From Candidatus Doudnabacteria bacterium (GTDB taxonomy: Bacteria > Patescibacteriota > Doudnabacteria > UBA920), in the NCBI GenBank assembly GCA_963768175.1, contig CAVYGQ010000002.1:7270-71269 (forward strand): 64,000 nt of DNA, in the 5' to 3' direction. Below the pieces are notes generated by a model that saw nothing but the letters and a program-made list of their open reading frames with translations, searched no databases and was not told where the DNA came from. The position numbers were made by a program, and so were the translations under genes. Shown piece by piece: positions 1 to 64,000 of this stretch. The first letter of the stretch is position 1. Each line of letters starts with the position of its first letter.

Positions 1-206
1 AGCAAAAAGGCATTAAATACATCTTTTTTGAAAGTTTGGTAAGCCCCAAACTCGCCCAAACCGTCGCCAATGAAATCGGCGCCAAGACTTTGGAGTTAAA
101 CCCCATTGAAGGTTTTACCGACGAGGAAATAGCCGCCGGGAAAAATTACATCAGCCAAATGAAAACTAACTTGGCCAATTTAAGAATTGCCCTTTTATGC
201 CAATAG
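1..206 (+). CDS. znuA: C-terminal fragment of metal ABC transporter substrate-binding protein (ZnuA/TroA family); 5' end is outside the window
   Basis: In-frame translation ...IKYIFFESLVSPKLAQTVANEIGAKTLELNPIEGF... is typical of the ZnuA C-terminus. Stop TAG at 204-206 overlaps the ATG of the next gene. Confidence 0.55.
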   Translation, partial: QKGIKYIFFESLVSPKLAQTVANEIGAKTLELNPIEGFTDEEIAAGKNYISQMKTNLANLRIALLCQ

Positions 207-952
207 AAAACCCGCTTATTGAAGTTTCGGACATAAGTTTTGCTTACAACGGCAATACCGTATTAGAGCATGTCAGTTTTAATATTGAGCCGGGGGATTA
301 CGTGGGCATAGTGGGACCCAATGGCGGAGGCAAAACCACCTTGCTTAAACTTTTGGTCGGGCTATTGCCGCCCCAATCCGGGAGCATAAAAATTTCCGGT
401 ATCCCAATAGAAAAATTCCAAGATAAATTTCAAATCGGCTATGTGCCGCAAAGGTCGGGGCAGGAAAACATAACTTTTCCGGCCACAGTTTATGAAGTTG
501 TGGAAAGCGGTTTGACGGCTAAAACTAAATTATTCAACCGGCTTACATCCCAAGACAGGCAGGCTATTGATAAGGCCCTGGCGACAGCGGACATTAAGGG
601 ATTAAAAGATAAACTCATTGGCAAGCTTTCGGGCGGGCAGAGGCAAAGGGTCTTCGTGGCCAGGGCTTTGGCTGCGCAGCCGAAAATTTTGATTCTGGAC
701 GAGCCGTTTGTCGGTATTGATGTGACAGCGCAAAAAGACTTTTATGCATTTTTAAAGGAACTTAATCAAAAAGAAAATTTAACCATCATGTTTGTCTCCC
801 ATGATATAGATATGATTACCGAAGAGGTTAAGTCTATTTTGTGCCTTAACCGCGGCCTTTTTTGTCTGGATAAGCCGGAATTGCTCCACGAGGGTAATAC
901 GATAGAAAGACTTTACGGTAAAAAGATCACCCATATTCACCATTCCCATTAA
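197..952 (+). CDS. znuC: zinc/manganese ABC transporter ATP-binding protein
   Basis: Walker A GPNGGGKTT, ABC signature LSGGQRQRV, Walker B ILDEP. Start overlaps the znuA stop. Confidence 0.85.
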   Translation: MPIENPLIEVSDISFAYNGNTVLEHVSFNIEPGDYVGIVGPNGGGKTTLLKLLVGLLPPQSGSIKISGIPIEKFQDKFQIGYVPQRSGQENITFPATVYEVVESGLTAKTKLFNRLTSQDRQAIDKALATADIKGLKDKLIGKLSGGQRQRVFVARALAAQPKILILDEPFVGIDVTAQKDFYAFLKELNQKENLTIMFVSHDIDMITEEVKSILCLNRGLFCLDKPELLHEGNTIERLYGKKITHIHHSH

Positions 953-956
953 TTTT

Positions 957-1751
957 ATGCTGGAAATATTCCAATACGATTTTATGATTAGAGCTTTCGC
1001 CGCCGGTTTGATTATCGGCGTCCTTGCCCCGATTGTCGGGATTTTTTTGGTGGTGAAGCGCTATTCGCTTTTGGCCGATACCCTTTCCCATGTTTCTTTG
1101 GTTGGCGTGGCGGCGGGGGTTTTGTTAAACTTTAATCCGATTTTTGGGGCCTTAATTGTTTCCATAGTAGCCGCTTTTGGCATGGAAAGACTGCGGGAAA
1201 AAAGACAGTTATTCGGGGAATCGGTTTTGGCTTTATTTCTTTCCGGGAGCCTGGCCATCGCTTTGATACTATTGGGGCTGTCGCATGGTTTGAACGTAAA
1301 CATTTTTTCTTATTTGTTCGGCAGCATTACTACAGTTTCTGCGGGCGATTTGTTTATGATCGGCAGTTTTGGCGCTTTGGTCATATTTGCCGCTTTTATT
1401 TTGTTTAAAAAGTTCTTCCTGGTGTCTTTTGATGAAGAGTTGGCCAAGGCCAACGGCTTGCCGGTAAGCGCCTTAAATATCAGCCTGATGGTTTTAGCGG
1501 CAATTGCCGTGGCTCTAAGCATGCGCGTGGTCGGCGTACTATTAATTGGCGCCTTAATGGTCATTCCGGTTTTAACCGCAGTCCAGCTGGGTAAAAGTTT
1601 TACAAAAACACTGTCATTGGCCCTCGCGGCCTCTTTAATTTCTGTAATCGCGGGCCTGTTCCTGTCTTTTTACCTAAACCTGCCCAGCGGTGCGGCAGTT
1701 GTCGCTTGCGCCCTGATTTTATTCGGTTTGAGCTTATTTAAGAAAAGGTAA
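957..1751 (+). CDS. znuB: metal ABC transporter permease (ABC-3 family)
   Basis: Polytopic hydrophobic protein immediately after znuC; operon context. Confidence 0.8.
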   Translation: MLEIFQYDFMIRAFAAGLIIGVLAPIVGIFLVVKRYSLLADTLSHVSLVGVAAGVLLNFNPIFGALIVSIVAAFGMERLREKRQLFGESVLALFLSGSLAIALILLGLSHGLNVNIFSYLFGSITTVSAGDLFMIGSFGALVIFAAFILFKKFFLVSFDEELAKANGLPVSALNISLMVLAAIAVALSMRVVGVLLIGALMVIPVLTAVQLGKSFTKTLSLALAASLISVIAGLFLSFYLNLPSGAAVVACALILFGLSLFKKR

Positions 1752-1813
1752 AAAGATAAAAGTAACTACCGGTTGACTGTTATAGAAAAATTCTTTTAAA
1801 TAGATATATACGC

Positions 1814-2026
1814 ATTGTATATTTACAATCCGCGGTATGGAAAGAAGGCAGGTTTTTTGTTGCCCAGTGTTTAAACGTGGATGTTTCTAGCTTTGGTAAA
1901 ACAAAAAAAGAAGCCTTAAAAAATTTACAGGAAGCCTTAGAGCTTTATTTTGAAGATACGAAGCTTGGGAAAATAACCCAAGTAAAAAACCCCGAATTTA
2001 CAAAATTGTCCATAGCTTATGCCTAA
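1814..2026 (+). CDS. HicB-like antitoxin family protein (UPF0150/COG1598 fold); start codon unclear, possible frameshift at a T6 run
   Basis: The frame gives ...YLQSAVWKEGRFFVAQCLNVDVSSFGKTKKEALKNLQEALELYFED..., matching the Y..V.KEG..FVA..PEL.GC..G.T.EEAL.N.KEA.ELY.E pattern of HicB-like proteins. There is no canonical start in this frame. ATG 1837 is in another frame and would join via the T6 run at 1853-1858. Confidence 0.4.
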   Translation: MVYLQSAVWKEGRFFVAQCLNVDVSSFGKTKKEALKNLQEALELYFEDTKLGKITQVKNPEFTKLSIAYA

Positions 2027-2062
2027 GCTACATTCCTCGCGTGAAATCATCAAAGTCCTGGA

Positions 2063-2104
2063 AAGCCCTGCCCTGTCGGATGACGGGGCGGGGCTTTGTT
2101 TTTT
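2063..2104 (+). terminator. rho-independent terminator hairpin (stem CCCTGCCCTGTC / GACGGGGCGGGG, loop GGAT) followed by a T-run
   Basis: GC-rich inverted repeat followed by TTTGTTTTTT, seen directly. Confidence 0.6.
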
Positions 2105-2177
2105 ATACTGAATTAATCAGGATTTTTGAAGATGTGTCATAATGGGGGCAAAAGAATTAACCTAAAGAAACAAAAAA

Positions 2178-3197
2178 ATGGAAAATCCAAATAATGAAGT
2201 TTTGCCTCCGTCTCAACCTGAACAGCTGTCGCCACAGTCTGTTCAGTTGGCACCAACCAAAAAATGGTATGCCGATAAAGCCGTAATGGCCATGCTTATT
2301 TTGGTGATTTTAGCCGCTTCATCGCTCGCAGCGTATTTTATTCTCAACCAGCCTCAAAATTTAGGGCCAGTAGTAGTTAGCCACCACAAAGCAAGTGAAC
2401 AAACCTCAAATAATAAAGCAGAGTTAACAGGCACAACGCCACCTGCAAACTCAATAGCCACCGCAAGTCCTGTAGTAGTATCTACTAGTTCTCCGCCAAC
2501 GACAGACGTAAATAATTGCGCAACTTCCGCAAACCAGGCACCTTGTTACGCAAATCAGGCGAAAGCACAAAAAAATCCAGCGATTTGCAAATTAGCCTCA
2601 TCGCAAGCGTTTACGGATATTTGCTATTATTATGTAGCCACGGGTACAAAAAATATACAGTTGTGTTCTCAAATACAGACACAGAATAAGAAAGACGGTT
2701 GCTATCTTTCTTTTGCTGCTACAAATAATGATGCTAAATTATGTTCTATGATTGTGACCCAAGCAGTGCATCAACAGTGCTTAGCTCTATTTCAGCCTAC
2801 AGTCGATACCACTCCCGTTTCAACATGGCTTAGTATGGACTTAGATAGCACAATTCTTACTGGCACGCCTGGTGAATCGGTAGAAATCACGGGTCAGATG
2901 CAGAACACCGCTACCAACACTCTTTATTTAAATGGCATGACCGGCAGTGTCGTGAGTGTGCTTAATGACCCAAGTAATAAAGGCGCCGATTTAACCCTTG
3001 ACCCAACTGATTTTTTTAGTTTAGTGCCCCCAAGTTTTCAACCGGGACAAAGCTATCAAGGTCCAATATTTTCAGTCCAAATTAGCAATAACGCAAAACC
3101 GGGAACTTATATATTTGGCTATACTCTCCAGGGAGGCAAAACGGAAAAAGATAATGAACAATTGCGAAGTGAGGAAATTTCAATTCAGGTTAAATAG
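2178..3197 (+). CDS. membrane-anchored secreted Cys-rich hypothetical protein
   Basis: N-terminal TM helix, then a long Ser/Thr/Cys-rich ectodomain. No recognisable family. Confidence 0.45.
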   Translation: MENPNNEVLPPSQPEQLSPQSVQLAPTKKWYADKAVMAMLILVILAASSLAAYFILNQPQNLGPVVVSHHKASEQTSNNKAELTGTTPPANSIATASPVVVSTSSPPTTDVNNCATSANQAPCYANQAKAQKNPAICKLASSQAFTDICYYYVATGTKNIQLCSQIQTQNKKDGCYLSFAATNNDAKLCSMIVTQAVHQQCLALFQPTVDTTPVSTWLSMDLDSTILTGTPGESVEITGQMQNTATNTLYLNGMTGSVVSVLNDPSNKGADLTLDPTDFFSLVPPSFQPGQSYQGPIFSVQISNNAKPGTYIFGYTLQGGKTEKDNEQLRSEEISIQVK

Positions 3198-3314
3198 TTT
3201 TTTAGAAAACAAGCGATTTGCCCCTCGACAAGCTCGGGACAAATTTTCCAAAATGGGATTTTGGAAGATTTGCTATTTTTTCCGCTTTAGTGTATAATCC
3301 TTTTATCATCTTAA

Positions 3315-3384
3315 GTTCACCCAGTTAAATAATCCAGCCGCAGGCTGGATTCCCGCTTCGCGGGATTTAACAGGGTAAAAGTGT
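3315..3384. repeat. structured palindromic element family A, copy 1 (outer stem ACCCAGTTAAAT/ATTTAACAGGGT enclosing two small hairpins)
   Basis: Outer 12-bp inverted repeat plus inner hairpins CCAGCCGCAGGCTGG and CCCGCTTCGCGGG. Related copies at 3454 and 55196. Confidence 0.7.
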
Positions 3385-3453
3385 TAGGCTTCGTGAAGAG
3401 TTCATCTCAAAGCGGGTTTAATAAGTAGAGCTTTATTTAAATAGTTAGTAAGA

Positions 3454-3523
3454 GTTCACCCTGTTAAATCTTCCCGACAAAGTCGGGAAGGCCGCAAAGC
3501 GGCATTTAACAGGGTAAAGGTGA
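3454..3523. repeat. structured palindromic element family A, copy 2
   Basis: Same outer stem ACCCTGTTAAAT/ATTTAACAGGGT. Different inner hairpins CTTCCCGACAAAGTCGGGAAG and GCCGCAAAGCGGC. Confidence 0.7.
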
Positions 3524-3548
3524 GGCTCTTATAGAAAGCCTATTAAAA

Positions 3549-3899
3549 ATGGCTAAGAAACTTTTTGTCGGCGGTATCCCCTGGGCTACCACTTCCGACG
3601 ACCTTCAGCAATTATTCAGCCAGCACGGCACTGTGGCTTCGGCTACCGTGATTACCGATAAAATGACTGGCCGAAGCAGAGGTTTTGGATTCGTAGAATT
3701 CGAAAATGACGCTGAAGCAGACGCCGCGATAGCGGCTTTAAATAATTCCGACTACAACGGCCGGACCTTGGTGGTCAAGGAAGCAAGACCGTTGGAAGAT
3801 CGCCCCAAGAGAAGCTTTGGCGACCGCGGTGGACGCGGCGGTTATGGTGGCGGTAACAATGGTGGCGGTTACGGCGGCGGCAGAAACGACCGCTACTAA
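3549..3899 (+). CDS. RRM-domain RNA-binding protein with Gly-rich RGG/GGY tail
   Basis: RNP-2 LFVGGI and RNP-1 RGFGFVEF motifs. C-terminal GGRGGYGGGNNGGGYGGG. Confidence 0.85.
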   Translation: MAKKLFVGGIPWATTSDDLQQLFSQHGTVASATVITDKMTGRSRGFGFVEFENDAEADAAIAALNNSDYNGRTLVVKEARPLEDRPKRSFGDRGGRGGYGGGNNGGGYGGGRNDRY

Positions 3900-3929
3900 G
3901 CCCCGATAAAATCTTTTTGTGATTTTGAA

Positions 3930-3970
3930 CTTCCCCCTTTTCCGCCGACTGGCGGAGGGGGAGTTTTTTA
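3930..3970 (+). terminator. rho-independent terminator (CTCCCCC...GGGGGAG hairpin plus T-run)
   Basis: Inverted repeat CTTCCCCCTTTTCCGCC/GGCGGAGGGGGAG followed by TTTTTTATT. Confidence 0.6.
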
Positions 3971-3974
3971 TTAG

Positions 3975-4076
3975 CGAAGAGCGGCGTCATCCTGAACGGA
4001 GTGAAGGATCTTTTATTACTTGACTTGTTTGAGATTCTTCGGTCGGTTGCTACTGCCTCAGAATGACGCCGAGTGA
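3975..4076. repeat. palindromic element family B (GGCGTCATCCTGAACG-AGTGAAGGATC ... CAGAATGACGCC)
   Basis: Long imperfect inverted repeat. Related copies at 53749, 59479 and 59920. Confidence 0.6.
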
Positions 4077-4116
4077 AGTAATTTTCCGATTTCCGATTTT
4101 CTGATATACTGCTTTT

Positions 4117-4527
4117 ATGTACAGAAAACATAAACATGACATAATTGTTATTTTAGCCGTCTTGGGTTTTGGCATTAGTTTGTATTTGGCCTTCGCCCAC
4201 TATTTGGGCTACACGGTTCCCTGCGACGCTACCCATGGCTGTGAGACAGTCCTAAACAGCAAATATTCGATACTTTTTGGTTTGCCTTTGGCGGTATGGG
4301 GGGTGGGTTACTTTATTGCGGTAATTATATCCGCGCTTTTGGCTAATAGTTATTCGTTGTGGAAAAAAATTTTGACCGGCCTTTTGGGCTTGGGAGCTTT
4401 GGCCGCTTTGGTCTTTTTGTCCCTGCAGTTTTTTGTTATCAAGAAAATTTGCCAGTATTGTCTGACCGCAGATCTGCTAAGCGTATTGCTGTTTATTATG
4501 GATATAAATATTGAACATAGGCTTTAG
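4117..4527 (+). CDS. vitamin K epoxide reductase (VKOR) family membrane protein
   Basis: Loop Cys pair CDATHGC, C-terminal CQYC active-site motif, multiple TM helices. Confidence 0.65.
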   Translation: MYRKHKHDIIVILAVLGFGISLYLAFAHYLGYTVPCDATHGCETVLNSKYSILFGLPLAVWGVGYFIAVIISALLANSYSLWKKILTGLLGLGALAALVFLSLQFFVIKKICQYCLTADLLSVLLFIMDINIEHRL

Positions 4528-4823
4528 CGGTTGTTTCGGTCCCTCCCCTTATTTTAAGGGGGGGTTAGGAGGGGATATTACCATCAGGTTTTAATATCAC
4601 CCCCGCCTGCCTACGCCTATTAATGGAGTTTAAGTGGATATTGAAAATTTATATAGTTATCAATATCCATCAGCCTTTCAAAAATAGGCATGGCGGGCAG
4701 GCCTAGCCCCCTCTTATGAATAAGAGGGGGAATATAGTTTTGCGTTTTAGCCTAAACTATGCTATACTTTTATAAATAGGTTTAGTATTCAAAGGACATA
4801 AAAATCAAACTTAATAAAGATAT

Positions 4824-5147
4824 ATGAATTTTGGGGATTTGACGACTTATTTATGGCTGGTGTTAGCCATTTTAGGTATTGGCAGCATCTATTTAATAGT
4901 TGAAGGTTACAGAGTCCACAAACTTTTTGCCGAATCCATAGTCGGCAAACTGATTAAAGCTTTGGTGGTAGTTTTTTTGATAGAACTATATTCCTTAGGA
5001 GTCGTTAGCTACGCTTTCCTTTTCTTTTATCCAAAAGGAGCGGTTGTCCTTTTGCCGATTGTGCTGCTTTGTATAGTGAGTTTAATTTTTGGAGTTTTTG
5101 CCGTTCGTTCAGCTAAAAAAGAAGTAACCAGTTTGGTTAATAAATAA
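4824..5147 (+). CDS. hypothetical membrane protein
   Basis: Three predicted TM helices. No recognisable family. Confidence 0.35.
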   Translation: MNFGDLTTYLWLVLAILGIGSIYLIVEGYRVHKLFAESIVGKLIKALVVVFLIELYSLGVVSYAFLFFYPKGAVVLLPIVLLCIVSLIFGVFAVRSAKKEVTSLVNK

Positions 5148-5467
5148 CAATTTTCGCTAAAGGCAGAGTCGCCTGCGGCGGAAAAGTAATATAGAAAACA
5201 AAATATGCCTACTCCCAACAGCCAACCCCCGGTAAATAACTACGACTCCAGATGGTTTATTTGGACCATTGTTTTTTTGGTCGTAACCGGTATTTCTTTG
5301 GTTAGCTATATTACCTTAAGCGGTACTGGGGATAACGATTCAGTAACTCCAACAGTGGTTACTCACCACGCAGTTCATCTTAAGTAATTTTGGTTTAACC
5401 TAAATTTTTTAAAGCTCGGCCCACGGTTTGTTGGGGCGGAGTTTTAAAAATTTATTGAGATTTTTAC

Positions 5468-5496
5468 TTGCAAAAAAAGCCAAGATGTGCTATAAT
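5468..5496 (+). promoter_or_regulatory. near-consensus sigma70-type promoter TTGCAA-N17-TATAAT
   Basis: TTGCAA at 5468-5473, a 17-nt spacer, TATAAT at 5491-5496. About 170 nt upstream of the CAP-domain gene. Confidence 0.5.
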
Positions 5497-5661
5497 ATAT
5501 AGAGAAATCAAATTTTCCAGTCAAAATAATTGGAAAATTTTCATTTTTTAGAAATCAAAACCAAAAACAACTGTAGATACACAGACAGCAGCAGATAATA
5601 CAAATAAACGCTTAAGCGTAATCTGTTTTTCGTTTGTGTATTGCCGCAAACAAAAATAAAA

Positions 5662-6966
5662 ATGGAGTATGTTTTAAATGCTATCGGCTTGCAGTCGCCC
5701 AGCTTTAGGAGAGCTTTTTCCCCTTTGGCTGATTTTGGGCGGCATTTGTACGACCATTTTATACCGCACGCGCGGAATAACTATCATCCGCATGTTTTAG
5801 GCCACAGAAGTTTGGCTTTAATGTCGGGACTTTTAGTTACCGTTAAAATTTTTACCCTAGCGCTGCTTTCCTTTGGCCCTGTGCTGCCCGCGTTTTCCGA
5901 AGCAATTACCGCGGGCAATATTATAACGCTTACCAACGCATCGCGCCAGGAATTTTCCGTTGCGTCTTTAACCGAAAATCAAATTTTAGATAAAGCGGCC
6001 CAGGCCAAAGCCGACGATATGTTGGCTAAAGGTTATTTTGCCCACAATTCTCCGGACGGGCGCACGCCTTGGGATTTTATTACCTCCGCCGGCTACAGTT
6101 ATTTAGTGGCTGGGGAAAATTTGGCTGTGAATTTTACCGAAGCCGAAAGTGTGGAAACCGCCTGGATGAACAGCCCTGGGCACAAAGCCAATATTTTAAA
6201 TAAAGATTTTCAGGATATCGGTATTGGCGTTTCCCAGGGCACTTATCAAGGGCATGACGCAATTTTTGTAGTCCAGGAATTTGGCAGGCCCGCTGCCCAG
6301 CAGATAACCCTGTCTAACAAGCCGACTCAGGTTCAGACTGCTTCCGTTCCCGCGCCGGCTATGGCGCCTGCGTTAGCTCAAGTAAAAAGCGCAAGTGTAC
6401 CGACCACACAATTGCCGGCAACCAACCCGGCCCAAATACAAACATCGCCGGTTGCCCAGGTACAGCCGCCTGCGCCGGTTGCCATAGAAGACGGCAATAT
6501 CCAGCTGGTGGGGGATAACGTACAAATTAACGCCCAAGTCAGCGGGCCGGCGGTAAAAGTCTTGGCTTTTTTCGGCCAGCAGGCAATTATGCTTTCGCCT
6601 AAGGACCAGACAACCTGGACCGGACAGGCGGAAGCTGCTGACTTGGCTCAAACCGATACCACGGTTAAGCTTCAGGCCACTGGTATGCAGGGGCAGACCA
6701 GCCAGCTGCAACTTGCGGATTTTTCCCTGGACACCCAGGCTAACTATAATTTATCCGCCAGTACGCCCCAGACATATGTGACTTTTATGGGGCAGACTTT
6801 TAACCCAAATGTTTACGAAACCCATTTTTATCTTCTATTTATGGCAGGCTTGCTTACTAGCCTGATTTTGGCCATAGCCGTAAAGCGCCACATCCAGCAT
6901 TTATCTCTAATTGCCAACAGCAGTTTTGTGATAATCTTCGCCGCCCTGCTTTTGTGGGCGGGATGA
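5662..6966 (+). CDS. CAP/SCP (PR-1-like) domain secreted protein with C-terminal membrane anchor; start uncertain (ORF opens at 5641)
   Basis: CAP-domain signature ...GYFAHNSPDGRTPWDFI...ENLAVNF...AWMNSPGHKANIL... Pro/Gln-rich linker and C-terminal TM. Confidence 0.65.
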   Translation: MEYVLNAIGLQSPSFRRAFSPLADFGRHLYDHFIPHARNNYHPHVLGHRSLALMSGLLVTVKIFTLALLSFGPVLPAFSEAITAGNIITLTNASRQEFSVASLTENQILDKAAQAKADDMLAKGYFAHNSPDGRTPWDFITSAGYSYLVAGENLAVNFTEAESVETAWMNSPGHKANILNKDFQDIGIGVSQGTYQGHDAIFVVQEFGRPAAQQITLSNKPTQVQTASVPAPAMAPALAQVKSASVPTTQLPATNPAQIQTSPVAQVQPPAPVAIEDGNIQLVGDNVQINAQVSGPAVKVLAFFGQQAIMLSPKDQTTWTGQAEAADLAQTDTTVKLQATGMQGQTSQLQLADFSLDTQANYNLSASTPQTYVTFMGQTFNPNVYETHFYLLFMAGLLTSLILAIAVKRHIQHLSLIANSSFVIIFAALLLWAG

Positions 6967-7073
6967 GGGGGAAGCGATAACAATAATTTATAACGATAAA
7001 AAACTGCCAGAATTGCTTGGCGGTTTTTTGATGCTTATGGTATATTTAAAGGGTAAAATAATTTTTTTAACAA

Positions 7074-8555
7074 ATGGCAAAACAATCAGCAAAACCATCA
7101 AGAGCCGGTAAGGTACTTAAAAAAGTGTTTGCCCCTTACCGCAATTTGGTCGTGGTCGGCGGCAATTGGGGGGACGAAGGCAAAGGGAAAATTATAGATC
7201 TCGTAATGGCGCATTACGACATTACGGTAAGGTTTTCAGGCGGGGCCAATGCCGGGCATACGGTTTATGCTACTAACGGCAAAAAATTAGTCAGCCACCT
7301 TATTCCTTGCGGCTTGGCGCAAAATAAGGAATGCGTAATGGGCCGGGGAGAGCTGGTAGACATTAGGTTATTTTTGGAAGAATTAGCGGCGGCAAAAAAA
7401 GTTTTGGGGAATCGCTTACCTCCTATTCATTTAGATCAAATGTCGCCTTTGTGGACGCCGTGGCACGGTTTGCTTGAGGCTTGGCTGGAATACGTTCGCG
7501 GCAAAGGCAAAGTCGGTACCACTGGCAAGGGCATCGGCCCTTTGGAGGGCTTGTATAAATTGCGCATAGCGCCCTTGGTTGGGCAGATTTTTTTGGAAAG
7601 AAAAAAGTTTATCGGGATTTTAGAGCTTTTATACCAAACTTTGCGCCCGATATTTAAGGAGATAAAAGCCAAACATATTGTTGGTGGCTCTATCCCAACA
7701 CCGGCAGAGGTGGCTGATCAGCTTCGGGCGTATGCGCCAAAAATTAAGCCTTATGCAGCGGATACTTCTTTTGTGCTTCATCAGGCAGCCGTTAAAAATA
7801 GGCGGATATTATTTGAAGGCGCGCAGGCTTTAGGCTTGGACAGCCGCTTTGGCACGTATCCATTTGTTTCTTCGGGCAACTCGGCGGCCTTTGGCGCGGC
7901 CGAGGGGACGGGGCTGCCTATGCAAAGTTTTGATGCTACGCTCATGGTGGTAAAGACTCTGCCCACGCGCGTGGGCGCCGGGCCTTTTGTTTCGGAAATG
8001 TGGGCCAGGCAGTCGGCTATGGATTTTGTAAAAAAACACCTGAACCTTTTTACCGATGAAGATTCCCGCGCCGATTTTCTAAAAAAAAGGCTTCAAAAAA
8101 TTAGCGCTGGACAAGCCTCCAACGCCGAACTGTCGCAATATTTTCAAGTCTTGGGCGACGAACGGGGAGCCACCACCGGTCGCGGCAGAAGTGTTGGCTT
8201 TATAGATATTCCGTGGCTTTGTTATGCCGTCAGAGTTAACGGCCCCAAGTGGCTTGCTTTAACCCGTTTTGACATGCTGTCTAAAGTTAAAGATATTCCC
8301 GTGGTTGTTGGTTACCGGCTTAACGGAAAGTTGTTGGCCAAAGGCCAACTGCCGCCGCCTTGGGATATGGACAGAGTTGTCCCAATGTTTGAAAACTGGC
8401 CGGGCTGGAGCGAAAATATTTTCGGCACAAGTAGCGAGGCGACCTTGCCTAAAGGCGCTAAAGATTTTTTAAGGCGTCTGGAAAATCATCTAGACACAGC
8501 CATTTTATTGGTCGGTACCGGACCGGGCAGGCAGGATATTGTGGTTAGGACTTGA
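7074..8555 (+). CDS. purA: adenylosuccinate synthetase
   Basis: N-terminal GNWGDEGKGKIIDL P-loop, GTTGKGIGP and GTRVGAGPF-like motifs. About 45-60 aa longer than typical PurA (internal insertion). Confidence 0.8.
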   Translation: MAKQSAKPSRAGKVLKKVFAPYRNLVVVGGNWGDEGKGKIIDLVMAHYDITVRFSGGANAGHTVYATNGKKLVSHLIPCGLAQNKECVMGRGELVDIRLFLEELAAAKKVLGNRLPPIHLDQMSPLWTPWHGLLEAWLEYVRGKGKVGTTGKGIGPLEGLYKLRIAPLVGQIFLERKKFIGILELLYQTLRPIFKEIKAKHIVGGSIPTPAEVADQLRAYAPKIKPYAADTSFVLHQAAVKNRRILFEGAQALGLDSRFGTYPFVSSGNSAAFGAAEGTGLPMQSFDATLMVVKTLPTRVGAGPFVSEMWARQSAMDFVKKHLNLFTDEDSRADFLKKRLQKISAGQASNAELSQYFQVLGDERGATTGRGRSVGFIDIPWLCYAVRVNGPKWLALTRFDMLSKVKDIPVVVGYRLNGKLLAKGQLPPPWDMDRVVPMFENWPGWSENIFGTSSEATLPKGAKDFLRRLENHLDTAILLVGTGPGRQDIVVRT

Positions 8556-8718
8556 CGCGGAGTGCAATAAAGTGTTACACTCCTTTAAATAATAATGATA
8601 CTGATATACAGATTTATTCGGATGATACGGATAATGCTGATGCGTTTTGTTGTTAGTTATCTGTATTATCCGTATCATCAGTATTCTAATCCGTATATCG
8701 GTATCTTAAAATAAATTT

Positions 8719-10176
8719 ATGAAACCCATAATTGAAGCTCTAACTTTTGACGATGTCTTGCTCAAGCCTGGCTACAGCGAAGTCGTGCCAACGGAAACGC
8801 AAACTAGGACCAGGCTGACCAAAAATATTTCGCTCAACATTCCCATAATGAGTAGCGCTATGGATACGGTTACCGAAAGCGCCCTGGCCATTGCTTTGGC
8901 CCAACAGGGCGGTATCGGCGTGCTCCATAAAAATATGAGCATAGAAGAGCAGTCCGCAGAAGTGGCTGTAGTCAAGCGTTTTGAAAGCGGCATGGTGGTT
9001 GACCCAATAACGCTGTCGCCCGAAGACACTATTGCCGACGCCTTAGAGGTTATGGAAAAACGGAAAATTTCTGGTTTTCCGATTGTTGATAAAAAAAATA
9101 AGCTGGTGGGCATTTTAACCCACCGCGATTTGCAGTTTGAATCGCGCCTGAATTTGCGTGTCAAAGATGTAATGACAAAAAAAGTTATTACCGCTCCAGC
9201 AGGCACAACTTTGGAGCAGGCCAGAAAGATTTTTCAGCAGCACCGCGTAGAAAAACTGCCGGTTGTGGATTCAGGCCACATTTTAAGGGGTTTAATTACG
9301 GTAAAAGATATTAAACAAACCATCCAGCACCCAAATGCCTCAAAAGACCGTTTCGGCCGCCTGCTTAGTGGCGCAGCTATTGGCGCCACGGGGGATTTTT
9401 TCCAACGGGCCGAGGCTTTAGTAAAAGCCAAAGTGGACGTTTTGGTTATAGACACGGCTCATGGCCACACCAAGCGGGTAATTGAGGCCACTAAAAAGAT
9501 TAAGAAAGCTTTCCCAAAAACTGATTTGATGGTTGGCAATGTGGCCACGGCTGAAGGCGCTAAGGCGTTAATAGCCGCTGGAGCCGATGCCATAAAAGTT
9601 GGCATGGGGCCGGGCAGTATTTGCACCACGCGCATAGTTTCAGGCGCGGGTGTGCCGCAAATTAGCGCAATAATGGAGTGTGGCTCCGTTGCAGCTGTGG
9701 CCAAAGTTCCTTTGGTCGCGGACGGCGGCATTAAGTTTTCCGGAGACGTTACCAAGGCTTTGGCCGCTGGCGCGGACTCGGTAATGATCGGCAGCCTTTT
9801 TGCCGGAACCGCTGAAAGCCCCGGCGAGCTGATTTTGTATCAGGGCCGGAGCTTTAAAACTTATCGTGGCATGGGAAGTTTGGGCGCAATGAAAAAGGGA
9901 AGCAAAGACCGTTATGGTCAGGAAAGCGAGATGAACATGCAAAAATTAGTGCCCGAAGGCATAGAAGGTCGGGTGGCTTATAGGGGCCCGCTGGCTAATG
10001 TTGTCAGCCAGCTTGTCGGCGGCCTGCGAGCCGGTATGGGTTATTGCGGGGCAAAAAATATTGCCGAGCTGCACAAAAAAGCGCAGTTCATCCGCATTAC
10101 CAATGCCGAACTCAAAGAGTCCCATGTGCATGATGTGGCTATTACCAAAGAAGCACCGAATTATCATCAGGAATAA
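8719..10176 (+). CDS. guaB: IMP dehydrogenase with CBS pair
   Basis: [13 protein letters not shown] region, and catalytic loop [20 protein letters not shown]. Confidence 0.9.
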
Positions 10177-10313
10177 GGTTATTGAGAAGGCAAAGCTTAC
10201 CAGTTTTTTCTTTTTAACCCGCTCGTCCTGACAAGCCGGGACTCGCTCTCATCTTTTTTTGGAGAAGTCATCCCGAGCTGCGAAATAAATTCGGCAGTTC
10301 GGGGCGTAATTAT

Positions 10314-10342
10314 AAAAAATCCGCAACCTTGCGGATTTTTTT
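10314..10342. terminator. bidirectional terminator hairpin AAAAAATCCGCAAGGTTGCGGATTTTTTT-type
   Basis: A-run, then CCGCAACCTTGCGG palindrome, then T-run. Confidence 0.55.
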
Positions 10343-10363
10343 ATTTCTACTTAGATGGTCGTG

Positions 10364-11230
10364 GGGTATTCCTAGTCAAATGGAACAGATTTCAGCGTTT
10401 TAGATAAGTAAACATTAGGCGAACTAAAGATTTCCGGTGAGGAAAACCTGAGGCAAAATTCACTCACATATTCCGGCAGGTATTCTGGGGTAGTATGGTG
10501 GTACATCCGTCGGATAAAAGTCCTGAGGTTGCCAAACATGCCTTCAATTTCAGAGGTTAATCCAAACTCAAATTTTTTGTGTATATCAACTTTATGCTTC
10601 ACCTGCCACCACTGCTCAATCTTTTTGTAGATGCCTGAGCCGTCGGTTTGCAGCTTAGTGTTAGGCTCTATGCTTTGAAAAATGAATTGCGAGGCTTCAG
10701 TCTTGTTAACAGAATTTTTAAAAATAACTTGATGCGCCAGTTTTTTACTCCCGACTTGCTTAGCCAATAGTAATGAAAGTTGTTTAAAGTAAGCTTCATC
10801 CATTTGGACACAGCCTGTTAAAATGGGCTGTAAATCGGGCAAATGCAATCGAAATTGCCTAAACCAGTGGTAAACCGCTTCTTCCCCCACATGGCAGAGT
10901 TTCTGGGACTGAAGTACGGGAATCCTTTGAGTCCAGCACCAGAGTAGAGCGTAGAAAGTTCTGAGGTTTAATTTCATCCCTGAAAGCCAAGTGCCAGTCA
11001 GCAGGCCAAAGGGTTTGCGGCATCTCTGGCAGCGATAACGGTTTTCTGATGAATACACTTTTCTGCTGCGGCACCTGGGACAGGCCAAATTCTTTCCGAA
11101 AACGATTTTCCTTAATTGTTGCTTAATTTTGGCTTCCGACGGTATTTGGTTTAAGAGAGCTATCATAAAACAAGAGTGTTAATTATCATAAACTGTATAT
11201 TACTCTTGTTCCAACTGCCCTAGTATACCC
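10364..11230 (-). mobile_element. complete IS1595-family insertion sequence (about 867 bp) with imperfect terminal inverted repeats GGGTATTCCTAG / CTAGTATACCC and an 8-bp target-site duplication TGGTCGTG
   Basis: Direct repeat TGGTCGTG at 10356-10363 and 11231-11238. Terminal inverted repeats at 10364-10375 and 11220-11230. A single transposase ORF lies inside. An 8-bp target duplication is characteristic of IS1595. Confidence 0.7.
10372..11166 (-). CDS. IS1595-family (ISXO2-like) DDE transposase with N-terminal zinc ribbon
   Basis: CPRCRSRKV...YRCQRCRKPF zinc ribbon. LTGT...LNLRTFYALLWCW helix region. VQMDEAYF matches the IS1595 VEIDETY catalytic region. Confidence 0.75.
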   Translation of the reverse strand: MIALLNQIPSEAKIKQQLRKIVFGKNLACPRCRSRKVYSSENRYRCQRCRKPFGLLTGTWLSGMKLNLRTFYALLWCWTQRIPVLQSQKLCHVGEEAVYHWFRQFRLHLPDLQPILTGCVQMDEAYFKQLSLLLAKQVGSKKLAHQVIFKNSVNKTEASQFIFQSIEPNTKLQTDGSGIYKKIEQWWQVKHKVDIHKKFEFGLTSEIEGMFGNLRTFIRRMYHHTTPEYLPEYVSEFCLRFSSPEIFSSPNVYLSKTLKSVPFD

Positions 11231-11457
11231 TGGTCGTGCCTATTGACTTTTTTCTTTAAACCTGCTATACTAATATTACAAAAGTATCGGATAGCCAATT
11301 AGGGGTCGGCGAGCCAAAATTAGCTCGGTAAGACGACAAAAAAGCTATAGCGAAACAAAAATAAACACAATCTAATTGAAATATACGAATTTGTATCGGA
11401 ATTATCCGGATAACCCGTTTTTGGATATTTGGATATAATTTTCCGATTTGGTCCGGT

Positions 11458-11742
11458 TTGAAACAAAAAACAAAAATAAAATTACATATTGTGTCTCCAC
11501 AAGAGCGACAATTTATGCTTGGCTCGGGTAAGCTGATTCCCATAAATCAGGCGGCCAAAGGAACTCCGTACTCCGCGGAGTATTTGAGCTTGCTTGCAAG
11601 AAAAGGTAGGCTGGATGCCGTTAAAATTTCTCGCGATTGGTTGACTACCGAGAACGCGGTTAAAGAGTACGTGGCCGAACAAATAGAAAAGCACCAGAAG
11701 ATGATGCTTCTTTTGGGCAACTCTGGAAAGGAGGCGCCATGA
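11458..11742 (+). CDS. small HTH protein (excisionase/MerR-like HTH_17 fold), paralog of 18240..18521
   Basis: TPYSAEYLSLLARKGRLDAVKISRDWLTTENAVKEY resembles the excisionase-family HTH (AEYLGVS...G.LPAVKIGRRW). Stop overlaps the start of the giant gene (ATGA). Confidence 0.45.
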   Translation: MKQKTKIKLHIVSPQERQFMLGSGKLIPINQAAKGTPYSAEYLSLLARKGRLDAVKISRDWLTTENAVKEYVAEQIEKHQKMMLLLGNSGKEAP

Positions 11743-14700
11743 AAATTTCCAGGAAAATGGCGCGAGCCTTAGGCCGGAAAATTGTTGTACCACAAACCGC
11801 CCTTGCGGTTGTTGCGGTTGTGGTTTTAGGCAGTTTTGCGTTTTTGTGGCTGCATCCCAATAAAGCATTCAAGCCGGAAAGCTTAGTTGAAAAGCAGCGG
11901 GTATTGTTTGCATATAACCAAACCACAGCCAGCCCAGATTCCGCCATCCCTTCATTTATCCAAGTCTTAACTGGTGAAGATTTTTCATATGTCGCGGGCC
12001 CAAAAACAGAAGTTTTAGCCGCAACTCCGCCCCCCTTTAGGCAACAGGATTCTTTACCGAACGTGCAGTCTTGCAAAGAATTTCTAGCTAGCTTTGGGGT
12101 CCAAAGTAACAGGGCGGTTTCGCAGTTAGGGTTTAACATATTAAATGATTGGGAATCGGTAAGTGATTTGGCGGTAAGGTCAAATGACCAAGTTCATACG
12201 CTGGCAAATAATTTTGTATCCGACATTAAAGCACCTTACTTGGCTGCGGCCAGCGTCTTACGTCCCGCTTTGCGCGAGCAAAAAAATCAGGCCATAGCCT
12301 TAGGCGGTAAAATTAATCAAATTTACAACCAACAGCTTTTGGCGTTTGGAAATGAAGGCATTAAGTTTTTTGACGGGGTAACCTCGCTGGAAGCGTCATC
12401 TGTTTCGCGGGCTGTCGCAGCGGGGAGCCAAGTCAACAACTTCTTTGCCCAGCTGAATAAAAATTACAATGAAATTCTTTTAGCCTGCGGACAGGCAGGG
12501 ATAAAATCTTTGGACCAGCTTTCCATCTCGGAAGCAAGGCAAGCCAGCCACGCAGAGGTCATTACCATAGATGCCCAAGTTGCGTTTGCTGATTTTTACG
12601 CGCATGCCAGCGATGACGCTTTGGCTTTGGCCGAGCCGGTACAGTTGCTCTGCGATAAAGCCAATGATCAATTGTTGGCTTTAGGGCAATTTATAATCGG
12701 GCCCGGCGAGGAGAATATTTTGCCGGAGATGACGCACGAGAAGATGCTAGCGACGAAGCTTGCTAACTATGAGGCCGCCATTAAATTAAGTTCAAAGAAG
12801 GTTTTACGTACAAATGCATCAGCGCTTTTGGCAATGGCGCCAAACGGGAAGGGGCAAGTCCTTGCCGCACATACCGTTGCCCAACAGTCCGCTTCGGCTG
12901 CTTCCTTAAGCCGGCAAGTTAAAGATATCCTTTACGGTTTTATGCAGCAGGGTTTATTTGGGCTTAGTGCTTCCAATTACGCTCCCGATGGCATCTTGCA
13001 TGTGGGAGTTAATAACGGGCAGACTTACAGCGTTTCTAGTGGTCTTGGGCAAAACAGTGGCGGCCAAACTACCTCGGTAATTGGTGGATCGTTCGCGCCG
13101 GTATCTTATGTCTTTGGCGGATCGGCCAGCAACTACACCACCGGCAGCATGGGAAGCTTTACGGATTTGTCGGCCACTAATTTTAGTTCAGGCAATAATA
13201 CCAATTTAAACCTCTTAAATGTATCCGGAGCAGCTACGCTGTCTTCGGCTCTTACTGTCGCTGGCAATACTTCTTTAGCTTCCGCATCAATTACCAGTTT
13301 GGCTTTAAGTCAGCCGCTATCTTTAACTTCGGGCGGCTTGGGTATAGACGCGTCCGCCATTTTAAAGGGCGGCATTCTTGCCGGCACGGGCAGCGGCATG
13401 TTTGGCATCCAAACTGCCGGCTCCGATGGACTCTGCCTAAGCGCTTCTTCTACCGCGGTTTCAGGACTGGCCTGGACTGCTTGTACTTCGTCTTCCACGG
13501 CCGTTACTTTGCTTAACGGTCAAAGCCAGGGCAGCCAAACTTTTGCCACGGGCAGCGATGCCAATATTGTTTTGACCGTTATTTCCCAAAACGGCATACA
13601 TACTTTTACCCCAAGCTGGCAAGGGCAATTGGCTGTCAGCCGTGGCGGCACCGGCACCTCCACCGCCCCTACTGCCAACCAGATACTAATCGGTAATGGC
13701 GCTGGGGGCTACAACCTGGTGGCGACCTCCACCTTAGGTTTGCAGCCTGCGGGCAACTACTTAACTGCCGCCTTAACCTCCCTCTCCGGCATGACCGGCC
13801 CGGCCTTAACCATCGCCACCTCCACCTCGGGCAATACCTTTACCTATGCCACCTCCACCAACCAGCTGACCTTGACCATCCCCCAGAATCTCATTAACAG
13901 CGTTGCCACCTCCTCCAGCTCCGGCAGCTTCTACGTCTCGACCTCCAGCACCGGCTCCACCAACGCCTTAACCATCAACTTCCCCAATAACCTGGTGACC
14001 TCGGTTTCCGGCTCCGGCTCCCTCCTCTCTTCCGGCGGCACTACTCCCACCCTCCAGCTGCAGAACTTAACCAGCGGTGACCTGCTGTTTGGAGCCGGCA
14101 GCAACACCTTGGCCACCTCCACCAATTTGACCTTTACCGGCAATAACCTGCTCAGCGTCAACGGCTCCATTAACGCCAGTTCCTCCAACTTTACCAATGC
14201 TTCCACCAGCAACCTGACCGTCACCAGCTTTTCCAACTCCAACACCTACTGTGTCCACAGTGTTAATGGATTGCTCCAGACCACGGCCTCGGACTGTGGA
14301 GCCGGAGGCGGCGGCGGAGGCGGTTGGTCCACCTCTTCTCCAAACACCATCTATAACTCCTTTGGTACCTTAGTCGGCATTAACTCCACTACCCCCATTG
14401 CCAGCCTTACAGTGCAAGGGAAATCCGGCTCTACTACCCCCATCTTTGTGGTGGCTTCTTCTACCAACGCCCAATACTTAACCGTCCTGGCTAACGGGAA
14501 TGTGGGGATTGGGACGAGTGCTCCAGCCCAGACTTTAACACTGCAGGGCACTTCGGGAACGGATTTATTGAACATCGCTTCCTCAACCGGCACGAGTGTG
14601 CTGTATGTCGCCCAGAACGGCAATATCGGCATTGGCACCACCACGCCGGCCGCCACCTTAAACGTGCTGGGTACGGGAATTATCCAGAGCTCCACCAACA

Positions 14701-17700
14701 CCCCCACGGCTTTCCAGGTGCAAAACGCCAGCGGCACCCCAATCTTGCTGGTAGATACCACCCCGACCTTTGGCGCCACCACCACCAATTACATCGCCAA
14801 TCCGGGCTTTGAAGTCAACACCTCCGGTTGGGCGGCTTCCGGCACCGGCGCCACCATTGCCCGGGTGACTACCAATAAGTATATGGGTCTGGCTTCATTA
14901 AAGATTGACAGCTACGGCTCGGGAGCCGGCCAAGGAGCCAGCACCACTGCCTTTGTCATGAGCCCCGCCGCCGGCACCTATGTCTTAAGCTTCTACGCCC
15001 GCACCGACATCAGTTCCTCCAGCTTTAGCACTTTAATGGCCGGCTATAGCACCAGCACCCAGTTCTCCGCCTGTACCCTAAACTCCAACACGGTCTCCAA
15101 CCTGGGTTGGAGACGCTATAACTGCAGCTTTACCGTAAGCGGCCCCATTACCCAAATCTTCATCGGCCAATCCGATGCCAACCCCAACCGCACCTTCTAT
15201 ATTGATTCCATCCAGCTGCAGTTGGGCAGCGCGCCTACCCCTTATGCCATCGGCAACATCCAGCTCCGCGGCGTCATTACCAGCCCGGTGTCCCTGCAGT
15301 CCCTGTCCAACTCCGTCACCGCTTTCCAAATCCAGGATCAGACCGGAGTGTCCAACCTGTTCATCGCCGATACCTTAAACAACGCCATTGACATCGGCAC
15401 CTCCACCGGCACCTCCGTTTTGAACATCCAGGGAGCAGCCGGTACCTCTAATTCTTTATTAAACATCTCTTCCTCCACCGGCGCTTCCATGTTCTATATT
15501 GCGGCTACCGGCAGAATCGGCATTTCTTCCAGCACCCCTGCGGCAACTCTCTCTCTGCAAGGCACTTCGGGAACCAATGCCCTGTACATCGCCAGCTCCA
15601 CGGGAACCGGCTTAATGGTCATCCAGCAAAACGGTAACGTGGGCATCGGCTCCTCCACCCCCACCGGGTTATTATCCGTGCAGGGAACCAGCGGAGTGTT
15701 TACAGACTTAAGCGATCTGGTCTTTACCGGTACCGGTCCTTTAGCCGCTACCACAGTCAACGGCTTAAAGATCCAAAGCTACCTAACCTACGGGGCAGGC
15801 GGCCAGTTTAACGGCATTTACCTGCCGATAACCGGCTCCGGTACCGCCACCGGCACCATTGTTGGCATCAACATCGGCAGCATTACCGCCGGCAGCGCTA
15901 CGGCCACCGCCATCTCCATCGGCAGCGGCTGGAATTCCTACCTGAACCTTGCCACGACCGCCACCACGACCTTAATCAACATCCAGGGCACGGCCGGCCG
16001 CGACACCCTAAACATCTCTTCCTCCACCGGCGCTTCCATGTTCTATATTGCGGCTACCGGCAGAATCGGCATTTCTTCCAGCACCCCTGCGGCAACTCTC
16101 TCTCTGCAAGGCACTTCGGGAACCAATGCCCTGTACATCGCCAGCTCCACGGGAACCGGCTTAATGGTCATCCAGCAAAACGGTAACGTGGGCATCGGCT
16201 CCTCCACCCCCACCGGGTTATTATCCGTGCAGGGAACCAGCGGAGTGTTTACAGACTTAAGCGATCTGGTCTTTACCGGTACCGGTCCTTTAGCCGCTAC
16301 CACAGTCAACGGCTTAAAGATCCAAAGCTACCTAACCTACGGGGCAGGCGGCCAGTTTAACGGCATTTACCTGCCGATAACCGGCTCCGGTACCGCCACC
16401 GGCACCATTGTTGGCATCAACATCGGCAGCATTACCGCCGGCAGCGCTACGGCCACCGCCATCTCCATCGGCAGCGGCTGGAACTCCTACTTAAACCTTG
16501 CCACGACCGCCACCACGACCTTAATCAACATCCAGGGCACGGCCGGCCGCGATACTTTGAACATCTCTTCCTCCACCGGCGCTTCCATGTTCTATATTAC
16601 AAATGGCGGCAACGTCGGCATCGGCTCATCCAGCCCCATCGCTACTTTAGCCCTAACCGGCACTGTCGGGACCAACCCCTTAGTGGTTGCCTCTTCCACC
16701 GGTACCCAGCTTTTGACAATCCTGCAAAACGGCAACGTGGGCATCAATACCAGTACGCCCGGGGCGACTTTAGCCATCCAGACCCAGGCCGGAGTTAACG
16801 CTTTCACCGTGGCTTCCAGCACTGGCTCCACCACTACCTACTTTACCATTACCAGCATTGGCAACGTCGGCGTCGGCACGGCCACTCCGGCAAGCAGGTT
16901 TGTGGTGGCCGCTAACTGTTCCGGCTTCAACGCCAACCCCGGCGCCTGTTCCGATTATGCCGAATTATATCCTGCCAGCGAGGATATTACTGCTGGTGAT
17001 GTGGTGGTTATAGATACCTCGGCCTCTGCGGCCGCGGTCAGGTTAAGCACTTCTTCCTACGATTCCAACCTTTTGGGAGTGGTCTCCACTAATCCGGCTA
17101 TGGTTATAGAAGGCGACAGCGTGCAGTTTATGAACGGCAATTACCATAATGATCCGCGCCGTCCGGCCGTGGCGCTGGCCGGGCGCGTGCCAGTCAAAGT
17201 TACCAACGAGAACGGCAATATTTATCCTGGTGACTATTTAACTTCCTCGGCTTCGCGACCGGGCTTTGCCATGAAAGCCACAGGCGCAGGCATGGTTTTA
17301 GGCCAGGCGCTTGAAAGTTTTAATCCGTCTTTTGACAACGCCACAGGCACAGTTATGGTATTTATCAAACCCATGCACTATGTGCCAAAAGTGGCTGATT
17401 TGCTTCAAATTGGGGCAAATATTGACAATCAGGCATGGCTTTTGTCGCTGGCGAATTTGAATATGACCAACGCTTCGGTCTTTGGCGATATCGCCGTTAC
17501 TGGCTCTTTGGCTGTGCAAAATGATCTTCATGTGGGTGGCATAATTTACGTTGCGACTTTGAATGTGGACACCATTAACGCCAAGAAATTATGTTTGGGG
17601 CAAACTTGCGTGACCGAAGACCAGCTTAAAGCAATATTACAGTTCGTAAACAGCCAAAACCAAAATTCCTCGAACCAGCCCGTCACCTCCGGTTCGGGGC

Positions 17701-17780
17701 AAGCCGCCCCTTCTACCGGCGGTTCTTCCGATTTCTCAACAGGCTTGCGCCTGCGACGGGACAAGTTGCCCCTCAATTAG
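11739..17780 (+). CDS. giant (2013 aa) cell-surface protein: N-terminal signal anchor, Ser/Thr/Gly-rich beta-repeat region, CBM4/9-like carbohydrate-binding module, tandem duplicated repeat domain, globular C-terminal domain
   Basis: N-terminal TM. CBM4_9-like segment NPGFEVNTSGW...GTYVLSFYART...WRRYNCSFT...FYIDSIQL. Recurring T.T..L.V.QNGNVGIG..TP.A.L.V.G repeats. Exact 183-aa duplication. Confidence 0.7.
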   Translation: MKISRKMARALGRKIVVPQTALAVVAVVVLGSFAFLWLHPNKAFKPESLVEKQRVLFAYNQTTASPDSAIPSFIQVLTGEDFSYVAGPKTEVLAATPPPFRQQDSLPNVQSCKEFLASFGVQSNRAVSQLGFNILNDWESVSDLAVRSNDQVHTLANNFVSDIKAPYLAAASVLRPALREQKNQAIALGGKINQIYNQQLLAFGNEGIKFFDGVTSLEASSVSRAVAAGSQVNNFFAQLNKNYNEILLACGQAGIKSLDQLSISEARQASHAEVITIDAQVAFADFYAHASDDALALAEPVQLLCDKANDQLLALGQFIIGPGEENILPEMTHEKMLATKLANYEAAIKLSSKKVLRTNASALLAMAPNGKGQVLAAHTVAQQSASAASLSRQVKDILYGFMQQGLFGLSASNYAPDGILHVGVNNGQTYSVSSGLGQNSGGQTTSVIGGSFAPVSYVFGGSASNYTTGSMGSFTDLSATNFSSGNNTNLNLLNVSGAATLSSALTVAGNTSLASASITSLALSQPLSLTSGGLGIDASAILKGGILAGTGSGMFGIQTAGSDGLCLSASSTAVSGLAWTACTSSSTAVTLLNGQSQGSQTFATGSDANIVLTVISQNGIHTFTPSWQGQLAVSRGGTGTSTAPTANQILIGNGAGGYNLVATSTLGLQPAGNYLTAALTSLSGMTGPALTIATSTSGNTFTYATSTNQLTLTIPQNLINSVATSSSSGSFYVSTSSTGSTNALTINFPNNLVTSVSGSGSLLSSGGTTPTLQLQNLTSGDLLFGAGSNTLATSTNLTFTGNNLLSVNGSINASSSNFTNASTSNLTVTSFSNSNTYCVHSVNGLLQTTASDCGAGGGGGGGWSTSSPNTIYNSFGTLVGINSTTPIASLTVQGKSGSTTPIFVVASSTNAQYLTVLANGNVGIGTSAPAQTLTLQGTSGTDLLNIASSTGTSVLYVAQNGNIGIGTTTPAATLNVLGTGIIQSSTNTPTAFQVQNASGTPILLVDTTPTFGATTTNYIANPGFEVNTSGWAASGTGATIARVTTNKYMGLASLKIDSYGSGAGQGASTTAFVMSPAAGTYVLSFYARTDISSSSFSTLMAGYSTSTQFSACTLNSNTVSNLGWRRYNCSFTVSGPITQIFIGQSDANPNRTFYIDSIQLQLGSAPTPYAIGNIQLRGVITSPVSLQSLSNSVTAFQIQDQTGVSNLFIADTLNNAIDIGTSTGTSVLNIQGAAGTSNSLLNISSSTGASMFYIAATGRIGISSSTPAATLSLQGTSGTNALYIASSTGTGLMVIQQNGNVGIGSSTPTGLLSVQGTSGVFTDLSDLVFTGTGPLAATTVNGLKIQSYLTYGAGGQFNGIYLPITGSGTATGTIVGINIGSITAGSATATAISIGSGWNSYLNLATTATTTLINIQGTAGRDTLNISSSTGASMFYIAATGRIGISSSTPAATLSLQGTSGTNALYIASSTGTGLMVIQQNGNVGIGSSTPTGLLSVQGTSGVFTDLSDLVFTGTGPLAATTVNGLKIQSYLTYGAGGQFNGIYLPITGSGTATGTIVGINIGSITAGSATATAISIGSGWNSYLNLATTATTTLINIQGTAGRDTLNISSSTGASMFYITNGGNVGIGSSSPIATLALTGTVGTNPLVVASSTGTQLLTILQNGNVGINTSTPGATLAIQTQAGVNAFTVASSTGSTTTYFTITSIGNVGVGTATPASRFVVAANCSGFNANPGACSDYAELYPASEDITAGDVVVIDTSASAAAVRLSTSSYDSNLLGVVSTNPAMVIEGDSVQFMNGNYHNDPRRPAVALAGRVPVKVTNENGNIYPGDYLTSSASRPGFAMKATGAGMVLGQALESFNPSFDNATGTVMVFIKPMHYVPKVADLLQIGANIDNQAWLLSLANLNMTNASVFGDIAVTGSLAVQNDLHVGGIIYVATLNVDTINAKKLCLGQTCVTEDQLKAILQFVNSQNQNSSNQPVTSGSGQAAPSTGGSSDFSTGLRLRRDKLPLN
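15462..16559 (+). repeat. near-identical tandem duplication, 2 x 549 bp, inside the giant gene
   Basis: Minus-strand ORFs 15494..15760 and 16043..16309 are identical (offset 549). Sequence starting 15462 repeats at 16011. A third, diverged partial unit begins near 16558. Confidence 0.85.
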
Positions 17781-18114
17781 ATTCGGGGCAAGTTGCCGGC
17801 ACTTCCACACCGGCCGCTGTTGATACTAATTTGCCGCCAGAAACCTCACCGGATACGGGCAATACGGTAGATACGATAAATGTTGCCCCGTCTGACACCG
17901 CGTCGCCTTCTTCCACTACCGAGTCATCACCGTCACAGGATCCCGCGCCAGCCGCGGTGCCTGCTCCCCAAGCTGACCTGGCACCATTGGATGCGCAACC
18001 GGCATCCGATTCTTCCGCTCCAGCCACCCCTTAAAAAATTGTTTGTAAATAAAGAGGCCTTTTACGCTACGCAAAAAGTCTCTTTATTGTGGTCTAATTC
18101 TTGCTGATAAGCCA

Positions 18115-18232
18115 AAAAAAGTATCGGTTAAACTATTAAGTATCGTTTTAACAAATAAATATCGTTTAAATTAATTTATATCGGTTAGACAAACAAATAT
18201 TGTTTAAACTATAATATATCGGTTAAGCTATA
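18115..18232 (+). promoter_or_regulatory. iteron-like array: six (A)TATCG(G)TTWAAC direct repeats at about 20-21-nt spacing upstream of the second HTH gene
   Basis: GTATCGGTTAAAC, GTATCGTTTTAAC, ATATCGTTTAAAT, TATATCGGTTAGAC, AATATTGTTTAAAC, TATATCGGTTAAGC. Confidence 0.55.
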
Positions 18233-18239
18233 TAATGTC

Positions 18240-18521
18240 ATGCTTACCCCAGATCAGCAAAAAATTTCAAATTCCAGCAGGCTTGTGTCCTTAAGCCAAG
18301 CCGCGTCACAGACGCCGTATTCGGCGGAGTACTTAGGTTTGTTGGCGCGGAAGGGGAAACTGAAAGCGGTAAAAATCGGCCGCGACTGGTTGACAACCGA
18401 GCAAGCGGTTAAAGAATATACGACAAAGCAAATACAAAAGCACGAGAGAATGCTAAAAAAACTGAGTTCGTCAGGCGAGGGGGGAACGGCCACAAAAACG
18501 CTGAATTATCATCACGAATAA
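18240..18521 (+). CDS. small HTH protein (excisionase-like), paralog of 11458..11742
   Basis: TPYSAEYLGLLARKGKLKAVKIGRDWLTTEQAVKEY shares about 55 percent identity with the upstream paralog. Confidence 0.45.
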   Translation: MLTPDQQKISNSSRLVSLSQAASQTPYSAEYLGLLARKGKLKAVKIGRDWLTTEQAVKEYTTKQIQKHERMLKKLSSSGEGGTATKTLNYHHE

Positions 18522-18631
18522 GCCGCTGATTTGTCGCTGATTACTACGCTGAACGGACGCTGGAATAGAAATTAAAATGCTAACCGAAAGGTTAGCATTT
18601 TCGTATTTCCATCTTTCGTGATTAGTAGAAG

Positions 18632-20230
18632 TTATCCCCACTCAATCGTAACCGGCGGCTTGTCGGATATCCTGTAAACCACGGCGCCGACTTCGCGGAT
18701 TTCATTGGTCATGCGCTGGGAGACGTGTTTGAGAAAATCGTAGGGGAGTTCCGTGGCTCTGGCGGTAAACCCGTTAACAGACCAAACCGCCCAGAGGGCA
18801 ATTACGTGGCCTTGGGCCGCGTCGTCGCCTTTAGTGCAGGTTGTCGTGGAGTTTGTGACCACAGCGCCAGCTTGCCAGATGTTGTTATATAAATTCCATT
18901 TGCGCATTTCTTCTATGTAAATTCCGTCTACCAACCTGGCCGTGTGCAGTTTTTCCGCCGTGACTTCGCCTTCTATCCTGACCACTAAGCCGGGTCCGGG
19001 GAAAGGCTGGCGGACCAAAAGCTCTTCCGGCACTCCCATAAAGCGGCCAATGTTCCGCCCCGTGTCTTTAACGCAATCGCTAAGTGGCTGGATTTCCGGC
19101 AGGCCAAAATTTAAATTGACGTTATGATGGATTTTTATTTGCGCTTTTTTGGAGCCGCTGTCATATCCGCCCCCGCTTTCAGAAATGTCCGTGTATAGCG
19201 TGCCCTGCGCGATAAAGTCCGCGTCAAAGCTTTTGGCTTCTTCTTCCAAAACCTGTTTATAGATGTCGCGCATGGCAAGCCTTTTGTCGTGCATGGACAT
19301 TTTACCTTTCAACGCGGCCAAAAAATTTTTGGTGGCGTCGACAATTTTTATTTTTATCCACTTTTGGCCGCCAAAATACTTTAACACATTGGCTTCGTCG
19401 TCAGGCCGGTCTATGCCTTTAATGTAGACGCCTAAAATTTGGCCAGATTTTCCACTAACGGCATTTTTTAACAGGTAAGCCACGGTTGAGGAATCGCTAC
19501 CGCCGGACAGCGCCAGCAGAACTTTTTTGTTACCGATTTTTTTCTTAAGTTCGGCAATTTTTTTGTGTGCCACTTCGGAGGCCGGGAACCTGTCTTTGGC
19601 GCCGCAAATATTAAAGCAAAAATTTTCGTAGATTTTAGTTCCATATTTGGTCTCCGTAACCTCGGGATGGAATTGCACGCCCCAAAGGTGTTTGAAACTG
19701 CCGGCGGCTGCGGGAGCGTTATCGGTCGTGCCAAAAATATCCAGTTTGGGATCGGCGAATATTTTGTCGCCATGGCTTTCCAAAACTTCGGATTTTTTTG
19801 GCAGACCTTCCAGAAGCTTTGACGGTTTAACAATATTGAATATATGCGTGCCGAATTCGCGCTTATCGGAAGCCGTTACCGGTATCCCGACATGATGCGC
19901 CCACATTTGATAGCCCAAGCAAATGCCCAGAACCGGAAGGCCTAAATCAAAAATTGCTTCGTCAAACGGGGGGTTTTCATACGCGGAAGCCGGCCCGCCG
20001 GAAAGAATTATGCCAATTGGGTTTACTTTTTTGACATCAGCCGCTGTCACGGACGCGGGATCGGCCACTAGACAAAAAACGCCCAAGGCGTCCAATTTTT
20101 GTTTAATTAAATGGTCAAACTGGCTGCCCATGGAAAATAACAAAAAAAGTTCATCTGTCTTGCGAACCTTTTTTTCTTCGGCAATTTTCACCAAAGCTTC
20201 AGCGGTAGCTTTTTTGAAAGTTTGGAGCAT
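18632..20230 (-). CDS. guaA: GMP synthase (glutamine-hydrolysing)
   Basis: Class I GATase (GICLGYQ, HPE) plus ATP-PPase P-loop LLALSGGSDSS. Confidence 0.85.
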   Translation of the reverse strand: MLQTFKKATAEALVKIAEEKKVRKTDELFLLFSMGSQFDHLIKQKLDALGVFCLVADPASVTAADVKKVNPIGIILSGGPASAYENPPFDEAIFDLGLPVLGICLGYQMWAHHVGIPVTASDKREFGTHIFNIVKPSKLLEGLPKKSEVLESHGDKIFADPKLDIFGTTDNAPAAAGSFKHLWGVQFHPEVTETKYGTKIYENFCFNICGAKDRFPASEVAHKKIAELKKKIGNKKVLLALSGGSDSSTVAYLLKNAVSGKSGQILGVYIKGIDRPDDEANVLKYFGGQKWIKIKIVDATKNFLAALKGKMSMHDKRLAMRDIYKQVLEEEAKSFDADFIAQGTLYTDISESGGGYDSGSKKAQIKIHHNVNLNFGLPEIQPLSDCVKDTGRNIGRFMGVPEELLVRQPFPGPGLVVRIEGEVTAEKLHTARLVDGIYIEEMRKWNLYNNIWQAGAVVTNSTTTCTKGDDAAQGHVIALWAVWSVNGFTARATELPYDFLKHVSQRMTNEIREVGAVVYRISDKPPVTIEWG

Positions 20231-20414
20231 AGCTTATTCATTATTTTTCTCTCCCTCTGGGAGAGAGTGCCGCCCTGACCTCGCGTCGGGGCGGGAGAGA
20301 GGGTTTTTTACGACGATTTTTATCATTATATCTAAAATTAGAAAGATAATCAAAAAAGCCGTTCAAAGAGCTTGTGGTTCGTTCTGGCGTTTTTATGGAC
20401 GGCCTAGGAGGAGG

Positions 20415-21638
20415 TTATTTCGTCAATTGGCTTAGTTGCGCGCCGTACAAAAAAAATTGGAAAATTTGCAGCCCCAAAAATACTGCGGCCAGGTACCAGC
20501 CGACCAAGTGCCAGCCGTTTTTAAACAGGCTATAAAACGCCCAGCCGTAAAAGAAATATAATATGGGAGTAAGAATAAAGAAATAAAAAATTAATAATGA
20601 GGTAATCGGGCCGATAGGCAGCAATAAAATAATAGTCGGTACAATCAGCCAGTACAAAAGGGTGGTTTTAACCGATGGCGCTAGCCGGACTTCCGGCAAC
20701 CGGGCGGGATGCAGCCGTTTTTGGTTAAAATGGAAAATAATGTATCCCAGCAACAACAGGCCGGCCAGAATGTAGAGTAGGACGGGGCCTACAATATAAA
20801 TAACGTTAAAGTCCAGATGAACAATAATCCACGGCCCAAACCAGAAACCGAAATATTGTATCATTCTGGAGCCCAAGCCTTCAGCGGCAGTTCCTCCGGC
20901 AAGGTGCAGGAGGCCGGTGACATCGGCCAGTCGGTGGGTAAGTTCAAAATACAAATAGGGGGCGTAGATAACCAAATTGCCGGCTAAAAATATAAGCCAT
21001 TGGTTTAGGGAAAAACGGATATCCTTGCGCAGGAGGGCGATAACTAAAATCAGCGGCAGGCTTAACAGCGCTACCGCGTGCAGTTGCGTGGCCACGGCAA
21101 AGCTAGTGGTCAGCCAGAGCGTATTGCGGTAAATATTTTTTTTGATGGACAGTTGTTGGAAAGCAAAAAAGAAAACCAGAACGAAAAACGGTAAAAAATT
21201 TGGGTTGGAGGCGTATTGTGCAAAAGAAACATCAAATTCACATACCGCCATGATAATTATTACCATGTAGGCTAATTGTGTGCTGTGCCAGGATCTTACC
21301 ACAAAAAAACTTAATAGCAGGGTGGTTAGGGAGAAGAAAAGGCTAGCCACGGCGGGTGCGTACAAGGCAAAGTGAAAGGCTGCCACAAAGGGAAATAGGA
21401 GGTAGTAGTAAATCGGCCCAAAATTAAAGCCGCCTAAATGGGAAGGTGGCCCTAAAAAAATCCAGTGGCCTGTGGCGAGGCGTTTTTCCACGGCAAGGTC
21501 GCGTAGCAATTCCGAATACCAGTATAAAGATCGTCCGCGACGATCAGGCAGCCGAACTAAAAAAGCGACTGTCAGAGTCAGCCACAGCAGCCAATATTTG
21601 CGGGCTGCGTTGCCAAAGTAATTAATTAGCGCAGTCAT
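20415..21638 (-). CDS. polytopic membrane protein, GT-C-like glycosyltransferase/DUF family; paralog of 48497..50113
   Basis: Shared motifs YYYLL.PFV...YASNPNFLPFF with the 48497 ORF. 10+ TM helices. Confidence 0.45.
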   Translation of the reverse strand: MTALINYFGNAARKYWLLWLTLTVAFLVRLPDRRGRSLYWYSELLRDLAVEKRLATGHWIFLGPPSHLGGFNFGPIYYYLLFPFVAAFHFALYAPAVASLFFSLTTLLLSFFVVRSWHSTQLAYMVIIIMAVCEFDVSFAQYASNPNFLPFFVLVFFFAFQQLSIKKNIYRNTLWLTTSFAVATQLHAVALLSLPLILVIALLRKDIRFSLNQWLIFLAGNLVIYAPYLYFELTHRLADVTGLLHLAGGTAAEGLGSRMIQYFGFWFGPWIIVHLDFNVIYIVGPVLLYILAGLLLLGYIIFHFNQKRLHPARLPEVRLAPSVKTTLLYWLIVPTIILLLPIGPITSLLIFYFFILTPILYFFYGWAFYSLFKNGWHLVGWYLAAVFLGLQIFQFFLYGAQLSQLTK

Positions 21639-21669
21639 TATTGTTTGACCTACGGAGTTTAAGGACTTT

Positions 21670-22005
21670 AAGTCGCGGATTTATTCGAATAGGCTGGAGG
21701 GAAAATCGGCGGGGCATCAGCAAAGAAATGTGAGTGCAATGCTATTATAGAATAACCATTGGAGATAATCAAAAAACCGCCTAAGCAAGGCGGCCTAAGA
21801 GAGACTTTCCAGCGCCTTGGACCATTTATTACCCTTCGGGTGTCAGGGCATGAACCAGTGGTCCAAGTTATACCTACAGTGTAGGCTTATTAGTTCGTGG
21901 CCGCGCCATGAACCGGAGCAAACGCAGTGAGCGATCGGTTTTTGGTGGACCGTGCGAGAATCGGACTCGCGTCTCCCGGGCTTGCCCACCCACCTTTTTT
22001 GGATA
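21670..22005 (+). ncRNA. rnpB: candidate RNase P RNA (reduced bacterial type) in a 450-nt gene-free gap
   Basis: Ordered matches to M1 RNA conserved blocks: GGAGGGAAAATCGGCGGGGC near the 5' end (cf GGAGGAAAGUCCGGGCUCC), CCUAAGAGAGAC (cf GGUAAGAGCGCAC), GAACCGGAGCAAACG (cf CCACCCGGAGCAAGG), CAGTGAGCGAT (exact match to M1), and TCTCCCGGGCTTGCC (cf ACAGAACCCGGCUUA, the P4 3' strand). No ORF in the region. Confidence 0.4.
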
Positions 22006-22084
22006 GTTGGTGGGCACTGTTTGACAAAGTTGGAATGGAAATAGCCCAAAGTATTGAGCCTTGTTTTATAGCTTAGGGCTGGTT

Positions 22085-23509
22085 TTAGGGTATTGTTACA
22101 AGATACAAACCTGTTGTTAACCCTTGCGCTAATTTGGCAACGTGTTGATAATCCGGGGCGGTTTGGGAAAAGAGAATAAATGAACCCGGGCTAATTTTTG
22201 TATTTTTTGACCAACCATAGATTCTTTCGTTCAAATAAAAAATTATGGAGGGCTCATCTCTTTGATTCAAAAGCACGGGCAAATTAGGAAAATTTGCTAC
22301 GACAAATTGGGACATCATTTTATTTTCGTAATAGTAATGAGCATAATATCCGTTGTTATTAATTTTACTTTGGTTATAAATTATCCCAGTTGTAATACAA
22401 AAAATCGCTAAAAGTATCGGCGCTATAAACTTAAAATATTTATTTTCAAACCTTTGAAACAAATCACTTAAAGATTTAGCTGTTATAACAATTAAAAATG
22501 GGTAAACGACTAAAATGTAACTTGCCAATTTGGTAACCGATGTGCTAAAAAGCAAAAAAATAAAAAAAGCGCTTATCAGCAAAAAAATGTAGGGTTTCTT
22601 TTCGGAATTTTTCTTAAAAATTTTGTAAACAAAATATAATATTGATAAAATTGACAAGCCGAGAAAAAGCCAATTTTCTCGCATATTATTAAAATAATAG
22701 AAAAAAGAAGCATTGTTATTGTCAATTGGCTGGACAAATCTTTCAAGCACTTGAAGTCCAAGGTATACGCTCCAAAACGCTTTTCCATACCTTAAGCTCT
22801 CAACAATATGCCAAGGTAAAATAACGGCAAAAAAGATTAAAAGGCCATAATAAAAAAACCTTTCTTTCAAGTAAGAAAAATTTTTTATTACTAAACTTTG
22901 AATAAAAATAATCGGCAACGGCATTAGGCCGATGATACTTTTGGTTAAAACCCCCAATCCCAAACATGCCCAAAATAGTAAGTAGTATTTTTTATTTTCT
23001 GTAGCTTTATTAAAAGCCAAAAAAGAAGCTAAGATAAAAAAAGTTACCGGAATGTCAAACTTTAAATACCAAGCTTGGGTAATAAAATAATGGACTAAAT
23101 AATAAACTACTACCGAAAAAATTCCCACTATTTCCGATTTAAATAATTGTTTTGCCAATAGATAGGTTAAAATTACAACGCCTAAAGCAAAAAGCGTGCT
23201 CCAAAAACGAGCCGCAAATTCAGTTATTCCGAATACGGCAAATGATGATTCTGTGAGCCAAAACATTAACGGCGGTTTTTCAAACCATAAACCAGTGGGA
23301 TTTTGCGGGCTTATACTTCCGTCCCAATGTAAATCTATAAAACTATGCTGGTCTATGGCTTGTCTGGCAATTTGCGCATATATGCCCTCATCCCAATCAA
23401 TCATTGGGTGGTTGCCAATTTTATAAAATAAAAGAAACCCGTAGACGGCAATCAGCAGTATTGCTAAACTGGGAAGCAAAAATTTTTTCTGCAACAATTT
23501 TTCCGACAT
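22085..23509 (-). CDS. ArnT/PMT-like glycosyltransferase (GT83/GT39 family) membrane protein
   Basis: DEGIYAQIARQAI...WFEKPPLMFWL...EFAARF matches the ArnT N-terminal signature. Many TM helices. Confidence 0.7.
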   Translation of the reverse strand: MSEKLLQKKFLLPSLAILLIAVYGFLLFYKIGNHPMIDWDEGIYAQIARQAIDQHSFIDLHWDGSISPQNPTGLWFEKPPLMFWLTESSFAVFGITEFAARFWSTLFALGVVILTYLLAKQLFKSEIVGIFSVVVYYLVHYFITQAWYLKFDIPVTFFILASFLAFNKATENKKYYLLFWACLGLGVLTKSIIGLMPLPIIFIQSLVIKNFSYLKERFFYYGLLIFFAVILPWHIVESLRYGKAFWSVYLGLQVLERFVQPIDNNNASFFYYFNNMRENWLFLGLSILSILYFVYKIFKKNSEKKPYIFLLISAFFIFLLFSTSVTKLASYILVVYPFLIVITAKSLSDLFQRFENKYFKFIAPILLAIFCITTGIIYNQSKINNNGYYAHYYYENKMMSQFVVANFPNLPVLLNQRDEPSIIFYLNERIYGWSKNTKISPGSFILFSQTAPDYQHVAKLAQGLTTGLYLVTIP

Positions 23510-23784
23510 TTATTTGTTTCGTTTAGTTGTTAAAGAGCAAGCCGTATCAGCCTATCAAAAAAGGCCACCCGCTTGCCACATCTACCCTTTCGGATAGAGA
23601 CCTTAGGAAAGGCTAAGACAAGACGGATGACCATCTTCGCTTTCCTAAGGATTTTGCCATGCCGATGATTTCTTATCGGTTTAGGCAACAATTAAATTGT
23701 ATTTAAACTATAGCAAATTTTGCCTTTTAAATAAAGTGTGTTTTTTGTCTTGGCTTTTCCTCGTATTTGGAGCATAATTTAAGA

Positions 23785-24702
23785 ATGCAGCCGGATATTG
23801 AACGGATAAAAAACGAATTAAACGAGCTTTATCAAGCCGCTTTGGGCAAGCCGGCCGGTTTTGAGTTTCTAGCTCGGACTTCAGAGTATATTGAGTTTAT
23901 TGAAACTACCCCGATACTGTTTGAGATTATGCAAAATGAAAAAAAGAAAAACGATGAATTCCTTGCCCCGTTTATGGATAAAAAAGGCAACGTCCCCAAA
24001 GCAACAAGGGATAAAATTTGGAGTGTGGTAATGCAGCAAAGCATTTGGCAACAATATTTTGTTTTTCATCTTGAAATTTACCGTGCACTTTCCCAAAAAG
24101 TGAACAAAGACCCAAAAAAAGTTTTGGAACGCATTAAAAAACGCTTTTCGTCTTTTTTAACTTTTAAAAGAGCATTTTGGCCGTTTACAAAAGATTCTCG
24201 GGTAGCCTTGGGGACAACTTTTGTTTACAAGCTTATAATGAAAGATTTTCACAAAAGGTTGTTACGTCTTTTGGAAGAATGGGCTATCCGACAAGCTTCC
24301 GGCGGTTTAGAAACAGAAATGAACATATCGGGATTGACTTTATCCTCTAGCTTTGAAGAATTAAACAGCATTTTGCATATTGGCCATTGGAAAATTAAAA
24401 TTGCAAGGCAAAAGAAACTGTCTAAAGCCCATGATATTTTAAAATATATTTTTATTGATAATGCCGACAATTTAACAGGCGATTTTTATTATTCCGAAAT
24501 AGCGCAGGATGTTTTTGGCGACAGCGAATATGCCAAACGAGAAAATGCTTGGACGCCCTACACTACGGCCTTTAATGATATTCAAAATAAAGTTATAAAA
24601 GAAACCAAAGGTAAAATTATAAACTATTTAGACATCAGTGGCGGCATAACTGGCAGAGTAAAAATAAACCCAAAATATCTAATGAAACCAAAGGAAAAAT
24701 GA
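23785..24702 (+). CDS. hypothetical protein (cargo of putative integrative element)
   Basis: ORF only. ATG at 23785 preferred over the TTG at 23767. No recognisable domain. Confidence 0.4.
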   Translation: MQPDIERIKNELNELYQAALGKPAGFEFLARTSEYIEFIETTPILFEIMQNEKKKNDEFLAPFMDKKGNVPKATRDKIWSVVMQQSIWQQYFVFHLEIYRALSQKVNKDPKKVLERIKKRFSSFLTFKRAFWPFTKDSRVALGTTFVYKLIMKDFHKRLLRLLEEWAIRQASGGLETEMNISGLTLSSSFEELNSILHIGHWKIKIARQKKLSKAHDILKYIFIDNADNLTGDFYYSEIAQDVFGDSEYAKRENAWTPYTTAFNDIQNKVIKETKGKIINYLDISGGITGRVKINPKYLMKPKEK

Positions 24703-24781
24703 TTAAGAGTAAAATTTTTATCTAAACTTTCATAAACGGCTGAATTATAAAATAGCTTCAAGAAAACTTGAGGCTTTTTTT

Positions 24782-24976
24782 ATGACCAAATTCAGCCCAC
24801 AACTGGTTCAGCGAATGCAAAAGCACTTTGCTGACAAATACGGAGCCTTGCTTACTGACGAGCAGGCCGAGGAGTATTTAGACTCTTGGGCGGATTTGTA
24901 TTTGCTGGTCGTGGGTGGCGGACGAGCTGCTCCGGCTTTGCCCGGCACGGGCAAACCGGACAGCCGTCCGCCCTGA
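24782..24976 (+). CDS. small hypothetical protein
   Basis: ORF only. Confidence 0.25.
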   Translation: MTKFSPQLVQRMQKHFADKYGALLTDEQAEEYLDSWADLYLLVVGGGRAAPALPGTGKPDSRPP

Positions 24977-25029
24977 CTTGATACTTAGCACATAGTAATC
25001 AGAATCATTAAACATTCTTAAAAATCTTT

Positions 25030-25413
25030 ATGACCGATAAACCATTAAAACTTACAATGGAAGATATTGAAAAAATGCTTTCTGAAAAATTGGACTTCGT
25101 TTTGCTTAAAGACCCTCATAACCACAACAAGACCGGCGAACCCTGTGTGAGTTGGATACTTTCCAAGGAAAAGCCGCTTAAACTGCTTAAGAATTACTGC
25201 GACCAAAAACTAAGGGAGCTTTATGAGATTAAAACCGAACTCAAAAGACAAACCAAACAGGGAGTAGGAGAATTATTTTATGACCACCAACGCAATAGAA
25301 TTTACAAACGGACGATTGAAAATTACGGGGGATATCCTGACTTACGAAGTTTTCGCAAAGCCTTTTCGGATAGGGCCGAGACCTCGTCGGGAAAAGAAAA
25401 CATCCCTTTCTAA
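25030..25413 (+). CDS. hypothetical protein; 3' end overlaps the Rep gene
   Basis: ORF only. Confidence 0.3.
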   Translation: MTDKPLKLTMEDIEKMLSEKLDFVLLKDPHNHNKTGEPCVSWILSKEKPLKLLKNYCDQKLRELYEIKTELKRQTKQGVGELFYDHQRNRIYKRTIENYGGYPDLRSFRKAFSDRAETSSGKENIPF

Positions 25414-26161
25414 GTCTGACAAACCAATGACCAGAACCCGGAACCTTTACGCCGCCAAAAAACGGCTAATGGATTGGATTAACTGTAATGTAAATGTTTA
25501 CACCGGAAAGCTTGGCCAAATCCTGCCCCCAATATTTATGACCCTGACTTTTTCCGATGATGTTACAGACCTTAATGACGCTCACCTTGAATTTAAAAAG
25601 TTTGTGGGTAAGGTTAACTATCAGGTTTTCCATACCAAAAAAGCTTGCCTGAAATACGCCGCCACCTTTGAAATCCAGCCGGGGCGGTTTAAAAAATACG
25701 GCGTGGCCGTCTGGCACTACCACGTTATCCTGTTTAACTGGGAAATGATTGATACCAAGACCGGCGTTACTGCCACAAGGAGATTTTGGGATAACATTGA
25801 TAAAAAATTGTTACAAGATATTTGGGGTAACGGTTGGGTAGACATTCGGGATATTACCCAAGTCAAAAATGTGGGCTGGTATATGACCAAGTATATGGTT
25901 AAGGACGCTAACGACCCCAAGCTTAACGGCCGGATTAGTTACTTGTTAGCCAAAGGTTTGAAACAACCCATAAATATTTATAACAGCACTTTTGTTGATA
26001 TGCTGATACACGATTTCCCCGGAGATACCTTAAGGCATTTTAAAACCGGCATTAAGCTTAATCACCTTGAATCCAAAGACCGCCTAATTTTTAACCTCTC
26101 GGAATATCCCGAACTGCGGCAAAGAAACGATGAATTGATTAAAAAATATTTTGGAGAATAG
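25280..26161 (+). CDS. rolling-circle replication initiator, HUH superfamily I (phiX174 gpA / Gokushovirus VP4-like)
   Basis: Motif 1 FMTLTF, motif 2 WHYHVILFN (HUH), motif 3 YMTKYMVK (Y-x3-Y with Lys). Confidence 0.65.
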   Translation: MTTNAIEFTNGRLKITGDILTYEVFAKPFRIGPRPRREKKTSLSKSDKPMTRTRNLYAAKKRLMDWINCNVNVYTGKLGQILPPIFMTLTFSDDVTDLNDAHLEFKKFVGKVNYQVFHTKKACLKYAATFEIQPGRFKKYGVAVWHYHVILFNWEMIDTKTGVTATRRFWDNIDKKLLQDIWGNGWVDIRDITQVKNVGWYMTKYMVKDANDPKLNGRISYLLAKGLKQPINIYNSTFVDMLIHDFPGDTLRHFKTGIKLNHLESKDRLIFNLSEYPELRQRNDELIKKYFGE

Positions 26162-26223
26162 GATTAAACATTTTGCCAATTTTGTTTTTAGAGCTATAAT
26201 GGGAAAAATTAACTTTTGTGTTT

Positions 26224-27762
26224 ATGAAAAATATCATCTACTGCCGCCGCTCGTCCGAGGATTCCTATCATCAGGTGCTTTCCATTGAGAGCCAAGAAAA
26301 GGAATTATCGGCTTTTGCGGAAAAACAAAATATTGCCGTTGATAAGATTTTTACTGAAAGTATGTCGGCAAGGCGGCCGGGCAGACCTGAATTTGAAAAG
26401 TTGGTAAAGCTAATTGAGCATAACCCCGGCTCTGTGGTTTTGGTTTGGAAGCTTGACCGGCTCGCCCGTAACCCTATTGACGAGGGCAAAATTAAATGGC
26501 TATTGCAAACCGGAGTAATTGCCAAAATTGTTACTCCCGAAAAAACTTACTTTCCCGAAGACAATGTTTTAGTGTCCGGCGTAGAGTTCAGTATGGCCGC
26601 CCAATACAGCATTGACCTGTCCAAAAATGTTAAGCGCGGCAACAGAACCAAACTGGAAAGGGGCGAATGGCCAAACCGCTCACCGCTCGGCTACATTGAT
26701 AATAAAATCACCAAGCTAAAAGAAATTGACCCGATTAGAGCGCCGATGATACGGCAAGCTTTTGAACTTTACGCTACCGGCGGTTATTCGCTCAAGTATG
26801 TCAATCAGATTTTGGAAGATAAAGGCCTACGAACCAGAGAGGGGCTTAAGTTGAGCAAGGCACTTTTACATAAAACATTAATAAATCCATTTTACTACGG
26901 CACAATGAGAAGCAACGGCAAGCTTTATTCGGGTAATCATCCGCCCTTAATCAGCAAAACCCTGTTTGATAATGTCCAAGATGTCTTAAACGGCAAACAT
27001 CATTCTAAAATTCAAAAGCATTTTTTCCCATTAAGGGGATATATGAATTGTTATTCTTGCGGCTGTGCTTTAACTGCAACGACCAAAAAAGGCCACGTGT
27101 ATTATTACTGCACCAATGGCAAGGGAAACTGCGAACAGCACAAAAAATATTTAAGGGATAAGACTACCGATGAGTTAGTTGCTAAAGTTTTTGGTAATAT
27201 CCAGTTTGACAGCAACGAAATAGAAATTGCTTATGAGGCTGCCAAGCATAAAATCCTAAAACAGGGCGGCTCAACCGATGATAAAAAATCAGAACTGGCC
27301 AAACAGCTTAAAATGGCTCAAGGCAAACTCGCAAACCTGATTGAGCTGATTTCCTCTGACCCGGAGATGAAAGAAACCCTCAAGCCTAAAATTTTATCTC
27401 TGGAGCAGGATATAAAAACAATCACAAAGCAGATTTTTGATTTAGGCAAGGTAACGCCGGAGCAACAGTTGTCAACTTTGGAACAAACAAAAAAGGCCTT
27501 CTTACAGGCCAATTCTGCTAGTTTTGATTATCTTTCCGGCGATGACGCTAAAAAGTTTGAATTGCTTAAAAAGTTACTTTGGAACCTTAAGCTCCAAGAT
27601 AACAACGTTCAATGTTTTCAGCTCAAACAACCTTATCAGCTAATGGCGGAATCGCCAAAAAAGCTGGAAATTTTTCAGTGGTGGACCGTACCGGATTCGA
27701 ACCGGTTGCCTCCACATTGCAAATGTGGCGCTCTACCAAGTGAGCTAACGGCCCGTGATTAA
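26224..27762 (+). CDS. large serine recombinase (resolvase catalytic domain plus recombinase domain plus zinc ribbon); the last 25 codons are read across tRNA-Ala on the opposite strand
   Basis: N-terminal IIYCRRSSEDS...SIESQ...VLVWKLDRLARN catalytic domain. C-X2-C...C zinc ribbon CYSCGCAL...YYYCTNGKGNC. Coiled-coil tail. Confidence 0.75.
   Translation: MKNIIYCRRSSEDSYHQVLSIESQEKELSAFAEKQNIAVDKIFTESMSARRPGRPEFEKLVKLIEHNPGSVVLVWKLDRLARNPIDEGKIKWLLQTGVIAKIVTPEKTYFPEDNVLVSGVEFSMAAQYSIDLSKNVKRGNRTKLERGEWPNRSPLGYIDNKITKLKEIDPIRAPMIRQAFELYATGGYSLKYVNQILEDKGLRTREGLKLSKALLHKTLINPFYYGTMRSNGKLYSGNHPPLISKTLFDNVQDVLNGKHHSKIQKHFFPLRGYMNCYSCGCALTATTKKGHVYYYCTNGKGNCEQHKKYLRDKTTDELVAKVFGNIQFDSNEIEIAYEAAKHKILKQGGSTDDKKSELAKQLKMAQGKLANLIELISSDPEMKETLKPKILSLEQDIKTITKQIFDLGKVTPEQQLSTLEQTKKAFLQANSASFDYLSGDDAKKFELLKKLLWNLKLQDNNVQCFQLKQPYQLMAESPKKLEIFQWWTVPDSNRLPPHCKCGALPSELTARD
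27685..27760 (-). tRNA. tRNA-Ala(UGC), CCA encoded
   Basis: Reverse complement is GGGCCGTTAGCTCACTTGGTAGAGCGCCACATTTGCAATGTGGAGGCAACCGGTTCGAATCCGGTACGGTCCACCA. G3:U70 Ala identity pair, anticodon loop TTTGCAA, T-arm GGTTCGAATCC. Confidence 0.85.
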
Positions 27763-27777
27763 TCTGGAAAGGTGGGC

Positions 27778-27826
27778 GGGTGAACAAACCGGGTGCTCTG
27801 CCACTAAGCTAACGGCCCCTGCTTCG
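27778..27826 (-). pseudogene. tRNA 5'-half remnant (GGGCCGTTAGCTTAGTGGCAGAGCACCCGG...)
   Basis: Acceptor and D-arm resemble the adjacent tRNA-Ala, but no intact anticodon or T arms. Confidence 0.4.
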
Positions 27827-27897
27827 CTAAAGCTACGCAGGGCAAGCCTGCGAGATTAGTGTTTTTTTAAAATTCCCGAGGGTTGACCTCGGGATTA

Positions 27898-28167
27898 TCA
27901 TACCAGCATTTGGATTAACATCGAGGTCGGAGCAATGCTCGGGGCGTTATTGCCGCCGGGCAGTTTGTTAAACAGCCACAGTACGGACAAAATGCACAAA
28001 ATCAGGCCGAACAGTTTCCACCAGGTATAAGTGCCGGCGCCAACGCCCGTGCCCAAATATTTTTCCGCCAAATCAATTTTGCCGGAAAATTGGTCGGTAA
28101 TGGCTACCGAATATTTCATAATTAGGACACCGGCAACAAAAACTAGGGGAGAGAAAATGAAACGCAT
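27898..28167 (-). CDS. small hypothetical membrane protein
   Basis: ORF with two TM helices, between the tRNAs. Confidence 0.3.
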   Translation of the reverse strand: MRFIFSPLVFVAGVLIMKYSVAITDQFSGKIDLAEKYLGTGVGAGTYTWWKLFGLILCILSVLWLFNKLPGGNNAPSIAPTSMLIQMLV

Positions 28168-28248
28168 AAATTTAGTTATCAGGTTAAAAGTTTCAAGTTA
28201 TCAAGTAGGGACACTTTTAACTTTCAACTTGATAACTTTTAACTTAAC

Positions 28249-28323
28249 TGGTGCGTGTGGCAGGGATCGAACCTGCGACCCCGTCATTATCAGTGACGTG
28301 CTCTACCACTGAGCTACACACGC
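28249..28323 (-). tRNA. tRNA-Ile(GAU), CCA encoded
   Basis: Reverse complement is GCGTGTGTAGCTCAGTGGTAGAGCACGTCACTGATAATGACGGGGTCGCAGGTTCGATCCCTGCCACACGCACCA. Anticodon loop CTGATAA. Confidence 0.85.
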
Positions 28324-28334
28324 AAATTTTAGTA

Positions 28335-28480
28335 CGGGGCGCAGCGCGCTCTAACTTCACCCAGCACCAATTCCCGTAAGCGGTCTATTCCTATCAATTA
28401 TTCTTTGGAGCAAAGGCAGCGTAGCTTGGTAGCAATGTGTTAGGGGAATTGGTGCTGGGCAAGGCTGAGCTATACGCCCA
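28335..28480. repeat. tRNA debris plus long hairpin (16-bp inverted repeat CCCAGCACCAATTCCC / GGGAATTGGTGCTGGG)
   Basis: Minus strand begins GGGCGTATAGCTCAGCC (tRNA-like acceptor and D-stem) and ends GTTAGAGCGCGCTGCGCCC. Plus strand holds a deleted tRNA-Ala-like GTAGCTTGGTAG...CAATGTG. Confidence 0.45.
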
Positions 28481-28621
28481 TGTTGATAAATTACAGGAAA
28501 CTTTGATAATTTTACCAAATTTTTTGAATTTTGACAACAGCGGTAAAATGTATTATTATAATTAAGCTTAAAGTCGCCATATAGGCTAAGTTTGAGACGA
28601 GAAACCAAAATTTTAAACTAA

Positions 28622-29638
28622 ATGTTTTTTTCCAAAAAAAAATCCATTTTGGGGGTAGATATAGGCACGGCGAATATAAAAATCGCTCAGGTTTCGCATG
28701 GGGAAAAAACAATATTAGATACTTACGGTATAGTCAATATTGCCTATCAGCTGGGGGGGAAAAATGACGCGGTGGCCATTGAACAAATGGCAAAGACTTT
28801 AAAGATTTTAATCCAAAAAGCCGGAGTCACCGCCAAACGCTGCGTAATTAGTTTTCCTAACAGTGCCGTATTTACCTCGGTTATCCAGTTGCCTAAGATG
28901 GATAAAGGCGAACTGGCTTCGGCGGTGGAGTTTGAGGCTAAAAAGTATGTGCCCTTGGCGCTTTCAGAAGTAGATTTGTCATGGACGGTTACGAAAGATA
29001 GCGATGCATCCAAAGATTTGTTGCAAATTTTGCTTACCGCCGTGCCAAAACAGATTACCCAGAATTATATGCGGATGTTCGATTTGGCCGGACTAGAGCC
29101 GGAAGTCGGTGAAATTGAAGCCTTGGCCCTAATTCGTTCTTTAATTGGTAACGTGCCTATGAATTGTGTTATAATAGATATAGGGGCAAGAAGCACCGGT
29201 TTAAACATAATAGAGGGTGGGTTTTTGCGGCTTAGCCGGAATCTCAATATAGGAGGCGACACCATTACCGATAAAATCGCCCAAGCTTTAAATGTCAGTG
29301 TGTTCCGTGCCGAGCAATTTAAGAAAGATTTCGGTATTAGCAATTCTACTTTTATTCCCGATACGGTAAAGCCGGTTTTAAACCTTATAAAAACTGAAGT
29401 TAAACAGTTATTAACCATATATCAGTCTCAAAACGTCCAGGTTGAAAGAATTTTATTGGTTGGAGGAGGCAGCAATCTGCCCGGCATCGTAGGTTTTTTT
29501 GAAGATTTAAAAATAAAAGTTGAACTTGGAAACCCGCTGGGGGCGGTAGGCTATGCCCGGGATTTAGAGCCAGTACTTAAGCGTTATTCTTTAAGTTTGC
29601 CCATAGCCATTGGTCTTGCTTTGAGAAACGAAACATAA
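28622..29638 (+). CDS. pilM: type IV pilus assembly protein PilM (actin-like ATPase fold)
   Basis: N-terminal ILGVDIGTANIKIAQV. Positioned first in the pilMNO block. Confidence 0.8.
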   Translation: MFFSKKKSILGVDIGTANIKIAQVSHGEKTILDTYGIVNIAYQLGGKNDAVAIEQMAKTLKILIQKAGVTAKRCVISFPNSAVFTSVIQLPKMDKGELASAVEFEAKKYVPLALSEVDLSWTVTKDSDASKDLLQILLTAVPKQITQNYMRMFDLAGLEPEVGEIEALALIRSLIGNVPMNCVIIDIGARSTGLNIIEGGFLRLSRNLNIGGDTITDKIAQALNVSVFRAEQFKKDFGISNSTFIPDTVKPVLNLIKTEVKQLLTIYQSQNVQVERILLVGGGSNLPGIVGFFEDLKIKVELGNPLGAVGYARDLEPVLKRYSLSLPIAIGLALRNET

Positions 29639-29708
29639 ATTAATATACAATTATCCTGCATCTTTAACTCCTGGAGATGCCCAAAGATTAAAGATTAGAG
29701 ATAAAACC

Positions 29709-30293
29709 TTGGCCCAAATAAATTTATTAAAACAAAACACAACTGGCGGCGATATAGGCAAAAATGTCCCCAAAATTTTAGTTTGGGTTCTTTTAATTGT
29801 CTTGGTATTGCTGTTGGGTTTTTATGGCTGGTTGTTTTTTAGCTCCAAGAGCATTGATAGCAAAATAGCGGCCGCGCAAATCCAGATTAACAACGATAAC
29901 CAGGCCGCTTTGGCTCCCAAAGGCAGGGATGAACTTTTAACCAGACAACAACAGCTGCAAAGCCTAAGCGCTTTAATTGCTTCCCATGTTTACTGGTCCC
30001 AGTTATTTAAGCCTCTAGCGGCCGCAACTTTAAAAAATGCTAGCTATAGCTCTTTAACCGTGGGTACAGGTAAAGATTTAACTTTAAACGTTACAGTCCC
30101 GACTTTAGAAGATATGGACAAGTATATGCAAATTTTTAACCTGCCTGAATTTAATCAAAATTTCAGTAATGTGCGCATAGGCGGGTTTTCCAAAGTTCAA
30201 GGGAAAAACTCTACTAGTATCGGGTTTCAGGTTAAAATGCAATACGACCCCAAAATAATTCAGTATCAGCCTCCAAGCAACAATGCCAATTAA
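29709..30293 (+). CDS. pilN: PilN-like bitopic pilus assembly protein
   Basis: Single N-terminal TM and coiled coil. Position after pilM. Confidence 0.5.
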   Translation: MAQINLLKQNTTGGDIGKNVPKILVWVLLIVLVLLLGFYGWLFFSSKSIDSKIAAAQIQINNDNQAALAPKGRDELLTRQQQLQSLSALIASHVYWSQLFKPLAAATLKNASYSSLTVGTGKDLTLNVTVPTLEDMDKYMQIFNLPEFNQNFSNVRIGGFSKVQGKNSTSIGFQVKMQYDPKIIQYQPPSNNAN

Positions 30294-30903
30294 TTTCCCC
30301 AAAAACATCAGCATGAGCACACAGCCGCATGGCAGATTTTCCCGCAACTCTTTATTTGAGGTCGGCCTTTTGGTTATTATTTGTATCTTATTTGTTTGGT
30401 TTATTCTTTTGCCCAAGAAAGCGGAAGTTGATCAGAAAAATGCTGATTTGGCTAAAGTTCAAGATCAGGAAAACAAGATTGCCAGCCAGCTGACAACGTT
30501 ACAAAGCTTAATTAACAGTTTGCCGTCAAATAGCCAGAATATCGTCACTTTGGACCAAGTTATGCCGCTGGATGGTAATGCCATAAGGCTCCAGCTTTTA
30601 ATTCAAAGTCTTGCGGGGTCCGTGGGTGTGACCGTTGGTAGCCTCAATGTTTCGCCTGCTCCGGGGGGAATGATCACTGGCAATGCCGCCCTTTTGGCCA
30701 ACCCTTACGGGGTTACAAGAAGTCTTCAAACAATGAACGGCTCGCTTTATGTTATCGGAAGTTTTGGCCAGCTTCAGGCATTATTAAAAAAGTTGGAAAA
30801 TAGCGGCAGGCTGATAGACGTAGACACCATGGAAATTGGACAGGGAATAATAGGCAACCTGACTATGACTCTTACTTTTAAGGCTTATTATTTGGCCCCT
30901 TAA
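30283..30903 (+). CDS. pilO: PilO-like pilus assembly protein
   Basis: N-terminal TM and coiled coil. Position after pilN. Confidence 0.45.
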   Translation: MPINFPKNISMSTQPHGRFSRNSLFEVGLLVIICILFVWFILLPKKAEVDQKNADLAKVQDQENKIASQLTTLQSLINSLPSNSQNIVTLDQVMPLDGNAIRLQLLIQSLAGSVGVTVGSLNVSPAPGGMITGNAALLANPYGVTRSLQTMNGSLYVIGSFGQLQALLKKLENSGRLIDVDTMEIGQGIIGNLTMTLTFKAYYLAP

Positions 30904-30905
30904 AG

Positions 30906-31016
30906 TTTATCCAGCACCATTTTCCCTAACCTTTTGTACTTTTATGATTAATATTTAAATAGGCTTTAAATTTGACTGCGAGTGATTATTATTAAAAAGT
31001 GGCGCTGGATTTATGA
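30906..31016. repeat. inverted-repeat element family D (arms TTTATCCAGCACC ... GGTGCTGGATTTAT)
   Basis: Related copies at 46283-46380 (upstream of ligA), 49466-49565 (inside the GT-C CDS), and a variant at 28363-28458. Confidence 0.6.
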
Positions 31017-31111
31017 ATCTCGGAAGGATTGAGGGGCGAGGGAGAATTTGGGCTCATAAAGTAATTTTATTCGCTAATTTTTAATGGAATCATTATTTAA
31101 TTTTTAACGAG

Positions 31112-31420
31112 ATGAACAAGAAAACAATAATCCAGCTGGTAATTATTGTCGTGGCTTTTGGGGCCGCGGGCTTGGTTTTATATAATGGGTTTTTTAACAA
31201 TAATAATGCCGCGTTGGTATCCAGCACACCCTCCCAGCCAGAAGCCGTCCAAGACATTTTGCCTTATGGCGACACGCCTTTGGATATACAGTTTAAGGAG
31301 GTTTTGATTCCGAACCGTTTCCAATATAACCAGATTAGCTATCCGCAGCTAGACCCTCAAAACGAAGTCGGCATCCCTCCAGATAGCTTAATTATTCCTG
31401 CTCCGGCCACTCCTCAATAG
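31112..31420 (+). CDS. hypothetical membrane-anchored Pro-rich protein (possible PilP-like)
   Basis: TM plus Pro-rich tail. Synteny only. Confidence 0.3.
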   Translation: MNKKTIIQLVIIVVAFGAAGLVLYNGFFNNNNAALVSSTPSQPEAVQDILPYGDTPLDIQFKEVLIPNRFQYNQISYPQLDPQNEVGIPPDSLIIPAPATPQ

Positions 31421-31491
31421 GCGTAGTAGCTGGTTTAAGCAATTGAGAAGGCCTATAAAGTGCAATAAAACAATAGGTCTATAAAAATGAT

Positions 31492-33252
31492 ATGGATACG
31501 CCAATAAAAACCAGCCCTGCTCCAGTCTCTTCTTTGGGTTTTGAGAAATTTTTGGTTGATAACGGATTTATCAAAGCCCAAATTGCCGCCCAGATTCAGG
31601 CGCTGCGGCAGAAAACCGGCCGAGATTTTGGGCAACTGTTAATAAGCCAAAAAGCTTTGGACGAAGAAGATTTAACCAAAGCCAAAGCGGCTTTTTTTAA
31701 TTTACCATACATTGATTTGCGGCAAGTACCGGTGCTGCCTCAGGTTTTGGCTTTAATCCCCATTGAATCCGTAAATTTTTATAACTTTGTGCCGTTTGAG
31801 CTTACCGGCAGGAGTTTGAAAGTAGCGATTACCGACCCGTCTAATTTATCCGCTTTGGAAGCCTTGGAATTTTTAGGCCAAAAGCAAAATTTGCAGGTTC
31901 AGTTGTATTTGGCTTCGGAAACCTCTGTAGGAGTAGTCATGGGGAAAAAGCAGAACTTAAAAAAAGTCGTGGGTGAAGCCTTAAAGGATATTCAAACCAA
32001 AGAGACCGCCTCACAAAAACCTGCCGAAGCCAGAAAGGAACAAAAGCCCAAGGTTATTGAAGAGGCGCCTATAATTAAGATCGTGGAGGTAATTTTAACC
32101 AATGCCATCGAGGCAAACGCCTCCGATATTCATATTGAGCCCTCGGAAAAAGATGTACGGGTACGCTATCGGATTGACGGTATCCTTCATACTTCGTTGA
32201 TGCTGCCCAAGAGCGTGCAGCCATCCATTGCCTCCAGAATCAAAATTTTGTCCAATTTAAAAATTGACGAATCCCGTCTGCCCCAAGACGGGCGGTTTCA
32301 TATGGAAGCCGGGAAAAAATCCGTGGATTTGCGCGTTTCCATTTTGCCTCTTATTTACGGCGAAAAAATTGTCATGCGTATTTTGGATAAAACCACCAAG
32401 GCCCCGACCTTAGACCAGCTTGGTGTGCGCGGCAGGGCTTTGTCCTGGATCAATGAAAATCTTAAAAAGAACCACGGCATTTTTTTAATCACCGGACCCA
32501 CCGGCTCAGGTAAGTCCACCACGCTGTATTCAGTTTTATCCATTCTTAATACCACCTCGGTTAATATTGTTACTCTGGAAGACCCGGTGGAATATTTTAT
32601 CGAAGGAGTCAACCAAAGCCAAATTAATCCGGACATTGGCCTGACTTTTGCTTCCGGCCTTAGGAGTGTTTTGCGCCAAGATCCTAATATAATTATGGTT
32701 GGTGAAATTCGTGACAAAGAAACGGCGGAATTGGCCGTGCAGGCGGCTTTAACAGGCCATCTGGTCTTTTCCACTCTGCATACTAACAACGCCATCGGTG
32801 CCATTCCCCGTTTAATAGATATGGGCATGGAACCTTTCCTGCTGGTGGCTTCAATAAATGTGGTTGCCGCCCAGCGCCTGATCAGGAAAATTTGCCCGGA
32901 TTGCCGCAAGGAGGTGGTTTTAACTAAAGCCGTGGAAGAAGAAATCAGGAAAGAAATTACCGGAGTCCCAGACGATTATTTTGAAGGTTTGGATAAAAGA
33001 AACTTGAAAATTTATAAGGGGGACGGTTGTGAGAAGTGCGGGCATACTGGCTACGTCGGTCGTATGGGGATATTTGAAGTTCTGCCTACCACCACGGAAA
33101 TTCAAGATTTAATTTTGGGGAGAAATACCGCCCACAGAATTTATGAAGAGGCGCAAAAAATCGGCATGGTTAGTTTAAAACAGGATGGCATTATTAAAGC
33201 TTTACGCGGCGATACCACCATGGAAGAGGTTATTAGGGTAACAACGGAGTAA
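31492..33252 (+). CDS. pilB: type IV pilus assembly ATPase PilB (GspE family)
   Basis: N-terminal GSPII_E_N, Walker A GPTGSGKSTTLYS, Asp and His boxes, C-terminal tetracysteine CPDC...CEKC. Confidence 0.9.
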   Translation: MDTPIKTSPAPVSSLGFEKFLVDNGFIKAQIAAQIQALRQKTGRDFGQLLISQKALDEEDLTKAKAAFFNLPYIDLRQVPVLPQVLALIPIESVNFYNFVPFELTGRSLKVAITDPSNLSALEALEFLGQKQNLQVQLYLASETSVGVVMGKKQNLKKVVGEALKDIQTKETASQKPAEARKEQKPKVIEEAPIIKIVEVILTNAIEANASDIHIEPSEKDVRVRYRIDGILHTSLMLPKSVQPSIASRIKILSNLKIDESRLPQDGRFHMEAGKKSVDLRVSILPLIYGEKIVMRILDKTTKAPTLDQLGVRGRALSWINENLKKNHGIFLITGPTGSGKSTTLYSVLSILNTTSVNIVTLEDPVEYFIEGVNQSQINPDIGLTFASGLRSVLRQDPNIIMVGEIRDKETAELAVQAALTGHLVFSTLHTNNAIGAIPRLIDMGMEPFLLVASINVVAAQRLIRKICPDCRKEVVLTKAVEEEIRKEITGVPDDYFEGLDKRNLKIYKGDGCEKCGHTGYVGRMGIFEVLPTTTEIQDLILGRNTAHRIYEEAQKIGMVSLKQDGIIKALRGDTTMEEVIRVTTE

Positions 33253-33345
33253 TGACAAAAATGACAAAAACGACGGAAATTAAAAAAATTACTGCATCAA
33301 TATTTTTGTCATTTTTATTATTTTTTTAATTTTTGTCATTTGCTT
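33251..33345. repeat. pil-cluster inverted-repeat element family C (arms ATGACAAAAATGACAAAAA / TTTTTGTCATTTTTATTAT), copy 1 of at least 5
   Basis: Related copies at 33790-33885, 36263-36360, 37485-37580 and 40525-40595 (partial). Each ends a few nt upstream of, or overlapping, the next start codon. Confidence 0.7.
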
Positions 33346-33347
33346 TT

Positions 33348-33773
33348 ATGGCTTATATTTTTAAACAAAAACTTAATTTAACCGATTTGGCTGGTTTAAC
33401 TATCCTTCCAAAAAGAATTTTAATTTATGAACCGGAAATCTACCTGGCCGCACTCTATGCCCATTATTTGCGCCAGCATAATTTTGACATAAGGAATTGT
33501 TTTAACTTGGATAAAGTCAATGGAATGATAATAAGTTTTCAGCCCCATCTTTTAATTTTTTGTACCGATGGGTTAAAGGCTCCTTTTAAAGCTCCTGGCT
33601 TAATTTTAGCCTTAAGCCGTAAATTTCCGAACCTGAGTTTTTTGACCATTGCGCGCGAATTGAGCCACCAAGGCACAAAGGACTTAATGGATGCCGGGGT
33701 TTTAGGCCATTTAAACCGCAGTTTAAGCCGGCCCCAGGATGTTGTGGAGGTAGTGAAGACGTTGTTGCAATAA
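33348..33773 (+). CDS. receiver (REC)-like single-domain protein, probably a degenerate response regulator
   Basis: KRILIYEPE...LLIFCTDG...FLTIARE pattern resembles the CheY-like fold without clear acid-pocket residues. ORF opens at 33333, inside a repeat element. Confidence 0.35.
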   Translation: MAYIFKQKLNLTDLAGLTILPKRILIYEPEIYLAALYAHYLRQHNFDIRNCFNLDKVNGMIISFQPHLLIFCTDGLKAPFKAPGLILALSRKFPNLSFLTIARELSHQGTKDLMDAGVLGHLNRSLSRPQDVVEVVKTLLQ

Positions 33774-33893
33774 TAAAATTTTTCGTTTTAGCATTAATTT
33801 TTTAATGACAAAAATTAAAAAAATAATAAAAATGACAGAAATATTACTGCAGTCAATTTTTGCTCAATTTTGTCATTTTTGTCAATAACCCTT

Positions 33894-34964
33894 ATGTATA
33901 AAGCAAGCGAACTTGAATTAAATAAATTACTATCCATAGTTTTGGAGCGAGACTCCTCCGATTTACATTTAATGGTCGGAGAGCCACCGATTATTCGTGT
34001 GGATACCCAACTTATAAGGTTAGATAATTATCAGGTTTTAAGCAACGACAATATTAGCGACCTGCTTAGTGTGCTGCTTACCCCGCAGCAGAAGGAAATG
34101 TTTGAGAAGGAGTTACAGATAGATTTTTCCTATTCTTTTAAAGACAACATCCGCTTTCGTGTTAACGCCTATAAACAAAAAGGGGTTTTAGGTATTGCCT
34201 TAAGAGTTATTCCTAACCACATAAAAACTATTGAAGAACTAAATCTGCCTTCGACTTTAAGAAAATTTATAGAAAGAAAACAGGGCTTGGTGTTAATGGT
34301 TGGCCCCACGGGGCATGGTAAATCCACCGCATTAGCGGCACTGATTAATGAAATAAATACTACCAGAGCCGAACATATTTTAACTATTGAAGATCCGATA
34401 GAATTTGTGTTTACGCCGAATAAGTCCATTATATCCCAAAGAGAATTATATTTGGATACCATAACCTTTGCCGGAGCCCTGCGCTCCGCGCTTCGGGAGG
34501 ACATCAATGTTGTGCTTCTTGGCGAGATGCGCGATTTGGATTCCATTTCAGCCACTTTGACGGTTGCCGAAACCGGGCACCTTGTGTTTGGGACTTTGCA
34601 CACTAACGACGCAGGCCAGAGCATTGACCGTATTGTTGACGTTTTTCCGGCCGCCCAGCAGCCACAAATCCGCAGCCAGCTTGCCTCGGTGCTCGTAGGG
34701 GTAGTGAGTTTGCGCCTGCTTCCCAAAGTCGGCGGCGGCCGAGTGCCGGCTTATGAAATTTTGATGGCCAACCACGCTGTCAGAAACGTCATTAGGGACA
34801 ACAAAATTTATGAGATTTCAAATATTATTCACACCAGCTTGGAAGAGGGAATGGTGCCACTCGATAAAACCTTGGCACTTTTAGTTAAGCAAGGGCAGGT
34901 GGAATTTGAAGTAGCACAGAATTTTGTTACAGATAATGAGTATTTCCTCTCGTTAATATCATAA
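33894..34964 (+). CDS. pilT: twitching-motility ATPase PilT
   Basis: SDLHL, Walker A GPTGHGKST, HTNDA motif. ORF opens at 33870 inside the repeat, so ATG 33894 (MYKASEL) is preferred. Confidence 0.85.
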   Translation: MYKASELELNKLLSIVLERDSSDLHLMVGEPPIIRVDTQLIRLDNYQVLSNDNISDLLSVLLTPQQKEMFEKELQIDFSYSFKDNIRFRVNAYKQKGVLGIALRVIPNHIKTIEELNLPSTLRKFIERKQGLVLMVGPTGHGKSTALAALINEINTTRAEHILTIEDPIEFVFTPNKSIISQRELYLDTITFAGALRSALREDINVVLLGEMRDLDSISATLTVAETGHLVFGTLHTNDAGQSIDRIVDVFPAAQQPQIRSQLASVLVGVVSLRLLPKVGGGRVPAYEILMANHAVRNVIRDNKIYEISNIIHTSLEEGMVPLDKTLALLVKQGQVEFEVAQNFVTDNEYFLSLIS

Positions 34965-35052
34965 CTGACCTGAATCTACGGATGGTACCCGAATGACCCG
35001 AAAGGGGCGCAATTCGGAACATTCGGATGCATTCGGGTATTAGGGTCGCGAC

Positions 35053-36258
35053 ATGAAATTCAATTACAAAGCCAAAAACAAAGAGGGCAGTATTCAAAGC
35101 GGGGTAGTGGTCGCGGTAGACCAAAACAAGGCGGAGACCTTGCTTGGTGAAAACGGTTTGGTAATTATTTCTTTGCAAAAAGAACAAAGCGACATTTTTG
35201 CCAGAGTCAATCCGTTTGGCAAATCAGTTAAGAACAAAGAGCTGGTCTTGTTTTCCCGTCAGTTGGCTACCCTTATCTCCGCGCGCGTCCCGATTATCCA
35301 GGCTTTAAGAATACTGCAGGAGCAAATTAACGGGAAATATTTGCTTAGCATTATTGCTGATTTAATTTCCTCGGTAGAAAACGGCGATAGTTTGAGCAAT
35401 GCTATGGCCAAATATCAAAACGTCTTTGGAAACGTTTATATAAGTTTGGTAATGTCCGGAGAGGTTTCCGGTTCCCTGGATAAATCTTTAGTCTATTTGG
35501 CCGATCAGTTGGAAAAAGACTACGAGCTTAAAGGTAAGGTCAAAAGTGCAATGACTTATCCGCTATTTGTCCTTTCGGCCTTGGTTCTTATTGGAATGCT
35601 AATGTTCAAGTTAGTCTTGCCTAATTTAACTACCGTGCTGGTGGAACAAGGCGGCAGTTTGCCGACGGTTTCCGTTTGGCTAATTGCCGCTACCAACTTT
35701 TTTAACAGATTTTGGTGGTTGGTTTTAATGGTTTTGGCCGGATTAATTTTAGGCTTCAGATATTATATTTCCACTTTAGGCGGCAGGAGAAACTGGGATA
35801 TCGTAAAAATTAAGTTTCCCATAATCGGCGGCATTTTTCAGAAAATTTATCTGGCGCGATTTGCCCGGAACCTGTCGACATTAGTAATCGGCGGTATCCC
35901 GATTATGAAAGCCCTGCAGATTGTGGCCGAAGTTATTAATAATACAATTTATCGCGAGATTATTTTGGAGACAGTAACTAAAATCCAGGGCGGTAAAAGC
36001 ATCAGCGAGGGGCTGGCCGGCCATCCCGAGTTTCCGACTATTGTGACCCAAATGGTCAGTGTGGGAGAGCAGACCGCCCAGCTAGACGACATTATGGCCA
36101 AATTGGCGAATTTTTACGAAAAAGAAGTTGACAGTAACGTTTCCACCTTGACCACTCTACTGGAGCCTATAGTTATGATAATCTTAGGTATTGGTGTGGG
36201 CATACTGGTTGCGGGTATCTTATTGCCTATTTATAATATGGCCAGCACCGCAGGGTAA
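35053..36258 (+). CDS. pilC: type IV pilus platform protein PilC (two T2SS-F domains)
   Basis: Duplicated GspF-like domains, three TM segments. Confidence 0.85.
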   Translation: MKFNYKAKNKEGSIQSGVVVAVDQNKAETLLGENGLVIISLQKEQSDIFARVNPFGKSVKNKELVLFSRQLATLISARVPIIQALRILQEQINGKYLLSIIADLISSVENGDSLSNAMAKYQNVFGNVYISLVMSGEVSGSLDKSLVYLADQLEKDYELKGKVKSAMTYPLFVLSALVLIGMLMFKLVLPNLTTVLVEQGGSLPTVSVWLIAATNFFNRFWWLVLMVLAGLILGFRYYISTLGGRRNWDIVKIKFPIIGGIFQKIYLARFARNLSTLVIGGIPIMKALQIVAEVINNTIYREIILETVTKIQGGKSISEGLAGHPEFPTIVTQMVSVGEQTAQLDDIMAKLANFYEKEVDSNVSTLTTLLEPIVMIILGIGVGILVAGILLPIYNMASTAG

Positions 36259-36539
36259 GTAGCAATGACAAAATTGACAAAAATTAAATAAATGACAAAA
36301 ATAATGTACCCAATAATTTTTTAATTTTTGTTCATTCTTGTCATTCTTGTCATTATCCCTTATGTGTATAACTCTCCTTGCCTATTAATAAAAAAATGGT
36401 ATAATATAATTAACTTAAATATTATCCTTTAGTTTCTAAAAAACGCCGTGACTTAAGTTGGAGGGGACAAAGAGCTTAAGCTGGTTTTTTCCTAGCTTAA
36501 AGTTCGGCGGGGAATTAAAGGGTTATTTTTAGAATAAGA

Positions 36540-37013
36540 TTGGGGGTGAAAACATTGAGAAACAAAAACAAAGCAGGGTTTACTTTAATTGAATTATTGG
36601 TCGTTATTGCCATTATCGGTCTTTTAGCTTCTGTGGTCTTATTGGCCTTAAATGGGGCTCGAGCCAAGGCCAGGGACGCCAAGAGGTTGGCCGATATGAG
36701 GCAAATGGCGTCAGCTATGGAGCTGTACTTTAATGATATTAGCGGTTACCCGACACAAGCAGCAGGAACTTTGGGAGTTACCCAGCTTGGATGGCCACCT
36801 ATTAATCCTAATTACATAGGGCAAATTCCTACTGCCCCCAGTCCGGCAGATGGTAATTGCGTTGTCGCAGGGCAGGGTTCCAACGCGTATTTCTGGGTTT
36901 CTACTCAGAGTGTTTCCTTGACGAATACCTACCTTATTACTTTCTGTTTGGGCGCGGCAACCGGTGGTTACTCTGGCGGCCCTCATACACTTAGTCCGTC
37001 CGGTATTCAATAG
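36540..37013 (+). CDS. pilA: major type IV pilin (prepilin with class III signal); likely start TTG 36555 (MRNKNKAG|FTLIELLVV)
   Basis: Leader ending in G, followed by FTLIELLVVIAIIGLLA with the conserved Glu at mature position +5. Confidence 0.8.
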   Translation: MGVKTLRNKNKAGFTLIELLVVIAIIGLLASVVLLALNGARAKARDAKRLADMRQMASAMELYFNDISGYPTQAAGTLGVTQLGWPPINPNYIGQIPTAPSPADGNCVVAGQGSNAYFWVSTQSVSLTNTYLITFCLGAATGGYSGGPHTLSPSGIQ

Positions 37014-37086
37014 TTTAGGTTTTTTACCTTGTCCCATCCCGCCACCCTTTGGGTGGCGGGATGGGATGGTATAGATTTAAGAAAAA

Positions 37087-37485
37087 GTGAATTTTCATTT
37101 TTCAAACAAAATTAAAATTTTATTAAGCAGCCTCATAGCGGCTGTTGTTTTATTATTGGCGGTTGTTGGAGGAGTAAATAACGGCAAAAAAATCGCTCAA
37201 GCAAAAATTCTTATCCAAACTTCCAAGAGCGCGGCCTCGGCCCTACAATATTTTTATCAGGATCAAAACCGCTACCCCACGGCCACGGAGTTTGAAAATC
37301 AAAACCTTATGTTAAGCTATTTCAGTAATTTCCCTTTACCCAATTATCCATCCTCGGCCTGCAGCCAGAGCTTTGTTTATAAAAGAGCGGATCCGGCGGC
37401 TTTTAGCTTAAGTTTTTGTTTGCCGGTTGCTTCCAGTGGTTATCAGGCGGGATGGAACAATATTAATGGCTCGATGGGGAAATGA
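37087..37485 (+). CDS. hypothetical membrane-anchored protein with C-terminal Cys pair (pilin-like fold possible)
   Basis: N-terminal TM without a GFTLIE motif. Cys pair ACSQ...FCLP. Confidence 0.3.
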   Translation: MNFHFSNKIKILLSSLIAAVVLLLAVVGGVNNGKKIAQAKILIQTSKSAASALQYFYQDQNRYPTATEFENQNLMLSYFSNFPLPNYPSSACSQSFVYKRADPAAFSLSFCLPVASSGYQAGWNNINGSMGK

Positions 37486-37563
37486 CAAAAAGGACAAAAA
37501 CGACGTAAATGACTAAAATGTGACTGCGGTTTATTTTTGTCATTTTTATTATTTATTTAATTT

Positions 37564-39561
37564 TTGTCATTACTTTTTATGTTCAACCTAGAAAAATTCC
37601 GCCTCCCTTACCGCGAAGACTTAACATTCAGTTGCTTGAGTTTTTTAGTTTTTATTGTTCCTTTGGCTTTTTTTTTGCTGACTAACGAGAATTACGAAAC
37701 CGCAAAGTTTGTCCTGTTTTTAATTTTAGCCGGCTCTAGCTTAGTGGCATTTTTAAAACGGCGGGAATTGAATGAAATTTCGGTAAAATTCCAGCAGCCG
37801 TTTTTTTATTTGCTCGCCGCGATGCTTTTTTGGGCTGTTTTGTCGGCCGTTTTCTCCAGTGATGTTTTATACAGCATCTTTGGTTTTTACTACCGTTTTA
37901 CCGACGGTTTGGTTTTTTATTTTTGCCTGGCGACATTTTTAATTTTATTGGTCAATGTTTTGGACAAAGGCCGGTTGGTGTTTTTGCTGCAAATTTTAGT
38001 TTTTGATGCTTTAATTGTGGCTATTTTAGGATGCCTGCAAAGCGTCGGCATCACCTATTATGGGGGGATAACTTCCAGCGGCTTAATGCTCGGGCCCAGT
38101 TTGTTGGGCAACCCGGATTTTAGCGCCATGTTTTTGGCGGCAGTATTGCCTTTTGCCCTGGTTTTTTTTAGCAGCGCCGGGAAATTTTCCGCCAAAGTTT
38201 ATTATGGTTTGTGCGTTTTTATTATTATTTTGGCAAGCCTGGCATTCGCCAGCAGGGGGGCGCTTTTGGCCATAGCCGTAAGTCTAACTTTGGCCTTGGC
38301 CGGATTTTTGATTTTTCATCTGCAAAAAAAATTTTTTTTCGGTTTGTTGGCGATTTTGCTAGTCGGGTTGGTATTGGGCGGGGGTTTTTTAAAAGCTGTC
38401 AGGCCCGGAGCAGTAAGCACCATTTACCAATCCGTAGACGCCAACACCGTTGCCAGATTAGCGGCGTGGCAGATTTCCCTGCAGGGAATTGGCCAGCATC
38501 CGTTGTTGGGAAGCGGACTGGGAACTTATGTTTTATTTTTTGAGCACAATCGTCCGCAAAGCATGGCTACGCTAGTGGGGGTTTTTGACGATCCCCACAA
38601 TTTATTTCTACGCATGGCGGTAACCGAAGGCATCCCTTTTGTTTTAATTTTTTTCGGATTGCTCGTAGCGGCCGGCACCAGCGCGGCTAAACAACTAAAG
38701 CAGGAAAAGGACCTGTTAACTTTAGGATTTTTGGTAAGCCTGGTTGCTTGGTGCGTCGGAGTAAGCTTTAACCCGGTTCCTATCCCTATGTTTATGCTTT
38801 TGGCGGTAATACTTTCCGGACTGCTTGTGGGGCATACCGAAAGCAAAAATTTAAAGTTAAACGCAAAAATAAAATGGGCGGTTTATATTTTTGCCGGAAT
38901 TTTTATAGTTTTCGGCATTAGTTTGGCGACTTCGGAATATGTTTTTGGCTTTGCCAAAAGAGATTATCTTAATCAGGATTACGGCCAGGCTTACAACTTA
39001 AGCGTTTTGGCGGAAAAAATTAATCCAACCAACCGTTTGTATGAAATTTATCGGATAGGCGCTGAAATCGGCTTGAATAAAGACCCCCAGGGAATTGTCA
39101 AAGACATCAACCGTTTTACTCTTACCCATTCAAGCTATACGGGCACCTTTGTTGAGGCCAGTAATATGTATAATTTGCTTTATTCTTCTACTGGCGAGAA
39201 AATTTATTTATGGTCCGCCATAACCGAAATGGATATGGCTTTAAAAATAGATAAATTTTACGCCGAAAGATACGGCCAGGAAGCCTTATATTATTATGAG
39301 CTTAATGATTTAAACGCATCCAAATCCGCGGTGGTAAAAAATTTAAGTTTGGAGGACGATAATTTTGCCCCTTGGATTTTGCTGGCAAAAATTTATCAGT
39401 TGGAAGGCAATAAAGCCGCGACTGTGCAGGCGCTGTCCCGAGCCTTTAAGCTTAGGCCGGACATCCCCCAGATTGGCTATTACCTCTATTTGGCCAAAAC
39501 CCAAGCCGATATAAAAACTGTGCCGCTTCGGATTGCGCCCATGCCTCCGCATTTGGAATAG
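37564..39561 (+). CDS. O-antigen ligase (Wzy_C)-like polytopic membrane protein with C-terminal TPR repeats; candidate pilin O-glycosylation enzyme (PglL/PilO-type)
   Basis: About 12 TM helices, a large periplasmic loop, and TPR-like C-terminus (...LAKIYQLEGNKAATVQALSRAFKL...). Located directly after the pilin gene. Confidence 0.55.
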   Translation: MSLLFMFNLEKFRLPYREDLTFSCLSFLVFIVPLAFFLLTNENYETAKFVLFLILAGSSLVAFLKRRELNEISVKFQQPFFYLLAAMLFWAVLSAVFSSDVLYSIFGFYYRFTDGLVFYFCLATFLILLVNVLDKGRLVFLLQILVFDALIVAILGCLQSVGITYYGGITSSGLMLGPSLLGNPDFSAMFLAAVLPFALVFFSSAGKFSAKVYYGLCVFIIILASLAFASRGALLAIAVSLTLALAGFLIFHLQKKFFFGLLAILLVGLVLGGGFLKAVRPGAVSTIYQSVDANTVARLAAWQISLQGIGQHPLLGSGLGTYVLFFEHNRPQSMATLVGVFDDPHNLFLRMAVTEGIPFVLIFFGLLVAAGTSAAKQLKQEKDLLTLGFLVSLVAWCVGVSFNPVPIPMFMLLAVILSGLLVGHTESKNLKLNAKIKWAVYIFAGIFIVFGISLATSEYVFGFAKRDYLNQDYGQAYNLSVLAEKINPTNRLYEIYRIGAEIGLNKDPQGIVKDINRFTLTHSSYTGTFVEASNMYNLLYSSTGEKIYLWSAITEMDMALKIDKFYAERYGQEALYYYELNDLNASKSAVVKNLSLEDDNFAPWILLAKIYQLEGNKAATVQALSRAFKLRPDIPQIGYYLYLAKTQADIKTVPLRIAPMPPHLE

Positions 39562-39716
39562 GTTAAGATCTGCGTCCTTGAGGACAGTCCTCTGGCGGAA
39601 GTTAGTAATTTTGAAAACAATTGATAAATATCGGATTATTATTTATTAAACAACATCAAATTAGGCCAGAGGACTGTCCTCAACGATTAACCGCTCAAGT
39701 CCTATAAATAAAATTT

Positions 39717-40520
39717 ATGGAATTATTTTTTATCATCTTGACATTTTGTTTCGGCGCCGTAATCGGCAGCTTTCTTAATGTGGTAATTTTACGTTTGCCC
39801 GAGAACCAGACTATAACCGGCCGTTCCCATTGCCCCAAATGTCGGCACACGCTGGGAGCCTTGGATTTAGTTCCTCTTTTTAGCTTTATTTTTTTAAAAG
39901 GCCGCTGCCGGTTCTGTAAAACAAAGATTTCTCCCCGTTATTTTATTTTGGAATCAGTTACCGGTTTGCTGTTCGCCGCGGCTTTTTACTATTTAAACCC
40001 CGTGACTATTGCCTCCGCCGTCCTGCTGTTAAAATATTGGCTGATTTTGGCGGCCTTGGTGGCGGTATTTGTGATTGATTTGGAGCACTTCTTAATTTTG
40101 GACGCGGTTTTGGTTCCGGCCTCCGGCGCAATAGTTTTTTTAAGCATTATTTTGGATGTTTGCTTAAAAGTAAACATATTTTCCCCGCATAGTAATTTTA
40201 TTTCCGGTCTGTTGGCAGCCGCCGTTTTATGGTTATTGTTTTTTTTGGTCTGGTTCTTTTCCAAAGGCCTGTGGCTGGGTTTTGGCGATGTCAAACTGGC
40301 CATTTTGCTGGGCTTAGCTTTGGGTTGGCCATTGATTTTAGTCGGTTTTATGCTGGCGGTAATTTTGGGCGGGGCAGTTTCGGCTTTTTTGCTGGGCTTT
40401 AAACGCAAGACTTTAAAAACTCAAATTCCTTTTGGAACTTTTTTGGCTTTGGGTACGGTTTTTGCTTTGTTTTATGGGGATAAATTGCTTAGTTGGTATT
40501 TGGCAATTTTAGGCTTTTAA
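39717..40520 (+). CDS. pilD: prepilin peptidase (A24 family)
   Basis: N-terminal zinc-binding CPKC...CRFC, the two catalytic Asp regions, and a polytopic membrane domain. Confidence 0.85.
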   Translation: MELFFIILTFCFGAVIGSFLNVVILRLPENQTITGRSHCPKCRHTLGALDLVPLFSFIFLKGRCRFCKTKISPRYFILESVTGLLFAAAFYYLNPVTIASAVLLLKYWLILAALVAVFVIDLEHFLILDAVLVPASGAIVFLSIILDVCLKVNIFSPHSNFISGLLAAAVLWLLFFLVWFFSKGLWLGFGDVKLAILLGLALGWPLILVGFMLAVILGGAVSAFLLGFKRKTLKTQIPFGTFLALGTVFALFYGDKLLSWYLAILGF

Positions 40521-40648
40521 AGGTATAATAAATAGGTAATGAACAAAAATGACAAAAATTAAAAAAATGAGCAAAAATTAAAAAATCCGGTATTTTCGCC
40601 GTTTTTGTGATTAAAACATCCCTTTTGAAATAAAATTTATCTCCAATA

Positions 40649-41389
40649 ATGCTAAAAGTTAAAAACAGAAAATTATCCTATAATAATCTTGGCTTTACCC
40701 TTATCGAGCTGATGACCGTTATCACAATCATGGTCATTTTGGCTGCGGTTATGATTATTAATTTGGCCGGCCAGCGGACCAGCCGTGACCTGAACATTGC
40801 GGAAAACCAGCTGGTCAGCTATATTAGGCAGGCGCAGAGTTATACTTTATCTGCCAGAATTTTGCCTAACGGCCAGGCGGTCCAGTTTTATGTACTTAAG
40901 TTTGATTTGTCAAACCCCACCCAGTATACCCTTGAGGCCATATACAACGTCAGCTCAAGCCCGCAGTTAACAGACATCCAGACCATAAATTTGCCAGCGA
41001 ATATTCAAATTGCGGCCATCACTCCCGGCGCTTACCCCATAGTTATTGACCGTACTGCTGCCGGCGACACTTTTTACACTTCCGCCGGAATCTCAACACC
41101 ATTGCAAACGATTGCCGCTGGTGGCTGCGCGCTTCTAGCTTTTGCTGCGCCTTTTGCAAAGGTAATTTTTAACGGCGAATGCAACCAGCAGAACTGGGAT
41201 CCAAACAACGATGACTATGAAAAAATCGTCAACTTCCAGACTAACGTTATTTGTAACAGTTTTAACGTTCCGCAAACCTGCAGCGCCAGCACCGATTCGC
41301 TTATGAGTATTACCCTTAGCGATTCGGGGGGAACCATTTCTAAAACCGTGACCGTTAACGCCATTACCGGAGCGGTATCATTTAATTAA
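40649..41389 (+). CDS. pseudopilin / minor pilin
   Basis: N-terminal GFTLIELMTVITIMVILA prepilin-type methylation motif. Confidence 0.6.
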   Translation: MLKVKNRKLSYNNLGFTLIELMTVITIMVILAAVMIINLAGQRTSRDLNIAENQLVSYIRQAQSYTLSARILPNGQAVQFYVLKFDLSNPTQYTLEAIYNVSSSPQLTDIQTINLPANIQIAAITPGAYPIVIDRTAAGDTFYTSAGISTPLQTIAAGGCALLAFAAPFAKVIFNGECNQQNWDPNNDDYEKIVNFQTNVICNSFNVPQTCSASTDSLMSITLSDSGGTISKTVTVNAITGAVSFN

Positions 41390-41391
41390 AA

Positions 41392-42141
41392 ATGAAGCTA
41401 AAAGGACAGAAAAAAATATATTCAGCAGGACAGACCTTAATTGAAACTCTGGCCGCGGTTTTTATTTTGGCAATGGGCATAACCGCCGCTGTTGGCCTGG
41501 CTATTTACGCTTATAATACTTCCGGCGGCGTTGTTAAACAAATTATTGCTACCGGCCTGGCCCGGGAAGGCCTGGAGGCGGTCAGGAACATGAGAGACTT
41601 AAATTGGCTGCAGGATACTTTAGTGACAAACGGCTGTTATGATTTTGTCAGCGGCCTGGAAGAAGCAAGTTGTTATAAGAATTGGCTCGGCACAAGTTCC
41701 AGCGGCGGCAGCAGTTTGCCTTACTGTATTAATCCGAGTTCCGGAACCAGCGGTTGTGACGGAGCTGTAGCCACGGCAAACTATTCCTTGGGCTACAATG
41801 CCTTTTCAAGTGCTAGTACGCTATGGTCTTTACAAAGGCAAACCACGCCGAATTATGGGATGACTTTTGACCCAAGCAACAGCACCAATGGCTTTTATAC
41901 TTCAAACGGCGCCACTAGCTGTGCCAACGGCGCCGGTATGTCCGATTATTGCCGAAAAATTGTAATTACCAAAATTAGCAATCAGGCGCCTTATAACCAA
42001 GACGACGGCCCGCTTTTGGAAGTCCAGTCACAAGTCTGGTGGGTGGACAGAAATTGCCCCAGAGCTTCCGATTTTTCCGGCGCTCCGGTGACCTGCAGGG
42101 TGGAGCTTGATACCTACCTTACGAACTGGAAAAATTTCTAA
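41392..42141 (+). CDS. minor pilin (PilV-like)
   Basis: N-terminal AGQTLIETLAAVFILAMGI hydrophobic helix. Confidence 0.5.
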   Translation: MKLKGQKKIYSAGQTLIETLAAVFILAMGITAAVGLAIYAYNTSGGVVKQIIATGLAREGLEAVRNMRDLNWLQDTLVTNGCYDFVSGLEEASCYKNWLGTSSSGGSSLPYCINPSSGTSGCDGAVATANYSLGYNAFSSASTLWSLQRQTTPNYGMTFDPSNSTNGFYTSNGATSCANGAGMSDYCRKIVITKISNQAPYNQDDGPLLEVQSQVWWVDRNCPRASDFSGAPVTCRVELDTYLTNWKNF

Positions 42142-42224
42142 GCGCTGCAAGAATTGTTAAATTGATTCATTGTTATATTGTTGTTTTCTTACAATGTAAC
42201 AATAAAGCTGTCATCAGGTAGTTT

Positions 42225-42602
42225 ATGGAAAAGAAGTATCTGCAACTTAACGATATTGACTGTTATAAAATCGCATTTAATTTATCTAATTATGTTTGGA
42301 ATCTAGTTATTACTTGGGATTATTTTCCAAAAGATACTGTTGGCAAGCAATTTGTTAAAGCTGTTGATTCCATATCCGCAAATATTGCCGAAGGATTCGG
42401 GAGATTTGGGAAAAAAGATAAAATACATTTTTATTATTATAGTTTTGGATCATTAAAAGAATCATTGGATTGGAATGAGAAAGCGAAAATTAGGAAGTTA
42501 CTTATTCAAGAACAGTACCTTTATATTTTTACTGAGCTTAATAAACTTCCTAAATCTATACACCAGTTAATCCAGTATACCAATCTTAAACTGAAACAAT
42601 GA
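42225..42602 (+). CDS. four-helix-bundle protein (TIGR02436, formerly named 23S rRNA intervening-sequence protein)
   Basis: Sequence pattern ...AFNLSNYVWNL...KAVDSISANIAEGFGRF.... Confidence 0.65.
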   Translation: MEKKYLQLNDIDCYKIAFNLSNYVWNLVITWDYFPKDTVGKQFVKAVDSISANIAEGFGRFGKKDKIHFYYYSFGSLKESLDWNEKAKIRKLLIQEQYLYIFTELNKLPKSIHQLIQYTNLKLKQ

Positions 42603-43339
42603 AGCAATATAACAATAAAACAATTTTATCAGAGCAAAATGGCTTTACCCTGATGGAAATAATGGTTGCCACCGTAATTTTTGCCATGGTAACGGTGTCT
42701 TTGCTGTCTTTGTTCAATTATGTTTTAAAAATTAACCGCCGCGGCGAAGCCCTAAGGCAGGCTTCCCAGGATTCCCGCGATTTTGTGGAATTTTTGGTCA
42801 AGGAAATCCGCAACGGGCAGATTGACTATTATGTATACAATGGTTTTTATGGGTCCTTTATTAATGGCGACAACAGTAAGCCTTGCGGTCCGCCCACTAC
42901 CCCCGGAAATCCTGTCGTCTCCACAGACAACCCCACCTATTGGCCAAAAAGCAATTGGCTCGGAATTATTAATACGGACAATGTTCAAGAGTGTTTTTAT
43001 TATGCTAAGGCCGACGGGATTACCTACGTAGATACTGTCGGAAGTAATCCCAGTACTTTTAACTCCGCAGGCGGGGGCAACGCTTTAGTTTTGGAAAAGC
43101 AGGGCATTACATCGGTACAAAAGCTAAATCCGCCCAACTCGCGCATAGATAATCTAATGTTTTTAATTCGTCCGCTAACAGACCCTTATACCACCACTAC
43201 GCCCGGAGGCTTGGCTAAAATCCAGCCCAGTGTCGTGATTATAATTAAGTTTGTTGTCCAATTGCCAACCGGCGAGCAGGTGCCGATATATTATCAAACA
43301 GCGGTGTCCGAAAACAAGTATGATATCCCGAATCACTAA
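42599..43339 (+). CDS. pseudopilin
   Basis: N-terminal NGFTLMEIMVATVIFAMV. Confidence 0.55.
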   Translation: MKQYNNKTILSEQNGFTLMEIMVATVIFAMVTVSLLSLFNYVLKINRRGEALRQASQDSRDFVEFLVKEIRNGQIDYYVYNGFYGSFINGDNSKPCGPPTTPGNPVVSTDNPTYWPKSNWLGIINTDNVQECFYYAKADGITYVDTVGSNPSTFNSAGGGNALVLEKQGITSVQKLNPPNSRIDNLMFLIRPLTDPYTTTTPGGLAKIQPSVVIIIKFVVQLPTGEQVPIYYQTAVSENKYDIPNH

Positions 43340-43359
43340 ACCCCGCGCCACTTTTTAAT

Positions 43360-44658
43360 ATGTATGCTAAAATTATGTTTTTATTAAACAATAAAAGTAA
43401 AAAGCTATTTTTACCTAAACTACAAAAAGTGGCGCGGGGTAAAATCACAAATCACACCCCAGCCATCCGGCGGGGTGGCACGTCGAATGACCGTGCCAAA
43501 TCACTAATCACAAACCCCCAAGCCGGGGTTACCTTGCTTTTGGCGATATTGATTTTAGCTTCTGTCTTGGCTATTAGTTTTAGCCTGGCGACGATTATGT
43601 TTATAGAAGTAAGGGATTCCGGAGATTTGCTAAAAACCGAACCGGCGCTTTATGCCGCTACCGGGGTAGGCGAGCAGGCTTTTTTTAACTTGGAAAGGCA
43701 TATTTGCACAAACGGCTGTTCTTACACTACAAGTTTTCCCAATAACGTAGCTATAAACGGCCCCCCTACCGTACTTTCTACTTCAACGCCTATATTTGTC
43801 GCCAAGGTTAAGGCCGGGGCAACTTTTGGCAATACGTTAAATAAGTATGATTTTTGTAATGCCGCTGCCGGAGCGTCGGGGTGTTATTATGGAAAAGTAA
43901 TCGTCAATTATATTACGACCAATAGTAATCCGACTGGTACCCTCCATGTTTATTTATGTCAATTTAATCCGTATTTAACAGGCTCATCAGGTTATACAAC
44001 CACTCCGTGCACAGTAGCAAGCAGTACCCAGCCTTATTGGGACGACCCAGACGGCGGTATTACAGATTCCGACGGTGGCGTTTCCATGTATTCGGGGGGT
44101 AACAATAGCTCCGATTCCTGGACTTTAACTCCCAGTTGGCAGCAGCAATTAATTTTAACCAATCCCGGCACTCAAGGCGATATTTATGTACAAATACAGA
44201 CTTACGCCGATCAGCTTGGCACTATTGGCAAGGGCTTGCCTTATGTGGGGCAAACTGTCGTGGATATTAATACCTTAAACGCGGCGGTAGGCAGGAAGAT
44301 TCAAGTAATAGTTCCTAACTCATCCTCCTCTTTTGTGGCCACGAGCTCCGTTGCTACCCAATTTTTAGTTGCGGCTCCGGGTATAGCAACCGCCGGAAGC
44401 CCATTTAGTAATCTTTTGGTTGAGGCCACGGATAGCAACAATAACGTTATTACCAATTATTCTGGAACGGTGCATTTTACCAGCACGGATGGTACGGCAA
44501 CTTTGCCGGCTAACTCAACTTTAACCAACGGAACCGGCACCTTTTCGGCAACCCTTAATACTGCCGGCACCCAAACCATTACAGTAACCGATACCGCAAC
44601 TTCTTCAATTAGAGGAACCTCAAATTCAATTACAGTTAACCTAGCTAGTAAGCATTAA
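43360..44658 (+). CDS. PilX-like minor pilin N-terminus plus Ig-like (Big_2-type) domain; probably the 5' part of a longer gene continued in 44645..45679; true start likely downstream of 43360
   Basis: PilX_N-like QAGVTLLLAILILASVLAISFSLA. C-terminal ...TQTITVTDTATSSIRGTSNSITV is an Ig-like strand pattern. Confidence 0.45.
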   Translation: MYAKIMFLLNNKSKKLFLPKLQKVARGKITNHTPAIRRGGTSNDRAKSLITNPQAGVTLLLAILILASVLAISFSLATIMFIEVRDSGDLLKTEPALYAATGVGEQAFFNLERHICTNGCSYTTSFPNNVAINGPPTVLSTSTPIFVAKVKAGATFGNTLNKYDFCNAAAGASGCYYGKVIVNYITTNSNPTGTLHVYLCQFNPYLTGSSGYTTTPCTVASSTQPYWDDPDGGITDSDGGVSMYSGGNNSSDSWTLTPSWQQQLILTNPGTQGDIYVQIQTYADQLGTIGKGLPYVGQTVVDINTLNAAVGRKIQVIVPNSSSSFVATSSVATQFLVAAPGIATAGSPFSNLLVEATDSNNNVITNYSGTVHFTSTDGTATLPANSTLTNGTGTFSATLNTAGTQTITVTDTATSSIRGTSNSITVNLASKH

Positions 44659-45679
44659 CGGTTTTGCCCATCGCCGGTCAATTGCCATAAATGGCGCTAA
44701 GGTCAGCCAGATTAGCGGTACTACGCTAGGCAATTTTCCGGTGCTGGTCAGCACAACCAGCGACGCCAGTTTAGAAACTGTGGCCAATGGCGGGCATGTG
44801 CAAAACAGCAACGGCTACGACATTGTTTTTACCAGCGATTCCGGATGCTCTAACAACCTGGCTTGGGAAGTGGAGAATTATAATCCATCTACCGGCGAGT
44901 TGGAAGCTTGGGTAAAAGTAACCTCGTTGTCTACTAGCGGTTTAACTTTTTATATGTGTTACGGCAAGTCAAGCATATCCACCTTCCAGTCCACGGCTTC
45001 AGCGGTTTGGGACAGCAATTATGTGGGCATTTACCATTTGGGACAAAATAAGGCCCTGTCTTTAAGCGATTCAACTTCCAACGGTTATACCCTTACTAAC
45101 CACAATAGCGCAGTGGCGACAACTAGCCCGTTTGGGACAGGGGCGTATTTCAACCATACAGGTTCGCAATATCTTGAAAGCACGAGTTTTGCTATGTCAG
45201 GAACTCCTGACTATACATTTTCTTATTGGGAGGACACCCCCACCTCTACCGTTCAGCAGAGCGCTTTTGGGTTTGTAAATTGCGCCGGTTATTCGGGGTG
45301 CCGTTTCCAGGCTCATTCGCCTTATTCTGACAACTATATCTATTTTGATGCCGGTTTTTATGATACTCCAGGCAGAATTAGCATAAGTTATCCTGCCCAA
45401 AATGTCTGGGATTATATTACCCTTGTTAAAAAGGGGGACAACACCTATAAGGCAATTTATAAAAATGGCACTGTTGCCACTTCACAAACCACAGGCGCGA
45501 CCTCAACATCCGTATCCGACCTGACTATAGGTGAATGGGGCAACAATTATTATATGTTAGCGAGCCTCGCGGAGTTCAGAGTGTCCAAAACTGTCCGCAG
45601 TGCCGACTGGATTAATACCGAATATAATAACCAAAGCTCGCCTTCTACTTTTGATCCGGTTGGGGCTGAAAATCCGTAG
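44645..45679 (+). CDS. DUF2341 / LamG-like domain protein; no canonical start for its conserved N-terminal part (possible frameshifted continuation of the upstream ORF)
   Basis: FAHRRSIAINGAKVSQISGTTLGNFPVLVS...GYDIVFT...LAWEVENY...EAWVKV...FYMCYGK matches the start of a DUF2341 domain. The only in-frame start is GTG 44741, which would truncate the domain. Confidence 0.45.
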   Translation, partial: LVSINGFAHRRSIAINGAKVSQISGTTLGNFPVLVSTTSDASLETVANGGHVQNSNGYDIVFTSDSGCSNNLAWEVENYNPSTGELEAWVKVTSLSTSGLTFYMCYGKSSISTFQSTASAVWDSNYVGIYHLGQNKALSLSDSTSNGYTLTNHNSAVATTSPFGTGAYFNHTGSQYLESTSFAMSGTPDYTFSYWEDTPTSTVQQSAFGFVNCAGYSGCRFQAHSPYSDNYIYFDAGFYDTPGRISISYPAQNVWDYITLVKKGDNTYKAIYKNGTVATSQTTGATSTSVSDLTIGEWGNNYYMLASLAEFRVSKTVRSADWINTEYNNQSSPSTFDPVGAENP

Positions 45680-45705
45680 CCTTGTTATAGCAAAAGCCAA
45701 ACGTT

Positions 45706-45745
45706 AAAAAACCCCGCCCCGTCGGATGACGGGGCGGGGTAAAAT
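45706..45745. terminator. bidirectional terminator hairpin CCCCGCCCCGTC-GGAT-GACGGGGCGGGG between convergent genes
   Basis: Perfect 12-bp stem with A-run and T-run flanks. Same stem and loop as the terminator at 2063. Confidence 0.65.
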
Positions 45746-45750
45746 TTATT

Positions 45751-46143
45751 TTATTTGGGGATATTTATTGTCTGGCCGGGTTTAAGGATAAACGGGCTTT
45801 TTATATTGTTTAAGGTTGCCAGCGTAGTCCAGTCAATATTAAATTTTTGGCTGATGTTAAACAGGGTATCGCCTTTTTGCACCGTGTAGGCCGTAAACTG
45901 CACGCCGCTTTGGCTGCCGGGCTGTTTAATGTCGCTAGCCCCCAAAACCTGGGGGTTTTGTGAATTCCCGCCCGCCTGATTTTTGTCTTTAAGCACCAAT
46001 CTAAAAGCGTTAACCGTCAGCGCCAGGGCTAAAATTAGACAAATTATAGCGGAATATTTAAGAATTTGGTTTTGGGAATAGCCCCTGCCAACGCCGAGTT
46101 TAAGCCGTGGAGAAAGTTCAAATTTTTTGTTTCTTAAGGCCAT
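45751..46143 (-). CDS. LysM-domain membrane-anchored protein
   Basis: C-terminal YTVQKGDTLFNISQKFNIDWTTLATLNNI...PGQTINIP LysM motif. N-terminal TM. Confidence 0.7.
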   Translation of the reverse strand: MALRNKKFELSPRLKLGVGRGYSQNQILKYSAIICLILALALTVNAFRLVLKDKNQAGGNSQNPQVLGASDIKQPGSQSGVQFTAYTVQKGDTLFNISQKFNIDWTTLATLNNIKSPFILKPGQTINIPK

Positions 46144-46437
46144 TGAACTGGGAGATTTTGAAAGAATTTTAGTTTATTTCTAAACGTTCAAGTTTATCAA
46201 GCACCAGTTTTTGATGTAAAGTAAAAAATCTGTTTGTCATGGTGGAAACTACTTTTTTAGAAAAGTCATAAAACTTTTCAAAAGGTGGTGCTGGATTTAT
46301 TTTACCATAATTTGCGCGATTTGGCGCTGTGGATAAACCCAGCACCACTTTTCGGCTTTGAAAAGTGGTGCTGGGTAAACCTCTTGTTATCAAAAGCATT
46401 CAAAAATGCTATAATAATAAGGTATTTAAGCAAATTT

Positions 46438-48486
46438 ATGGTCAAAAATGAAGCAAAAAACCGAATAGAAAAATTGCGGGAACAAATAGAAGATTTGCGT
46501 TATCGTTACCATGTTTTAGACGACCCTAAGGTTACCGACGACATTTACGAATCCCTCCAAAGGGAGCTAAAAGCATTGGAAGAACAATACCCGGAATTTA
46601 AAGATGAATTTTCCCCGACCAACCGTGTAGCCGGCAAGCCGCTGGATAAATTTGTAAAAGTTAAGCATGACGTGCGCATGCTGTCTTTGAACGACGTATT
46701 TTCCAAAGAGGAATTTAGGGATTGGTCAAAAAGGATGGAAAAGATTTTAGATGGCATTAAGACCAGAGAAAAAACTTCTTATTTTGCCGAAATAAAATTT
46801 GATGGTTTGGCTGTATCATTAATTTATGAAAATGGTAACTTTATAAGTGGAGCTACAAGGGGTGACGGATTCATTGGAGAGGATATTACTCAAAATTTAA
46901 GAACTATCCAATCAGTTCCTTTAAAATTGCGGCAGCCATTTCCTGAATTTATAGAAATTCGTGGCGAGGCTATTATGAGTAAAAAAGTTTTAAAGTATTT
47001 GAATACAAAATACGAAAAAGAAGGGAAGCCGCTTTTAGCTAACACCCGGAATGCGGCAGCGGGCAGCCTGCGGCAACTTGATTCAAGCTTAACGGCAGAG
47101 AGAAGATTAGAATTTTACGCTTATGATATACCCAACAATCCAAAAGTCCCGGGATTGATTAACGACCACAGGTTTAATCCTTCGAATACGCATTCGGGAT
47201 TACATAAGAAACTTATAGATTTAGGTTTTAAAACACTGCCAACCTATGAGTATAAGTCTGAAAGCTTGGAAGAGATTGAAAAATTTATAGATAAAATTGA
47301 AAAGTTGAGACCAGGATTTCCTTTTGGTACTGATGGGGTGGTTGTCTCTATCGACCAATTAGCTTTTCAAATTATTTTAGGCGTAGTAGGCAAGGCGCCG
47401 CGATACATGGTGGCGTATAAATATCCTGCTGAAAAGGCCACAACCGTTATTAAAGAAATAAAATTTAACGTCGGCCGGACCGGCGTACTTACTCCGTTGG
47501 CAATTTTTGAGCCGACTTTGGTAGCCGGCTCCACTATTGGCAAAGCAACTTTGCACAACATCGACCAGATCAACAGGCTTGATGTCAGAGTGGGAGATAC
47601 CGTGGTTATCCAAAAGGCGGGCGATGTTATTCCGGAGGTGGTGGAGGTTTTACCGAAAATGCGTACGGGAAAAGAGAAAAAAGTGTCGGTGCCCAAGAGT
47701 TGTCCAGTCTGCGGCAGCGAGGTGCAGCAGAGGTCAACCGGAGCCAAAGAATCGCCCTCTGTTGCCTATTACTGTGCCAACCCCAAATGCCCGGCCAAAA
47801 ACCGCCGGTTTATGCAGCATTTTGTCAGCGTGCTGGAAATTTACGAAATCGGCCCAAAAATTTTGGACCGTTTCCAGCAGGAAGGTTTAATTTCCGATGC
47901 GGCGGACATTTTTAGTTTGAAAGCTGAAGATATAAAGGATCTGGAACGGTTTGGCGAAAAATCCGCCGAGAATATTATAGCATCCATCAGCCAGCATAAA
48001 CATGTCAGCCTGTCGCGCTTTATTTATTCTTTGGGCATTTTGCACGTGGGGGAGCAGACCGCGGAAGATCTGGCTGAGCATTTTGGCAGTTTAAAAAAGT
48101 TGATGGACGCGCCGCTGGATGAAATCAACTTCATCGAAAATATTGGCGATGTTGTGGCTCAAAGCGTATATGGCTATTTTCGCCGTAAGGAAAATTTAAA
48201 ATTTATCGGTAAACTGATAAAGAACGGGGTCAAGATCCGCCACGAGCGCAAAAAATCGGGTAAGCTTACCGGAAAGACCTTTGCGATTACCGGTACACTG
48301 GAAAATCTTTCGCGGGATGAGGCCAAGAAGAAAATTAAAGAGCTGGGGGGCAAAACATCGGAGAGTGTTTCTAAACAGACGTCTTGCGTAGTGGTTGGCC
48401 GGGATCCTGGATCCAAATATGACAAAGCCATAAAGTTGGGCGTGGAAATTTTAGACGAGAAAAAGTTTTTAGAGTTGGTCGGATAA
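46438..48486 (+). CDS. ligA: NAD-dependent DNA ligase
   Basis: Adenylation motif EIKFDGLA, OB fold, Zn finger CPVCGS...C..C, HhH and BRCT domains. ORF opens at 46285; ATG 46438 preferred. Confidence 0.9.
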   Translation: MVKNEAKNRIEKLREQIEDLRYRYHVLDDPKVTDDIYESLQRELKALEEQYPEFKDEFSPTNRVAGKPLDKFVKVKHDVRMLSLNDVFSKEEFRDWSKRMEKILDGIKTREKTSYFAEIKFDGLAVSLIYENGNFISGATRGDGFIGEDITQNLRTIQSVPLKLRQPFPEFIEIRGEAIMSKKVLKYLNTKYEKEGKPLLANTRNAAAGSLRQLDSSLTAERRLEFYAYDIPNNPKVPGLINDHRFNPSNTHSGLHKKLIDLGFKTLPTYEYKSESLEEIEKFIDKIEKLRPGFPFGTDGVVVSIDQLAFQIILGVVGKAPRYMVAYKYPAEKATTVIKEIKFNVGRTGVLTPLAIFEPTLVAGSTIGKATLHNIDQINRLDVRVGDTVVIQKAGDVIPEVVEVLPKMRTGKEKKVSVPKSCPVCGSEVQQRSTGAKESPSVAYYCANPKCPAKNRRFMQHFVSVLEIYEIGPKILDRFQQEGLISDAADIFSLKAEDIKDLERFGEKSAENIIASISQHKHVSLSRFIYSLGILHVGEQTAEDLAEHFGSLKKLMDAPLDEINFIENIGDVVAQSVYGYFRRKENLKFIGKLIKNGVKIRHERKKSGKLTGKTFAITGTLENLSRDEAKKKIKELGGKTSESVSKQTSCVVVGRDPGSKYDKAIKLGVEILDEKKFLELVG

Positions 48487-48496
48487 TACTTGTATA

Positions 48497-50113
48497 ATGA
48501 GATCGGAATCGGAAAATTTTTACCGTAATTTTAAAAGCGGGTTAAAGCGGTTTCTGTCCCGATTTGACATTGCTCTTATAGCCCTTTTGGCTTTTGGGCT
48601 GCGGATGGTGCATTTTTTAACCGCCAGTTACGGCGTGACCGGCGAGGTTTTCCGGGATATGACGATAATCTATAATTTTGTGTTTTTGCACCAATGGCCG
48701 CTGCTTGGACCCTCCTCTTCCCTGGGAGGTTTTTATTTTGGGGCGGCGTATTACTATCTTCTCACTCCTTTCGTGGTTATGTTTAACTTTGCCCCTTACG
48801 GGGCGACTTTTGCCAGCGTATTTTTTTCGACTTTGCAGGTAGTGGTTTTGTACTATTTGATAAGGTTATGGTTTAATAACCGCGCTTGGGCCGCTTTAGC
48901 CGCTTTGGCTTCGGCCATTTGCCTGTTTGACATCCAATTTGCCTATTATGCCTCCAACCCGAATTTTCTGCCTTTTTTTATTGTTTGCTTTTTTTATTTG
49001 CTCACCTTGGCCAAGCAGAAAAAATTCGCCTGGCCGTACGCTTTGCTTTTGGGTTTAGATATTGGCATTGTTACCCAACTGCACGCTACCGCCCTGCTTG
49101 CCGTACCGGCGATTTTAATTTTATTTTTATTAATCAGAAAAGCAAGAATCCCCCTAAAAAGCTTTTTTACTGGCTTTATGGCGATTGTTTTTACCTATTT
49201 GCCTTACTTGATTTACGAATTCCACCACCGCCTGCAAAATGCCAAGGGGATTGCGCATTTGGGCGAGGCAAGTTTTGGCTTAAGCATAAATTTTTTTTCG
49301 CTTCAGCGTCTTATAGAATTTTGGAGCAATCTGTTTTTAGTCCGCGTTGATTTTTTTAATGTCTACGATATTTATGGCTCGGCAGCCATAGTCTTGTTAG
49401 GTTTAACCATCCTATTGCTATTTGCTTCGTACTTTGGCTATAAACCGGCTTTTAAAATTTATCCAGCACCTTCCAAAATACCCCGCAACTCTACAACTGG
49501 GATGAGTAATTTAAAAGAGTCTTCTTGTGGAGCTGAATACTCCGTAGGAAGGTGCTGGATTTATTGGCAAGAGGTTGCAAACAGCGACGGCGCTTTGCTG
49601 ATAGTTCTTTGGTTAAGCGTGGCCTCGTTTATGTTTTTTTTCTTCCAAAAGCGGGCCCAGTTTTTTTATTTTTTAGTGCTATGGCCGCTGCCGGCTATTG
49701 TGTTTTCCTGGTTTTTGGTCCGGCTTTTGGCCGTTTCCAAAAAAGCGTTTATCCTGGTTTTGGTTTGGTTTATACTGCTTCAGGCCATGCAGTTAAGTTA
49801 TTTTTACGGGCATATAAGCAACAAAACTTTAAGCCATCGCAACGTTCAAAATTTACTGCAAAGCATTGCCACTCGGGCACAGGGCGAAGAGTTTTCTATT
49901 ATTAATAATTTTTTTGACCCGACGACCTTTCATTATTATTTGTTGTTAAACCATTTGGAGCAAACCCAGCAGCGGTATAACCCGGGTTATATTTTTTTGA
50001 TTTCCCCGAGCGACGGCTCCGGCAATGTTACGGTCAATATTCAAGAATATAATAAAATAAACCAAGAGCAGCTAAACGATTTAATGCTTACGGAATACCA
50101 AAAGAATAAATAA
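48497..50113 (+). CDS. polytopic membrane GT-C-like protein (paralog of 20415..21638) carrying an in-frame palindromic insertion
   Basis: Shares YYYLLTPFV...YYASNPNFLPFF with the paralog. About 14 TM helices. Confidence 0.45.
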   Translation: MRSESENFYRNFKSGLKRFLSRFDIALIALLAFGLRMVHFLTASYGVTGEVFRDMTIIYNFVFLHQWPLLGPSSSLGGFYFGAAYYYLLTPFVVMFNFAPYGATFASVFFSTLQVVVLYYLIRLWFNNRAWAALAALASAICLFDIQFAYYASNPNFLPFFIVCFFYLLTLAKQKKFAWPYALLLGLDIGIVTQLHATALLAVPAILILFLLIRKARIPLKSFFTGFMAIVFTYLPYLIYEFHHRLQNAKGIAHLGEASFGLSINFFSLQRLIEFWSNLFLVRVDFFNVYDIYGSAAIVLLGLTILLLFASYFGYKPAFKIYPAPSKIPRNSTTGMSNLKESSCGAEYSVGRCWIYWQEVANSDGALLIVLWLSVASFMFFFFQKRAQFFYFLVLWPLPAIVFSWFLVRLLAVSKKAFILVLVWFILLQAMQLSYFYGHISNKTLSHRNVQNLLQSIATRAQGEEFSIINNFFDPTTFHYYLLLNHLEQTQQRYNPGYIFLISPSDGSGNVTVNIQEYNKINQEQLNDLMLTEYQKNK

Positions 50114-51694
50114 AGAAAAAATTAAAGCGGGCCGGCGGCGACATCGTAAGGCGATGCGCGCGCGGGTCCGCTAACTTTTAATATTTAACCTTCAACTTCC
50201 AATACCTGTGGTTATCTTTGGGGAATACATTTTTTGAAAAACTAAAAGGCCGCTTATTTAAGGTTGAAATTTTTTATTAACCCTAAACCAGCCACTTCTT
50301 GACAAAGATATTAAAATCATCTAAAATAGTTAAGCAATAAGTTAATAAGAAACGACTATTATGAAAAAAGCTTTATTATTAAGGAAAACGCGGTTTATGT
50401 AAAACGGCCAATTTAAATTGTGCCTGACATAGCCGCGAAAGCGGTTTTTTTGTTGAAAAGCGACACCAACACACGAATACACGCGAATGACACGAATCAA
50501 AGACCTTTAAAATTATCGCCGTATACTTACTGCTCTGCGGATCTCAGCGTTCCAATTTTTTTGGGAACACAGGCTCGTAGAACCGATTTAGAGCAGTAGC
50601 TATATGATGGTAATTGTATTCCTCTGAACAGGCCAAGGGCCTGTGCCACAGCGACGATTATCGTCAGGTTCTTTAACAACTAAATAAAATAAGCCACCAC
50701 GTATAGAATCAGGCGTGGATGGCTTATGGGTAGAAACATTGTAAGAACTAACACACCAATTAACACAGATTGAAAACAAATGAACACGGATTCGTGTTAA
50801 TCCGTAATTATCGGTGTCAATTAGTGTGCAGAAAAGAACATTGTATCCTTACGCAGTTTGCATCAAACAGTTGTAAGATTTAGGATTAAAGATTTAAGTG
50901 GCTGCAGATTGCAGTTACTTACAATTTTAATCTTTCAACTCTCAACTAATTTGGTGGTCACAAATTGCTAGTTAATACTTGTCCCCGCGAAAGCGGGGAT
51001 CAATAGAATATAAAATATATAAGGGTATACGGTGGATGCCTAGGTAATATGAGCCGATGAAGGACGTGATAGCCTGCGAAAAGCCTCGGGGAGCTGGCAA
51101 TAAGCTTTGATCCGGGGATGTCCGAATGGGGAAACCCATGCACTGGAAGAGTGCATGCCTATATGCCGTGGGGTATGTAGTGCGGGAACCGTGCGAAGTG
51201 AAACATCTCAGTAGCACGTGGAAAATAAATCAATTTACGTCGCAAGACGTAAGAGAGATTCCGTCAGTAGTGGCGAGCGAAAGCGGAAGCATATATCAGA
51301 TAAATCGGAGAATCGGATGAATCGGAAAATCAGATCAAACATTATTGAAAAATGGTGTTTTGATCCGACTTCCGACTTCCGACATTCCGATTATTCTGGT
51401 ATTAGCCCAAACCTAATTAGTGTTTTCTAGATCCCCGCTTTCGCGGGGACAGGATTAAAGATTACAGTCGTTGCTAGTTAGGCGTAATAAGTTAGAGTTA
51501 TTGTCCCGCTGTAACGGGACAGGGAATTATGTTTGTTGTTTAGCAGAACACGCCTGGAACGGCGGACCAAAGAGGGTGATAGTCCCGTATCGCGAAAAAC
51601 CATGCAATTTCCTAACTTTTTCTTGAGTACAACCAGACACGAGAAATCTGGTTGGAAATCAGGTCGACTAAGATCTAAGGCTAAATACTCATAT

Positions 51695-51735
<41 letters not shown>

Positions 51736-52376
51736 CACCCCGGAAGGGGGATGAAATAGTATCTGAAACCGTATACTTACAAGGAGTGGAAGACCTTATT
51801 CTTTTTTCCGCAAGGTTAAGGGAATGGTTAACCGCGTGCCTATTGAAGAATGATCCAACGAGTTAATCTTTAGCAGCTTGATTAAGTCTTACCAAAGACG
51901 AAATCGCAGTGAAAGCGAGGATGAATAGTCCGTATTAGGATTTTGATCGGTCGATGACTTAGGTTATCGACCGCGACAATTTCCTAAATGTTGCTAGAGT
52001 TAGACCCGAAACCCGGTGAGCTACGCATGGCCAGGATGAACGTTATGTAAAAGTAACGGGAGGTCCGGACGCACTATTGCTGCAAAAATAGGCGATGAGC
52101 TGTGCGTAGGGGAGAAATTCCAATCGAACCGGGTGATAGCTGGTTCTCCTCGAAATAGCTTTAGGGCTAGCGTCGAGAGTTCCCTTGAGAGGTAGAGCAC
52201 TGAATGGAAACCTGCTGCGCAAGCGGTAGGCTCCAACCAAACTCCGAATTCTCAAGGTCAAGATCTCGGCAGTCAGTCCGTGAGGTCTAAGCTTCACGCG
52301 ACAAATGGAGAAGAATCCACACCACCGTCTAAGGCCCCCAAATCCTAGCTATAGTGCAAAGGATGTGGGGTTGCTC

Positions 52377-52413
<37 letters not shown>

Positions 52414-52511
52414 TAAAGAAAGCGTAACAGCTCACTGGTCAAGCGATCCCGCGCCGACAATATATAGGGGCTAAGCTAGGTGCCGAAGACGTGGATCAGC
52501 GCGTAGCGCTG

Positions 52512-52649
52512 GAAATCCGAAGCACGAAATCCGAAATACGAAACAATATTTAAATTCAAAAAAATAAATCCGAAATGTCGGGTTTAGATATTTGAATTTA
52601 TGATTTAGAATTTGTTTCGAATTTCGATATTCGAATTTCGAATTTGCAG
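52512..52649 (+). other. intervening sequence (IVS) in 23S helix 45: AT-rich hairpin built from TCCGAAAT/ATTTCGAA repeats
   Basis: Inserted between ...GATCAGCGCGTAGCGCTG and TGCTATGCGCTGG (E. coli position about 1170). Long imperfect inverted repeat GGAAATCCGAAGCACGAAATCCGAAATACGAAAC ... GTTTCGAATTTCGATATTCGAATTTCGAATTTGC. Confidence 0.5.
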
Positions 52650-53729
52650 TGCTATGCGCTGGTGGTAGAGGAGTGTTGTTTGCAGGTTGAAGCGGTATGC
52701 GTAAGCGGCCGTGGACAGCAAACAAGCAAGAATGTTGGAATAAGTAATATATATAGAGGTGAGAATCCTCTTCGCCGAATATCCAAGGGTTCCAGGGCAA
52801 CGATCGTCGTCCCTGGGTTAGTCGATCCTAAGAGCGGGCCCCAAGGGGTCCGTCCGATGGAAAATATGGTTGATATTCCATAACCGCCGTAACATTATCC
52901 AAGACGGGACACATCATGGTAGCGTTAGCGTTATCTGACTATTAGCGTTGTTGTACTTGTAGGATGGTTTTTGAGGCAAATCCCAAAGACCTATGCAATT
53001 ATTTCTTACCTCGCAAGAGATGGAAGTAAACGTTGTAATTTCGAGAGTACAAAGAAACCTGGCAACGGGAATTAGCGCAAACCAAGGTGTCAAGAAAAGC
53101 GTCGTGGTTAGGTGCTAGGGTGATCGTACCGTAAACCGACACAGGTGGATGGGGAGAGAATCCCAAGGCGTCCGGAACAATGTTCGTTAAGGAACTCGGC
53201 AAAAAAGCAGGTGTACCTTAGGTATATACCTTGACCTTTTATATGCTGGGTAATGAGAAATTGGAGAAGATAATTCTCCATCAGGAAAGTGGATACCAAA
53301 CAGCCGCACTTATCATGCAGCTGGGAAGGGCTTGACCGATAATCAAGTTTCGGCCTCTGGCCGAGTCCACCTAACAAAGGAGGGAATTCCAGTGTGTGCA
53401 TCCATGGCACAGCTCCGTGCCGCTACTTCATCCTAAAGAGGGTGAAAGCAACTCCGGTCATCGGGGCTGCCTCTTTCCATAGTAGCTGTACACACTGCCC
53501 TCCTTTGGATAATCATCTAATTTTGATTATCCTCATTACCCAGCATATTAAAAGGCCCGCAGCAAAAGACCTCTCCCGACTGTTTACCAAAAACTTAGGT
53601 CCGTGCTAAAGCGCAAGCTGATGTATACGGGCTGATGCCTGGCCAGTGTCAGAAGGTTAAATCCCTTGGCGCAAGCCGAGGGGCCAAGCCCTGATGAACG
53701 CCGGCAGTAACTATAACTGTCCTATGGTA

Positions 53730-54137
53730 ACTGGAATTTATTCTTTTTGGGCGTCATTCTGAGGAGCGAAGCGACGAAGAATCTCAAAATGAGATCCTTC
53801 ACTTCGTTCAGGATGACGCCGATAAGAAGTTTGGCTGCCATAGTAAAATGTAACTATATCGGAAAAAACCTCTCTGAGAAAATTCCGAGGGAAGACTTTT
53901 GTGTCATCGCGAGTGCAGCCGAAGCGATCTTTAAAAGATTGCTTCGTCGGATGCACTCCTCGCAATGACACAGAGGAACCCGTAGAGACTACACGTTGCA
54001 CATCATTTTGGTGATGAAGATATAGTCCGGACTGCATAGCGATATGCAGAATGTGACAGAAATGATCACATTTGTCATTCTGAATTTATTTCAGAATCTA
54101 GATTCCCGCTTTCGCGGGAATGACAATAACAAATCAA
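53730..54137 (+). other. ORF-less group I intron in 23S at the E. coli 1923-equivalent site (between GGTCCTATGGTA and GCGAAATTCC)
   Basis: Exon junction matches CGGTCCTAAGGTA^GCGAAATTCCTTGTCGGG. Conserved R-like GTAGAGACTACACG and S-like GAAGATATAGTCCGG core elements. Peripheral stems carry family B palindromic repeats. Confidence 0.6.
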
Positions 54138-54692
54138 GCGAAATTCCTTGTCGCGTAAGTTGCGACCCGCACGAATGGCATAACGAGTAGAGGACTGTCT
54201 TAACGAACATTCCGATGAACTTACAGTGGCGGTAAAGATGCCGTCTACCCGCAGCAAGACGGAAAGACCCTATGAAGCTTTACTATAGCGTGTCATTGAA
54301 TTAATGCTTTTATTGTTTAGCCTAGGTGGGAGCCTTTGAAGCTTGGGCGCCAGCTCAAGTGGAGGCGACAGGTGAAATACCACTCTGTAAAAATATTAAT
54401 TCTAACCAATGTTTAACCTGCATTGGGACAGTGGCTCGTGGGTAGTTTAACTGGGGCGGTTGCCTCCTAAATGGTAACGGAGGCGTTTATTAAGGTAGGC
54501 TAGGTATGGATGGAAATCATACCGGTAGTGCAAACGCATAAGCCTGCTTGACTGCAAGGGCGGCGACCCGCGCAGGCACGAAAGTGGAAGTTAGTGATCC
54601 GATGCGTTCGAGTGGAAGACGCAAAGCCCAACGGATAAAAGTTACTCTAGGGATAACAGGCTGATCCTCTCCAAGAGTCCACATCGACGAGA

Positions 54693-54731
<39 letters not shown>

Positions 54732-54735
54732 GTGA

Positions 54736-54772
<37 letters not shown>

Positions 54773-55195
54773 TGGTACGCGAGCTGGGTTCAAAACGTCG
54801 TGAGACAGTTTGGTCCTTATCTGCTGTGGGTGTACGAAACTTGAGTAGTCGCTTCGCTAGTACGAGAGGACCGCGAAGCATAGACCTCTGGTGTACCCGT
54901 TGTCCTGTCAAGGGCATGGCGGGGTAGCTAGGTCTAGTTAAGATAAACGCTGAATGCATATAAGCGTGAAGCTGTCTACAAAACTAGGTTTCGTTTTTAG
55001 TCGCAAGACTAAAGAAAGGTTCGGGGAAGACTACCCCGTACAACTATTAGGTTTTAGATTAAAGTTGAAAGACTTAAGTAGCAATACTTAGATCCGTAAT
55101 CTTAAATCTTTAATCTGATATATAGGTTGCAGGTGTAAGCACAGTAATGTGTTCAGCCGAGCAATACTAATCAACCGAAAATTTTAAATTCTATT

Positions 55196-55257
55196 TTAAC
55201 CCTGTTAAATGCCGCTTTGCGGCAATTTGCTTTCGGCAAATTATTTAACAGGGTGAA
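55196..55257. repeat. structured palindromic element family A, copy 3 (in 23S-5S spacer)
   Basis: Outer stem ACCCTGTTAAAT/ATTTAACAGGGT. Inner hairpins GCCGCTTTGCGGC (the inverse of copy 2's GCCGCAAAGCGGC) and ATTTGCTTTCGGCAAAT. Confidence 0.7.
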
Positions 55258-55647
55258 TTAACTAGCAATTTGTGCATAGAGCGAAGCACCTTATTTTTCT
55301 CCCCCTTTGGGGGAGATGTCTCGAGCTAAGCGAGAGACAGAGAGGGTGTAATTAATTTATAATGTTCAAACAATATCTCAAGATTCTAGGTTTAGCGCTA
55401 ATTATTTTAGCAATCACCGCGGTTTTTTACTGTCTTAGCCTGGCAAGCGTAAATGCGTTAAAGCCTTAAATCTTTGAAAGCCTTCCACGTCGAATTTTAT
55501 TCCTGTCCCTTGGAAGGGGGACCCCAAAAATTAGGAGCGCAGTCACCCCCGAAGGAAGGGTGACGAGCACGGATTTTTGGGGAAGAGGAGTACTTTATGG
55601 AGTGTGTGAAATTTTGATTCTATCAAAATTGAACGTACGGAATAAAG

Positions 55648-55766
55648 TGCGACGTGGGTGGCATTTCCAGCCGGGCTCGACCTGATCCCATCCCGAACTC
55701 AGAAGTCAAAACGGCTTGGGCCAATGATAGTCATACGCATGTATGTGCAAAAGTAGGTGGCTGCCC
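55648..55766 (+). rRNA. rrf: probable 5S rRNA
   Basis: CCTGATCCCATCCCGAACTCAGAAGTCAAAAC (cf CCUGACCCCAUGCCGAACUCAGAAGUGAAAC) and 3' AAAGTAGGTGGCTGCC (cf GAGAGUAGGGAACUGCC). Helix I pairing not resolved by eye. Confidence 0.5.
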
Positions 55767-55850
55767 TTTATATGATTAGCCCCGATGTAAAAATCGGGGC
55801 TTTTCTTTTTGCCGGTAAATGTTATAATTTAACGGATAAAAGGTATTTAA

Positions 55851-56453
55851 ATGATTGCTACGATAGTTCTGATAATTTTTTTGGTTTTTGCCCTCGCTAT
55901 ATTGTTTGTTATAACTAGTGCTTTTTTGGGTTTTTTAATGACCCGTGTGCCGTTTGTCACTACTTACGCATCGGATGTGGAATTTTTTGTAAAAAAGCTC
56001 GGTCTTTCATCAAGCGACGTTTTTTATGACCTCGGCAGCGGGGACGGTAAAGTATGTTTTTTGGTCAATCAGTTAACAGGAGCAAAGTGTATTGGGTTTG
56101 AGTTGACTTGGTGGACATATCTTCTCGCAAAAATCAGATCAAAATTTAAAAATCAAAAATCAAAATTACAATTTAAAAACCACCCCGTCATTCGACGGGG
56201 TGCCCGGTCGAATGACGGGGCAGAGGTAAAGTTCGTTAACGGTAATTTTTTTAAATATTCCTGGAGCGAAGCCAACATTATTTATGGTTATCTTTTTCCG
56301 CCGCTTATGGGCAGAGTGGAAGAAAAATTTTTGACCGACTGCAAGCCCGGCAGCATTGCCGTTATTCGCGATTTCCCTTTTCCGCGCATGGCTTATACGG
56401 ATAAATTTTATTTGCCCAAAAAGCACGAGATTTATATTTACAAAAAAGTGTAG
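55851..56453 (+). CDS. class I SAM-dependent methyltransferase-like protein with N-terminal TM and an in-frame palindromic insertion
   Basis: Motif I DLGSGDGKV. Insertion KNHPVIRRGARSNDGAEV is encoded by the hairpin pair at 56180-56225. Confidence 0.55.
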   Translation: MIATIVLIIFLVFALAILFVITSAFLGFLMTRVPFVTTYASDVEFFVKKLGLSSSDVFYDLGSGDGKVCFLVNQLTGAKCIGFELTWWTYLLAKIRSKFKNQKSKLQFKNHPVIRRGARSNDGAEVKFVNGNFFKYSWSEANIIYGYLFPPLMGRVEEKFLTDCKPGSIAVIRDFPFPRMAYTDKFYLPKKHEIYIYKKV

Positions 56454-56670
56454 ATAATATAGTATTATTTTATTTATTAAATAGCCTTTATTTAAAGGAT
56501 ATTTTTTATTTATCCACAATTTTGCAGAAAAATAGTTGACAAACAATTGTCAAAGATATATCATTTGTAAGTCATCTAATTTGAGCTTTCTGGATAAAAA
56601 ATTTGTTGCCTGAGCGAAGTCGAAGGCACAAATTTTGACCCTTCGACAAGCTCAGGGATCATAATTTGTT

Positions 56671-57423
56671 ATGGAAATTCAGGTAATACTTAAAAATTTT
56701 GGTCTTTCGGAAAAGGAAATTGCGGTATATTTAGCTTTAATTGAGCTTGGCCCTTCTTCGGTCAGGGAAATATCGAGCAAATCCAAGGTCAACCGCGGAA
56801 CCACGTATGATATTTTAAAGTCCCTAATTGCTTTAGGCGTGGTTTCCTATTACAATAAAGAATCCAAGCAGTATTTTATGGCTGAAGAGCCGGAAAAGCT
56901 GCTTTCGGCAATCGATCAGAAACAGGAAAACTTGCTCGAAGTCAGGAAGAACATCCAAGAAAGCTTGCCGTTGATAAAAACTTTGTTTGAAAAGCAGGGT
57001 GGCAAACCCGTAGTAAAATTTTATGAGGGCAGCAAAGGAGTTAGGCAGATTTTTGAAGACGTGCTTGCTGAAGTTTTGACTACAGCTGATAAAACTTATT
57101 ACCTTTATTCCTCCGCAACCGCTGAGCACCGCAAAAATGTTTACGGGGCCATGCCCGATTTTAGCCAAAAAAGGGTGGCCAAAAAAATCCGCGTTAAAAT
57201 TATTTCCCTGGGGGAAGATGGGCAATTAGCGGGTCTTGATGAACGCAGGCAGATGCCCGTAGGCGATACAAATCTGAAAGCGACCCATGAAATCATTTAT
57301 GCTGGCAAAGTTGCCCACATTAGCATTGATAGCAATGGGGAACCAGTCGGCGTAGTTATCCAAAACGAAGAAATTTACCAGACGCAGAAGTTAATATTTG
57401 AATTTAATTGGAGTAAACTTTAA
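56671..57423 (+). CDS. TrmB-family transcriptional regulator
   Basis: N-terminal wHTH LSEKEIAVYLALIELGPSSVREISSKSKVNRGTTYDILKSL. TrmB-like C-terminal domain. Confidence 0.65.
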   Translation: MEIQVILKNFGLSEKEIAVYLALIELGPSSVREISSKSKVNRGTTYDILKSLIALGVVSYYNKESKQYFMAEEPEKLLSAIDQKQENLLEVRKNIQESLPLIKTLFEKQGGKPVVKFYEGSKGVRQIFEDVLAEVLTTADKTYYLYSSATAEHRKNVYGAMPDFSQKRVAKKIRVKIISLGEDGQLAGLDERRQMPVGDTNLKATHEIIYAGKVAHISIDSNGEPVGVVIQNEEIYQTQKLIFEFNWSKL

Positions 57424-57514
57424 CCGACCCGAATGACCCGAATTAGAATCCGAATAACCCGAAATGGGCCAATTCGGATAATTCGGGTGGAATTCGGGTA
57501 TTAGGGTCGCTACT

Positions 57515-59356
57515 ATGTGTGGCATCGTTGGTTACATCGGTAAAAAACAAGCATTACCGATCCTGTTACAGGGATTGCGCGATTTAGAGTATCGCGGCTA
57601 TGACAGTGCGGGCATAGCCGTTTTGGACCCCTCGACTACGCTCGGGGCAGGCGGGAAAATTGACCGCATCCGTGAAGTCGGCAAAGTAGACATGCTGGCA
57701 AAAAAAATCGGGCAGGAAAAATTCGTCGGTACGCTCGGCATCGCCCATACCCGCTGGGCCACGCATGGCGGAGTAACCGAGCAAAACGCACATCCCCATG
57801 TGGTCGGCAAGGGCAAACTGGCTTTGGTGCATAATGGGATTATTGAAAATTACCGTGAAATTAAAAAACAGTTAAAAAACCAAAACCAGGAATCAGAAAC
57901 CGATTCGGAAATATTAGCCGAACTTATTTTTGAAAGCTATCAAGGCGATTTGGCTAAAGCCGTAAAGCAGGCACTGTTAAAGGTCCGTGGCACCTATGGC
58001 ATTGTAGTTATGCACGCGGACCATCCCAACCAACTTGTGGCCGCCCGTCTGGGCAGCCCTTTGGCTATTGGGATATCGGATGGTGAGTATTATATTGCTT
58101 CCGATGTTACCCCAATGCTGCCTTTTACCAAGCAGGTAACGTTTTTAGATGATGGTGAAATTGCTTCTATCAACGGAGAAGGCTTGAAGATTGTAAATCT
58201 ACGCGATGAAATTATCTACAAAACTATTACCCAAATAGATTGGGACCAGGCTAAGGCGCAAAAGGGCGGATTTGAAAATTTTATGCTTAAGGAAATTTTT
58301 GACCAGCCTACGGTGTTTGAAGACGCCATCCGCGGCCGGTTTAATGTTGATGAAGGTACAGCGGTTTTAGGCGGGCTTAATATGACACAGGAGCAGATGC
58401 GTGAAGTAAAGAGAGTTATGATCATTGCAGAGGGCACGGCACGACACGCCGGCCTTATTGCCAAGTATGCTTTTGAACGTTTAGCCAATTTGCCGACAGA
58501 GGTTGATTTTTCTTCGGAGTTTCGCTATCGCGACCCGATTGTCAACAAAAATACTTTGGTTTTTGTAATTTCTCAATCCGGCGAAACCGCGGATACGCTT
58601 ATGGCCGCGCGCGAAGCCAAACGAAAGGGCGCTTTTATCCGCGGGATAGTCAACGTGGTCGGCTCCACCATTGCGCGCGAGACTAAGGCCGGCACTTACA
58701 TCCACGCGGGTCCGGAGCTGGCCGTGGCATCCACCAAAGCCTTTACCAATATGGTGGCGGTTTTACTTTTATACGCGTTGCAGTTCGGGCGGATTAAGCA
58801 TACGTCTTTGGCTACCGGCCAAAGGCTTCTAGCTGCGCTTTTGGAAATTCCGGAAAAAATGAATGCGGTTTTAAAGCAGGCGGACCAAATTAAAAAAATT
58901 GCCGGCAAATATCAATCCTACGAAAACATTTTGTTTATGGGCCGCGGGATAAACTACCCGGTGGCGTTGGAAGGCGCGTTAAAATTAAAAGAGATCTCCT
59001 ATATCCATGCCGAAGGCTTTGCCGGCGGCGAGATGAAGCACGGGCCGCTGGCTTTGGTAAGCAAAGATGTGCCGATAGTTGCAGTTTTAAGCCGCGACCA
59101 GTTGTACGAAAAAATGAAGAGCAGCATCCAGGAAGTCCGCGCCCGGGGCGCCCGCACATTGATTATTGCCACGCAAGGAGACGAGGAAGCCAAAGAAGTA
59201 GCCGACGAGATTATTTTCGTGCCGGACACTATGGAATTATTGGAGCCGTTATTAAACACTATCCCGCTTCAATTATTTGCTTATTACATTGCCGTAGCTC
59301 TAGGCCGCGACGTTGACCGTCCCCGCAATTTGGCTAAGAGTGTGACGGTGGAATAG
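57515..59356 (+). CDS. glmS: glutamine--fructose-6-phosphate aminotransferase
   Basis: N-terminal MCGIVGY nucleophile, two SIS domains, C-terminal ...KSVTVE. Confidence 0.9.
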   Translation: MCGIVGYIGKKQALPILLQGLRDLEYRGYDSAGIAVLDPSTTLGAGGKIDRIREVGKVDMLAKKIGQEKFVGTLGIAHTRWATHGGVTEQNAHPHVVGKGKLALVHNGIIENYREIKKQLKNQNQESETDSEILAELIFESYQGDLAKAVKQALLKVRGTYGIVVMHADHPNQLVAARLGSPLAIGISDGEYYIASDVTPMLPFTKQVTFLDDGEIASINGEGLKIVNLRDEIIYKTITQIDWDQAKAQKGGFENFMLKEIFDQPTVFEDAIRGRFNVDEGTAVLGGLNMTQEQMREVKRVMIIAEGTARHAGLIAKYAFERLANLPTEVDFSSEFRYRDPIVNKNTLVFVISQSGETADTLMAAREAKRKGAFIRGIVNVVGSTIARETKAGTYIHAGPELAVASTKAFTNMVAVLLLYALQFGRIKHTSLATGQRLLAALLEIPEKMNAVLKQADQIKKIAGKYQSYENILFMGRGINYPVALEGALKLKEISYIHAEGFAGGEMKHGPLALVSKDVPIVAVLSRDQLYEKMKSSIQEVRARGARTLIIATQGDEEAKEVADEIIFVPDTMELLEPLLNTIPLQLFAYYIAVALGRDVDRPRNLAKSVTVE

Positions 59357-60013
59357 GATTGTCATTGCGAGCCCCGAAGGGGCGTGGCAATCTGTCAAGA
59401 AGAAAGATTGCTTCGTCGCTACGCTCCTCGCAATGACAATTTGTAGCGAGTCGATTTATCGGTTTTTGCCAGAAAAAAAGAACGGCGTCATCCTGAACGA
59501 AGTGAAGGATCTAGGTATGAGATTCCTCGCTCCGCTCGGAATGACGCCGGGCAGCCGTCAGACTTGAACCGACAAACTGCCCTAAATCAGGGTGAACCGT
59601 GTTATCTTGGTGGAGCGGATTCCGGGATGTTGGTTTCGTACTTGCACGTGACTTCACGTGTCTCGAAATTGCATTTGATTCTGAATGCCATCCCGGGGCG
59701 TAATTCAACGCCGCGAAATAGGGCATTAGTCGGGATTAAGGTAGACCCGTCAGAAAACGCAATGATGAGCTCCTCGTCTACCTTTTTTTCCTTTCTTCGG
59801 CTTTGACCGCCAGAGAAGACGTTTGCTTCCACCTTCTTCCCTCCTTTCGTGCGCCGGTTGCGCTTTGGGAATAGAACAGCTTATTTTAGCAGAGAGAGAG
59901 AGTTTTGTAAAGGCCATTTTATGTCGGCGTCATCCCAAGGAGTGCAGCCGACGAAGGATCTCAGCCAAGAGATTCTTCGTCCCTCAGATGCATTCGGGAC
60001 TCAGAATGACGCC
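59346..60013. repeat. cluster of palindromic elements (family B and the GTCATTGCGAG...CTCGCAATGAC subfamily) filling the glmS-acs spacer
   Basis: Inverted repeats at 59346-59435 (GTCATTGCGAGCCCCGAAGGGGCG...CTCGCAATGACAAT), 59479-59553 (GGCGTCATCCTGAACGAAGTGAAGGATC...GGAATGACGCCGG) and 59920-60013. Confidence 0.6.
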
Positions 60014-60026
60014 ATAAGAGAACAAT

Positions 60027-61931
60027 ATGCAACTATCAGAATTTAAAAAGATATATCAAGAATCCATCAAAGATCCCGAAAAGTTCTGGGAGAAAGTTGC
60101 ACGTGAGGAAATCGTCTGGTTTAAAAAGTGGGACAAGGTTTTTGAGTGGGATTATCCTAACTATAAATGGTTTGCGGGAGGGAAGCTGAACATTACCCAT
60201 AACTGTTTGGACAGGCATATTGCTTCCGGATTGGGCGATAAAATTGCGCTGATTTATTTAAACGAAAAATATGAGAGGATTGCGATAACTTATCAGGAAC
60301 TGCTTAATCAGGTCAGTAAGTTTGCCAATGGGTTAAAAAGTTTGGGTGTAAAAAAAGGTGACAAGGTGGTTTTGTATATGCCGCTGGTAATAGAGCAGGC
60401 GGTTGCGATGCTGGCTTGCGCCCGCATCGGCGCGGTGCATAGCGTGGTATTTGCGGGCTTTAGCGCCAACGCCTTGCGCGAAAGGGTGGAAGATTTACGG
60501 GCAAAAATTATTGTCACGGCAACCTGGACCCAGCGCCGCGGGGAAAAGAAATTATTGAAGCCCGCGGCTGAAGAGGCTATTAAAGGTTTGGATTTTGTAG
60601 AGCATCTGGTAGTTTTACAGAGATGGGCACCATCTCGCGGCGAGATGGTGCCCATCTCCGGCATTGAGAGGGATTTTTACCAACTGACAGAAAAGCAAAA
60701 CGATATTTGCGAGCCGGAAATAATGGATGCGGAAGACCCTTTGTTCGTGCTGTATACTTCCGGTTCCACCGGCAAACCTAAAGGCATCGTCCACAGTTGC
60801 GGCGGTTTTTTGGTTTACGCGCACCATACTTTAAAAACAGTTTTTGATATTCGGGAAAACGATATCTACCCCGTTAGAAGTCAGACGCCGAAGGCGTCTG
60901 CTGGCCTGCCAAAGGCAGGCCAGACTTCTAACGGGGTGTATTGGTGCACCGCGGACTTTGGCTGGATAACCGGCCACAGTTACGTGTTGTATGGGCCGCT
61001 GTCTAACGGTCTGACATCGCTTATGGTGGAAGGCGCGCCGGATTTTCCCGCTCCCGACCATTGGTATAAAATTATTGAACAGGAAAAAGTAAATATTTTT
61101 TATACCTCGCCAACGGCTTTAAGGATGCTTAGGAAATACGGCGAAGAATATTGCAAACTTCACGACTTATCCTCGTTAAAAATTTTGGGCACGGTCGGCG
61201 AGCCCATTAATCCCGAAGTCTGGCGATGGTATTTTAAATTTATCGGTAACGAACGCTGCCCGATTGTAGATACCTGGTGGCAAACGGAGACCGGCGGGCA
61301 TATGGTGGTGACTTTGCCGGGATTGCCGCAAAAACCCGGCAAAGCGGGGTTCCCCTTTTACGGCATAGATGCCGGCGTTGTCAACCAAAGCGGGCAAGAG
61401 TTGCCGATTAACGAAAAAGGCTTTTTAGTCGTCAAAAAACCCTGGCCCGGGGCTTTGCGCGGCTGCTGGAATAATCCCGAGAGGTTTAATCAATATTGGA
61501 GTGAGTTTCCAGGCGTTTTTTTTACCGGAGACTTTGCCATAAAAGATGAAGACGGTTATATCCAAATTTTGGGGCGCAGCGACGACGTCATTAACGTATC
61601 AGGGCATCGCATTGGCACCGCGGAAGTGGAAAATGTTTTGGTGGCACACGTTGCGGTTGCCGAGGCCGCGGTTATTGCCAAACCCGATGAAATTAAAGGC
61701 GAGCGGCTTAAAGCTTTTGTGGTGTTAAAGACAGAGATTGTCGGCGATGAAGTTTTGAAGTCAAATATCCAAAAGTTTATTAAAGCGGAAATTGCCTCGT
61801 TCGCCGTTCCGGAGGAAATAGAATTTGTTTCTAGCCTTCCTAAAACCCGCAGCGGCAAAATTATGCGCCGCGTGCTTAAAGCCAAAGAACTGGGGCAGAG
61901 CGAAGGCGACCTGACAACTTTGGAAGACTAA
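60027..61931 (+). CDS. acs: acetyl-CoA synthetase (AMP-forming) carrying a 69-nt in-frame palindromic insertion
   Basis: YTSGSTGKPKG, ...YWCTAD(F/V)GWITGHSY..., C-terminal SGKIMRR. The insertion PVRSQTPKASAGLPKAGQTSNGV interrupts the conserved DIY-WCTADVGW block. Confidence 0.9.
   Translation: MQLSEFKKIYQESIKDPEKFWEKVAREEIVWFKKWDKVFEWDYPNYKWFAGGKLNITHNCLDRHIASGLGDKIALIYLNEKYERIAITYQELLNQVSKFANGLKSLGVKKGDKVVLYMPLVIEQAVAMLACARIGAVHSVVFAGFSANALRERVEDLRAKIIVTATWTQRRGEKKLLKPAAEEAIKGLDFVEHLVVLQRWAPSRGEMVPISGIERDFYQLTEKQNDICEPEIMDAEDPLFVLYTSGSTGKPKGIVHSCGGFLVYAHHTLKTVFDIRENDIYPVRSQTPKASAGLPKAGQTSNGVYWCTADFGWITGHSYVLYGPLSNGLTSLMVEGAPDFPAPDHWYKIIEQEKVNIFYTSPTALRMLRKYGEEYCKLHDLSSLKILGTVGEPINPEVWRWYFKFIGNERCPIVDTWWQTETGGHMVVTLPGLPQKPGKAGFPFYGIDAGVVNQSGQELPINEKGFLVVKKPWPGALRGCWNNPERFNQYWSEFPGVFFTGDFAIKDEDGYIQILGRSDDVINVSGHRIGTAEVENVLVAHVAVAEAAVIAKPDEIKGERLKAFVVLKTEIVGDEVLKSNIQKFIKAEIASFAVPEEIEFVSSLPKTRSGKIMRRVLKAKELGQSEGDLTTLED
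60869..60936 (+). repeat. perfect nested palindrome (14-bp outer stem CCCCGTTAGAAGTC/GACTTCTAACGGGG enclosing two hairpins) inserted in-frame in acs
   Basis: Inner hairpins AGACGCC-GAA-GGCGTCT and CTGGCCTGCC-AAA-GGCAGGCCAG. Total 69 nt, which is 23 codons. Confidence 0.8.
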
Positions 61932-61941
61932 AATATATTTT

Positions 61942-63201
61942 ATGAAGGCATTAATTTTTGACAAAAGCAAAACTGATTGGGAAACATCACGGGGGTTTGA
62001 GTTGGCGGATATTCCCGAGCCGGTTTTGGACGAAAAGAAAAATCCCGCCGATGCCGATTATGTGGTTATGAAAGTACATTACGCCGGAGTGTGCGGCACT
62101 GACAAGGGCATTTGGAACCGGCAGGCTTTTAAGGATGCGATTTTGGATAGCATCGATGCGGAATCATTTCAACCTCTCTCGTCCCGACTTTCGTCGGGAC
62201 ACTCTCCCCATGTCTTGGGGAGAGAAATAAGGAAAGACTATCGAATTATCGGCCATGAATTTTTCGGTGAAGTAACCCAAGTCGGATCGGCCGTGAAGAA
62301 TATTAAGTCGGGGGATTTTGTGGCTTGCGAATCCCATGTAGTTTGCAATAAGTGTTATCAATGCTTGCATGGACAAAAAAATGTCTGTACCAACGAAAAG
62401 ATTTTGGGGATTTCCGTTGACGGCGGTTTTGCCGAGTATGCCAAGGTACCGGCGCAGGTAGTCTGGAAAACTGACACCGGGAAAATTCGTCCGGAAGTTG
62501 CCGCCATGCAGGAGCCATTTGGCAACGCGGTACATGCCGCCTCTAAAGTTGATTTAAAAGGTAAAACCGTGGCGATATTCGGGCTTGGCCCAATTGGCAT
62601 GTTTTTAACCATTATCGCGCGCGGTTTGAACGCCGCCTCCATTATCGGCGTTGAGCCAAATCCTATAGCTGGGGATATGGCAAAAAAGCTGGGGATTGAT
62701 TATGTTATTCCACTGAAAAATATCATCCCCCAGCCCCCTCTTAAAATAAGAGGGGGTGCCGAAGGCGGGGGTGATATAAAATCATACGCCCATAATACGG
62801 TAGTTGTTGATGAAATAAGAAAGATAACCAGCGGTCTGGGCGTTGACGTGGCGTTTGAGATGGCCGGGTTCAATAATTCAGTCAACAACGCCATTGCCTC
62901 GGTCAGGCGCGGCGGAGAAGTGATTTTGTTCGGCCTCAAAAACGGCGATTTTGTATTGGAAGATTACAATCGTCTGGTTATGAAGGGTGTAACCATGCAC
63001 TGCGTGGCTGGCCGGCAAATTTGGGAGACCTGGGAAACCACCCGCCGTTTGATGGAAGATGTCGCCAACGGTGTGCAGGAAAAACTATTCAACGTAATTT
63101 TAGACCGCGGCCACGGGACAATTTTGCCTATTTTAGAGTATAATAAAGAAAAGTTTGAAGAAATGATGGTTAAACATCCGAAATTTTTAATACAGTTTTA
63201 A
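61942..63201 (+). CDS. tdh: L-threonine 3-dehydrogenase (Zn-dependent MDR family) with two in-frame palindromic insertions
   Basis: CGTDxxIW...GHEFFGEV, catalytic and structural Zn Cys ligands (C..C..C...C), GLGPIG Rossmann motif. Insertions at about 62160-62232 and 62722-62790. Confidence 0.8.
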   Translation: MKALIFDKSKTDWETSRGFELADIPEPVLDEKKNPADADYVVMKVHYAGVCGTDKGIWNRQAFKDAILDSIDAESFQPLSSRLSSGHSPHVLGREIRKDYRIIGHEFFGEVTQVGSAVKNIKSGDFVACESHVVCNKCYQCLHGQKNVCTNEKILGISVDGGFAEYAKVPAQVVWKTDTGKIRPEVAAMQEPFGNAVHAASKVDLKGKTVAIFGLGPIGMFLTIIARGLNAASIIGVEPNPIAGDMAKKLGIDYVIPLKNIIPQPPLKIRGGAEGGGDIKSYAHNTVVVDEIRKITSGLGVDVAFEMAGFNNSVNNAIASVRRGGEVILFGLKNGDFVLEDYNRLVMKGVTMHCVAGRQIWETWETTRRLMEDVANGVQEKLFNVILDRGHGTILPILEYNKEKFEEMMVKHPKFLIQF

Positions 63202-63321
63202 ATTATTAACACGGATCTACTGATAGAGCACGGATCAACGGATATCTACGGATGCCATTGGCCAAGTCTATCGGTAGACATCAGTAGATCCGAATTTAAT
63301 CCGTATATCCGTGTTAATTAT

Positions 63322-64000
63322 ATGTATCAAAACTATCAGCAACAATTCGCAGACGAACTTAAGGAAATCAAAGATGCCGGGATGTGGAAAGATGTCGGGG
63401 TCTTGGAAGGCAAGCAGGGGACAGAAGTAATGATCAAAAATGACAAAGACGACGGAAATGGCAAAAATAAGGGAACAAAACTTCTCAATTTCTGCGCGAA
63501 TAACTATCTGGGTTTGGCATCATCGGAAGAACTTGCGCAAGCAGCCATTGACGGTGTAAAAAAATACGGCTTTGGAGAGGCATCGGTTAGGTTTATTGTC
63601 GGTACATCCACTATCCATAAAGACTTGGAAAAAGAAATCAGCAAATTTTTTGGCACCGAGGACGCCATTACTTATACTTCCTGTTTTGACGCCAACACCG
63701 GTTTGTTTGAAACGATTTTAAAAGAGGGGGATGCGGTATTTTCGGACGAGTTGAATCACGCGTCAATCATTGACGGCATCAGGCTATGCAAGGCGGAACG
63801 GTTTAGGTATAAAAATTCCGATATTGCGGATTTGGAAAATCAACTCAAGGCCGCCGGAGACCGCAGACGTAAGTTGATAGCGACTGATGGGGTGTTTTCT
63901 ATGGATGGTATTACCGCCAAAGTTAAAAAGATTTGCGATTTGGCGGAGAAGTATGGGGCGTTGGTTATGGTGGACGACAGCCATGCCAGCGGGGTATTGG
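63322..64000 (+). CDS. kbl: 2-amino-3-ketobutyrate CoA ligase (glycine C-acetyltransferase), 3'-truncated by window end
   Basis: LNFCANNYLGLA, ...SCFDANTGLFE..., DELNHASIIDG, ATDGVFSMDG, MVDDSHA. An extra NDKDDGNGKN segment corresponds to a partial copy of the pil-cluster repeat. Confidence 0.8.
   Translation, partial: MYQNYQQQFADELKEIKDAGMWKDVGVLEGKQGTEVMIKNDKDDGNGKNKGTKLLNFCANNYLGLASSEELAQAAIDGVKKYGFGEASVRFIVGTSTIHKDLEKEISKFFGTEDAITYTSCFDANTGLFETILKEGDAVFSDELNHASIIDGIRLCKAERFRYKNSDIADLENQLKAAGDRRRKLIATDGVFSMDGITAKVKKICDLAEKYGALVMVDDSHASGVL

Follow-up and report, generated by a model that had tools for sequence, protein, structure and literature searches.

The acs gene of a Candidatus Doudnabacteria contig carries, in frame, a perfect three-way-junction palindrome that probably represents one copy of a dispersed, non-autonomous family of selfish palindromes, spread at the DNA level and filtered for coding compatibility. 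Within the window (the whole analysed stretch of 64,000 nucleotides), the outer stem of the acs palindrome comprises 14 bp (ACCCCGTTAGAAGT/ACTTCTAACGGGGT) and encloses inner hairpins of 8 bp (CAGACGCC-GAA-GGCGTCTG) and 10 bp (CTGGCCTGCC-AAA-GGCAGGCCAG), with zero unpaired bases at the junction. The first-pass annotation of this DNA had described a perfect palindrome at 60869-60936 that splits a conserved block of acs without breaking its frame. The perfect junction and the in-frame split, with 24 codons between DI and YWCTAD, were both confirmed, whereas the extent of the palindrome had to be corrected by one nucleotide at each end (Table 1). The palindrome folds with a minimum free energy of -60.2 kcal/mol compared to -25.5 +/- 3.4 in shuffled sequences (z = -10.2, 0/200).

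Table 1. Palindromic elements, inserts and host genes in the window (positions are those of the window; bit scores are from the covariance model)
Feature	Position	Strand	Remarks
Three-way-junction palindrome core, acs	60868-60937	.	14-bp outer stem, 8-bp and 10-bp inner hairpins
Host gene acs (acetate--CoA ligase)	60027-61931	+	Reading frame intact; E = 1e-186 to 8RPK
Net acs insertion	60867-60938	+	72 nt = 24 codons; residues 281-304, YPVRSQTPKASAGLPKAGQTSNGV
Second perfect 18-bp hairpin in acs, unrelated	60620-60658	.	RWAPSRGEMVPIS; z = -7.4; pLDDT <50 at residues 202-207
Family copy, intergenic	3319-3376	.	73.8 bits; upstream of RRM-type RNA-binding protein gene
Family copy, intergenic	3458-3515	.	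70.8 bits
Family copy, 23S-5S spacer	55199-55254	.	65.5 bits; 9 nt past 3' end of 23S rRNA
tdh insert 1	62164-62232	+	aa 75-97, SFQPLSSRLSSGHSPHVLGREIR; two adjacent GC-rich hairpins; z = -4.6
tdh insert 2	62719-62784	+	aa 260-281, NIIPQPPLKIRGGAEGGGDIKS; imperfect three-way junction, C5/G5 modules; z = -5.9
Methyltransferase insert	56178-56225	+	NHPVIRRGARSNDGAE; CCCC-GTCAT-TCGAC..GTCGA-ATGAC-GGGG; z = -5.8
GT-C/PMT_2 gene, classical MITE	49457-49564	+	Net insertion 102 nt = 34 aa; TIRs and direct duplication
kbl insert	63430-63471	+	MIKNDKDDGNGKNK; AT-rich AATGACAAAAA repeat of pilin-region spacers; z = +0.5, no secondary structure
Three GTCAT..ATGAC doublet palindromes, spacer upstream of acs	59361-59437, 59487-59545, 59929-60010	.	
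Three GTCAT..ATGAC doublets inside expanded 23S rRNA gene	53753-53817, 53903-53969, 54074-54124	.	

Removal of the core together with one flanking T and one flanking G regains the sequence GAT ATC TAT TGG, encoding DIYW, while the insert itself is read as TAC CCC GTT AGA .. AAC GGG GTG (YPVR..NGV). In the alignment of the closest ACS proteins, the spacing between D and W is 4 residues in 118 of 119 and 28 residues in the window ACS alone. Relatives at 78-81% identity also lack the insert, and the solved ACS structures align on both of its flanks and leave it unaligned. An AlphaFold model built from 119 sequences (pLDDT 87; an 18-sequence input gave pLDDT 58.6 and was set aside) has low confidence only at residues 202-207, 245-249 and 283-301, two of these three segments being encoded by palindromes and 245-249 being the exception. 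The pLDDT falls below 50 at residues 283-301, and the adjoining strand 304-307 is preserved. Upon read-through, the predicted insert-derived peptides of ACS would be SQTPK, ASAGLPK, AGQTSNGVYWCTADFGW and AGQTSNGVYWCTADFGWITGHSYVLYGPLSNGLTSLMVEGAPDFPAPDHWYK. The second, unrelated hairpin of the gene, overlooked by the first-pass annotation, sits in a loop repeatedly hit by insertions in CPR ACS orthologs and has no further copy within the window.

Within the ACCCYGTTAAAT family, the acs palindrome is divergent (GTTAGAAGT variant), and a second copy of the GTTAGAA variant was found in L188. The architecture of the family comprises 12-bp terminal inverted repeats ACCCYGTTAAAT..ATTTAACRGGGT preceded by TTY and followed by RAA, a conservation that is overstated by the metagenome sample, which was picked by exact termini and yielded at least 120 loci. 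Copies are about 45-75 nt long (44-74 nt in the metagenome sample), and most of the metagenome copies listed fold as an outer stem with two hairpins. All four copies in the window have the outer stem ACCCYGTTA..TAACRGGGT in common, enclosing two abutting hairpins. A regular expression and a perfect-junction detector agreed on the same four sites, the detector reporting 4 copies in the window, compared with 0 across 10 Markov shuffles and next to none in the ACS-ortholog loci (1.14 Mb). All four window copies were retrieved by a covariance model trained on 16 metagenome copies and no window sequence; this model gave the acs element 37.4 bits (E = 2.7e-8). The acs flanks (TCT and GTA) fit TTY and RAA at 4 of 6 positions, and the deviations fall at the conserved codons ATC and TAT, as expected if the TT and AA are derived from the target. 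The closest ACS and PpsA relatives belong to Paceibacterota, Doudnabacteria, Nealsonbacteria or Parcubacteria. A gathering-threshold scan of the whole window with Rfam 15 returned nothing at the elements, and a search of 3200-3600 and 59300-61000 in E-value mode, up to E = 1, yielded no relevant match; within the literature collection searched, no work ties CPR bacteria to MITE-type elements. The family is widespread in CPR/Patescibacteria and apparently undescribed, in agreement with the coding-compatible hairpin family that the first-pass annotation had proposed.

The conserved termini enclose highly variable interiors. The two intergenic copies near the start of the window, 139 nt apart, have identical termini and wholly different inner hairpins. 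Throughout the family, the inner hairpins differ in sequence yet are nearly perfectly self-complementary, with 97.7% of cells paired across the alignment, compensatory changes at all 14 inner pairs (15-92 double-sided versus 0-8 one-sided changes per pair) and nearly no G.U intermediates. Such perfection of the hairpins despite divergence of their sequences implies either selection on structure or a copy-correcting mechanism, and is not explained by neutral decay of a dead transposon. Near-identical interiors (94-97%) also recur where the flanking sequences are unrelated. The three asymmetry markers examined (the order of the hairpins, the orientation of the loops and the asymmetry of the flanks) are uncorrelated, with hairpin order and purine/pyrimidine loops at 44 concordant versus 41 discordant, so that no RNA strand polarity is visible and a single polarity of the element is ruled out.

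Genic copies are biased in frame and length. Among the copies listed, 20 of 124 (~16%) lie deep in ORFs of 150-844 aa, their hosts including PGK, PpsA, YqeY, DeoC, MurG, RmlD, MurD, UvrC (three copies), OFOR-beta and RsmH. One phase, xAC CCY GTT .. AAC RGG GTx, is shared by 18 of the 20 genic copies listed, and its stop-free reading xAC CCY GTT AAA .. TTT AAC RGG GTx specifies [Y/H]PVKS..FNRV, corresponding to YPVRS..SNGV in acs. The core length is 1 mod 3 in 18/20 genic compared to 35/105 other copies listed (Fisher p = 2.4e-6); with a net gain of the core plus 2 nt, such a core yields a genic insertion of 3n, and the anticipated length bias of genic copies is therefore real. The PGK insert corresponds to an exact 20-aa gap against 1VPE, and PpsA orthologs 70-88% identical, some of them named Nealsonbacteria or Parcubacteria, show the same site in filled, empty and decayed states. 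The junction can be placed only to within 1-3 nt: T, core and G suit acs and PGK, whereas the core followed by GA suits PpsA better. Genic copies occupy non-homologous positions of unrelated genes, and the same protein loops host different palindromes in different CPR genomes. These observations bear out both the behaviour resembling Rickettsia palindromic elements (RPE) in an unrelated lineage and the convergent tolerance of such inserts that had been suggested from the window alone. The frame statistics point to translation of the insert with its host gene.

The first-pass annotation had grouped the acs palindrome with analogous insertions in tdh (twice), kbl, a methyltransferase gene and a GT-C gene. 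The three-way-junction family has four window copies and numerous metagenome loci; the six listed sites are of at least four kinds and do not form one family. As candidate degenerate members, the tdh, methyltransferase and GT-C inserts and the second acs hairpin were rejected at covariance-model E values above 0.04, the level of generic hairpins. The tdh, methyltransferase and GT-C inserts are nonetheless real insertions. Both tdh inserts are absent from PDB homologues and most orthologs; the hairpin at 62181-62224 in the first has no other copy within the window, and the second has a 15/15-nt block and the hairpin CCCCCTCTTA..TAAGAGGGGG in common with the intergenic region 4535-4735. The methyltransferase insert, missing from an ortholog (L003), is of the GTCAT..ATGAC type and is read GTC ATT (VI) .. 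AAT GAC (ND). Doublets of this type constitute a second nested-palindrome family of this genome, and a literature string search for GTCAT-type motifs gave primer matches only. The GT-C insert contains a 96-nt element at 49463-49558 with 12-bp terminal inverted repeats CCAGCACCTTCC/GGAAGGTGCTGG, bordered by a 6-bp direct duplication ATTTAT; it is missing from an ortholog 72-77% identical (P0122) and has relatives within the window at 30911-31008, 28361-28458 and 46287-46374. The kbl insert is indeed a copy of the pilin-region repeat (94% over 34 nt to 33248-33280) but not a palindrome, and it occupies the same site in one ortholog (L005) and is missing from another (L007). The reported size of 16-23 added residues was too low for GT-C and acs, with 34 and 24 residues, respectively. 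We consider it likely that these other inserts share the same general origin while representing different kinds of elements, and they form part of the best explanation.

Under this explanation, the three-way-junction family would consist of short non-coding T-shaped DNA palindromes of Parcubacteria-type CPR/Patescibacteria, whose distribution suggests a selfish, mobile nature. New sites would be reached by a DNA-level process without target-site duplication and with a net gain of the core plus 2 nt, the copies presumably being placed by a trans-acting enzyme. Selection would then keep those genic copies whose length is 1 mod 3, whose phase is stop-free and which land in a permissive loop. Expressed together with its host gene at both the RNA and the protein level, the insert would form a disordered loop of ~16-24 residues, implying no function for the host. 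A scan of the genes around the copies revealed no transposase or other recurrent gene, the neighbours being diverse, housekeeping genes, and no long element bounded by half-sites or autonomous element with the same termini was found in ~0.9 Mb. The IS1595-type transposase gene of the window (10375-11166) was rejected as a parent, with no terminal inverted repeats detected around it. Duplication of a TA or TTAA target was ruled out by flank statistics and the frame arithmetic of PGK; among the copies listed, 2-nt direct repeats flank 9/125 (about 11 expected by chance) and 3-nt repeats 1/125. A more radical version, propagation that depends on the hairpin or cruciform and is distinct from the IS, MITE and REP pathways, with RNA-level excision in some contexts such as L094, appears rather unlikely; it would define a new class of bacterial mobile element or mini-intron, also seeding protein loops across CPR. 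Features reminiscent of a cruciform-type mechanism are flip-flop as in parvoviral ITRs, insertion between TT and AA without duplication, and cargo such as a tRNA gene.

Alternatively, the palindrome could be a functional structured RNA used by the cell, such as an RNase III-type or other processing signal or a protein-binding three-way junction. The very strong covariation agrees with such a role, as do the copies upstream of the RRM-protein gene and 9 nt after the 23S rRNA and the L094 locus, where the outer stem surrounds a whole tRNA-Val gene that is itself inside another tRNA gene. However, a structured RNA accounts poorly for the lack of strand polarity, for the near absence of G.U pairs and the excess of double-sided over one-sided changes, and for genic copies that are frame-constrained at non-homologous positions of unrelated genes. 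The diversity of neighbouring genes and the lack of an Rfam match also argue against this role, which we regard as quite improbable.

It is very unlikely that the palindromes were generated in situ by template-switching or snap-back during replication in permissive loops. The perfect arms, the hairpins at acs 60620-60658 and tdh 62181-62224 that are single-copy in the window, and the repeated striking of the same loops in different genomes would all fit this origin. In contrast, the acs element has the same 12-bp termini as at least 120 unrelated loci and interiors without similarity to the flanking host sequence, the family includes near-identical interiors amid unrelated flanks, and the terminal inverted repeats and duplication of the GT-C insert are typical of transposition.

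Removal or skipping of the insert at the RNA level, by a mini-intron or a programmed bypass from TAC to TAT, would produce an enzyme without the 24 residues. Two Tyr codons, TAC at 60867-60869 and TAT at 60939-60941, do flank the insert, so that a skip yields DIYWCTAD, and the element-interrupted tRNA gene of L094 is recognisable solely after deletion of the element. Skipping would, however, free the frame, yet genic copies are stop-free and biased in phase and length as described above; moreover, neither a stop codon nor a frameshift follows the putative take-off site, and ARAGORN run with introns on the metagenome loci found no intron-type tRNA. We therefore give this possibility hardly any weight and favour translation of the insert as part of the selfish-palindrome reading. 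The identity of the interrupted tRNA in L094, obtained by manual deletion, varies with the junction chosen. The two objections that the first-pass annotation had itself raised, an artefact of assembly and an ancestral loop specific to the lineage, were tested and rejected, since nothing beyond the general risk of metagenome-assembled genomes speaks for either, an independent assembly from Logan (L081) matches at 100% identity over 3,664 nt, at least 120 independent contigs carry the family, and 118 of 119 ACS relatives lack the insert.

The genomes of CPR/Patescibacteria are tiny and streamlined, and abundant selfish palindromes in core enzymes such as PGK, PpsA, Mur ligases, UvrC, rRNA methyltransferases and ACS are thus unexpected. 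The repeated striking of the same loops provides a natural experiment on which loops tolerate insertions of ~20 residues. In CPR annotations, the family accounts for numerous odd low-complexity segments and short 'hypothetical proteins', and studies of homology or structure should mask it. It also raises the mechanistic question of which enzyme inserts a T-shaped palindrome without target duplication, and how the stems are kept perfect.

Several known systems resemble the family in part. Integron attC sites are characterized by the motif order RYYYAAC .. GTTRRRY, extrahelical bases and a context of cassettes and integrase. The family shares with them short conserved end motifs, GTTAAAT and ATTTAAC fitting GTTRRRY and RYYYAAC, and a structure-conserved variable centre. 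Identity with attC was nevertheless rejected on the reversed motif order (GTTAAAT .. ATTTAAC) and the stems without extrahelical bases; in addition, the family has no cassette arrays and no integrase nearby, and its copies occur inside ORFs. The inverted terminal repeats (ITRs) of parvoviruses and AAV are T-shaped, 125-145 nt long, located at the ends of a linear ssDNA genome, and prime replication. Their A-B-B'-C-C'-A' geometry is that of the family, in which both hairpin orders occur, resembling flip/flop, whereas the family copies are interstitial chromosomal repeats. Yeast mitochondria harbour GC clusters and 'byp' elements, the latter being skipped by the ribosome, while the frame statistics of the present family indicate read-through. 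Hairpins in coding sequences have also been described in Nematomorpha mitochondria (PMC6649704), as repetitive hairpin elements in sponges (PMC2800124) and as PARCEL in Mollicutes (PMC2996958); these organellar and Mollicutes repeats likewise invade protein-coding sequence and are tolerated, although genomes and sequences differ.

By definition, REPs lie outside genes; they bear a GTAG or CGTC tag (PMC3733652) and are linked to RAYT transposases. Like REP, BIME and REPIN sequences, the family is dispersed and non-coding and consists of GC-rich hairpins that occur as inverted doublets forming larger hairpins. In contrast, its termini ACCC..GGGT are untagged, its copies are frequently genic (the above ~16% deep in ORFs among the copies listed), and no RAYT (TnpA_REP) was found among 10 window ORFs scanned or as a recurrent neighbour of copies. 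In the relative L005, GTAG-tagged REP-like hairpins occur inside genes. MITEs such as Correia, ERIC and Nezha are short non-autonomous repeats present in many copies, bounded by terminal inverted repeats and now and then located in frame within genes. The family shares with them the terminal inverted repeats, the small size, the multiple copies and the absence of coding capacity; it differs in showing no target-site duplication and in an interior of two maintained hairpins instead of a transposase remnant, and no parent IS was found in the ~0.9 Mb scanned. The GT-C insert, by comparison, is a textbook MITE, its 12-bp terminal inverted repeats being accompanied by a 6-bp target duplication.

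The RPE are ~100-150 bp long and confined to Rickettsia (PMC10969869). By description, the three-way-junction family is set apart from them by its length of 45-75 nt, its Parcubacteria-type CPR host and its unrelated sequence, as well as by the perfect junction, whose conservation is limited to the 12-bp termini while compensatory changes accompany the variation of the interior. Both kinds of elements are repeated palindromes that reside in frame within many unrelated housekeeping genes, add a family-specific tolerated peptide, and occur in intergenic and RNA-gene contexts too. The family, with its distinct architecture of conserved termini and two variable, self-correcting hairpins, would represent a second, independent instance of the 'RPE phenomenon', and one with a much wider distribution.

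The palindrome inside the acetate--CoA ligase gene acs reads, in order, ACCCCGTTAGAAGT, CAGACGCC GAA GGCGTCTG, CTGGCCTGCC AAA GGCAGGCCAG, and ACTTCTAACGGGGT, and forms three perfect, abutting helices with zero unpaired bases at the junction. Its predicted RNA fold reaches -60.2 kcal/mol compared to -25.5 +/- 3.4 kcal/mol in dinucleotide shuffles (z = -10.2). The palindrome lies in frame within a gene encoding 634 residues (PDB 8RPK match, E = 1e-186), and the Logan assembly of run ERR10755942 was identical over 3,664 nt including the palindrome, with zero differences. In HMMER comparisons with solved ACS structures, every match to the acs protein was broken in two, the first block closing with ..DIY and the second opening with (D/G)(I/V)YWCTAD. 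Where this protein has 28 residues, 14 genome orthologs, 18 close CPR proteins, and 118 of the 119 best database matches have D-x-x-W, and the closest relatives (78-81% identity) are without the insert. Removal of the core with one flanking T and G (72 nt, 60867-60938) gives back GAT ATC TAT TGG, or DIYW. In an AlphaFold model built on a 119-sequence alignment (mean pLDDT 87.1), values below 50 were confined to residues 202-207, 245-249, and 283-301, of which all except 245-249 are palindrome-encoded, and the strand VYWC (304-307) was kept. The low pLDDT is in line with a tolerated surface loop, as support rather than proof, since it is expected for any insert without homologues.

A generic search for perfect three-way junctions turned up four in the window, against zero in ten Markov-shuffled sequences. 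All four have ACCC-Y-GTTA..TAAC-R-GGGT in common, which defines the family considered here. A covariance model trained on 16 metagenome copies and zero window sequences scored them at 73.8, 70.8, 65.5, and 37.4 bits, the last being the acs copy (E = 2.7e-8), whose terminus is the GTTAGAAGT variant; a second GTTAGAA-variant copy was found in an OFOR-beta gene (locus L188). Scanning JGI/ENA metagenome contigs for ACCCNGTTAAAT N20-50 ATTTAACNGGGT yielded at least 120 loci, mainly from groundwater and sediment, a sample ascertained by exact termini; the taxonomy of the contigs relies on a small number of host proteins with named homologues. Across 1.14 Mb of sequence surrounding ACS orthologs, the type was essentially absent. 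We call the family undescribed on the basis of zero matching families in Rfam 15 and a non-exhaustive literature search, in which no paper pairing CPR terms with 'miniature inverted-repeat' was found and related searches were likewise empty.

Features of the window and of related loci (L numbers are metagenomic or related-genome contigs)
Locus	Position (strand)	Feature
Window	3319-3376, 3458-3515	Family copies in the leader of a gene (start ~3551) for an RRM-type RNA-binding protein, spaced 139 nt apart
Window	4535-4735	Intergenic modules in common with tdh insert 2
Window	10375-11166 (-)	IS1595-family DDE transposase ORF; zinc ribbon and ISXO2-like domain
Window	23561-23687 (-)	Rfam LOOT RNA match, 56.6 bits (gathering threshold 46.4), beside a PMT-type glycosyltransferase gene
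Window	24905-24984	Long imperfect GC-rich hairpin, -51.7 kcal/mol, in the spacer between the ORF that ends at 24702 and the one that starts at 25030
Window	27679-28323 (-)	tRNA-Ala and tRNA-Ile
Window	28360-28459	100-nt CCAGCACC-type inverted-repeat element abutting tRNA-Ile
Window	33248-33340, 33802-33888, 36272-36336, 37481-37571, 40536-40556, 63430-63471	AT-rich AATGACAAAAA-type repeat
Window	51009-55190	23S rRNA gene
Window	53753-54124	Three GTCAT..ATGAC doublet palindromes in the 23S gene
Window	55199-55254	Family copy, 9 nt beyond the 23S rRNA end
Window	59550-59920	~370 nt non-coding between palindromic elements upstream of acs; -31 kcal/mol at 59617-59696
Window	60027-61931 (+)	acs
Window	60620-60658	Second hairpin in acs
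Window	60868-60937	Family copy inside acs
L005	2749-2799, 11107-11172	In-frame GTAG-tagged REP-like palindromes GTAGGGGAGGG..CCCTCCCCTAC
L094	3575-3770	Outer stem CCCCGTTAAAT..ATTTAACGGGG around a complete tRNA-Val(TAC) gene
L187	631-2067	uvrC, with family copies at 803-860, 1220-1277, and ~1677

The conserved family context reaches three bases outward of the termini (TTY, ACCC..GGGT, RAA), and the two bases of its inner pair do not complement each other (C..A; on the opposite strand, T..G). The interiors are two clean hairpins in 85 of 126 copies, most commonly of 5 + 9 bp with triloops, and outer-stem position 5 is mismatched in 26% of copies. In the model-guided alignment, 97.7% of cells were paired, both-sided changes occurred at all 14 inner-helix pairs, and the covariation score was 0.43 versus 0.10 in shuffles (0/500). 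That such folded and covarying elements represent an RNA motif is nonetheless unlikely: one-sided G.U states are nearly absent from the inner helices, and hairpin order, loop purine/pyrimidine orientation, and flank asymmetry show no mutual correlation. Strict Watson-Crick symmetry without polarity is the signature of a DNA palindrome, not of a strand-specific RNA.

Among the matches listed, 20 of 124 metagenomic copies lay at least 30 codons deep in open frames of 150-844 aa. Pfam-named hosts were PGK, PpsA/PPDK, YqeY, DeoC, MurG, RmlD, MurD, UvrC, a TPP-enzyme beta subunit, and RsmH; RsmI, L23, AMMECR1, and ComEC were recognized by eye. Eighteen of these copies are read as [Y/H]PVKS-x(8-14)-FNRV, the reading phase also used by YPVRS..SNGV in acs, because phase 2 hits TAA in the 5' arm and phase 0 hits TGA/TAA formed by the T of GGGT and the RAA flank. 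The test for 3n length proposed in the first-pass annotation bore out a genic bias, with lengths of 1 mod 3 in 18/20 genic copies versus 35/105 others (Fisher p = 2.4e-6). The family is filtered in genes by phase and length, and its insertions show no target duplication. Beside this shared phase, removal of the acs insert at the RNA level, or its bypass, appears highly improbable, and family inserts would be translated with their host genes. The PGK insert is an exact 20-residue gap relative to T. maritima PGK 1VPE. PpsA orthologs 70-88% identical include a filled site (KKYIY-PVKS..FNRVN-AK) and a partly decayed one (YPPKFRETKLG..RVY); the empty site (KKYIY-AK), exactly 20 aa shorter, includes proteins named Nealsonbacteria and Parcubacteria, and other genomes carry additional copies at different PpsA positions. 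All three copies in uvrC of L187 keep the PVKS..FNRV frame, the last being short with a single hairpin.

Interiors were 94-97% identical at loci with unrelated flanks, as in PpsA L109 versus L133, and the same pattern was observed for L101 versus L124 and for L133 versus the AMMECR1 gene of L201. True orthologous pairs have flanks in common, and the orthologous YqeY inserts of L123 and L174 are distinguished by stem changes that compensate one another. The elements are shown to be insertions when compared with orthologs, to form a family, to have dispersed to sites that are not homologous, and to keep their structure. Their mobilisation would act on DNA and in trans, and they are probably selfish rather than useful to the host; perfect stems may persist because a hairpin or cruciform intermediate is selected for, or because a template is used to correct them. 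Neighbouring genes were ordinary housekeeping genes with no recurrent family, and no long element bounded by family half-sites was found. The half-sites can enclose other cargo, such as the tRNA-Val gene in L094. There, half-sites and cargo together lie in the anticodon loop of another tRNA gene; ARAGORN recognised this outer gene only once the whole unit had been deleted, and its identity varies with junction choice. The two copies upstream of the RRM-protein gene have similar flanks (AGTTC..AAAGGTG.AGGCT) and wholly different inner hairpins; they could have arisen by tandem duplication followed by turnover of the hairpins, or the element could serve a regulatory role.

The first-pass annotation had grouped the acs, tdh, kbl, methyltransferase, and GT-C sites as in-frame insertions like Rickettsia palindromic elements (RPE); all proved to be real insertions, but heterogeneous in kind. 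The GT-C insert (102 nt) comprises a 96-nt element, bounded by terminal inverted repeats of 12 bp (CCAGCACCTTCC), plus a 6-bp duplication, ATTTAT; it is missing from an ortholog 72-77% identical, has sister copies in spacers, and is an ordinary MITE, 3n by chance. The methyltransferase insert (CCCC-GTCAT-TCGAC..GTCGA-ATGAC-GGGG) belongs to the GTCAT..ATGAC doublets that also fill the acs upstream spacer and the 23S expansion. The kbl segment is unstructured and copies the AT-rich repeat that fills spacers of the 31-40 kb gene cluster; it encodes IKNDKDDGN in frame, and in L005 the corresponding site of the kbl ortholog holds a longer form. Neither tdh insert 1 nor the second acs hairpin, overlooked earlier, has another copy within the window. 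For hairpins of this kind local template switching is a more plausible origin than for the acs element, where it is very unlikely.

Other CPR orthologs carry different nested palindromes at each of these loops, including GTCAT doublets (VIAS..LLAMT/PRND), GTAG-tagged REP-like hairpins, and 'PPLK.RGG' types, which makes the loops permissive sites that are shared and hit repeatedly. Insertion hotspots were observed at ACS ~196-220 (alignments A1 and A6) and in TDH after SIDAE and DYVIPLK. The ACS loop, usually 20-22 aa long, extends to as many as 68 aa in orthologs from CPR genomes, where it contains unrelated peptides encoded by palindromes (VIAEPKVASEGAAIS.., VIPSERSESRNP.., AVAARHGAPSKGGMPRHA); the TDH loops show a like behaviour. 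In L005, from a related Patescibacteria MAG, the GTAG-tagged palindromes lie inside methyltransferase and kbl genes, so that sequence of the REP type is genic here.

At 4,182 nt, the 23S rRNA gene is longer than the 2,925-nt bacterial model. Among the additional sequence are 177 nt inserted close to model position 278, small perfect hairpins (for example GTCCCGCTGTAACGGGAC), and the three GTCAT..ATGAC doublets, so that both the rRNA gene and protein genes are colonised by palindromic elements. The genes for tRNA-Ala and tRNA-Ile are on the strand opposite to the 23S/5S genes and 23 kb away from them, and the rRNA operon is therefore unlinked. The IS1595-family transposase ORF had no terminal inverted repeats detectable within 200-300 nt, and the hairpin at 24905-24984 had no second copy within the window. 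The non-coding stretch upstream of acs gave no Rfam match; the only weak match in the region, to the SAH riboswitch (22 bits, E = 0.22), coincides with a GTCAT palindrome and is apparently spurious.

Functionally, the closest known system to the family is the RPE phenomenon (PMC10969869), from which it is separated by size, host, and architecture. It shares the terminus type of MITEs but lacks their duplication, and it resembles REPINs in doublet logic but has no tag and is not extragenic. Its end motifs are only superficially similar to attC core sites, with the motif order reversed, and its geometry is that of the T-shaped parvoviral ITRs.
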